Below, one piece after another: positions 1-32,000 of a stretch of 32,000 bases of DNA; positions within the stretch are counted from its first letter, which is position 1; each line of letters begins with the position of its first letter. The stretch is from Promethearchaeota archaeon (lineage in GTDB: Archaea > Asgardarchaeota > Lokiarchaeia > Sigyniarchaeales > Promethearchaeaceae), in the NCBI GenBank assembly GCA_016933055.1, contig JAFGBS010000009.1:720001-752000 (forward strand), read 5' to 3'. A program made the position numbers and the translations under genes. The notes under the pieces are model-generated. The model saw nothing but the letters and a program-made list of their open reading frames with translations. It did no database searches and had not been told where the DNA came from.

Positions 1-2
1 AT

Positions 3-668
3 TATTGAATGAAGGTCTGTTTCTAATATCTTGGTTTTGGAAATATGCGATTCCGAAATATGATCCAATTTAATATTTAACGAGGTATTATCTTCTGTAA
101 ACTTATTGGAATGATTGTCCCAAAGTGTAGATGCCTCTGTTTCTACTTCTCGTACATCTTTTTCAAGCTTTGCATAGGTGTCTCGAGCGGTGGTTGTAAA
201 CCTGTCTTTAGCTTTCTCAATCGCAGCCCGTTTTTCGGAATCATGTTCATCCGAACCTCTAAAGAATTCTTCGATTTGATTCTTTACACGTTCATCAATC
301 TCTTCCACTGAACCAGTACGAATGGATTCAAGATTATCAAAACGTTTTGATTGATCCTCCAGAACAGCATCCTTTATTTTCTCAATTTTTCCTCGGAACT
401 TTTTCGATTCTTCAATTACTAAGGAAAAGTAGGGTTCAAGGGGGATATATCTGGACACAGATACTTCCGATTTAATTTCCTTAAGAAATTTTTCCTCGCA
501 TAATTTATCTGTAATAGTTTTCACGAGCTCGTAATTCATTTCAAGATACGTTGCTATGAAACTAGCAGTTGCCTGGGGATTTCCAAGATATGCAATCAGC
601 ACATCGATCTCTTCTTCATTTAGTCCGTATTGACTAAAAATAGATCTTGTCTCTTCTTTTAGTGACAT
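3..668 (-). CDS. TrmB-like winged-helix protein with long proline-free helical (11-residue repeat) region; 3'-partial, runs off the window edge
   Basis: Not in the ORF track. Hand translation from ATG at 668 gives 222 open codons: MSLKEETRSIFSQYGLNEEEIDVLIAYLGNPQATASFIATYLEMNYELVKTITDKLCEEKFL...RYIPLEP. The start matches the TrmB N-terminal pattern (xGLxxxExxV...Yx(P/A)xxP) and is followed by a charged helical segment. Confidence 0.75.
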   Translation of the reverse strand, partial: MSLKEETRSIFSQYGLNEEEIDVLIAYLGNPQATASFIATYLEMNYELVKTITDKLCEEKFLKEIKSEVSVSRYIPLEPYFSLVIEESKKFRGKIEKIKDAVLEDQSKRFDNLESIRTGSVEEIDERVKNQIEEFFRGSDEHDSEKRAAIEKAKDRFTTTARDTYAKLEKDVREVETEASTLWDNHSNKFTEDNTSLNIKLDHISESHISKTKILETDLHSI

Positions 669-783
669 GTTCAATATCGCCCATGTGTTTTTTAATAATG
701 TAATTTTTTTGAAAGGCTAATAAATTTTTGATTCTACCTCGTTTTTAGAGTACTTCCTTAATAATAAATGATTAAGTTACTTA

Positions 784-1809
784 TTAAGATTTAAATGTAA
801 AATCCGTCTGTTCAAGGGTATTTTTATTTATAAAGTCTTCAAGTTCATGGATGGATTTTGGTAACCCAATTCTAACTCCCCAGCCTTCAACTTCGAATGC
901 AGAAAGTGCTGAAGCATATTTCGCGATTTTTTTTAAGGATAGATTGTTTAAGATACCATAAATAAAACCCGATGCAAAGGCATCTCCAGCACCAGTTGTA
1001 TCGGAAACAGTGACTTTATATATCCCTGATTCAACAACTTGATCTCCGTCAATCAATCTCGATCCTTTAGAACCTAATGATACCGCCATCTTCTTTAGAC
1101 CCCATGAAAGCATTTTTTTAATTCCTTTAATTGTGGTATTTTCTCCAGTCAATTCTTGAATTTCTTCACTATTCATACAGGCAAAATCAGACTGTTTTAC
1201 AAATCGGATCGCATCCTCATGTCTTTTCTTTATTATTGAAATAGAAGGACAAGCACATACAAACACATCATATTTTTTGGCATATTCAATTGCTTTTTGG
1301 ATTGCACCACAACTTTTTTCAGAGGTCAATGAGGTCCAAACGAGAATTTTGGCATCTTTTATCATTTCTTCCTTGACATATTCTGCATCTGCTAAATCCG
1401 CAGCACCTTTATAGACTAATATGGATCTGTCTTTTCCGTATCCGGTCATTAAAACGATTGATACGCCTGTTAAGTCCTCTTTAGTTCGCTTTACAAAAGA
1501 TATATCGACTCCTCTACTACGTAAATCCTCTAATGATATATTTCCATTTTGGTCCATCCCAACTACTCCAAGATATCGCGTCTTCAATCCAATAGATGCC
1601 AGATCTGCGGCAACATTGCATGCAGAACCGCCGGGGACTATGTGCAATGAGTCCACATTAACTTTACTAGAATATTCGATAGCAGTATATTTCTTAACCA
1701 CTTCTTGAGAGTATGTCTCAAATCTCATAACGTCTTTAACTGCCATAATCAGATCTGCAGATGCACCTCCTATAGTGACAACATCAATCTGTTTTTTTGA
1801 GTTTTCCAT
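784..1809 (-). CDS. PfkB/ribokinase-family carbohydrate or nucleoside kinase
   Basis: PfkB signatures PGGSACNVA and DTTGAGDAFASG; NSEE motif. Substrate cannot be determined from sequence. Confidence 0.93.
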   Translation of the reverse strand: MENSKKQIDVVTIGGASADLIMAVKDVMRFETYSQEVVKKYTAIEYSSKVNVDSLHIVPGGSACNVAADLASIGLKTRYLGVVGMDQNGNISLEDLRSRGVDISFVKRTKEDLTGVSIVLMTGYGKDRSILVYKGAADLADAEYVKEEMIKDAKILVWTSLTSEKSCGAIQKAIEYAKKYDVFVCACPSISIIKKRHEDAIRFVKQSDFACMNSEEIQELTGENTTIKGIKKMLSWGLKKMAVSLGSKGSRLIDGDQVVESGIYKVTVSDTTGAGDAFASGFIYGILNNLSLKKIAKYASALSAFEVEGWGVRIGLPKSIHELEDFINKNTLEQTDFTFKS

Positions 1810-1853
1810 GTGTATTCCTCCGATTAAGAATTTATAAAACTTAGTTCTATGAA

Positions 1854-2774
1854 TTATCTTAGCATTTTTTGAAAACTTGTGTACTCCGTGGATTTTTTCA
1901 TAATTCTCTTGCGATAATAAGCATTAATGCTATCTAAGAGTGCGATACCTGGAAACACATTATCTGCTTGATTAATGCTTCCATACATTGCGAAATCAGC
2001 ACCAGATCCCATTAAATAGGAAATAATCGCAGAATTTGTGCCTGTTTTACCCCTATCACCGAATAATTTCCAATTATCCCATTCGGATAATGCATTAATC
2101 GGTGCACATCCAACAGGTAATTTCAATTCTTCTTTAATCTTCTTTATAGAACCTGCGGAGATCGCAATACTTGGAACATCTAACACTGCAACATCGATAA
2201 TAAAATCTTGAATTCCTGCTAATTTCACTTTTTCTAACAATCCTGGATTTTCCGAATCGGTAGAAGTTAGCAACTCTACTTTTTGCTCTGGTTTTACTGC
2301 TCGTGAACCAAAACATAAAAGAACTGCATTTTTTACTCCAATGGTTTTAATTTTTGAACAATCTTCAAGCGTAGTCGCATTATCAATACTATTATATACA
2401 GCACGCTCTCGATATCCTATTTCAATCAATTTTTCGATTGCATATATTCTAGATTCATCAGTAAGACCATCCACTAAAAAAGGAATTTCCGATTTCTCTG
2501 CAATATATTCGCAGTACTTTAGCAAAGCTTCCTTGAATGATCCTACAACATCAATGATTGCCGGAATCCCCGTTCTTTCAGAAAATTCTAAGAAGTTTTG
2601 GATTTGTTGTTCGGCTTTTTCTTTATCAAAAACACCAGATCGTTCATCTTTGACGATTTTGTGACCATGATAAAACATGGATCCTATTAAGACAAACGGA
2701 AACTCCGACGATTCTCCCCCTATCTTAATATTACCAATTTGAGCAACTTTTTGACCAGAATCTGTTTCAAACAT
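1854..2774 (-). CDS. mtrH: MtrH-family methyltransferase (tetrahydromethanopterin S-methyltransferase subunit H-like), stand-alone
   Basis: QKVAQIGNIKIGG...VLIGSMFYHGHKIVKDERSGVFDKEKAE, YNSI, DVAVLD, LPVGCAPINA and DFAMYG match MtrH. No other mtr subunits are in the window. Confidence 0.9.
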   Translation of the reverse strand: MFETDSGQKVAQIGNIKIGGESSEFPFVLIGSMFYHGHKIVKDERSGVFDKEKAEQQIQNFLEFSERTGIPAIIDVVGSFKEALLKYCEYIAEKSEIPFLVDGLTDESRIYAIEKLIEIGYRERAVYNSIDNATTLEDCSKIKTIGVKNAVLLCFGSRAVKPEQKVELLTSTDSENPGLLEKVKLAGIQDFIIDVAVLDVPSIAISAGSIKKIKEELKLPVGCAPINALSEWDNWKLFGDRGKTGTNSAIISYLMGSGADFAMYGSINQADNVFPGIALLDSINAYYRKRIMKKSTEYTSFQKMLR

Positions 2775-2857
2775 AATACTTCAAAAATCATATATACATA
2801 GCGATTAAAAAAATAGATAGAAAACTAAGATCGTTTATCTAATTCGACTTATGATGA

Positions 2858-3547
2858 TTATATTTTTACGGGAGTTTTCCGAATTTTTAAATTAATGAAA
2901 AATTGTTTCAATTCTCCGAGTGTCCAAATGATGGATATGATAAATTCTGGTATCCATCGGTGCATAAGTATGATAATAAGAGCTGCAATAAAGGAACTAG
3001 CGGCCGAGATCGAGACATGAATGTCATCCCAATTCCACCCGTTATAATATAAACCAATTTGCAAAATCATTCTTGCTATATTCACTATGTAAAAGATCAA
3101 GGAAGACACTATTAAAGAAAGTAATTTCCTCCACCAGATAGTCTTATTCACTTTATCATTTTTTGAATGTGGAATCATCAATATTAATCCTGCAAAGATC
3201 GCAATAGCTTGTACTCCCGTGCACATAGTCGTGAACCCGATGTCTGCATATCCTACCACAGTGAATGAGTATCCTGAAATATCAATAGCGAATAATTCTC
3301 GTAAATTGTGAAATTTTGGAACGAAAGTATTTAATTCCCAGCCAAATGGCGCATCCTTTATTATTAAATTACCTAACCACACTGTTTGTTTCACTACCGG
3401 ACCATGTGTCCAGAACCAGAAATATTTGGTCAGATAAAAAAACACAAAAGATAATATCGGAGCCATAATCCAAAATAGCAAAACCCTCCATGCATCAAAA
3501 TCATATTTATTCTCTTTGTATTCGATTTCCGTCACTGAATTCACCAA
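2858..3547 (-). CDS. Archaeosortase/exosortase-family membrane transpeptidase
   Basis: Multi-TM protein with catalytic triad-like motifs in the expected order: TMCTG (Cys), VNIAR (Arg), WDDIH (His). Start is TTG 3547 or GTG 3544. Confidence 0.85.
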   Translation of the reverse strand: MVNSVTEIEYKENKYDFDAWRVLLFWIMAPILSFVFFYLTKYFWFWTHGPVVKQTVWLGNLIIKDAPFGWELNTFVPKFHNLRELFAIDISGYSFTVVGYADIGFTTMCTGVQAIAIFAGLILMIPHSKNDKVNKTIWWRKLLSLIVSSLIFYIVNIARMILQIGLYYNGWNWDDIHVSISAASSFIAALIIILMHRWIPEFIISIIWTLGELKQFFINLKIRKTPVKI

Positions 3548-3604
3548 ATTGTACCTAATAATGCACTTTATGTGTTGTAGATTAAAAAAGCTATCAATTT
3601 AAGT

Positions 3605-3621
3605 TAATGAATTCTTCATTA
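3605..3621. promoter_or_regulatory. Palindrome TAATGAA-TTC-TTCATTA between the divergent archaeosortase and TBP genes; candidate operator
   Basis: Perfect 7-bp arms (3605-3611 and 3615-3621) with a 3-bp spacer. AT-rich, so a chance occurrence is possible. Confidence 0.35.
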
Positions 3622-3672
3622 TTTGAAATAAGGTAGTATTTAAGTTGACTCAATTAGACTATAGTATCATTA

Positions 3673-3716
3673 CTTGGAGTTAAATTTTTTAGGTGGGAAT
3701 TTAACCACAATCCAAG
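3673..3716 (+). promoter_or_regulatory. Hairpin in the putative 5' leader of the TBP gene
   Basis: CTTGGA-GTTAAATT (3673-3686) pairs with AATTTAAC (3698-3705) and TCCAAG (3711-3716): 14 bp with a 5-nt bulge. TATA-like TATTTAAG near 3637-3644; SD-like AGGAG near 3728. Confidence 0.4.
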
Positions 3717-3736
3717 AGACTTAAAAAGGAGAGCAA

Positions 3737-4324
3737 ATGGAATTGAGTAATAGTGATGAAAAAATAAAAGGAGCATTCCAGATAACTAATATCGTTTCAT
3801 CTGTATCCCTTAAAACTCATATAGACCTTGATCTCCTTGCAGAAAAATACCAAGAAGTCGAATATAATGTTAATAATTTCCCAGGTGTGAGAATTCGATT
3901 CTCCAAACCAAAATGTACTGCCTTGCTCTATGAAAATGGAGAGATGATCATAACTGGTATAAAAAAGACAGAATTTATTCCTGTTATAATTTCCAAAGTG
4001 ATAAACAACCTTAAGATCAACAATATTGTAGTTCCAGAGAAACCAAGTTGTAGAATCGTTAATATGGCTGTAAGTGGGCATCTTAAGAAGAGAATTGATC
4101 TGGATCTAGCCAGTGTAGTATTAGAACGTACTATTTATGAACCCGAAGTATTTCCTGGTTTAGTCCTACGCATAGATGATCCCCATAAATGCGTATTTCT
4201 TTGCTTTTCTAATGGGAAATTTGTGGTTACGGGTTTAATAAAAAAAGATCAAATCAAAGAATCCGTAATTAGCTTTGGAAATCTCATTAAAAATAACGAT
4301 CTATTTCTATTAGATGATGAGTAA
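3737..4324 (+). CDS. tbp: TATA-box-binding protein family, divergent copy
   Basis: Two TBP repeats: NIVSS...YNVNNFPG...TALLYENGEMIITG and NMAVSG...YEPEVFPG...FLCFSNGKFVVTG; short acidic tail. Confidence 0.93.
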   Translation: MELSNSDEKIKGAFQITNIVSSVSLKTHIDLDLLAEKYQEVEYNVNNFPGVRIRFSKPKCTALLYENGEMIITGIKKTEFIPVIISKVINNLKINNIVVPEKPSCRIVNMAVSGHLKKRIDLDLASVVLERTIYEPEVFPGLVLRIDDPHKCVFLCFSNGKFVVTGLIKKDQIKESVISFGNLIKNNDLFLLDDE

Positions 4325-4411
4325 TAATCGTTAAGTAGAGGTAATGTCATAAACAAATATATTCGGTTTCTCTTGACAGTTATTAACCTTAGAATTAATC
4401 TTATGATTACA

Positions 4412-5965
4412 ATGACATATAATGTGTTTATCCGAGGAATTTATTCTACTGCACTCACTAAATTGTTTTACGATTTAGGATACAATATTGTTTATTCAAG
4501 TCCTCCCATTAGAGAAAGATTCAACTTAGAAGAATTCTCTGAGAATTGGAAAAATAAATTTTCCAAACAAATAATTATCAATGATAGATACGATCGAGAG
4601 GGTATTTCGGTTACTACCAAGAAAGAAATTTGGCCAGATATCAAAGATACCTTTCCTCTTAACGGATCAGATTTCCCAAATTTATTGCAATATTATGCAA
4701 GATTTCCGATGAACTCAATCTATAAAGGTATCGTAATCTCTTGTAATAAAATAAAAAATTACTCGTTAGTTCGTTTGATTCCTGAGCAACAGAACAATGA
4801 TACGGAAGTGGAATCTCATTTCACTACTACAATAGGTCGAATTAACCGTTTTCTACCCGTAGGTAGTGAAGACATTTTTCAAATTTCTTATGAAGATGTT
4901 GGACAGTCCTATGCATATCTTAATCAAGGATACACTGTTTCGGGTGATCTTGCTGTTATTATGCCATATAATAAACGAGGATTAATCTCCAAAAAAATCA
5001 AAGATAAAACAGAACGCACACGACTAAAAAAAGTAATTGATGAGATTACTGCCAAAGATTTTGGGATCTTGATCCGAACTGTAGCTCAATACGCTGATGA
5101 ATTGGAAATTTTAAAACAAATTCAGCAATTGAGAGAAAAATATATAGAAATCGAGTCTTTAATCAATCAATCAGGATCTCAAATCGGAGAAATTTATTCC
5201 GATGCTGTATCCCTCAATTATCTGTTTCCTAATACTACAAAATATAAATTTGATCAAATTCGGGACTCAATTTTACCCACATTGCCTTTACATCATGAAA
5301 TAAAAGCTACCACAAATGTGGGAGACCGATCACATCTTAAGACTTTATTACTAATTGAAGAAATTTTGGAGGAGACAGGAGGAAATGGATTTACCGAAAG
5401 CATCCAAAACAAATTTCTATCCTATTATTCCTCTAATTTATATGTTCCCCGACAAATTTTGAATATTCATCACTATAAAATAAATGGACGAATTCTTCAT
5501 CTTCAATCCGGACAAATTAAAAAAATCGACAGGTTAAGAAATCCTAATCGCCTACAAGTTATTCTAAGAAGGCATGTGAAATCCCAAGGACTCTATGATG
5601 GTTTAGAAATCCCGATCGAGGAAGGAGATTATGCTATTGGGATCTATGAACAAGAAAGCTGGTTTTCCGAAACTTCCTATTATACGAAGGATAATGAACT
5701 AAAAGGAAAATATTTCAATATCAATACTCCTTTGGTATTTCGACCAGATGGAATCCATTATTTTGACCTTGAGATCGATGTGATTGAACCGTTAAATCGA
5801 AAACGAATTGTTATCGATGCGGAATTGCTTGAAAAAGCGGCAGAAAGAGGGATCATCTCTCCATATTTATACAGTAAAGCGTTAGAAACTGCAGAAGAAC
5901 TGAAAAATAATGAAAAAATTATAAATCGTACTCCTCACCAAGGTCTGAAAGAAGAAATTGGGTAA
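4412..5965 (+). CDS. fau-1: FAU-1 RNA-binding protein/endoribonuclease (RNase E/G-like N-terminus, DUF402 C-terminus)
   Basis: N-terminal VFIRGIYSTALT, RNase G-like GILIRTVA and DUF402-like YFNINTP...YFDLEIDV. Start refined to ATG 4412 (alternative 4403); the track uses TTG 4373. Confidence 0.88.
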   Translation: MTYNVFIRGIYSTALTKLFYDLGYNIVYSSPPIRERFNLEEFSENWKNKFSKQIIINDRYDREGISVTTKKEIWPDIKDTFPLNGSDFPNLLQYYARFPMNSIYKGIVISCNKIKNYSLVRLIPEQQNNDTEVESHFTTTIGRINRFLPVGSEDIFQISYEDVGQSYAYLNQGYTVSGDLAVIMPYNKRGLISKKIKDKTERTRLKKVIDEITAKDFGILIRTVAQYADELEILKQIQQLREKYIEIESLINQSGSQIGEIYSDAVSLNYLFPNTTKYKFDQIRDSILPTLPLHHEIKATTNVGDRSHLKTLLLIEEILEETGGNGFTESIQNKFLSYYSSNLYVPRQILNIHHYKINGRILHLQSGQIKKIDRLRNPNRLQVILRRHVKSQGLYDGLEIPIEEGDYAIGIYEQESWFSETSYYTKDNELKGKYFNINTPLVFRPDGIHYFDLEIDVIEPLNRKRIVIDAELLEKAAERGIISPYLYSKALETAEELKNNEKIINRTPHQGLKEEIG

Positions 5966-7073
5966 TAAGAGCAACTGTGCTCTCCAGATCCACCAAATCC
6001 ATTGTTTCAATCATCGTGTGCATGTATCTTAAAGGAGTTGAAACTAATCCGACGGGAATGCCTTCTCGCGTGACTTGCAATATTCTTGCGTCCGTTCCAG
6101 TGGGACTGTTAGCCGAAATCACTTGGAATGGGATTTTATTAGTTTTACCTATGTTAATTAGCTTTTTGGAGATCTTAGGGTGTAAATTCGGTCCAACGGC
6201 TATAGTTGGTCCATCTCCCATTTTTACATCTGCAAAATCAGATTTTTTCAAATTAGGATGATCAAAGGCAAATGAAACTTCTAATGCTAATGCTAACGTA
6301 GGATTTATGCGGTACCCCGCAACAGTTGCTCCTCGCACACCCAGTTCTTCTTGAGTTGAAAAAGTGAATATGATTGTTTGTTTCGGGGGGGCTTTCTTTG
6401 AAATGTTTTGTAAAGCACGAATTAACACATAACATCCGGCTCGATCGTCAAAAGATTTTCCATTCACACGTGTACTATTGGGAAATTTCTGCATTTTTTG
6501 ATCGAATTCTGCAAAATCCCCGATCTGCACGTATTTTTCTACTTCTTCCTTACTATTTAACCCTACATCTATGAATAAGTCCTTAAGTTCTGAGGTCTTT
6601 TTTCGTTCATCCGACCCAAGAAAATGAATAGATTTTTCTCCAAATATTCCTGGTATTTCTCCGTTATACCCAGCAATTAAAACACGGGAACCGGGGAGCA
6701 ATCGAGGATTCTGCCCTCCAATTTGAGACACGCGAATAAATCCCTCCTTATCAATGTAGCGAACAATGAAACCAATTTCATCCATATGAGCACTTAACAT
6801 GACGGATGTATCGTTTGAAGTCCCATAGTTGATTCCATGTTTAACTCCATAAAGATTTCCCATCGTATCAGAAAACACTTTATCGCAGAGTGGAGTTATT
6901 ATGTTTCGAATATATTTACTGATTTTTTCTTCATGCCCCGAGCATCCTCGTGTTTCAGACAACCCACGCAAGAGTTCAATATCCCACTTTTCCTCGGAAG
7001 TTTTTGATTTAGGTTCTTCCTTTGGTTGAGCTTTTGTTTTATTTTCTATTGCATCGATTTTTTCTTTAACCAA
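5919..7073 (-). CDS. M42-family metallo-aminopeptidase (TET/FrvX-like)
   Basis: SAHMDEIG, FDDRAGC, QEELG and RYMHT metal and catalytic motifs. TTG start is preceded by SD-like AGGTG. Confidence 0.95.
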   Translation of the reverse strand: MVKEKIDAIENKTKAQPKEEPKSKTSEEKWDIELLRGLSETRGCSGHEEKISKYIRNIITPLCDKVFSDTMGNLYGVKHGINYGTSNDTSVMLSAHMDEIGFIVRYIDKEGFIRVSQIGGQNPRLLPGSRVLIAGYNGEIPGIFGEKSIHFLGSDERKKTSELKDLFIDVGLNSKEEVEKYVQIGDFAEFDQKMQKFPNSTRVNGKSFDDRAGCYVLIRALQNISKKAPPKQTIIFTFSTQEELGVRGATVAGYRINPTLALALEVSFAFDHPNLKKSDFADVKMGDGPTIAVGPNLHPKISKKLINIGKTNKIPFQVISANSPTGTDARILQVTREGIPVGLVSTPLRYMHTMIETMDLVDLESTVALITQFLLSDLGEEYDL

Positions 7074-7174
7074 TTTTCAACACCTAGAAATATCGCATAC
7101 ACACCATACAATTAAAATATCGTCTCCATGTTCTTACTTCTATTTTTTAAACCTCAGAAATATTTAATTATTGT

Positions 7175-8038
7175 ATGACTGCACCCTTTCCGAATGAAGA
7201 ATCTAATGGAGAAATTTATGGAGAATCCAATAATGAGAATTTATTCACTGAGATTTTGAAAAAAAATTATGGGGAAGAATATCAATCTACTTTACATATT
7301 GGAGAAAAAGATACAACTCCTGTTGTTATCATAGATACACGCGAAAAGGGAAGTGGAATCGGCAGCAAGCTGGAAAAGCTTGGAGCAACTGTAATTTATG
7401 AAACATTGGATGTGGGAGATTATCTATGTTCGTGGGATACTGCAGTAGAACGAAAGCGTGGGGATGATTTTCGATCTTCAGTATTTGGGGGATCCAATTC
7501 CAGTAATGTATTTGAGCAGTTACTGCGATTATCCGATGCAATAGAGAAACCCATCCTTCTCATCGAGGATTTTAATAAAGCTTTTGGACCCCCAGGTGCT
7601 GATGAGCGTGTAAGTTCTATATATGGTGCTTTGATTTCAATCGCTATTAAATTAAATATTCCAGTGATTCCCACTCGAAATAGTAGTGATACTGCAGTTG
7701 TATTATATCGCATTGCAAAACGGCAACAGGAAGAAAGGAATATCCGGGGAATCGCACGTCGAGCTCCGAAGTCCTTAACATTAAAAGAACGTCAAGCATT
7801 TGTGCTAGAGGGTTTATTTAAAGTGGGACCAACGAAAAGTCATCAATTAATTGAGCAATTTAAGTGTCCCATCAATTTCTTCACAGAATTGATGAATACT
7901 GAAATTATTTACACAAAGAGCGGTAATCCAAAGGGTATTACGGGAAAACTAGCAGAAATAAAAGGTTTTGGATGGAAGTTTGTTAAAGACAACAAGTCTT
8001 TACTATTAAGTGAAGAAGAATCCGAAAGAGAAAAATAA
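7175..8038 (+). CDS. xpf: ERCC4/XPF-family structure-specific endonuclease, short form (nuclease plus HhH2, no helicase)
   Basis: IDTRE, GDY...VERK...D nuclease motif, LLIE, and HhH motifs LFKVGPTK and IKGFGWK. Confidence 0.92.
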   Translation: MTAPFPNEESNGEIYGESNNENLFTEILKKNYGEEYQSTLHIGEKDTTPVVIIDTREKGSGIGSKLEKLGATVIYETLDVGDYLCSWDTAVERKRGDDFRSSVFGGSNSSNVFEQLLRLSDAIEKPILLIEDFNKAFGPPGADERVSSIYGALISIAIKLNIPVIPTRNSSDTAVVLYRIAKRQQEERNIRGIARRAPKSLTLKERQAFVLEGLFKVGPTKSHQLIEQFKCPINFFTELMNTEIIYTKSGNPKGITGKLAEIKGFGWKFVKDNKSLLLSEEESEREK

Positions 8039-8045
8039 TACTTGG

Positions 8046-8894
8046 TTATATTTTTAAACTATCAAGAAATTCGTTCACGACCCTATAATATCCGGAAAAC
8101 GCTTCTCTTCTGATGTTATGACCCACTTTTTCAAAATGTTTCCATCTAACTAAGGGATTAAGTTGTTGAAAATTATGTCCGTCCTTACAAGTCAATAATC
8201 CGCGAGAACTGGTTAAAAGTAACACCGGTTTAGTTAATTTAGGGACCAATTGTTTCCATCGAGGTGCAGAGAATAAAACTCGACCGTTTCGCAAGGGATA
8301 ATGTAAGGAGAATTGACTACTGGCTTCCGCAGCTCCTTGAATATCTTGTTCGTCCCATTTTGGACGAATTCGTTGGATCTTTTTTTGGTATTGTTCCTTA
8401 GGTTTGGGAGTCTGGCGATGTTTATGCATTGCAGAACTAACCTGTCGGGCTTTAAGATTAGCGGTATTCATGATATTTGTTGGAAATGCCGGATCTTCTA
8501 AAACAGAGCCCCTAATTGTATTTTGATTAGTTACGGCCATTGCTGCTACTACTCCCCCCATGCTATGCCCTATTAACACGACATCATCCAAATGTTGTTT
8601 GTCACAAAAATCATACACATCTTGAACTAAATCCTTGTATTTGAGATCACCCATAGGATCTGAAGATTTTCCATGCCCTCGAGCGTCAATTAAGTAAATT
8701 TGGTATTCATTGGCAAATTTACTACCTATACGATCCCAACATAAGCCATTATCTGAAAATCCATGATAAAAGATCAAAGCTGATTTTTTTGAATCGATTT
8801 CATTATGATAATAGTGTATCTTCTTATCCGGATATTTTACAAATGCACTTTTCCACGGATACACGGTGTTCACTTTAATTCTTACTGAATACAT
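8046..8894 (-). CDS. Alpha/beta-fold hydrolase (esterase/lipase-like)
   Basis: FYHGFSD oxyanion region, DARGHGKS, GHSMGG nucleophile elbow, C-terminal VGHNI His. Confidence 0.92.
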   Translation of the reverse strand: MYSVRIKVNTVYPWKSAFVKYPDKKIHYYHNEIDSKKSALIFYHGFSDNGLCWDRIGSKFANEYQIYLIDARGHGKSSDPMGDLKYKDLVQDVYDFCDKQHLDDVVLIGHSMGGVVAAMAVTNQNTIRGSVLEDPAFPTNIMNTANLKARQVSSAMHKHRQTPKPKEQYQKKIQRIRPKWDEQDIQGAAEASSQFSLHYPLRNGRVLFSAPRWKQLVPKLTKPVLLLTSSRGLLTCKDGHNFQQLNPLVRWKHFEKVGHNIRREAFSGYYRVVNEFLDSLKI

Positions 8895-9083
8895 ACCCTA
8901 AAAGAGAATTGATATTTCATATTTTGAATACGGACAAACGCAAGATCTACCAATAATTTTTAGTATAATTTGGAGGTTATATTTTACAAAATCTCATCTC
9001 TCAATAATTTTACGAATAAACCAGAAGAATTTACCTTTTAATATTAGATACCTAAATAATTATCAAACTATGATGTGATAAAA

Positions 9084-9452
9084 ATGGCAAAAGAACCGTT
9101 AGCATTAATCTTGATTATGAATAAAAACGAAATTGGAGAAATAAATATATTAGAGAAATTAAAACCACATCTGACCACTATTGTGAAACATTTGGTCAAA
9201 GAGGGAAATATTACCACCCAAGAGGAATTTAATAAGATCTTAGATGGTGGGTTTGTTCAAGCTATTCGAATGGAAGATGCAGATTACAAAAAACTTCTTA
9301 ATAACGATAACCTTGTTGCTGCAACCGCTATGGACGTATATAAAGCAAATTACCAATTGGAGCCCAATGAGGATGTCGAAGTATTATATTATCCTGAAGA
9401 TAAGAGCCCTTGGGGGTTCAATTTGCACGTATGCGTCATGTACTCTATTTAA
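9084..9452 (+). CDS. Hypothetical protein (122 aa)
   Basis: Protein-like composition and fills the intergenic space. ATG 9084 is preferred over GTG 9075. No family recognised. Confidence 0.7.
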   Translation: MAKEPLALILIMNKNEIGEINILEKLKPHLTTIVKHLVKEGNITTQEEFNKILDGGFVQAIRMEDADYKKLLNNDNLVAATAMDVYKANYQLEPNEDVEVLYYPEDKSPWGFNLHVCVMYSI

Positions 9453-9492
9453 ATTTTCTTATTTTCTAAATTTTAGTAGAAAAAATAGAAAT

Positions 9493-10800
9493 TTATTCAA
9501 GAGAAATCCATTCTTTTTGAATTTCCACCATCTCATCTAGAAACTCATTAATGAAATGTTTTCGAGGGAAGTTTGGATCCGCTTGAAGTGCTTGAACGGC
9601 GAAATCACGAGATTTATGAATAATGGCATTAACTACTAAATCTTGTACAGTCGATTCAATTTTAAGAATATTGACTAAAGGTTCTGGGTAAACTCCAAGT
9701 ACATTTCCATGAACCCCCGATTTATTCACGGTTGCAGGACACTCAACGACCAAATCTTCTGGGAGATTACTAATGATGCCTTTGTTCGGTAAATTTACGG
9801 ATAATTCGTGATGGTTATCATCGGAAAGTATTCCCTCGATAATCGGAATAGCACGTTCATGATCGGGTTTTACTAATTGATTTCCTTTGTCATTTCGAAT
9901 TTTATGTCGAATTCGCTTTCCTATTAGACCTGTAAAGAGTTTATAGAATGTGTAGAAACGTTTAATTCCGATTTTATTGACAACATCTCGTGCCCAACCT
10001 ATGTATTCTCCATAATGTGAATCGGTGGTATAAGGCATGTATCCAAAATATTTGAGTATGTAAGTGGTTAATTTGACGGCTGAACTGAACGGAAAGATGC
10101 GCTGCCATCGTTTAAGATAGGTAACGCCTTTTTCACGAATCTGGGGAAGTAGATCTTCATTCGTTTCCCTATTATTTGCTTCAATAACAGAACCGAAATG
10201 ATTCAATCCCCCGCTCCATAATTCCATATTCTCAAATGGTATTTTTAGTATTTTTGGTAGATGATGCTCTGCGAATGCAATCTCGTGACACAAACCTATG
10301 GTTTTAAGATTAGGATATTTTCGCTTGATAGATAAGCAAATTCTACTCATTGGATTAGAATAATTAATGAATACTGCATTGGGACAGATATGATTGATAT
10401 CCTCACAGATATCAAGAACTTGGGGAACAATTCGTAATGCATGGAACATTCCTCCTGGACCACCGTTTTCTCCAAAAACTTGAGTGCTTCCATATTTCCA
10501 AGGAATTTTCTTATCAATTTCCCACCAATAAAATCGCGGTCCGACTTCGATTGCACTAACTACAAAATTAGCTCCTTTTAGAGCTTCTTTTCTATTTAAA
10601 GTAGATTCTAACGAAAAATTCAGATTATCTTGATCTAGCTTTGCTTGGCAGGCTGCACGAGCATATTCTAAATTCTCTGCATTGATATCATGTAAAGTGA
10701 TAGAAGATCCCTCCAGAATTGAGGAATTGAATATGCTACCACACGTACCGAGTCCGAATTGCAAGGATCCGGCCCCTACAACCACAATTTTTGTTGGCAT
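9493..10800 (-). CDS. Family 4 glycoside hydrolase (NAD+/Mn2+-dependent alpha-galactosidase/alpha-glucosidase type)
   Basis: Rossmann VVGAGS, GENGGPGGMFHALR, NYSNPM, GLCHE (Cys) and GLNH (His). Start refined to ATG 10800 (MPTKIVV). Confidence 0.93.
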   Translation of the reverse strand: MPTKIVVVGAGSLQFGLGTCGSIFNSSILEGSSITLHDINAENLEYARAACQAKLDQDNLNFSLESTLNRKEALKGANFVVSAIEVGPRFYWWEIDKKIPWKYGSTQVFGENGGPGGMFHALRIVPQVLDICEDINHICPNAVFINYSNPMSRICLSIKRKYPNLKTIGLCHEIAFAEHHLPKILKIPFENMELWSGGLNHFGSVIEANNRETNEDLLPQIREKGVTYLKRWQRIFPFSSAVKLTTYILKYFGYMPYTTDSHYGEYIGWARDVVNKIGIKRFYTFYKLFTGLIGKRIRHKIRNDKGNQLVKPDHERAIPIIEGILSDDNHHELSVNLPNKGIISNLPEDLVVECPATVNKSGVHGNVLGVYPEPLVNILKIESTVQDLVVNAIIHKSRDFAVQALQADPNFPRKHFINEFLDEMVEIQKEWISLE

Positions 10801-10988
10801 ACTTGCACAAACTTGAGAAAACAATTAAGGTTTTTTTAATTTCTCAGTTGAGTAAATGGATATAAATTTAGAAATTGTGGTTGTGAGTGATTCAAACGCT
10901 TAAAACGTGCTTTAAAAAAAGACACTTTCAAAATTTATTGAGTAGCAACAACTTTCAACTAATAGTATAAACAATTAAATGAATTGGA

Positions 10989-11714
10989 TTATCTGAAAAT
11001 TTCAGTTGGTGGTTCAATTTCATAAATAGACGTGTTATCTAAAGTTAAAGAATCTATTTTAGCACTCCAAATTGGTGTAATTTGATTTCTTGGTCGTAGG
11101 TAGACTTGAACCCAATCATAAGGTGGTATCATAACATGTTTAGAAATTTCCATTTCCCAGAATAAGGATCTAAACAGATAATGTTCCACAACTAATATTT
11201 GTGGCGCATTTCCACAAAATGACCACTCAGTGCTTGAATTAACATTCGATAATGTCGTGTTTTGTTCGATAAACTCGATAAAAAAATCTCGAATATCAAG
11301 AACATCAGTAGGTAATGAGCAAAACCATTCAATCACTTTCACATTAATTGAGGATCGAGTTTTTATGCTATGTGTGGTTCGAGCTGATAAATGTATCTCA
11401 ATATCTGAATTTAGATGTGAGTTTTCGGGATATAGAAAAATATCCACTACATAATTGGAATTGCCAACAGATATAACGTTATACTCCATAAAGACTGATG
11501 TATTGGTGTCCACTTCAATAAATACTTGCTCTTCATCACTTTCTACTTCAGCTACTACCCATGCAACATGGTCGGGGTAAGATAACATGCTTGAAGGATG
11601 AAATTCTATCTCAATTTTTGGTTTAAAAGAAGGATATAGGATACTCAGTGTAATCGAACTGAGGAAAATAATACTCATTAAAAATATGGTCAGTATTCTG
11701 GATTTCTCTTTCAT
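10989..11714 (-). CDS. Hypothetical exported or membrane-anchored protein
   Basis: Basic N-terminus plus a hydrophobic helix (residues about 7-27), a beta-rich middle region, and an aromatic-rich C-terminal domain (ILVVEHYLF...WEM...HVMIPPYDW). Confidence 0.75.
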   Translation of the reverse strand: MKEKSRILTIFLMSIIFLSSITLSILYPSFKPKIEIEFHPSSMLSYPDHVAWVVAEVESDEEQVFIEVDTNTSVFMEYNVISVGNSNYVVDIFLYPENSHLNSDIEIHLSARTTHSIKTRSSINVKVIEWFCSLPTDVLDIRDFFIEFIEQNTTLSNVNSSTEWSFCGNAPQILVVEHYLFRSLFWEMEISKHVMIPPYDWVQVYLRPRNQITPIWSAKIDSLTLDNTSIYEIEPPTEIFR

Positions 11715-11920
11715 TTTTGATCCTTTAAGTACCCAATTTTATTCTAAATTCTAATAAATAATATTTTACTTAAGACTAAGTATTCGAACATACGATCTAA
11801 TCTATAGAACGTTTCGAGAAAGGAAGTTTAATTTAACTAATCATGAATATTAAAATAATTTTTTAAAGAAGCAAAGGGAGTTAGATCTATACTCATCCTA
11901 TAGAGGAGTTTGAAATACGC

Positions 11921-13831
11921 ATGACAAATTACAAGAAGCTACATAAATTATCAATTAAAAATCCCAATAAATTCTGGGGAAAAATTGCAGAAGAATTATT
12001 TTGGTACAAAAAACCAGAGAAAATTCTAGATGATTCGAATCCACCATTTTTTCGCTGGTTTGTAGGTGGTAGGACAAATCTATGTTATAATGCAATAGAC
12101 CGATGGGCTAAATTAGATAGTCACAAAGATCGGTCGGCTTATATTTATGAAAATCCTGTGAACGGGGTAACAAAATCCATTTCTTATTCAGAATTATTGA
12201 TTTACGTTCAAAACATCGCAGGGTTATTACAACAATTAGGGTTGAAGAAGGGTGACAGAGTCATTTTCTATCTTCCAATGTCAATTGAAGCGTGTGCTGC
12301 TGCCCTTGCTTGTGTTCGACTTGGGATTATTCACTCCATCATTTTTGCAGGATTTTCTAAGGATGCAATCGCAGTAAGAATCGATGATTGTAAACCTAAA
12401 TTAATAATATGCGGGGATGCTCATGAACGTGCAACTAAAATCACCCCATTGAAACAAATTGTGGATGAAGCAATTGAAACTGCGGAATTTAAAGTTCCTA
12501 AAGTATTAGTTGTGAATTTTGGCATAAAACCTTATAGTCCGGTGGAAGGACGAGATTTAGATTGGGAAAAAGAATTAGAAAAATGCCCGATTAAGGAAGT
12601 GGAATGTGTACAACTAAAGAGCGATGATATTTCATATATATTATACACCAGTGGAACCAGTGGAAAACCAAAAGGCGCTGTTAGAGATACTGCAGGTCAC
12701 ATGGTCGCATTATACTATAGTATTTTTTCCTTATATGGGTGCAAGAAAGATTCAATTTACTTCGCCACTAGTGATATAGGTTGGGTTGTGGGTCATTCTT
12801 ATACAATTTACGCACCCTTAATTGCTGGATTAACTTCAATCGTCTACGATGGCACACCACTTCATGGTGCTGGTGGAGAAGAGAATCCAGGAATTTGGTT
12901 CGCCACAATGAGTAAGCTAAAAACCGATGTAGTATTTAGTAGTCCTACCGCATTACGAATGTTACGGAAATATCCAGAGGAATACATAACCAAACATGAT
13001 CTATCTAATTTGAAGTACCTCTTTCTAGCAGGAGAGCCTTTAGATCCTGCCACTTATGAATGGGCTAAGCGCGTTCTTGGAAAAACCCAGATAATTGACA
13101 ACTACTGGCAAACTGAAACAGGATGGCCCGTATTATGTAATCCTGTAGGAGTGGATAATATTCCGATAGTTCCAGGAAGTCCCACTTTCCCTACTTGGGG
13201 TTGGAATCTTTTAGTTGTAGATGAGAATGGTAAGGAAGTAAAACATGATATGAAAGGATATCTAGTTGCCCGACCCCCAACACCCCCTGGCTTTATGATG
13301 ACCCTATGGGAAGATGATGAACGTTTTGTAAAAGCGTACTACCGAGTATTACCCGGAAATTACTATGCAACGGGTGATTACGCTATAAAAAACACAGAAG
13401 GTTATTTCTTCGTGCTTGGCAGAGCAGATGAGGTCATAAAGGTAGCTGCTCATCGCTTGGGAACTCGGGAAATAGAAGAATTACTCAATAGTCACAAAGC
13501 AGTCGCGGAAAACATGGTTATTGGAATTGCGGATGATGTTAAAGGACAAGTACCTATTGTATTAGTCGTTATCAAGCAAGGAATTGAATGGAATGACATT
13601 GTAAAAACTGAACTTCGGGAGACCATCCGAAAAGGAATTGGACCCATAGCAACTCCTAAAGAAATCTTGTGTGTCAGCAGACTTCCAAAAACCCGATCTG
13701 GAAAAGTAATGAGACGAATTATAAAATCGATTGCAGAAGGTAAGGAGATCGGTGATATTAGTACGATTGAAGACAGAACTGCAGTCGAAGAAGTACGAGA
13801 TGCAATTTATTCCGTCATTAAAACTGACTGA
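11921..13831 (+). CDS. prpE: Propionyl-/acetyl-CoA synthetase (AMP-forming), PrpE/Acs type
   Basis: LYTSGTSGKPKG, SDIGWVVGHSY (PrpE-like), DNYWQTETG, GRADEVIK, LPKTRSGK. SD AGGAG upstream. Confidence 0.92.
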   Translation: MTNYKKLHKLSIKNPNKFWGKIAEELFWYKKPEKILDDSNPPFFRWFVGGRTNLCYNAIDRWAKLDSHKDRSAYIYENPVNGVTKSISYSELLIYVQNIAGLLQQLGLKKGDRVIFYLPMSIEACAAALACVRLGIIHSIIFAGFSKDAIAVRIDDCKPKLIICGDAHERATKITPLKQIVDEAIETAEFKVPKVLVVNFGIKPYSPVEGRDLDWEKELEKCPIKEVECVQLKSDDISYILYTSGTSGKPKGAVRDTAGHMVALYYSIFSLYGCKKDSIYFATSDIGWVVGHSYTIYAPLIAGLTSIVYDGTPLHGAGGEENPGIWFATMSKLKTDVVFSSPTALRMLRKYPEEYITKHDLSNLKYLFLAGEPLDPATYEWAKRVLGKTQIIDNYWQTETGWPVLCNPVGVDNIPIVPGSPTFPTWGWNLLVVDENGKEVKHDMKGYLVARPPTPPGFMMTLWEDDERFVKAYYRVLPGNYYATGDYAIKNTEGYFFVLGRADEVIKVAAHRLGTREIEELLNSHKAVAENMVIGIADDVKGQVPIVLVVIKQGIEWNDIVKTELRETIRKGIGPIATPKEILCVSRLPKTRSGKVMRRIIKSIAEGKEIGDISTIEDRTAVEEVRDAIYSVIKTD

Positions 13832-13885
13832 TATTCCAAGAGAAACAATAGCAGTAGGATTTTAAGGAAAAAACCAAGATAATTA

Positions 13886-13905
13886 TTCCCTCCTTCCTTT
13901 TTTTT
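13886..13905 (+). terminator. Pyrimidine/oligo-T tract, likely archaeal intrinsic terminator of prpE
   Basis: TTCCCTCCTTCC followed by T8 (13898-13905), about 55-75 nt after the stop codon. Confidence 0.55.
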
Positions 13906-13964
13906 AATTGATCAACATTTATACGGCTCTTTAGAACGAGAATTGATAAGTTTTAACAGTAAAC

Positions 13965-14111
13965 TATCTTAAAACTACGTCGAATTGACGGCATCAAAAA
14001 TTGACGTATACGTTAAGTGGGTTTAGGCACTCCTACGATAAAAAACCTACAAAATCGTTTACGTTTACGTGTAGATTGATTTTGTAGGCTTTTCAGCGTA
14101 GTTTTTGGATG
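13965..14111 (+). ncRNA. Candidate structured non-coding RNA or palindromic element
   Basis: Closing inverted repeat AAAACTACG (13971-13979)/CGTAGTTTT (14097-14105). It encloses hairpin TTGACG-TATA-CGTTAA (14001-14016) and an 11-bp stem CCTACAAAATC (14046-14056)/GATTTTGTAGG (14078-14088). Mismatches read as G-U on the + strand. Confidence 0.4.
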
Positions 14112-14187
14112 TATATGCTAAGTCAAAATTAGTTAATCATATTTTAAAGGTTAAGAATTTAATAATGAGGGATTCTGGATCCATTAT

Positions 14188-14697
14188 ATGGTACTGATAG
14201 CAGTTTTAGCAGAAAACCTGTATGATACTCGTGAACTCTGGTATCCGACTATACGGATGAAGGAAGCGGGACATACAGTACATATAGTTGGATCGGGGTC
14301 AGCATCTCAATTTCAAAGTAAAGATGGGGTCGTAGTTAAGCCAGATATGAATGTGCAAGATGTGAATCCTGATCAATATGATGCAGTAATTATCCCTGGA
14401 GGATTTAGTCCGGATTATATGCGTAGAGTTCCTGAAATGGTGGAATTTGTGAAGAATATTGGACGATCTGGTACAAAACCCGTTGCAGCGATCTGTCATG
14501 GTGGTTGGATGTTGATTTCAGCAAAACTTATAAAAGGGAGAAAAGTTACGTCCTATTTCTCGATTAAAGATGATATGATGAATGCAGGTGCCACATGGGT
14601 AGACAAACCCGTTGTTGTAGACGGGAACATAATTACTTCTCGTAATCCTGATGATCTCCCTAATTTCTGTCAAGAAATTTTAAAACAATTAAATTAA
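14188..14697 (+). CDS. pfpI: PfpI/DJ-1 family protein (intracellular protease I/glyoxalase III type)
   Basis: DTRELWYP, IPGGFSPD, AAICHG nucleophile elbow, ITSRNPDDL. Confidence 0.93.
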   Translation: MVLIAVLAENLYDTRELWYPTIRMKEAGHTVHIVGSGSASQFQSKDGVVVKPDMNVQDVNPDQYDAVIIPGGFSPDYMRRVPEMVEFVKNIGRSGTKPVAAICHGGWMLISAKLIKGRKVTSYFSIKDDMMNAGATWVDKPVVVDGNIITSRNPDDLPNFCQEILKQLN

Positions 14698-14748
14698 CTC
14701 AGATTACTTTCCAAAATCCTTTTTTTCATAGGTAAGTTTTTATTAGCT

Positions 14749-15537
14749 ATGCTTGAAATTGTGGATGGATTAGATGAATTTGTAGAGAGAGATTTCTGGG
14801 ACTATATTTTACGCGATATACCTCGGTATTTCTTTTTCATCCTTGACCTGAAACATTATCCCGAGGATTGTCATTTCTTAATTGCAAAAAGGGATGGAAT
14901 TATTGTAGGAATATGCTTAATCTGGAAAAATCACATCGCACAAATTCGTAGTGAGGATCCCGAAGTTATCGAAGCTCTTTATCGCGCAATCCCACAAGAA
15001 ATTCCTATCGACGAAATCACTTTTGAAAATCGGTATCGAGATCTATTATTTTCTCTTATTCCAAATCCAATAAAACAAATGTCTCTCCATCGAATGATAC
15101 TACAAAAAGAAAAAATGATACCACGTTATCCTCTAGAAAAACCTTATTCCAAACAGCTTCTTAATCGAGAGGACGTGGATAAAATCGTTGAATTAATGAG
15201 AGTTTCTGATCCAGATCTTTGGGGTTTTACTACTGAAGAAAAATTCACATTCGATGAAAATAAGACCTACACAGGATTATTTGATGGTAATAAATTGATT
15301 TGTTTTACACTAGCATGGGTTGATGAGATCGCAGCTATAATTTCAATTGTAGCAACTCACCCTGATTATCAAAATCAAGGGTTGGCTAGTTATCTCGTTA
15401 ATGAAGCCGTACATATGTTTATGGAGCATACCGAAATAGCAATTATTCATGTTAGAACAGATAATTCACAAGCCATTCGTGTCTATGAAAAAATGGGTTA
15501 TGAAATATATATGACGTATCAAAATGTTCGATTTTAA
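14749..15537 (+). CDS. GNAT-family N-acetyltransferase (C-terminal GNAT/FR47-like domain)
   Basis: VATHPDYQNQGLAS acetyl-CoA motif A and NSQAIRVYEKMGY motif B. Confidence 0.9.
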   Translation: MLEIVDGLDEFVERDFWDYILRDIPRYFFFILDLKHYPEDCHFLIAKRDGIIVGICLIWKNHIAQIRSEDPEVIEALYRAIPQEIPIDEITFENRYRDLLFSLIPNPIKQMSLHRMILQKEKMIPRYPLEKPYSKQLLNREDVDKIVELMRVSDPDLWGFTTEEKFTFDENKTYTGLFDGNKLICFTLAWVDEIAAIISIVATHPDYQNQGLASYLVNEAVHMFMEHTEIAIIHVRTDNSQAIRVYEKMGYEIYMTYQNVRF

Positions 15538-15556
15538 GATGTAAAATGTAAGTAAA

Positions 15557-16594
15557 ATGACAATAAACAGAATTCCCTATTTTAACGCAGCGGGAGAGCC
15601 GTATGAAGTCGGTTTTCAGATAGGTGAGCACTTCAAACATAATATCCATAACATTTTTGAGGATTTGTGGGAGTATCAGGTTCATCAGAAAAGGTATCCT
15701 CAAAAAAAATCGTTTATACAACAGATGTTAAATTTATCCCAAAAATTGTGCCCAAAGATTGTTGAGGAAATTCAAGGGCTTGCAGATGGTTCTGGGAGTG
15801 AATTCATGGATCTATTCGTCCATAACTGCATGCATATGCCCTATTGGTCTAATTGCTCCACAAGTGTATTGAAGCAAGAAAATGCTATTTATATAGCACA
15901 TAATGAAGATGCACATCCGGTACTGGAGAAATATGCTTATTACGTGGTTATACAACCAAAAAATCTTGATTCAATCCCCTTTTTCTCCCATTGCTATCCC
16001 GGAATAGTAGCGGGGATGTCATTTGGATTTAATTTGTCAGGTTTAGTGCAAACATGCAATTCTCTTCCTGATCCTACAAGAAGTATTGGCATCCCCCGAA
16101 TATTCGTAGGGAGATCCACTTATGAAAAAGCCAAAACAATTTCAGATGTGTTGAATATCATTGATAAATTAAAACCACGATCTGGTGGAGCAAGTTATAC
16201 TATTGCATCTCTTTCTGAAATGAATGTGATAAACATAGAAACCACTGGAATAGATCATTGCATACTATCTTTTAAGAAACGATTTTTTCGAGCTAATCAC
16301 TATTTATCAGAGGTGTATAGGCATCATCCAGCGGCATCCCTCCACACATTAGCACGTCAAGAACGGGGTAATTCTATGATTAACTCAATCAGAACCGCTG
16401 ATCAATTATTAAAGATGATGTTGGATAAGTCCATTCGACTCACTATGAGCAGTACTCATAACGAATGTCAAACTAATTCAACCCTTTTGTTTGAGATTAC
16501 AGATAATGATGTTGTCCTTAAAAGATATTTAGGAAAAAACCAAAAAGAATTTGATTTAATTAACATGAGGTATCTGGACTCAAAGCAAGATTAA
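15557..16594 (+). CDS. Peptidase C45 family Ntn-hydrolase/acyltransferase (isopenicillin-N N-acyltransferase-like)
   Basis: GEPYEVGFQIG start, EEIQGLADG, autoprocessing NCSTS followed by AHNED, GFNLSG, RANHY. Confidence 0.9.
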   Translation: MTINRIPYFNAAGEPYEVGFQIGEHFKHNIHNIFEDLWEYQVHQKRYPQKKSFIQQMLNLSQKLCPKIVEEIQGLADGSGSEFMDLFVHNCMHMPYWSNCSTSVLKQENAIYIAHNEDAHPVLEKYAYYVVIQPKNLDSIPFFSHCYPGIVAGMSFGFNLSGLVQTCNSLPDPTRSIGIPRIFVGRSTYEKAKTISDVLNIIDKLKPRSGGASYTIASLSEMNVINIETTGIDHCILSFKKRFFRANHYLSEVYRHHPAASLHTLARQERGNSMINSIRTADQLLKMMLDKSIRLTMSSTHNECQTNSTLLFEITDNDVVLKRYLGKNQKEFDLINMRYLDSKQD

Positions 16595-17244
16595 GGTTTC
16601 ACCAATGATCTTAAAGATGTAAGCAGAAACTCTCTAAATTTTTTCAGTCCATCATTTTCTAATATTGATCCGACCGGCTCTAATATATTACTGTGCATTC
16701 TAAATTCATTCTCCATAGAAGTTGCTCCGTGTATCAATGAAAATATGACATATGATAAATATTCAGAGTCGTCTTTCTTTATTTCCCCAACTTTAATTCC
16801 TTCCTGAATCACTTTTTTAACTACATTAAATGGTTTAATTGGAATATAGTTTTTTTCGATTTCTCCCACTATTTTTGACTTTGGAGCGGGGATAAAAAAT
16901 AACATTTGAAAACTATGAAATTCTTTCTGTGCGTAATCCAAATAGAATAATGTGAGTTTTTCGAGAAGATCTATATAAGAACCTGTAAAATTGGAGTAAA
17001 TATCTTCTAATTTTTCTTTTACTCGTTCAAGATCGTATCGGCGGATAGCAATCCAAAGTTCACGTTTACTTGCTACGTAATTATACAAATTTCCATGAGT
17101 CATACCCAACTCTTTAGCAAGTGTACGCATGGAAAATCCAGATGAACCATGTCTAACAAATAATTTTCTTCCCGTCCTAATGATTTCTTCATATAATTTC
17201 TGTTTATCTTCAGCAGATCGTGCAATTTCTTTTTTCTTTCCCAT
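16591..17244 (-). CDS. TetR/AcrR-family transcriptional regulator (WHG-like C-terminal domain)
   Basis: IIRTGRKLFVRHGSSGFSMRTLAKELGMTHGNLYNYVASKREL helix-turn-helix; FQMLF and IFSLIHG. Start refined to ATG 17244 with SD-like GAGGGG upstream. Confidence 0.93.
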   Translation of the reverse strand: MGKKKEIARSAEDKQKLYEEIIRTGRKLFVRHGSSGFSMRTLAKELGMTHGNLYNYVASKRELWIAIRRYDLERVKEKLEDIYSNFTGSYIDLLEKLTLFYLDYAQKEFHSFQMLFFIPAPKSKIVGEIEKNYIPIKPFNVVKKVIQEGIKVGEIKKDDSEYLSYVIFSLIHGATSMENEFRMHSNILEPVGSILENDGLKKFREFLLTSLRSLVKP

Positions 17245-17308
17245 CAAATTACCCCTCATGAATAAATTTGTTACAATGATGTAGAGATTCAAATGTTTTA
17301 TTATCTTG

Positions 17309-18529
17309 TTATTTATGGATAGCATAAGCTAGTAAAAAGTGAAAACTTGTTCCATCTAAAATAGAATCAATATTTCCATACTCATTGGGAGTATCATGAT
17401 TACCCCCTTCATTTCCTGCGACCATTATTGATAAAATCCCCTTAAGAATACCTATATTCATATTAGTAGATCCCATGTCACTCAGAAATACTTCTTTTCC
17501 TAATTTTATTGTAATATATTCTGCAAATTTTACGAGTTGTGAATTCTTCGCATCCGAGATCTGAGCAGCTGGTAGATCCTTATAAATCTCAATTTGATAC
17601 TTGAAATCATACTTGTTTGCAATATTTTCACTGATATGGGTTATCTTTTCGAATAGTTTATTTAAAATCTCGTTGTCATAACTACGCAAATCGACAGATA
17701 ACCAACCCTTTTCGGGTTTATGATTAAAACTCTTACCTGATTTAACCATTCCGATATTAATATACGCTCCAGTCAATTGTATCTTTCCTATACCCAAATT
17801 GTGATAATTTTGATTATTTAAATTTTCTCTTGATGGTAATGGAATTTCAAAAATCTGAGTGATCGCTTCCGCAAGTGCTACATTCACATTTGGTAATCCT
17901 CCAGATAAAGTATGACCACTTGGACCATAAAAATGGACTTTGAGCATTTTTATACCTAAAGCTCCATAAAAAATTCTGCCAAATCCTCCCATAATATCTA
18001 TCACATAATCAATGTCATCATTTTCTTGTAGAAAAAATCTAATTCCTCCAAAATCTTGCTCTTCTTGTACCACTGCTACCAAATATATAGTACCGCTGAG
18101 TTCAGTTTTTTTAGCAAACAACAATTTCGCAAGTGCTATCAAAGTGACGCATGATCCCGTGATTAAAGTTCCAGGTCCGACGATTTTGTCGTTTTCAATA
18201 CGCACTGGAAATTTTTTAGAATTCACCCGATCAGCAATGGTAATGAGATCATCCATTGTACATAAAAATGCCGTAGTAGGTCCTTTTTTTTTTGTTTGAA
18301 GGATCCCTATAACATTTCCAACTTGATCGATATAAACGTGGGGAATGCCCATTTGTAATAATTTTTTCTTGATATATTCAGCTCGTTTGGATTCCCCTCC
18401 CGATGGGGAATAAATACTGGCAAGAGTCAACCAATTCTCAATCAGTTCCTTTTTATTTGAATAAAGAGATTCAAGAATACCGCAGGATTTTATTTCACGC
18501 AAGATTTCGTCAATTTGTTGTTGAATCAT
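17309..18529 (-). CDS. M20/M25/M40-family metallo-hydrolase homologue with degenerate metal ligands
   Basis: SPSGGESKRA, DQVGNVIG, VQEE, GPSGHT, NIGMV, VDLRS and GST fit the fold. Ligand motifs read LCTMD, PGTLIT and NHDTPNE. Confidence 0.85.
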   Translation of the reverse strand: MIQQQIDEILREIKSCGILESLYSNKKELIENWLTLASIYSPSGGESKRAEYIKKKLLQMGIPHVYIDQVGNVIGILQTKKKGPTTAFLCTMDDLITIADRVNSKKFPVRIENDKIVGPGTLITGSCVTLIALAKLLFAKKTELSGTIYLVAVVQEEQDFGGIRFFLQENDDIDYVIDIMGGFGRIFYGALGIKMLKVHFYGPSGHTLSGGLPNVNVALAEAITQIFEIPLPSRENLNNQNYHNLGIGKIQLTGAYINIGMVKSGKSFNHKPEKGWLSVDLRSYDNEILNKLFEKITHISENIANKYDFKYQIEIYKDLPAAQISDAKNSQLVKFAEYITIKLGKEVFLSDMGSTNMNIGILKGILSIMVAGNEGGNHDTPNEYGNIDSILDGTSFHFLLAYAIHK

Positions 18530-20330
18530 TTTGAATCATTGGGATGTCCACAAAGGAGGGATTATCTTTAGTATGATATATAGTATATATTGATGAGGAT
18601 TCCAAATCTTTTGGATAGATTGAGAAATTATCTTTATCTGCACCTGCAATTGCAATCCGTATTTGCATTCCTTTATCGATCCAAACGGAAATTGGCTCTA
18701 ATGCAAAACTGATATTATAGATTTTATCTGGAGTCAAATATTCCGCATCCTTCTGTTTGAAACTACGATAAGGTATTGGAGATTTATAAGGTGAGCTTTC
18801 TTGTGCGAGTTTCCAATGAATTAATCTCAACATTCCTTCACTGAGATAATAGACTTTATCATTGTGCACTAACTCGAAATATACAAATAATGAACCATCT
18901 TCATGAGTTGAACTTAGAGATAAATTTATTATCGGATGCCCTGTAACTTCTAGAGAATTAGTGATGGGTTCACTAGTAAACGTAAGTAACTTGGTATCTT
19001 CTTTCGAACGATTCTTATAAATTACTGGATTGTAAAATTGAGTTCGCCATCGATTTGTAGTTCCCGTTGTAGTAGAATAATTAACTTGATACGTGCTTAT
19101 TGCATCTGAATCTAGTGGGGGTTCAAATGATAACGTGTTATTAGGGTGAAAATAGAATTTTTTATATTCTTGATTGTCTGGTGGCCATTTTGAAGTCGAT
19201 TTCCACTTTTGTTGTCTGATAGTGAAATAATAAAGAACTTTTGGAATTCTGTCCGGGTCCTTCAAACATCTTTTTGCAAATCGAATTTTTTCCTGTAGCT
19301 GGACAAATTCTGAAGGGATTGAACGAGATTTGGATTTTTGAAATGGATTTCCATCTAAATACATCCCATGATTCCAGGATCCGATGATAGCAATATGAGG
19401 ATTCTCATAATTTAAGAAACGATGAATCACACCTGTTGCAGTCGTTGCATCGAACCAAGAACCGCAACTCATTATAGGGGTACCATTTTTAGAAATTTTA
19501 TTCGTATAGGTGTACACAGAGATATCATCGATTGTCCTCCCCGTCACTTTGTCGAAAATATCATCTCTATAATCAATCGATTTTGCTATCTCATAGACAT
19601 TGGGATTATGGGCATGTTGATGTATGAAATCATCTAATTTAGATGTGTTCTCACGTCCTTGAACTGGTTTTACTCCCTTAATGAGTATTTTCAAAAAAAA
19701 TGGATAGGGAAGATTTTTAATTTGATTTCGATCCAAATCGGAATTTGCGAGACCCCAATTTTTAACAAACCATTCCATAAAGACTCCACCAGGATATGCG
19801 ATATCAGTATACACATCATATTCATTCTCACAAACAATATGTCCCTTAATAGCGGGATGATAGACTGTTGCCGATAATTCAGAAGTCGTTGCAGAATAAG
19901 ATAATCCAAAAGTAATGATATCTCCATCTGACCATGGTTGTTGTGTAATCCATTCAGCAATTGAATTCATATCTTGAATTTCACATTGGGACCACGGAGA
20001 GGTACGAACTCCTGATGATGCTCCGCTTCCTCTGACATCTACGCGAACTAAGTTAAATCCCGCATCAATTAAGGGTTTGAATCTCTGAAGGTCTATTTTT
20101 TCAATCCATCGAAATCCTGTCCGGTATTGGGTTGCTCGCCAATATCGAGTTTGATGCAAGAAAGTAGGTCTTTTTTCAGTAAATCCCCTTTCTAATATGA
20201 TGTCTGCAGCAATTTCAGTGCCATCGGGCATAGTAATATAGTCAGAATTAATCGAAAATCGTTTTTTAGATCTATTTTTTTTATCTGTCGGAAGATCTTC
20301 AAAAATTCCAAATTTGTTTGGCATATTCAC
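18510..20330 (-). CDS. CocE/NonD-family serine hydrolase (S15/Xaa-Pro dipeptidyl-peptidase fold)
   Basis: MPDGTEIAADI, QTRY, VDVRGSGASSG and triad GLSYSA/GSWFD/GSWNHG, with a C-terminal jelly-roll region. GTG start has SD-like GGGGT. Confidence 0.93.
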   Translation of the reverse strand: MNMPNKFGIFEDLPTDKKNRSKKRFSINSDYITMPDGTEIAADIILERGFTEKRPTFLHQTRYWRATQYRTGFRWIEKIDLQRFKPLIDAGFNLVRVDVRGSGASSGVRTSPWSQCEIQDMNSIAEWITQQPWSDGDIITFGLSYSATTSELSATVYHPAIKGHIVCENEYDVYTDIAYPGGVFMEWFVKNWGLANSDLDRNQIKNLPYPFFLKILIKGVKPVQGRENTSKLDDFIHQHAHNPNVYEIAKSIDYRDDIFDKVTGRTIDDISVYTYTNKISKNGTPIMSCGSWFDATTATGVIHRFLNYENPHIAIIGSWNHGMYLDGNPFQKSKSRSIPSEFVQLQEKIRFAKRCLKDPDRIPKVLYYFTIRQQKWKSTSKWPPDNQEYKKFYFHPNNTLSFEPPLDSDAISTYQVNYSTTTGTTNRWRTQFYNPVIYKNRSKEDTKLLTFTSEPITNSLEVTGHPIINLSLSSTHEDGSLFVYFELVHNDKVYYLSEGMLRLIHWKLAQESSPYKSPIPYRSFKQKDAEYLTPDKIYNISFALEPISVWIDKGMQIRIAIAGADKDNFSIYPKDLESSSIYTIYHTKDNPSFVDIPMIQNDSTTN

Positions 20331-20360
20331 GATTTTTACCCCAATAAAATAATAAAGGAG

Positions 20361-21791
20361 TTATAATTTGAGTTCTGCTAGCTTGATTTGTATCTCCGTA
20401 ATTTTTGTTTTATTTAGTTCAAATCTTAGTATGAAGAAAATCCATACGATACCTAGTAATATGCCTGGTATAAATCCTAAATGTGCTCGAATCCCCCAAA
20501 TAGCTGAAATTGGTTGTAATGCAACCTCTGCCTCGGGAATAAAACCAGTGATCATATGCACTCCGAGAATTATAACGGTAACTAACGCGGTCCCGAGTAT
20601 AATAAAGAAATTAAAAATTCCCAGATATGTCGCGCGATCATTTTTCTTGTGAGCCAATGTCATCTCATCTAAAATAGCTCCTCTCACGGGATTGAATGTG
20701 ATTCCAAATAAGCTACTCGCTAATCCATTAACAAACATAAGGATCATTGACAATTCGATAGTTGTTGCAAAACCTAAAGAAAATAACGAAATTGCATAAA
20801 AAGCAATAGCGATCTTATAAGAAGTAACACTCCCTAGCTTCTTTGCCATCCAAATCCAAAAAGGCAATAAAGCTAGTACACCTAACACATATGGTACTGC
20901 GACGAGTATTTGTATTTCAAATCCACGAAATGTTATCCCAAGAAATGTATATTCACTTGGTACAAGATAATCTGACCAATAAGGAACGCTAGCAAACATC
21001 ATTGTATCCATCATTACTCCAATTACTTGTGCAAGCAAAAATACACGGAAATTTTTAAATTTAAATCCTTTTGCTGCTGTCCTAAAAAAGTCCCGTAAAT
21101 TTGGTCTTCCTTCTGATGAATTTAATGCAAATTCGATCATTTCCTTATCTTCTTTCAAACCAGGTATGGACAAACCTAAGCATGTGAGACTTAAAACTGC
21201 AGATATAGCAGTCATAATTAGATAATTGTTCAGATTATTGGAAGTTTGAGACGCATCTACAGTGAGGGAGGGTATGACAATTCCAAGTACAAATCCAATT
21301 TGTAGCATGATAGTTTTAATTCCCATGACTCTCGTTCGTTCTTTATCACTACGAAATTTCTCTAAAAGTAATGCATCATAATTCATTGTCCATATAGTGA
21401 GAAAACTATCAAAAATAACTAAAGACCCAAGATACCAAAGAGAGTTTCCCAAATTTCCCTGTGTGGGAGGGAAAAAAACCGCAATAAGGCAGATGTTAAG
21501 AGGAATAGCCGAACTAACTATCCATATAAACCGTTTTCCCCATTTCTTCCAAAATCTTTTGGGTTTGTCACTTATATACCCAAACAATGGATCATTTATT
21601 GCATTCCAAATTACATACACAACATTTACAATTATGAGGAAAATAGGTTCCACTAAAATGACTGTCTCATAAAAATGAAGTAGGTATGTGCGCAAGATAG
21701 AAGACATTAATCCGATTCCAAGAGTTGAAAACGTAAAGGAGAGGATGTTCCAAAATGAATGCCTTTTTGACAATATTTCTTCTTGTGTCAT
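20361..21791 (-). CDS. MFS transporter, GPH (Na+/melibiose-like) family
   Basis: WNAINDPLFGYISD...GKRFIW GPH signature and about 12 TM helices. Confidence 0.92.
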   Translation of the reverse strand: MTQEEILSKRHSFWNILSFTFSTLGIGLMSSILRTYLLHFYETVILVEPIFLIIVNVVYVIWNAINDPLFGYISDKPKRFWKKWGKRFIWIVSSAIPLNICLIAVFFPPTQGNLGNSLWYLGSLVIFDSFLTIWTMNYDALLLEKFRSDKERTRVMGIKTIMLQIGFVLGIVIPSLTVDASQTSNNLNNYLIMTAISAVLSLTCLGLSIPGLKEDKEMIEFALNSSEGRPNLRDFFRTAAKGFKFKNFRVFLLAQVIGVMMDTMMFASVPYWSDYLVPSEYTFLGITFRGFEIQILVAVPYVLGVLALLPFWIWMAKKLGSVTSYKIAIAFYAISLFSLGFATTIELSMILMFVNGLASSLFGITFNPVRGAILDEMTLAHKKNDRATYLGIFNFFIILGTALVTVIILGVHMITGFIPEAEVALQPISAIWGIRAHLGFIPGILLGIVWIFFILRFELNKTKITEIQIKLAELKL

Positions 21792-21801
21792 TTTTTTTTT
21801 T

Positions 21802-21820
21802 CACTGACCTATGGTTAGTG
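21802..21820. promoter_or_regulatory. Operator copy 1: CACTGACC-TAT-GGTTAGTG, upstream of the MFS-CocE-M20-TetR operon
   Basis: 19-bp palindrome with one mismatch, 10 nt from the ATG. Minus-strand TATA TTTTAAAT at 21829-21836. Confidence 0.8.
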
Positions 21821-21906
21821 TATTATTTATTTAAAATTATTGTTCATTAAGTTCCGATCATATACAATATTCAACTATTTCTTTCTGGGAAAATGAAAAA
21901 AAGTAG

Positions 21907-22665
21907 TTAATTAAATGATGTCCACCGTTTTTTCAAGCGTTCTCCTGGAACATATCCAATTGATATATTGATAGCAGCAATTATACCTAAAACCCACCCC
22001 AGAGTAACAAAAACAAAATTATAGATCAACTCATGCAACACGAACAACAATGTAGTTCCAGATAGTAAAATACCGGTTAATGCGATGAATAATAATCCTT
22101 TATGGATAATCATTTCCTCATTGGATTTTGATTGCATTTTACTTCTGATTCGAAATGCACTAATAGTTAATGAACCATAAATCGTTAAAGAACATAAAAT
22201 TAGAAGCACGAAAGGAGCATATTCGATCAATTCTGTAATAATTATAATTCCTGTAAAATCGAGATACCACACTACCCAAATTATCGGAATAACAAGGATC
22301 TCTAAAATAACGAAAATCCAATAAAAAAAGTTATTAATTTGTTCATCGAATACCGTTCGAGTGAATGCAAACAATAATACATTACTTACAGCCAAGCAAG
22401 TGAAAGACATATTCGAAAAAAAGAAGGTTTGAGCAAAAGTAGGTATCCATAAATTCGCTAAATGATAGGAAGATTCAAAAAATGCTGCTAAAGTAAGGAA
22501 TAGGATCGAAAAAGTCATATATGATAATGCTTTTGAACGATTCCTGTTCAATTTGGCACTCATTAATCCAAAAATAATAAAACCGATAATTGTGGATATT
22601 GCTGCACCTATAAAAGCGACCCAAGGATTTTTGAACACTAAATCCAGCCATGGAGTTTGTTCCAT
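21907..22665 (-). CDS. Hypothetical 7-TM membrane protein
   Basis: Seven hydrophobic segments of about 20-25 aa by inspection, no soluble output domain, short basic C-tail (ERLKKRW). Confidence 0.85.
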   Translation of the reverse strand: MEQTPWLDLVFKNPWVAFIGAAISTIIGFIIFGLMSAKLNRNRSKALSYMTFSILFLTLAAFFESSYHLANLWIPTFAQTFFFSNMSFTCLAVSNVLLFAFTRTVFDEQINNFFYWIFVILEILVIPIIWVVWYLDFTGIIIITELIEYAPFVLLILCSLTIYGSLTISAFRIRSKMQSKSNEEMIIHKGLLFIALTGILLSGTTLLFVLHELIYNFVFVTLGWVLGIIAAINISIGYVPGERLKKRWTSFN

Positions 22666-22672
22666 TTTTCTT

Positions 22673-22691
22673 CACTGAACAATGGTTAATG
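22673..22691. promoter_or_regulatory. Operator copy 2: CACTGAAC-AAT-GGTTAATG, upstream of the 7-TM gene
   Basis: Same 19-bp motif, 7 nt from the ATG. TATA TTTATAAA at 22713-22720. Confidence 0.72.
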
Positions 22692-22823
22692 CTTTCAAAA
22701 TCAGTCTAAACCTTTATAAATATATTGATCACGTTATGGTAGAATTCCTTCAAACTTGTCTTAAAACCAATTTAGACGAGTAATTAGAGCGTTGTAGTAA
22801 GTTTTTTATAAAACATGATCGAA

Positions 22824-22842
22824 TAATAACCATCGGTTAGTA
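22824..22842. promoter_or_regulatory. Operator copy 3: TAATAACC-ATC-GGTTAGTA, upstream of the crotonase-CoA ligase operon
   Basis: 19-bp palindrome with one mismatch. TATA TTTATAAA at 22805-22812. A weaker copy TAAAGACC-CGA-GGTTAAAA follows at 22841-22859. Confidence 0.8.
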
Positions 22843-22860
22843 AAGACCCGAGGTTAAAAA

Positions 22861-23655
22861 ATGGACTCAAAAGTATTGTATAATCAAGAAGGAAGAATTG
22901 GTATAATTACACTCAATAATCCGGAGAAGGGAAACCCGATTGACATGGAAACTATGCGTGGGTTGATCGATGCCTATAAAACCAGCGCTAAAAATAATGA
23001 TCGAATAGTTCTGTACATGGCAAAAGGTAAGCATTTTACTGTGGGAGATAACCTCAAGGAGGGATTTGAAATAATGACTAATCCTGGTCTCCGATCTGAG
23101 GGTATTGAAACGGTATTAAACTGGCAAGAGTTAACAAGTACGATGTTAGCACATCCTGGAATAATAATTGTTGGGTATCATGGTTGGGTGATTGGAGGGG
23201 GATATGAACATACTCTTTGGTGTGATTTCAAAATTGCAGCAAAATCCACTACATTTATGCTCCCTGAACTAAGTATGGGAATTTTTTTCTCCAATGCTAG
23301 CACAAAATTACTTCCCCATTTAGTTGGATTGAATAAGGCTAAGGAAATTATGATGCTGGGAGATATGTTTGGGGCTTCGGAAGCTAAAGAATTAGGTTTG
23401 GTTCATCAAGTGTGTGCTGATGAGAAACTAGAGAAAAGAATGCGGAGATTGGCTCAGAAACTATTAGAAAAAGACGAATTAGCCCTTAAAAGAGCGAAGG
23501 AAATGCTTCTTTATGCTTTAGATTCTCCTCTAGATGAAGTGTTGTATAAAGAAACAAGAATAATGATAGAAACCGCTCAATCTCCGGAAGCAAAAAAACG
23601 TGTTGGAGAGTTTGTTAAAAAGAGTAAAAAAGAAGGGGAAAAAAAGGAGGAATGA
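22861..23655 (+). CDS. Enoyl-CoA hydratase/isomerase (crotonase) family
   Basis: ITLNNPEKGN, IGGGYE...CD and MLPE with both Glu positions present, KEIMMLG. ATGA overlap with the next gene. Confidence 0.93.
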   Translation: MDSKVLYNQEGRIGIITLNNPEKGNPIDMETMRGLIDAYKTSAKNNDRIVLYMAKGKHFTVGDNLKEGFEIMTNPGLRSEGIETVLNWQELTSTMLAHPGIIIVGYHGWVIGGGYEHTLWCDFKIAAKSTTFMLPELSMGIFFSNASTKLLPHLVGLNKAKEIMMLGDMFGASEAKELGLVHQVCADEKLEKRMRRLAQKLLEKDELALKRAKEMLLYALDSPLDEVLYKETRIMIETAQSPEAKKRVGEFVKKSKKEGEKKEE

Positions 23656-25268
23656 ACATGGGTTTACCAAAAAGAGAACTTTTTCATGAATATATCGATT
23701 ATTGGGCGGAAGTTGATTCTAATTTTCCTTCAATTAAGTATAGTGGAAAGGGGATACTCACTGCTGGTGAATTAAAAGAACTTTCGTTAAAAGCAGCGAC
23801 GGGATTTTATGAGATGGGAGTTCGAAAAGGAGATACGATTGTAACTGTGTTAACCACCATTCCTGAATTCATAATAACATGGATTGCTGCGAGTCGTATA
23901 GGTGCTATCGTAGTTCCCATGGATGTTAATTACAAGCGAACGGACTTCTTGAACATGATTCCTCATTCTCAGCCAAAGGTTGTTGTTTCATTGAAAAAAT
24001 TCCATAAGAATAAGATCGCAAGTACCTTATTCGAAATAAAAGAACATCTGGGAAATGTTATCTACATAGTTAAGGGGGATCATAAATTAGGAATTTCTTG
24101 GTCAGAATTTATTGAAAAAGATTATTCGTCAGAAAAGATTTTTCCTCTTCAAGGACATATCGATGAAAATGACACAATTCTCATAGTTTGGACAGGGGGC
24201 TCAACTGGATCTCCAAAAGCAGTTTGTTTATCCCATAAAAATGTCGTATCAATGATTCTTCATGAAGTGCGCAAAGTATGCGACTTTCTTGGTAAAAAAC
24301 CTGGTGCAGACAGATTTGTTTGGTTAGCAAATTTGCCTGTTAGTCATGTTGGTGGTTCAGTAGAAATGCTGGGAACGGGTTTAATTGGAGGTTTGAAACT
24401 TAGATTGCAGAAAGAATGGTCGCCTTGGCCTGCTCTCCAAGTAATGCAAAATGAAAAGACATTGTTTGCGGGAGGAGTTCCTACTATGTTTTCTATTTGG
24501 ACCGCTCTTCCCGATCTTTTGGAATATAACTTAAAATCTACACTAAAGGTCGCGTTTATGTCTGGAGATAAAGTTTCTCTTCATCTTTTAAATAAAATTT
24601 CAGAAAAAATGTGTGAAACTATTATTGTTGGTTATGGGAGCACAGAGGCTGGAGCAGAGGTTTCTTTTTCAGAACCGGGAGATTCTTATGAAGATCTAGC
24701 AAATGGGTATGTTGGAAAACCATTACCTGGAGTCGATATAATAGTTGTGGATGAAAATGGTAGTGTTCTTCCTCCTAATCAAGATGGAGAGATTTTGGTT
24801 AAAGGAGATATCACAAGTCAGAATTATTTTAATATGCCCGAAGAAACGAAACGTGGATTTTCAGAAGATGGATATTGTAAAACAGGAGATTTAGGACACT
24901 TGGATGGGAATGGTGGATTATGGATTACGGGTCGGATCAAATTCATCATACGGGTAGGCTCCTATACTGTTTTACCATCCGAGATCGAAGATATTGTGAA
25001 TAAACAAAAAAATGTTCTGGTTTCTGCAGCATTTGGTGTACCTGATGAGAAATATGGCGAAGTTGTGTGGCTGGTAATCGGTCCCGAACCTGGTACAACT
25101 GTTAACGAAACCGAAATCATGGAGCGACTTACCGAAGAGTTAGCGAATTACAAATTACCGCGAAAAATATTAAATTATGAAGTGGATGCAGCGAATATGC
25201 CTTTCACAAGTATTGGAAAAGTGGATCGACCGCGAATACAACAAGAACTGAATATTCCCAAAAAATAA
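23652..25268 (+). CDS. Acyl-CoA synthetase (AMP-forming, class I adenylate-forming enzyme)
   Basis: WTGGSTGSPK P-loop, LPVSH, GYGSTE, KTGDLG, GRIK, TSIGKV. Confidence 0.92.
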   Translation: MNMGLPKRELFHEYIDYWAEVDSNFPSIKYSGKGILTAGELKELSLKAATGFYEMGVRKGDTIVTVLTTIPEFIITWIAASRIGAIVVPMDVNYKRTDFLNMIPHSQPKVVVSLKKFHKNKIASTLFEIKEHLGNVIYIVKGDHKLGISWSEFIEKDYSSEKIFPLQGHIDENDTILIVWTGGSTGSPKAVCLSHKNVVSMILHEVRKVCDFLGKKPGADRFVWLANLPVSHVGGSVEMLGTGLIGGLKLRLQKEWSPWPALQVMQNEKTLFAGGVPTMFSIWTALPDLLEYNLKSTLKVAFMSGDKVSLHLLNKISEKMCETIIVGYGSTEAGAEVSFSEPGDSYEDLANGYVGKPLPGVDIIVVDENGSVLPPNQDGEILVKGDITSQNYFNMPEETKRGFSEDGYCKTGDLGHLDGNGGLWITGRIKFIIRVGSYTVLPSEIEDIVNKQKNVLVSAAFGVPDEKYGEVVWLVIGPEPGTTVNETEIMERLTEELANYKLPRKILNYEVDAANMPFTSIGKVDRPRIQQELNIPKK

Positions 25269-25304
25269 TTGATCTATTATATTTTGAAAAAATTGGTGAA
25301 AAAA

Positions 25305-26762
25305 ATGAAAATTATGAATAAAATAAAAGAAATTGAGGATAAAGAGCTTAAACGTGGATTAAGCTTACCAATGACTATATTTATAATTGTAGGATTAGTG
25401 ATTGGCTCCTCTATCTGGCTAAATCCCGCTGCAAAATTGAACGAAGCAGGTCCTTCCGTTTGGCTTGCTTATCTGTTAGCAGTTATTCCCTCAATTTTTG
25501 TTGCTTATGTGACCGCATATATTGGCTCTGCTTTACCCGTTTCGGGCGGTACTTATGTAGTGATCAGTCGTTCAGTGAATCCGTTTATTGGATTTATGAG
25601 CTTATGGGCTGTTATTCTTGCAGTATCTACGACATTAGCCACCATGGCTGCTACTTTTGGCACTTTTTTGAATGATATTATTGGTATCAGCAATTCCACA
25701 ATGCAAATATTATTCGTTATTGGCGTTGGCGTAGCGATTCTGGCAATTTTTTATTTGTTAAACCTTCTTCACGTAAGTATTTCGGGAGTAGTTGAGATAG
25801 TTATCACACTTCTGGGAGATCTACTTGTGATGATGATATTTATTTTCGCTGCGTTTAAAAATATTAAAGCCGAGAACTTAACTCCCATGTTTCCCAATGG
25901 ATTCAGTCCCGTATTAGTTGCAACACTTGTTTTCACTTTTTCGTATGCGGGTTTTTCCGCAGTAATTGATGTAGCAGGTGAAGTAAAGAATCCCAAAAAA
26001 AATATTCCAAGAGCATTAGCTATTTCTATTCCGATTTTAGTTGTCTTATATACAATTCAAGCATTTGTTGTGGCAGGAATTCAAGACTATGCAGTTCCGG
26101 TGGGAACCGTCACTGAAATTATCCTTAATTTGGGAATTCTACCTGAGTGGCTGGTGGATATAATGGTAATACTGATTGCTATAGCAATTGCATCGACGAT
26201 TCATCCCGTATTTTTGGCATATTCAAGAGACATACTTATTGGTGGTAGGGATAAAATTCTTCCAAACATATTTGCGAAAGTAAATGAAAAACGCCGTATT
26301 CCAGGTCCAGCTTTGACTTTAATTCTAATTCTTAGTGTTGTTATTTTAGTCGTTTACCTCTCCATTCTTGGCCCTGTAATTGGAATTGCACTTACCGATG
26401 CAATTTTGGTATTGAGCTCTGTTTCTGCCGTAAGTGTATTATTCGCCCAAGTTTTTGTATGTGTCGCAGCACTTAAATTTCCCAAGAAATTTCCCGAATT
26501 ACATGAATCTGCTGGATTCAAACCTAAGATAAATGTATTAAAAATTATGGCTTGGTTAGGATTGATAACGTCTGTTTTATTTTTGCTTATAGTGTTCGTA
26601 GATTTCACGATAGCTTTGTATGTCGCACTTTCATTTGTGCCTTTTATGATAATCGGAATAATATATTATTTAATTCGAAAAGCGACACTTAAAAAACAAG
26701 GAGTGAATATTTCTGAGACATTATCAGTGTGGCCAAAAGAAATTACCATTTCTAAGTCTTAA
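25305..26762 (+). CDS. APC-family amino acid/polyamine permease
   Basis: LVIGSSIW, PVSGGTYV, FSYAGF, AGEVKNPKKNIPRA and about 12 TM helices. Start refined to ATG 25305 with SD GGTGA. Confidence 0.93.
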   Translation: MKIMNKIKEIEDKELKRGLSLPMTIFIIVGLVIGSSIWLNPAAKLNEAGPSVWLAYLLAVIPSIFVAYVTAYIGSALPVSGGTYVVISRSVNPFIGFMSLWAVILAVSTTLATMAATFGTFLNDIIGISNSTMQILFVIGVGVAILAIFYLLNLLHVSISGVVEIVITLLGDLLVMMIFIFAAFKNIKAENLTPMFPNGFSPVLVATLVFTFSYAGFSAVIDVAGEVKNPKKNIPRALAISIPILVVLYTIQAFVVAGIQDYAVPVGTVTEIILNLGILPEWLVDIMVILIAIAIASTIHPVFLAYSRDILIGGRDKILPNIFAKVNEKRRIPGPALTLILILSVVILVVYLSILGPVIGIALTDAILVLSSVSAVSVLFAQVFVCVAALKFPKKFPELHESAGFKPKINVLKIMAWLGLITSVLFLLIVFVDFTIALYVALSFVPFMIIGIIYYLIRKATLKKQGVNISETLSVWPKEITISKS

Positions 26763-26801
26763 ATCAAAAATTAAATAATTAGTGAGAACAAGTGATGTAT
26801 T

Positions 26802-27803
26802 ATGATGGCAAATAATACTCTACTCCTCACTAAATCCGATTTGGAATCACTTATTACCATTCAAGATATGATTTCTACGATTGAAGATGCATTCCGAAAA
26901 CACGGAGAGGGTAAATCTTTCGGCATGGATATGATACATGGGGTTACTCCTTCTGAGCTAGAATTCCACATTAAGGTTGGTGGAATTACACTTGGTGATA
27001 AAAAATACTATGGATTGAAAATTAACGCTAGTAATTTCTCGAACATGGATAAACATGGATTACCCAATATCATTGGTGCTATTCTCCTATTTGATGGTAC
27101 TACTGGATTTCCGTTAGCTATTGTAGATTCAATTATACCTACCATATTACGCACGGGGGCGGGTACGGCAGTAGCTATGAAATATCTTGCTCGTCCTGAT
27201 TCTAAAATTGCAACTATTTGCGGTTGTGGGACTCAAGGACGAATTCAATTACGTTCCATAAAAACCGTTCTTCCTCTTGAGAGAGTTTTTGCTTTTGACA
27301 TGGACTATAAAAGGGCTGAGATATATGCAAATGAAATGACAGACGAATTAGGTATGCAAATCGAATCAGTTAAAAATCTTGAAGAAGCGACAGTCAAATC
27401 AGATGTTATAATAACTTGCACGCCTTCTAAATCTCCATTCTTAAGGAAGGAATATGTTAACTATGGAACAACTATAGGAGCAATAGGAGCAGACAGTCCG
27501 GATAAGCAAGAATTAGAGACAAAATTACTTAAAGGAAATAAAGTTGTAGTAGATATACTTAAGCAATGTGCGGTTGCGGGGGAACTTCATCATGCTCTGG
27601 AAGAAAAATTGATCACAATAACCGATGTGCATGCAGAACTTGGTGAAATATTGACCGGTAAAAAAACAGGCAGAGAGAAACGGGACGAGATCATAATTTA
27701 TGACGCTACTGGAACGGCTATTCAAGACACTGCTTCGGTGGCAGTTTGTTATGAAAAAGCAGTTTCAAAGAATATTGGAACCTATATTGCTCTAAACCAC
27801 TAA
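26802..27803 (+). CDS. Ornithine cyclodeaminase/mu-crystallin family (archaeal alanine dehydrogenase or imine reductase type)
   Basis: FHIKVG, RTGAGTAVA, GCGTQG Rossmann motif, GADSPDKQE, YDATGTAIQD. Confidence 0.93.
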   Translation: MMANNTLLLTKSDLESLITIQDMISTIEDAFRKHGEGKSFGMDMIHGVTPSELEFHIKVGGITLGDKKYYGLKINASNFSNMDKHGLPNIIGAILLFDGTTGFPLAIVDSIIPTILRTGAGTAVAMKYLARPDSKIATICGCGTQGRIQLRSIKTVLPLERVFAFDMDYKRAEIYANEMTDELGMQIESVKNLEEATVKSDVIITCTPSKSPFLRKEYVNYGTTIGAIGADSPDKQELETKLLKGNKVVVDILKQCAVAGELHHALEEKLITITDVHAELGEILTGKKTGREKRDEIIIYDATGTAIQDTASVAVCYEKAVSKNIGTYIALNH

Positions 27804-27839
27804 ATCTGTCATCAAAAATAACATATTGGAAATCATACT

Positions 27840-28700
27840 ATGTCGCTATTTGCAGCAGATTTTTCTCAATCCTATGAAAAGAATGGATTAAGCCAAGAAA
27901 TGATTCAGATTTTTCAGCAAATTATCTGGGATTATTACAATTCTCATCCCCGGGAATTTCCTTGGAGGGTGACAAGAAATCCTTATCATATATTTATCTC
28001 TGAATGGATGCTTCAGCAAACGCAGACCTCTTCAGTCGTACCAAAATATAAGGAATTTATATCTAAACTACCCACATTCTCAGATTTAGCAAACACATCA
28101 ATGGATGAGGTAGTTAAACTCTGGCAAGGATTAGGGTATAATCGTCGAGCAATATGGATGAAATCTGCTGCAGAATCAATTGTAAGGGAGTATAACGGAA
28201 CTCTTCCAAAAGATCCGGATCATCTTGAAAAAATTAAAGGCATTGGACATGCAACGGCTCGAGAAATGGTTACATTTGCATATAATATCCCAACAGTATT
28301 TATTGAAACGAATATTCGAAGAGTATTTTTGCATTTATTCTTTCACAACAAGAATCAAGTAAAAGACACGGAAATATTGTCATTGGTTGGGCAGACGGTG
28401 GATATAACTAATCCACGAGAATGGTATTATGCGTTGATGGATTATGGAGTAATGTTGAAAAAAACACTACAGCCTGATCCAAATCGCAGGAGTTATCATT
28501 ACAAAAAACAACCGAAATTTGAAGGCTCTAATCGAGAATTGCGTGGTAAAATTTTACGTTTGAAGATCACAAATCCCGAAATTACGAATATCACCATTTC
28601 TCAAAAACTAAAATCTCCCCTCGAAAAAATAAATGAACTAGTTACAAAAATGGAAGAAGAAGGATTTTTTGAGAAATCTCTTAAAACAACTAGTGAATAA
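27840..28700 (+). CDS. mutY: A/G-specific adenine DNA glycosylase, MutY-like, short form without Fe-S cluster
   Basis: FPWR, SEWMLQQTQ, WQGLGYNRRA, HhH KGIGHATA, ETNIRR and ALMDYG. No Cys-cluster motif. Confidence 0.9.
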   Translation: MSLFAADFSQSYEKNGLSQEMIQIFQQIIWDYYNSHPREFPWRVTRNPYHIFISEWMLQQTQTSSVVPKYKEFISKLPTFSDLANTSMDEVVKLWQGLGYNRRAIWMKSAAESIVREYNGTLPKDPDHLEKIKGIGHATAREMVTFAYNIPTVFIETNIRRVFLHLFFHNKNQVKDTEILSLVGQTVDITNPREWYYALMDYGVMLKKTLQPDPNRRSYHYKKQPKFEGSNRELRGKILRLKITNPEITNITISQKLKSPLEKINELVTKMEEEGFFEKSLKTTSE

Positions 28701-28799
28701 TTAAGGAGATTATCGTTTTTATATGAATAGGAGATATATTTCAAATCTTATAATCTAAGCAAAAATTATTAAGATCGAACTCTATCCAAAATAATATAA

Positions 28800-29534
28800 T
28801 TGAGAGTGAGTTTTGTGAGTGAATTAACTACTTGGGAAGGTCTCCTTCCTGCGATGCCCGCAACTATTCTGAGTTTACTAAATGTTGAACAACCGAATTT
28901 TATACCGCCACCTATATTACCAATGATCGAAACTTTTCGAGACATTCGAAGGATAACCATGGTAGTAATCGATAATCTTGGATTATTCGAAATTACCTAT
29001 TATAAGCCCGAATTTCTCATCCAAAATGCTGCTGCATTTGTTTTACTCTCCACAAAAAATCCTTATACGCTTGGGGTGTTTCATCAGTTATTATTTGGAG
29101 GATTCGAACCAAAGGGATTTCATTTACTTAGGAAATTAAATGAAGCTGGTTTACAGACTTGTTTTATCGGAAGACCAAAAGATGTAAATCGATATAATGG
29201 AAAAACTAACACAATTCCAAAAGATTCCGACATGAGTACATGGATTGAAGCTGCAAAAAGTATAAATAAAAATTCATTCACCCTTCTCCATTTTTTAGAT
29301 TTTGAAAACCTTCATCGGCAAAAACGTGGATCTCCCGAAGAATTAATTGAAAAACTCATTAAGCGAACCGATAAATGGTTACTTTCTCTATATAAGCAAA
29401 TGAGGAGTAAAACTCTCATGCTCGTTCTCGGAAATCATGGAAGATACCGGATTGATGACATATCCTACTCGGGAAAAATTGCCGAATGGCGTAAAGCTAG
29501 CGTTCCGATTGCAGTTGTGGCTTATAAGGAATAA
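28800..29534 (+). CDS. Alkaline-phosphatase-superfamily (NPP/PglZ-like) fold protein, degenerate
   Basis: MPATILSLL, VVIDNLG, LHFLDFENLH and LVLGNHG echo AlkP core motifs (DGLG, DxxGH, ADHG). Start uncertain (TTG 28800, GTG 28806 or 28815). Confidence 0.6.
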   Translation: MRVSFVSELTTWEGLLPAMPATILSLLNVEQPNFIPPPILPMIETFRDIRRITMVVIDNLGLFEITYYKPEFLIQNAAAFVLLSTKNPYTLGVFHQLLFGGFEPKGFHLLRKLNEAGLQTCFIGRPKDVNRYNGKTNTIPKDSDMSTWIEAAKSINKNSFTLLHFLDFENLHRQKRGSPEELIEKLIKRTDKWLLSLYKQMRSKTLMLVLGNHGRYRIDDISYSGKIAEWRKASVPIAVVAYKE

Positions 29535-29581
29535 TTTCTAGATTTCCTTCAAAATCGTAAAAACTAACATGCTTGGTTCTC

Positions 29582-30442
29582 ATGTTTCGTAAGCAAGAAG
29601 AGTATTATTCTACTGAAATGGAGCAGGAACTCAACCAAAAGCTCGCTATATTTTATGAAAAAATTCGAGGAAAAAAAATACTGATCGGTTTGACGGGTGG
29701 ATTAAAATCCTATATGCTGGTGGAATTAGCGCGACCAGTTGTTACCGAGATGAAATGTATGTTTGTAGAAACTTCTTATACATCTCCCAGTGATTTAGAA
29801 TATGTGAGAAATTTTAAAAAAAACGATGATAATGCAGAGATTGAAACCGATGTTATCCAAAAACTTGATTTAAATCAAAATATACTTATTTTAAATTCTG
29901 ATGAGCGAGATTTTTTCTGTAAAAAAGGCATTGCAGATATACTGGAAAAAGAGCGTTCTTCAAATGGATACGACGTAATACTAGATGGAACAGCTGGTGA
30001 ACAATTCCAATCATTTTGGAATGGGAAACAAAAATTTGGAGATAATTATTTGATGATATTTGGGGAACTAGGTATATTCAGAGAGGATGTCGTTTATCTG
30101 TCAAAAAAACATGGATTTAAATTCAATAGACCCCCGGAAATTAACTTACTGTCAAGATTTGCTTATAATATACCAATAACCGAAGATTTACTCAAATTAG
30201 TTGTAGTGATGGAGGGATTTCTCAAAAATTTAACAAATAATGATCTTGTCCGAGTGCGAATCCTTGATAAGGACCATATTATTATTGAGACAGGGCAAAA
30301 AGAACTATCTCGCCTTTTAGATGAAAAAACTCGAAAAAAAATATATAATGAATTTAGCGATAAAGGATTTTCCTCTATAAATATCGATCTTGCTGGATAT
30401 CGACGAAATAACTTATTTAAAGCATCAAAAAATACACTTTAA
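29582..30442 (+). CDS. LarE-like PP-loop protein (sulfur-transferase homologue) with degenerate active site
   Basis: LIGLTGGLKS, FFCKK, ILDGT, LSRFAYNIPIT, VRVR and GFSSINIDLAGYR follow the LarE motif order. Start refined to ATG 29582. Confidence 0.8.
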   Translation: MFRKQEEYYSTEMEQELNQKLAIFYEKIRGKKILIGLTGGLKSYMLVELARPVVTEMKCMFVETSYTSPSDLEYVRNFKKNDDNAEIETDVIQKLDLNQNILILNSDERDFFCKKGIADILEKERSSNGYDVILDGTAGEQFQSFWNGKQKFGDNYLMIFGELGIFREDVVYLSKKHGFKFNRPPEINLLSRFAYNIPITEDLLKLVVVMEGFLKNLTNNDLVRVRILDKDHIIIETGQKELSRLLDEKTRKKIYNEFSDKGFSSINIDLAGYRRNNLFKASKNTL

Positions 30443-31812
30443 CTTTCATTATTTTCTTTCATGAATAAAGGTTGCACGATTTCAAGAGCTTCTCTGGTCT
30501 TCTCTAAAATTGTGTGAATTAAAGGTTGATTCATAACGGTTGATAGTATATACTCAATACAAGATTTGTGATAGACATAGATGCCTTGATTCAACAACTC
30601 CAGATGTAAATATCGAAGGATCGGATAATTTGAAAGTAAATTTAGCCCATAATCACGAGCATTTGCATAATTTCCCCGAAATATATGTAAATAAACTAAT
30701 GATCCAGCCTGTGTTACATGAGCTGGAAAATTGGTATCTTGAATAATTTTTTTTAAACCAGTTGCTAATAAGCTACCCCAGTGAGTGATGTTATCAATTT
30801 CCTTTTGGTTATAGTGTTGTAATGCGGCAATACCTGCGCACATTGAAATTGAATTACCATTATAGGAACCCGAATGAGATAGATGGGGTTCTCGAGTAGG
30901 ATTAAACCATTCCATTAACTCCCCTTTACCTCCAAAAGCCCCTATGGGTAATCCCCCACCAATGCATTTTCCAAATGAGGTTAAATCGGGTTCAATATCA
31001 AGAAACTCTTGAAATCCGCCCAGAGCATGTCGAAATGTTATAACTTCATCGAAAATAAGATAAATTCCAAATTCTTGAGTGATGGTCCTTACTTCTTTCA
31101 TGTATTCTTGAGTGGCAGACATACCGACTCGATTTATCACGGGTTCGATAATCATAGCAGCAATATCATCCTTGTTAGATGATATTAGTTCTTTTAAATA
31201 TTCGATATCGTTTATCGGCGTAATTAGAATATGATCTCTTAATCCCGGAGAGAAACCTAATTCTGGGTTTAAATTCGGTGGATTTTTGTATTTATAGTCT
31301 GCACAAACATTGGTATGAACGTAATCTGTCGAACCATGATAGGATCCATCAAATTTGATAATTTTGTTTTGTCCCGACACAACTCGAGCAAGACGCAAAG
31401 GAAACATGGTTGCTTCAGAACCAGACGCACAAAATCTGATTTCATCTAAGGAACTGACTCGATTTACTAATAATTGGGCGAAATCCAGTTGTACTTCTGT
31501 TGGAGTTGAATGAGCAGTACCCTTTGACAACTGAGAAGAAATTGCATTGAGTACGGGCGGAAAAGAATGACCATGTAATAAACTACACATGTTATTGTTA
31601 CAATCGATGTATTCATTGCCGTCCACATCATATACATGAAAACCGCTACCATGACTCGTATAAAAGGCATAGGGATAAAAATTCGCCACATTTCGTGTAC
31701 CTCCCCCTGGGAAAATGCGTTTGGCGCGTTCGTAAAGGCGTCTAGATTTCACGGTTTTTTCCATATAACGTTTAACAATATCCTTCCGTATTTTGGTGCT
31801 TTCCGTACTCAT
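30439..31812 (-). CDS. Class III PLP aminotransferase, glutamate-1-semialdehyde aminomutase-like
   Basis: DVDGNEYID, FCASGSEA, FDGSYHG, FDEVITFR and FGKCIGGGLPIGAFGG (PLP Lys). Confidence 0.92.
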   Translation of the reverse strand: MSTESTKIRKDIVKRYMEKTVKSRRLYERAKRIFPGGGTRNVANFYPYAFYTSHGSGFHVYDVDGNEYIDCNNNMCSLLHGHSFPPVLNAISSQLSKGTAHSTPTEVQLDFAQLLVNRVSSLDEIRFCASGSEATMFPLRLARVVSGQNKIIKFDGSYHGSTDYVHTNVCADYKYKNPPNLNPELGFSPGLRDHILITPINDIEYLKELISSNKDDIAAMIIEPVINRVGMSATQEYMKEVRTITQEFGIYLIFDEVITFRHALGGFQEFLDIEPDLTSFGKCIGGGLPIGAFGGKGELMEWFNPTREPHLSHSGSYNGNSISMCAGIAALQHYNQKEIDNITHWGSLLATGLKKIIQDTNFPAHVTQAGSLVYLHIFRGNYANARDYGLNLLSNYPILRYLHLELLNQGIYVYHKSCIEYILSTVMNQPLIHTILEKTREALEIVQPLFMKENNES

Positions 31813-32000
31813 ATCTCTATATACTCAATCCACCGCGAAATATTAAATTTTAGAGAATTACGATATGTACAATATGAATCAGAATTTACGCATTGGAATC
31901 CCGACCAGTAAAAAGATAGATCTAAAAATTTTGAGATGTTCTCCAGTCAATCAGATTTTTTTCCATAGTCACTATCTATACTTCTATATTTTAGGAATGC

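Follow-up and report, generated by a model that had tools for sequence, protein, structure and literature searches.

A predicted catabolic regulon under one TetR-type repressor in a Promethearchaeota genome

Nine neighbouring genes in a 32,000-nt stretch of the genome of a Promethearchaeota archaeon (the whole stretch analysed is called the window) raise the question whether several transcription units answer to a single TetR-type repressor and, if so, what they serve to degrade. An earlier note had described them as a self-contained, undescribed archaeal system that imports a conjugate, splits it and catabolises both halves.

Gene content and the shared palindrome

Pfam and NCBIfam searches together with ORF coordinates confirmed the gene content of the block, which comprises three units, A, B and C, predicted to be TetR-controlled and, within units, co-transcribed (Table 1). 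The nine genes and their proposed spacings were borne out: the MFS and CocE genes are separated by 30 nt, the CocE and M20 reading frames overlap by 20 nt, and the M20-TetR gap is 64 nt, the last figure holding only if TetR starts at ATG 17244. We chose this start, which gives a protein of 217 aa, because homologue lengths agree and a GAGGGG lies 7 nt upstream; the longer ORF, from 17325, overlaps the M20 gene by 17 nt.

Table 1. Features of the locus (positions in the window).
Feature	Positions	Strand	Details
Unit A		-	MFS_2 > CocE/NonD hydrolase > M20 protein > TetR
TetR-family regulator, last gene of unit A	16594-17244 (longest ORF 16591-17325)	-	PF00440 TetR_N, 36.4 bits (cut-off 24)
M20-fold protein, metal ligands substituted	17309-18529	-	PF01546 Peptidase_M20, 46.6 bits
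CocE/NonD (S15) serine hydrolase, 604-606 aa	18510-20330	-	PF02129 Peptidase_S15 + PF08530 PepX_C
MFS_2 (GPH-like) transporter, first in unit A	20361-21791	-	PF13347, 170 bits
18-nt motif, copy A	21800-21817	-
Operator A, predicted	21802-21820	-	19-bp palindrome CACTAACC-ATA-GGTCAGTG on minus strand; MFS ATG 10 nt on
TATA-like box, promoter A	21829-21836
Unit B		-	lone 7-TM gene
7-TM protein, 252 aa	21907-22665	-	about 7 hydrophobic segments by hydropathy
18-nt motif, copy B	22671-22688	-
Operator B, predicted	22673-22691	-	19-bp palindrome; 7-TM ATG 7 nt on
TATA-like box, promoter B	22713-22720
TATA-like box, promoter C	22805-22812
Operator C, predicted	22824-22857	+	palindrome core 22827-22839; ahead of ECH ATG 22861
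18-nt motif, copy C	22827-22844	+
Unit C		+	crotonase > AMP-forming CoA ligase > APC permease > OCD enzyme
Crotonase-family enzyme (enoyl-CoA hydratase type), first in unit C	22861-23655	+	PF00378 ECH_1, 136.7 bits
AMP-forming acyl-CoA ligase (ANL family)	23652-25268	+	PF00501 AMP-binding + PF13193
APC-superfamily amino-acid permease	25269-26762	+	PF13520 AA_permease_2 + PF00324
OCD/mu-crystallin family enzyme	26802-27803	+	PF02423, 236 bits

An 18-nt directional motif, TAACCATNGKTYAGTRAA, reads toward the downstream gene at each of its three copies. The same 19-bp palindrome precedes the first gene of every unit, ending 10, 7 and 18 nt from the ATG for A, B and C, respectively; the claim of an operator common to all three units stood. 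TATA-like boxes were found 8-21 nt upstream of the palindromes at all three promoters; each palindrome is placed just past the TATA box and over the expected transcription start, so that binding of TetR would block initiation of units A, B and C. TetR dimers are predicted to bind the palindrome, whose core is TAACC-N3-GGTTA. A second, weaker operator copy (22845-22857) begins 18 nt after the start of copy C and before the ATG of the crotonase gene, where a tandem pair of TetR sites is likely; the 18-nt spacing recurs in a related locus, L054, at 5042 and 5060.

A scan of the 3.76-Mb genome detected three exact copies of the motif, all at the locus, and one copy with a single mismatch, 530 kb away. 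These four matches at up to one mismatch compare with a mean of 0.37 per genome for 60 column-permuted patterns, and the operator is essentially unique to this locus in the genome. When the window was shuffled 100 times, no shuffle contained three motif matches; this figure is circular, the pattern having been derived from the three sites themselves. The fourth site has the layout seen at the locus (TATA box, site, 7 nt, ATG) and lies before an amidase-like gene (ceramidase-like/PIG-L fusion), after which comes an MFS_2 gene; chance alone would yield one such site in roughly a third of genomes.

The regulator is a member of a small Promethearchaeota subfamily, for which a search of 5.8 billion proteins gave 24 at E<=1e-20 and whose recognition-helix stretch is nearly invariant in an alignment of five homologues. 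No solved acyl-CoA-sensing TetR was found as a near relative, the best PDB match having an E-value of 1e-6 and covering the HTH only. Negative autoregulation had been overstated: no operator copy lies directly before the TetR gene, and control of its own expression would need read-through from the MFS promoter. Paralogous TetR-CocE pairs have no comparable palindrome.

The encoded proteins

CocE/NonD (MEROPS S15) hydrolases include Rhodococcus cocaine esterase and alpha-amino-acid ester hydrolases. The unit A hydrolase shares with this family the Peptidase_S15 + PepX_C two-domain layout, the GxSYxG nucleophile elbow and a triad Asp and His in the usual family motifs; its triad columns are intact (Ser144 in GLSYS, Asp294 in WFD, His321 in WNH), and it scores 266.7 bits against TIGR00976 CocE_NonD (cut-off 66.3). 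Solved members are however remote (best 3ib3, E=1.8e-13 over 100 residues), and no homologue of more than 46% identity was found among 5.8 billion proteins. The MFS transporter reaches 77 bits against TIGR00792, under the cut-off of 231. The M20 protein had rightly been called degenerate: the HxD motif has Thr in place of its His, the bridging Asp has been deleted, the C-terminal His is missing and the EE pair remains; the relatives P0266, P0268, P0271, P0278 and P0281 show the same changes.

In unit C, the crotonase has both catalytic Glu motifs (GGGyE, PE) when aligned to 2pbp and 5zai. The ligase reaches the cut-off of no NCBIfam equivalog, and among solved structures those of 4-coumarate-, oxalate- and malonyl-CoA ligases are nearest to it. 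The OCD enzyme falls in the archaeal alanine-dehydrogenase / pyrroline-2-carboxylate-reductase branch (PDB matches 1omo, 4e-67, and 6t3e, 7e-58), with 267 bits against TIGR02371, under the cut-off of 409. The 7-TM protein of unit B, whose stop codon is followed directly by a T7 run, belongs to no family in Pfam or NCBIfam; its Atlas model is similar to 7TMR-DISM / HisKA_7TM sensor modules of the stand-alone kind (TM 0.62-0.73), and it may be a sensor-like membrane protein.

Three of the nine genes appear, from sequence comparison, to be lineage-specific additions. Among 300 genomes of the phylum, no match was found for the OCD enzyme at E<=1e-70 or for the M20 protein at E<=1e-30, and the 7-TM protein has no close match there, its homologues being genus-level only (33-34% identity). 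The proposed handling of an amino half by the APC permease and the OCD enzyme thus comes down to adjacency in one genome, and we do not uphold it.

Recurrence in related archaea and the candidate chemistry

Conservation of the cluster held for its core genes, which recur with TetR homologues in other Promethearchaeota, and failed for the nine-gene block, of which no second example as a unit turned up among the other genomes and contigs searched. In L068, an independent contig built on the same divergent plan, a partial ligase gene and the closest ECH gene (69% identity to the crotonase) are divergent from the closest TetR (64%) and a CocE gene (45%), and the 144-nt divergent spacer contains a perfect 8-3-8 (19-bp) palindrome with the core TTACC-N3-GGTAA. 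TetR, APC, ligase and ECH genes occur together in four further loci (L054, L069, L070, L051). The related loci L054 and L069 have DUF998-ligase-ECH divergent from APC-TetR, and TAATC-N3-GATTA palindromes lie next to start codons in both, four in L054 and at least two in L069; the background of this type in the window's own genome is approximately 4 per Mb. CocE is co-directional with MFS_2, ligase and ECH in two contigs (L064, L065) and lies 5 kb from a ligase in L033; its homologues adjoin MFS_2 genes in L009/L019, L020, L027, L064, L065 and L067. Ligase homologues at 49-55% identity have an ECH neighbour in every case.

The reading that we favour, and hold to be probable, is that a Promethearchaeota-specific TetR repressor governs a local regulon in which unit A splits an imported conjugate and unit C processes the acid as a CoA thioester. 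An ester- or amide-linked conjugate would be imported and then cleaved by unit A, the ligase would turn the freed carboxylic acid into its CoA thioester, and the crotonase would hydrate or dehydrate this or eliminate a beta substituent, with later oxidation steps falling to enzymes encoded elsewhere in the genome. Either the thioester or the free acid would be the inducer that frees TetR from DNA. The earlier interpretation is partly supported, its amino-half arm excepted: TetR, CocE, ECH and ligase genes are linked in L068, and in L064 and L065 CocE runs in one direction with MFS_2 and the ligase and ECH genes. The label self-contained has to be given up: genes for acyl-CoA dehydrogenase, 3-hydroxyacyl-CoA dehydrogenase and thiolase are absent from the window and present elsewhere in the same genome, and the fourth operator-like site is distant.

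Under the same regulon, the permease, ligase and crotonase may instead act in line on an imported amino acid itself, a serious rival that we nevertheless consider unlikely. The ligase would form an aminoacyl-CoA, e.g. from a beta-amino acid, and the crotonase-family enzyme would eliminate ammonia; the beta-valine pathway of Pseudomonas sp. SBV1 works in this way, with a transporter, the CoA ligase BvaA and the crotonase-family ammonia lyases BvaB1/BvaB2 (PMC4619459). Peptides, esters or amides imported by MFS would be the source from which CocE, a member of the S15 peptidase family, and M20 yield the amino acid, and the OCD enzyme would take a second amino or imino acid, with no split into acid and amine halves. 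In eleven fetched loci, a number that counts near-duplicates, an APC homologue (47-56% identity) adjoins a ligase-ECH pair; most of these loci are hydrolase-free, and this trio fits CoA-dependent processing of an imported amino acid as well as it fits a conjugate (PMC4619459). Most ligase-ECH loci lack CocE and have as partners an ELFV dehydrogenase, an ACC-deaminase-like PLP enzyme or a metallo-beta-lactamase-fold protein, which suggests that module C serves the breakdown of amino acids rather than of conjugates; deaminating enzymes are among these partners. None of these loci carries an acyl-CoA dehydrogenase gene, and the step is not needed in SBV1 either; the closest relative of M20 is flanked by M14 and M28 peptidases. 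An APC-type amino-acid transporter, the AMP-forming ligase BvaA and BvaB1 are likewise encoded by adjacent genes in SBV1, and the lyases retain both crotonase Glu residues (PMC4619459). However, BvaA is a PaaK-type ligase and the one described here is of the FadD/4-coumarate type, hydratase and ammonia lyase are not separable by sequence, and CocE, ligase and ECH also share an operon with MFS, not APC (L065, L064). The SBV1 system is moreover bacterial, lies within a leucine-catabolic cluster and has a different regulator.

That the units are mere neighbours in no common pathway, or that the palindrome belongs to another regulator or a duplicated promoter cassette, is quite improbable: the one-genome block with its three lineage-specific genes, the 27-nt direct repeat common to copies A and B (A-rich leader included), which could stem from duplication, and the HTH_5/MarR-type rather than TetR regulator beside the L064 cluster fit such a patchwork of unrelated uptake and hydrolase genes, but copy C carries the motif in the opposite genomic orientation without the A/B flanks, 5-3-5 palindromes lie next to TetR homologues in three other loci of at least two lineages, and L068 links TetR to the core enzymes.

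Known systems and the origin of the locus

By analogy, the closest precedent for the favoured conjugate-splitting regulon is FadR (Saci_1107) of Sulfolobus acidocaldarius, a TetR-family repressor with four sites in its genome that controls the esterase and beta-oxidation genes of the Saci_1103-1126 lipase/beta-oxidation cluster and has acyl-CoA as its releasing ligand (PMC6449355). A TetR-controlled archaeal cluster of esterase and acyl-CoA genes is thus not without precedent (PMC6449355). Both systems have an archaeal TetR-family local repressor, here predicted, with a handful of dyad-symmetric genomic sites, several transcription units in a single cluster of ester hydrolase and acyl-CoA enzyme genes, a site just past a transcription start, and the regulator gene inside the cluster; the dimer-of-dimers mode of FadR at tandem sites has a counterpart here in the likely tandem pair before the crotonase gene. 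In contrast, no specific sequence relationship between the two repressors could be detected (the PDB matches at E<=0.01 do not include FadR-Sa), and the present cluster lacks genes for acyl-CoA dehydrogenase, hydroxyacyl-CoA dehydrogenase and thiolase and encodes two transporters together with a CocE/NonD hydrolase and an OCD-family enzyme. Its three sites all adjoin promoters; those of FadR-Sa are mostly found far upstream.

Together, the locus is well supported as a predicted and fairly ordinary catabolic regulon under one TetR-type repressor, whose DNA binding, repression, inducer and every substrate we infer. It may have arisen by a lineage-specific fusion of two modules, TetR/MFS/CocE and TetR/APC/ligase/crotonase, which are also found apart in related archaea, and the M20, 7-TM and OCD genes would have joined the fused locus as local additions.

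Gene content and layout of the cluster

The earlier note had described nine genes in three transcription units around one TetR regulator, and all nine were recovered by ORF calling and by Pfam and NCBIfam searches. Unit A comprises an MFS_2 carrier, a CocE/NonD hydrolase, an M20 protein and TetR; unit B consists of a single gene for a protein with about seven transmembrane segments (7-TM protein); unit C comprises a crotonase (ECH), an AMP-forming ligase, an APC permease and an OCD/mu-crystallin protein. The spacings claimed for unit A (30, -20 and 64 nt) are right provided that TetR begins at ATG 17244, the most likely start because it fits the length of the homologues and has GAGGGG upstream.

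Genes of the cluster and copies of the operator motif, in window positions
Feature	Position	Strand	Basis
TetR	16591-17325	-	ORF, Pfam; most likely start 17244
M20	17309-18529	-	ORF, Pfam
CocE/NonD	18510-20330	-	ORF, Pfam, NCBIfam
MFS_2	20361-21791	-	ORF, Pfam
252-aa protein, about 7 TM segments, without family	21907-22665	-	ORF
Crotonase	22861-23655	+	ORF, Pfam
AMP-forming ligase	23652-25268	+	ORF, Pfam
APC permease	25269-26762	+	ORF, Pfam
OCD/mu-crystallin	26802-27803	+	ORF, Pfam
Operator motif, unit A	21800-21817	-	motif search of window
Operator motif, unit B	22671-22688	-	motif search of window
Operator motif, unit C	22827-22844	+	motif search of window

The DNA is that of an Asgard archaeon: homologues of the ligase, CocE and TetR bear Promethearchaeota or Lokiarchaeota names, and Ras/Arf-type GTPase genes are present on the same contig. 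About 30% of sampled words from window positions 18500-27800 were found in a hot-spring metagenome run (X2) of another study, so a near-identical strain may inhabit a second habitat.

On the minus strand, the 7-TM stop codon is directly followed by a T7 run (21890-21906), which fits termination of unit B ahead of a separate MFS promoter. Downstream of unit C, a gene for an HhH-GPD glycosylase-like protein whose C terminus is a winged helix (27840-28700, in region 27804-28720) begins 36 nt after OCD. No T-run separates the two genes and a T5 run occurs only past the HhH-GPD stop codon; unit C may therefore extend into this gene. The region is flanked by a second AMP-forming ligase of the acetyl-CoA-synthetase type (11921-13831) and a class-III aminotransferase (30439-31812), neither of which is preceded by an operator copy. 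A C45 Ntn-hydrolase gene of the acyl-CoA:6-APA acyltransferase type (15557-16594) converges on TetR, again with no operator copy ahead of its unit. One C45 homologue (L064:1401-2477) adjoins an MFS_2 carrier beside a ligase-ECH-CocE array, and another, on contig C30 of the same genome (L029:9099-10190), lies near an MFS_2 gene and an HlyIII/PAQR gene.

A candidate operator and its predicted regulator

The candidate operator proposed as common to the starts of all three units was found as three 19-bp palindromes, each made of two 8-nt arms around a 3-nt spacer. Their core is an 18-nt motif, TAACCATNGKTYAGTRAA, which precedes the first gene of every unit, always in the reading direction of that gene. 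The palindromes end 10, 7 and 18 nt ahead of the ATG of units A, B and C, respectively, and each has a TATA-like box 8-21 nt upstream. Given the usual archaeal distance from TATA box to start, transcription would begin inside the palindrome or at its edge, and a TetR dimer bound there would thus block initiation. Ahead of the crotonase gene, another palindrome, weaker than the first, begins 18 nt after it, a tandem spacing found as well in L054, a related locus. An Rfam scan of window positions 16000-28500 gave no match at E≤0.1; the motif is therefore not explained by a known riboswitch or leader.

As the motif pattern had been built from the three sites themselves, it was checked genome-wide. 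The 3.76-Mb genome holds no further exact copy and one copy with a single mismatch, compared with a mean of 0.37 hits per genome for 60 column-permuted control patterns at the same stringency. This copy, at 212141-212158 of the contig that carries the window (L028:7142-7159), repeats the arrangement seen in the window: TATA box, site, 7 nt, ATG. The gene behind it (L028:5158-7134, minus strand) encodes a 658-aa protein in which a neutral-ceramidase-like N-terminal region is fused to a PIG-L deacetylase domain, and is followed by an MFS_2 carrier (L028:3631-5034, minus strand). Its placement and gene content, an amide hydrolase with a carrier, make the remote site plausible as a fourth target of the regulon, although a chance match may account for it on sequence alone. 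Motif matches within a 940-aa ORF (L027) and within an MFS gene (L029) were judged to be chance.

The regulator itself belongs to the TetR family (217 aa; PF00440, TetR_N helix-turn-helix, 36.4 bits against a cut-off of 24). Within the family it falls into a small group of 24 proteins, and the recognition-helix region is almost unchanged across five aligned homologues. Palindromes analogous to the window operator adjoin TetR homologues in other loci. The closest TetR (64% identity) is encoded on a 4.2-kb metagenome contig (L068) of the same design as the window, with a partial ligase and ECH (69% identity) running one way and TetR and CocE (45% identity) the other; the divergent spacer contains a perfect 8-3-8 palindrome with the core TTACC-N3-GGTAA. 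TAATC-N3-GATTA palindromes lie beside divergent start codons in L054 (four) and L069 (at least two), two closely related loci, against a background of about 4 such palindromes per Mb. At a further TetR locus, L051, only weak half-site-like repeats were seen, far from start codons. Since the geometry recurs together with the regulator and the recognition helix is almost invariant, the comparative evidence is good that such palindromes would be the sites of this TetR subfamily.

Among described systems, FadR of Sulfolobus acidocaldarius comes closest: this TetR-family repressor has four sites in its genome, controls an esterase and beta-oxidation cluster and is released by acyl-CoA (PMC6449355). 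The window cluster differs from it in its enzyme set and in that all its sites adjoin promoters. Moreover, the window TetR has no specific sequence similarity to a characterised FadR of either the Sulfolobus or the Bacillus type: the Bacillus FadR NCBIfam model scored 24 bits against a cut-off of 200, and a PDB search with TetR returned FadR chains at E=5.6e-4 or weaker, the Sulfolobus protein not being among the matches.

Conservation across Promethearchaeota

The nine-gene block, which had been put forward as one system, was found nowhere else, but its core recurs in other loci. Ligase homologues in the 49-55% identity class are always accompanied by ECH, and the APC permease (47-56% identity) joins the two in eleven fetched loci, a count that includes near-duplicates. 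Members of the TetR subfamily are located in four APC/ligase/ECH loci (L054, L069, L070 and L051). CocE, ligase, ECH and MFS_2 all run in one direction in L064 and L065, and in L033 the ligase and a CocE fragment are 5 kb apart; ligase and CocE matches on equal-sized contigs (8761 and 16137) were not co-located. Around CocE homologues (37-47% identity), 40 relatives showed only TetR and CocE or CocE and MFS pairs. A search of 300 genomes from the phylum gave no close match for OCD, for M20 or for the 7-TM gene; the last alone has any match, confined to the genus. The nine-gene form appears to be two recurrent modules put together in this lineage.

In three TetR loci a small DUF998 membrane protein heads the ligase-ECH operon (L054:5073-5747, L069:7432-8085 and L070:9221-9787), taking the operator-side place held in the window by the 7-TM gene, to which it has no detectable similarity. 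The predicted structure of the 7-TM protein resembles stand-alone membrane sensor modules of histidine kinases and diguanylate cyclases. The neighbourhood of a 7-TM paralogue on contig C6 of the same genome was uninformative.

CocE is a CocE/NonD (S15) hydrolase by its domain scores (Peptidase_S15, 109.6 bits; PepX_C, 96.8 bits; TIGR00976, 266.7 against a cut-off of 66.3), and no homologue above 46% identity was found among 5.8 billion proteins. Its nucleophile elbow is intact, and S144, D294 and H321 lie in conserved columns that we take to be the catalytic triad by the motifs of cocaine esterase. CocE paralogues divergent from a paralogous TetR (44% identity) were seen on contig C16 of the same genome (14653-16365; L013:9154-10866) and in a relative genome (L002:1095-2807). 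In both, Asp replaces the nucleophile Ser; in the C16 copy the triad His is a Gln as well. Both seem to be hydrolases with altered or abolished catalysis, retained beside a regulator. Alignment of the spacers of these two pairs revealed no common palindrome.

The M20 protein had been called degenerate, and this was borne out. The fold is present (PF01546, 46.6 bits) and the EE pair is kept, but the dinuclear metal-ligand set (His and Asp of HxD, bridging Asp, Glu, C-terminal His) is incomplete: Thr stands in place of the HxD His, a deletion has removed the bridging Asp, and the C-terminal His is missing. Exactly the same changes occur in five of the 12 nearest full-length relatives (P0266, P0268, P0271, P0278 and P0281), and sister sequences retain the canonical ligands. 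Because five relatives share them, the window protein is a member of a conserved non-canonical subfamily and not the product of a decaying gene. The nearest relative, P0266, sits between M14 and M28 peptidase genes.

Enzymes and candidate substrates

The remaining proteins were assigned at family level. The MFS_2 carrier scored 170 bits with its family and 77 bits with the GPH symporter model TIGR00792, below the cut-off of 231. The crotonase (PF00378, 136.7 bits) has both catalytic Glu residues (GGGyE, PE), which align with those of 2pbp and 5zai. The ligase is an ANL enzyme (AMP-binding, 205 bits; AMP-binding_C, 34 bits), its best NCBIfam subfamily scoring 281 against a cut-off of 476. OCD belongs to its family (PF02423, 236 bits) and scored 267 with TIGR02371, archaeal alanine dehydrogenase, against a cut-off of 409. 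None of the enzymes of the cluster attains an NCBIfam equivalog cut-off, and all are remote from solved structures with known specificity. MenE/MenB, hydroxycinnamoyl-CoA hydratase-lyase, CaiC/CaiD, EutC and archaeal alanine dehydrogenase were rejected as identities, all falling below the equivalog cut-off.

The cluster had also been described as self-contained, and here the earlier note does not hold. Only activation by the ligase and one crotonase step are encoded in it; no acyl-CoA dehydrogenase, hydroxyacyl-CoA dehydrogenase or thiolase was found in the 32-kb window. Acyl-CoA dehydrogenases, one hydroxyacyl-CoA dehydrogenase and thiolases are encoded elsewhere in the genome, and the system is therefore not self-contained. 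A ligase and a crotonase without a dehydrogenase suit a 3-hydroxy, enoic or beta-amino acid, not a saturated fatty acid.

With moderate confidence, the best single reading is that the cluster splits an acylated amine or amino-acid conjugate. This idea, already advanced in the earlier note, fits the hydrolases of the regulon or its relatives, which are all of amide or ester hydrolase types: CocE, M20, the C45 Ntn-hydrolase (which adjoins the cluster in the window and in L064), a Pab87-type beta-lactamase-fold enzyme and the ceramidase-like/PIG-L fusion. A serious alternative, ranked second, is CoA-dependent processing of the imported amino acid itself. The APC permease is constant, and ligase-ECH loci without CocE have as further partners an ELFV-type amino-acid dehydrogenase, a PLP enzyme resembling ACC deaminase and D-cysteine desulfhydrase, a metallo-beta-lactamase-fold protein and, in some cases, an M20 protein. 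By analogy, the beta-valine pathway of Pseudomonas runs exactly in the order transporter, CoA ligase, crotonase-family ammonia lyase (PMC4619459). Transporter, ligase and ECH genes are adjacent in the window; the ligase is not of the PaaK type used in Pseudomonas. A wider reading, which we consider improbable, would make the ligase-crotonase-APC set with its dedicated TetR subfamily a Promethearchaeota-wide, undescribed CoA route for an unusual amino acid, in which the ligase would form an aminoacyl-CoA and the crotonase would act as an ammonia lyase, tied here by one operator to hydrolases by which that amino acid would be freed from ester or amide conjugates in the environment.

Literature searches on CocE/NonD in Lokiarchaeota or archaea returned nothing, none of the literature found dealt with this cluster, and a search on Asgard, TetR and enoyl-CoA hydratase returned general metabolism papers only. 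Catabolic clusters under a TetR repressor are common in general, and an archaeal example has already been shown, so the value of the finding lies in annotation and experimental access, not in a new principle. The cluster is real and useful for both, and of a familiar kind. Predicted transcription-factor regulons for Asgard archaea are very few, and the window adds a concrete, testable case comprising a small TetR subfamily, an operator geometry over the predicted transcription start and a defined target set. The ligase-crotonase-permease module, recurrent in Promethearchaeota and without assigned substrate, could show which organic compounds are eaten by these sediment archaea.

Follow-up and report, generated by a model that had tools for sequence, protein, structure and literature searches.

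The locus lies in a window of 32,000 nucleotides, the whole stretch of DNA that was analysed (G000:C17:720001-752000), within an assembly of 3.76 Mb, 35% GC and 36 contigs. The SSU rRNA of this genome is archaeal (1461 bits against RF01959), a TBP gene is encoded within the window, and homologues of the local TetR protein are annotated as belonging to Promethearchaeota or Lokiarchaeota MAGs; the host is accordingly a member of the Lokiarchaeia, among the Asgard archaea, recovered from a sediment metagenome. An identical strain is present in a second DNA run (a hot-spring metagenome, 2017), which consequently supplies no variation data, and two metatranscriptome runs of the source study gave no coverage of the locus. 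The genes associated with three palindromes, O1, O2 and O3, are as follows.

20361-21791, minus strand: operon A gene 1, MFS_2 / GPH-family transporter (PF13347, E 6e-50)
18510-20330, minus strand: operon A gene 2, CocE/NonD (S15) family hydrolase (TIGR00976, 266.7 bits against a cut-off of 66.3)
17309-18529, minus strand: operon A gene 3, M20-family amidohydrolase-like protein, with a 20-nt overlap with gene 2
16591-17244, minus strand: operon A gene 4, TetR-family regulator of 217 aa (PF00440)
21907-22665, minus strand: unit B, multi-pass membrane protein of 252 aa, served by O2
22861-23655, plus strand: operon C gene 1, crotonase / enoyl-CoA hydratase (ECH) family
23652-25268, plus strand: operon C gene 2, AMP-forming acyl-CoA ligase
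25269-26762, plus strand: operon C gene 3, APC-family amino-acid permease
26802-27803, plus strand: operon C probable gene 4, ornithine cyclodeaminase / mu-crystallin family, after a 39-nt gap

Operon A is tightly packed with intergenic gaps of 30, -20 and 64 nt, and the ornithine cyclodeaminase-family gene probably belongs to operon C, judged from its spacing only. The 252-aa membrane protein matched no Pfam or NCBIfam family; its assignment as DUF998 was considered and rejected, there being no detectable similarity to the DUF998 protein at the equivalent position in relatives. The operators and promoter elements of these units are listed below.

21802-21820, minus strand: O1, CACTGACC-TAT-GGTTAGTG on the top strand, CACTAACC-ATA-GGTCAGTG in the direction of transcription
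21829-21836, minus strand: putative TATA box of operon A, TTTTAAAT, 8 bp 5′ of O1
22673-22691, minus strand: O2, CACTGAAC-AAT-GGTTAATG on the top strand, CATTAACC-ATT-GTTCAGTG in the direction of transcription
22713-22720, minus strand: putative TATA box of the membrane-protein gene, TTTATAAA, 21 bp 5′ of O2
22805-22812, plus strand: putative TATA box of operon C, TTTATAAA, 11 bp 5′ of O3
22824-22842, plus strand: O3, TAATAACC-ATC-GGTTAGTA, 7/8 palindromic
22841-22859, plus strand: doubtful auxiliary site, TAAAGACC-CGA-GGTTAAAA, match limited to the inner core

The original prediction had described three palindromes set about 8-21 bp downstream of TATA boxes and sharing an 18-mer when read in the direction of transcription; the positions, the gaps (8, 21 and 11 bp for O1, O2 and O3, respectively) and the 18-mer, TAACCATNGKTYAGTRAA, could all be confirmed from the sequence. 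The octamers are assigned their putative TATA role by the archaeal promoter consensus. O1 is the best palindrome, symmetric at 7/8 arm positions and ending 10 nt before the MFS_2 ATG, and is also the top match in the genome to a position weight matrix (PWM) derived from four sites (31.4 bits) and the first-ranked match to a purely palindromic PWM. O2 lies 7 nt before the ATG of the 252-aa membrane protein, with an arm symmetry of 5/8, 29.8 bits and palindromic-PWM rank 2, and O3 lies 18 nt before the ECH ATG, with 27.9 bits and rank 3. The weaker tandem copy also proposed at 22841-22859 is not convincing, scoring 8.7 bits and ranking 225 genome-wide with the palindromic PWM, and is a doubtful operator because part of it coincides with the Shine-Dalgarno-like GAGGT that precedes the ECH ATG by 6 nt. 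At the RNA level its GGUUA has a possible alternative partner in the UAACC of O3.

Exact matches to TAACCATNGKTYAGTRAA occur three times in the 3.76-Mb genome, all inside 1.05 kb, and at ≤ 2 mismatches the window contains three matches against 0.05 expected from 100 shuffles. All other promoters in the window were free of the motif, as had been claimed, both by the 18-mer at ≤ 2 mismatches and by PWM scan. To avoid the circularity of a consensus, the 18-mer of site 1 was also used as the query: at ≤ 3 mismatches it returned five other matches genome-wide, where permuted queries averaged 3.3. These five include site 2 and site 3, both within 1.05 kb of the query, and a previously unseen promoter site, site 4 (O4). 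The four-site PWM, which is trained on the same sites that it scores, gives 28-31 bits for O1-O4 and 18 bits for the next best match in the genome, while the purely palindromic PWM places the window sites at ranks 1-3 among 3.76 million positions. No enrichment was found for the loose core TAACC-N3-GGTTA at ≤ 2 mismatches (12 observed against 12.2 expected); the signal resides in the full 17-19 bp and not in the short core. Extra PWM matches of 14-18 bits in the same genome were rejected, those inspected lying mostly inside long ORFs. An intergenic PWM match at C17:507353-507373 is 255 nt from the next start and was not accepted as a site, and another at C17:812552 lies just 5′ of an ORF.

The search for further members that had been suggested, run here on the whole genome, added one site, O4, found with a consensus from sites 1-3 only; it departs from that consensus at one position and is 530 kb distant on the same contig. 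Its 18-mer, TAATCATCGTTCAGTGAA, occupies C17:212141-212158 on the minus strand (operator G000:C17:212141-212161), and its layout is that of the other sites: a TATA box (TTTATAAT), 18 nt, the motif, 7 nt and the ATG. The operator begins 15 bp after the TATA octamer and has an arm symmetry of 4/8. The first gene of the downstream operon encodes a 658-aa protein with an N-terminal ceramidase-like domain and a PIG-L deacetylase domain, and is followed by a second MFS_2 transporter, 26% identical to that at site 1. By sequence alone about 0.5 one-mismatch matches are expected per genome from a base-composition calculation; the promoter placement, the orientation and the nature of the operon make a chance occurrence of O4 unlikely. 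In G001, the sole genome of the same genus, TACTAATCAATGTTCAGTGAA stands 4 nt before the ATG of the orthologous 664-aa gene (L054 2821-2841, 23.5 bits).

All four operators are thus found between a putative TATA box and an ATG, 8-21 bp after the former and 7-18 nt before the latter. In archaeal promoters the 8-bp TATA box occupies positions -30 to -23, centred near -26. With this canonical spacing each copy spans or abuts the predicted +1, the expected spans being -14/+5 for O1, -1/+18 for O2, -11/+8 for O3 and -7/+12 for O4 based on the putative TATA boxes and start points. Elements at such positions might instead act at the RNA level, as a hairpin or translation element of the 5′ UTR, or as an initiator-type component of the core promoter, and the conservation is indeed oriented with transcription (TAACCAT...AGTRAA), with sites 1 and 3 folding at -5.7 and -9.2 kcal/mol (z of about -2.9). 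However, sites 2 and 4 form no hairpin (-1.9 and -1.0 kcal/mol, z of about 0), and we rejected the hairpin on this ground. The differences between sites are moreover not compensatory, each half drifting towards a sequence consensus and not towards pairing, and for three of the four palindromes transcription is predicted to begin within the repeat itself, so that the full hairpin would not be transcribed. An element of fixed position in the core promoter does not fit the variable TATA spacing (10-24 nt to the 18-mer). Taken with the perfect DNA palindromes of relatives described below, these observations lead us to regard an RNA or initiator element as extremely improbable. The operator reading is consistent with the form of O1-O4, inverted repeats of 8+3+8 bp with half-site centres 10-11 bp apart, TetR-type operators being inverted repeats of about 15-20 bp whose half-site centres are roughly one helical turn apart.

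Together the units under O1-O4 would constitute a predicted regulon of about 11 genes. These encode two MFS_2 transporters and the APC permease, three amide or ester hydrolase-type proteins (CocE/NonD, M20-like and ceramidase-like plus PIG-L), the acyl-CoA ligase, the crotonase, the OCD-family enzyme and the orphan membrane protein. The set is functionally coherent, the O4 operon contributing an MFS_2 transporter and an amide hydrolase-type protein alongside those of operon A, and it looks like a route by which an acylated amine or amino-acid conjugate is taken up and broken down. The NCBIfam matches, all at family level and none above an equivalog cut-off, do not allow the substrate to be named.

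The protein encoded at 16591-17244 is, by sequence and predicted structure, a full-length member of the TetR family. Its helix-turn-helix matches PF00440 at 36.4 bits (cut-off 24) over profile positions 1-46 of 47, and the AF2 model (pLDDT 86.2) has ten helices and fits the all-alpha TetR architecture with a C-terminal ligand-binding and dimerisation domain. Sequence matches in the PDB point the same way. In Foldseek more than 300 TetR chains matched the model at a probability of 1.00, the alignments covering about 200 of its 217 residues; among them are 5d1r (TMq 0.73), 6c31 (Rv0078-DNA, TMq 0.69) and the B. subtilis FadR 3whc. The protein shares less than 20% identity with bacterial TetR proteins of solved structure. 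The start was placed at 17244, homologues aligning from residue 28 of the long ORF, and a Shine-Dalgarno-like GAGGGGT is present 7 nt 5′ of it. No run of five or more T was found between the M20 and TetR genes. This ribosome-binding sequence, the lack of a T-run terminator and the tight operon indicate that the TetR gene is probably transcribed from the O1 promoter, and as the last gene of the O1-headed operon it would regulate itself. No other clear DNA-binding regulator is encoded within about 15 kb, and a sub-threshold TrmB-like match at 3-674 is the one further candidate in the window. Two paralogues are encoded elsewhere in the genome, at C16:13804-14439 (45% identical) and C17:14386-14916 (30%), and the family is expanded in the class, matches at E ≤ 1e-30 being present in 76 of 161 genomes and reaching eight in a single genome.

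For comparison, loci in other Lokiarchaeial MAGs were picked by TetR homology alone. TetR homologues of 46-64% identity adjoin orthologous ECH, acyl-CoA ligase, amino-acid permease and S15 genes, whose identities to the window genes are 45-69%, 42-53%, 52-57% and 45%, respectively, and palindromes related to O1-O3 occur in the promoter regions between these genes. The same arrangement of regulator and operators is seen in five other lineages. The palindromes identified at each locus were as follows, with the identity of the TetR homologue in brackets.

L074 (48%): CACTAATCAATGATTAGTG in the DUF998/TetR intergenic region, with the 17-bp core ACTAATCAATGATTAGT again 5′ of ECH
L071 (48%): ACTAATCAATGATTAGT 21 nt before the permease ATG, and GTAATCATTGATTAT before DUF998
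L073 (47%): tandem pairs at both promoters, 14-18 bp apart
L113 (49%): CAATAATCAATGATTATTG; the same pattern in L072
L109 (54%): AGTAATC-AAT-GGTTACT overlapping ACTGACC-AAT-GGTAAA in the ECH/TetR divergent region
L070 (64%): TATTACC-ACT-GGTAATA in the ECH/TetR divergent region

Perfect 8+3+8 palindromes are found among these relatives, at variable distances from the ATG, and in L070, which has the closest TetR homologue, the palindrome has only the ACC-N3-GGT core in common with those of the window. ACTAAYC-N3-GRTTAGT at ≤ 1 mismatch matched five times in about 40 kb of TetR loci against about 0.013 expected, an enrichment of some 400-fold relative to its genome-wide density; its background across 121 genomes of the order is about one per genome, not above the reversed control. 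Neither the oriented 18-mer nor the 17-bp palindrome at ≤ 1 mismatch was commoner than its reversed controls in scans of the order and, with counts equal to controls, such scans were unable to define the regulon of the relatives, for which context-based inspection alone worked. The TetR and ECH orthologues went undetected in 13 other searched genomes of the window's own family, a metagenome scan revealed no TetR ortholog nearer than the 54% homologue, and the best match in a search of 5.8 billion proteins was 64% identical, on a 4.2-kb contig. The combination of regulator, operators and targets is found in the genome of the window and in another family of the order.

The recognition helices of these proteins differ at the residue before a conserved glycine. 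This residue is His in the local TetR, L070 and L109, where the operator cores are mostly ACC...GGT, and Gln in L071, L072, L073, L074 and L113, where the cores are uniformly ATC...GAT; helices of the form THG/SHV-NLYNY thus pair with ACC cores and those of the form S/T/V-QG-NLYNY with ATC cores. The covariation compares few independent lineages, about three with about four, and is no more than suggestive of a residue that tracks the operator core. By motif register its counterpart in FadR(Sa), the TetR-family repressor Saci_1107 of Sulfolobus acidocaldarius, is Tyr47, a residue that makes base-specific contacts beside the essential Gly48 (PMC6449355). We tentatively propose, as a possibility somewhat short of even, that the TetR, its operators and its targets form a self-contained module patchily distributed in Lokiarchaeia in which a His/Gln switch would retune specificity between ACC and ATC. 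If true, this would give Asgard archaea a first regulator-operator code that can be read, and would offer organisms without genetic tools a ready-made switch that responds to a ligand.

From the motif, its uniqueness and position, the operon structure, the TetR fold and the conserved synteny with related operators we infer that the TetR protein at 16591-17244 very probably has the 19-bp imperfect palindrome CACTRAYC-N3-GRTTAGTG as its operator, through which it would repress four promoters. The original prediction had named this protein as the binder, and the genomic evidence lends it support: the sole clear regulator nearby, synteny, covariation of the helix, and placement between TATA box and ATG. 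A genuine operator could still be bound by another regulator, a TetR paralogue or an unrelated factor, with the local TetR controlling something else. Proximity of genes is never proof of a binding partner, TetR paralogues are as abundant in the class as noted above, and no ortholog of the local TetR was found in G001, which is 76% complete, although that genome keeps site 4. Against this, the paralogue at C16:13804-14439 lies in a different conserved context (an S15 paralogue with SNF2/SWIM genes) with no such motif found upstream of it; it is the clade of the local TetR alone that travels with ECH, ligase, permease and palindromes across MAGs, and its recognition helix that covaries with the operator core. 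We rate another binder as unlikely, while the 45%-identical paralogue may cross-bind.

In the mechanism that we propose for the local TetR, a dimer would sit on the palindrome with one helix-turn-helix per half-site, the centres being 10 bp apart, and once bound would block the recruitment of RNA polymerase or initiation at the four promoters. A small-molecule inducer, for which the imported substrate or an acyl-CoA from the operon's own ligase are candidates, would release it, and the position of its gene at the end of the O1 operon would result in negative autoregulation. Binding, repression, transcription starts and inducer are all predicted features of this scheme. Against it stand the poor symmetry of O2 and O4 (5/8 and 4/8) and the fact that all four sites are oriented with transcription, with an invariant CAT after the upstream half-site and a trailing AA. 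The downstream half-site is better conserved than the upstream one in all four, an orientation that a symmetric dimer leaves unexplained.

The TetR could alternatively bind as an activator or dual regulator, or repress after TBP/TFB recruitment. Archaeal activator sites normally lie upstream of BRE/TATA. Here all four sites follow the TATA box and cover the expected +1, and the operon carries its own regulator gene, as is typical of negative autoregulation; both points weigh against activation, and we think this alternative very unlikely. It is not without parallel: from a site a little way downstream of its own transcription start, FadR(Sa) promotes the binding of TBP/TFB and exerts its repression only after that step (PMC6449355), and some TetR proteins, FasR among them, are activators.

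Repression by the local TetR, our preferred reading, would place a bacterial-type repressor on archaeal promoters. This part of the original prediction appears right, but the arrangement is less unusual than it had been rated, such repressors being normal in archaea, with FadR(Sa) as a precedent (PMC6449355). Our full-text literature searches brought up no account of a TetR regulon in Lokiarchaeia. Asgard archaea are the closest prokaryotic relatives of eukaryotes, and their gene regulation is almost wholly uncharacterised. The locus offers a compact regulator-operator pair with four sites, about 11 genes and natural variants of operator and helix in related MAGs, and can be tested with recombinant protein alone, with no need to grow the organism. 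It could reveal a substrate imported and degraded by these sediment archaea and could seed an inducible expression tool. We consider it an unusually clean in-silico regulon in a lineage with unexplored regulation, and conceptually unsurprising.

With bacterial TetR, QacR and AcrR the system shares an N-terminal helix-turn-helix (PF00440), an all-helical ligand-binding and dimerisation domain and a palindrome in the range of 15-19 bp, and the regulator is likewise encoded beside the transporter and enzyme genes that it would control. The tandem overlapping sites of L073 and L109, with a 14-bp offset, recall the dimer-of-dimers sites of QacR (in part from PMC6449355). Unlike its bacterial counterparts, the local TetR would act on archaeal promoters of the TBP/TFB/TATA type and not on sigma-70 promoters, and its gene is the last of its target operon and not divergent from it, although the divergent arrangement is found in L070, L109 and L074. 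Classical archaeal repressors, namely MDR1, LrpA, Phr and TrmB/TrmBL1, bind over the transcription start and block RNA polymerase recruitment. The sites described here would occupy the same position, downstream of the putative TATA box and overlapping the predicted +1, whereas these repressors belong to the DtxR, Lrp/AsnC, wHTH and TrmB families and none is from an Asgard archaeon.

The closest precedent is FadR(Sa), an archaeal TetR protein already characterised in depth, which recognises a 16-bp dyad motif, has four strong genomic sites, represses a local catabolic cluster and is induced by acyl-CoA (PMC6449355). It differs in operator sequence, in phylum (Thermoproteota as against Asgard/Lokiarchaeia) and in its targets, beta-oxidation genes and lipases in place of transporters, amide hydrolases, a ligase and a crotonase, and three of its four sites lie more than 130 bp from promoters (PMC6449355), a non-canonical placement, whereas all four operators here are placed between TATA and ATG. 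Among the PDB sequence matches at E ≤ 0.01, none could be identified from its name as a Sulfolobus chain; the weak matches, by sequence as well as by fold, include the B. subtilis FadR, and the predicted regulon contains an acyl-CoA ligase and a crotonase. The local TetR is not assigned as a FadR. The two systems nevertheless resemble each other in comprising an archaeal TetR protein, a semi-palindromic operator of similar size with four strong sites, and a local catabolic cluster with acyl-CoA-metabolising enzymes. FadR(Sa) also has an autoregulatory site just downstream of its start, and the base contacts of its helix alpha3 include an essential glycine that is conserved in the recognition helix of the local TetR (THG-NLYNY).

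O4, the fourth of the palindromic operators, lies ahead of an operon that encodes a 658-aa fusion protein and an MFS_2 transporter. The features of this genome (G000) that lie outside the window, on contigs C17 and C16, are as follows:

G000:C17:210157-212133 (L141:7158-9134), minus strand, gene for the 658-aa fusion protein
L141:5631-7034, MFS_2 transporter gene, next after the fusion gene
G000:C17:212247-213269 (L141:9248-10270), plus strand, gene divergent from the O4 operon, with a match to Fe-ADH_2 (PF13685)
G000:C17:507353-507373, intergenic, weaker operator-like sequence TACTAATCAGTGTTCATTGAG
G000:C16:13804-14439 (L066), paralogue 45% identical to the local TetR, the proposed operator-binding protein; also found in the same-genus genome (G001:C64, L110)

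The fusion protein joins a neutral/alkaline ceramidase-like N-terminal domain to a PIG-L deacetylase domain and has an orthologue in the same-genus genome in the form of a 664-aa ORF (L054). The family matched by the divergent gene has archaeal glycerol-1-phosphate dehydrogenase among its members. The TACTAATCAGTGTTCATTGAG site scores 14.6 bits oriented and 17.5 bits palindromic, with the start of a 271-aa ORF 255 nt downstream, and could be either a weak fifth operator or a match by chance.

The context of the TetR paralogue is conserved but differs from that of the window's TetR: the gene is divergent from a 579-aa S15/CocE hydrolase, itself a paralogue, and next come genes for a SNF2-family helicase of 1100 aa and for a protein with a SWIM domain. 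A search of the paralogue loci (L066 and L110) did not turn up the window's motif. The clade of the local TetR is strongly expanded in Lokiarchaeia, with matches at E ≤ 1e-30 in 76 of 161 genomes and up to eight copies per genome (G117) in this class-wide search; at the same threshold, of the 13 further genomes that belong to the same family as the window's genome, 11 gave no match.

At O3, the operator upstream of the crotonase/enoyl-CoA hydratase (ECH) gene, UAACC could pair as RNA with a downstream GGUUA that shares bases with the gene's Shine-Dalgarno-like GAGGU (window 22827-22856; -9.2 kcal/mol, z -2.9). Such pairing would be relevant only for a transcript that begins ahead of the operator.

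Other genes in the window comprise:

3-674, weak TrmB-like wHTH protein, truncated by the window edge
1854-2774, MtrH-like methyltransferase
3737-4324, TBP
4373-5965, DUF402-containing RNase E/G-like protein

Contigs identical to window 16500-28700 (23 of 24 pieces at ≥99%; run X2) are present in two metagenomes, from hot springs (2017) and sediment (2021), the latter probably being the origin of the assembly.

In L115 (G133:C44), ahead of a gene for a TetR homologue of 45% identity, the unit ACTGGTCAGTGTTC forms two tandem direct repeats that include the half-site GGTCAGTG, common to O1; these half-sites recur with a 14-bp period and do not form an 8+3+8 palindrome. Tandem, partly overlapping operator copies were found at two TetR-homologue loci of Lokiarchaeial MAGs:

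L073, 8300-8330
L073, 8107-8141
L109, 238-268

Their copies are offset by 14-18 bp. The window's own 'tandem' copy has a 17-bp offset and is far weaker. The arrangement in L073 and L109 suggests binding of two dimers to each promoter, as with bacterial QacR or FadR(Sa) of Sulfolobus acidocaldarius.
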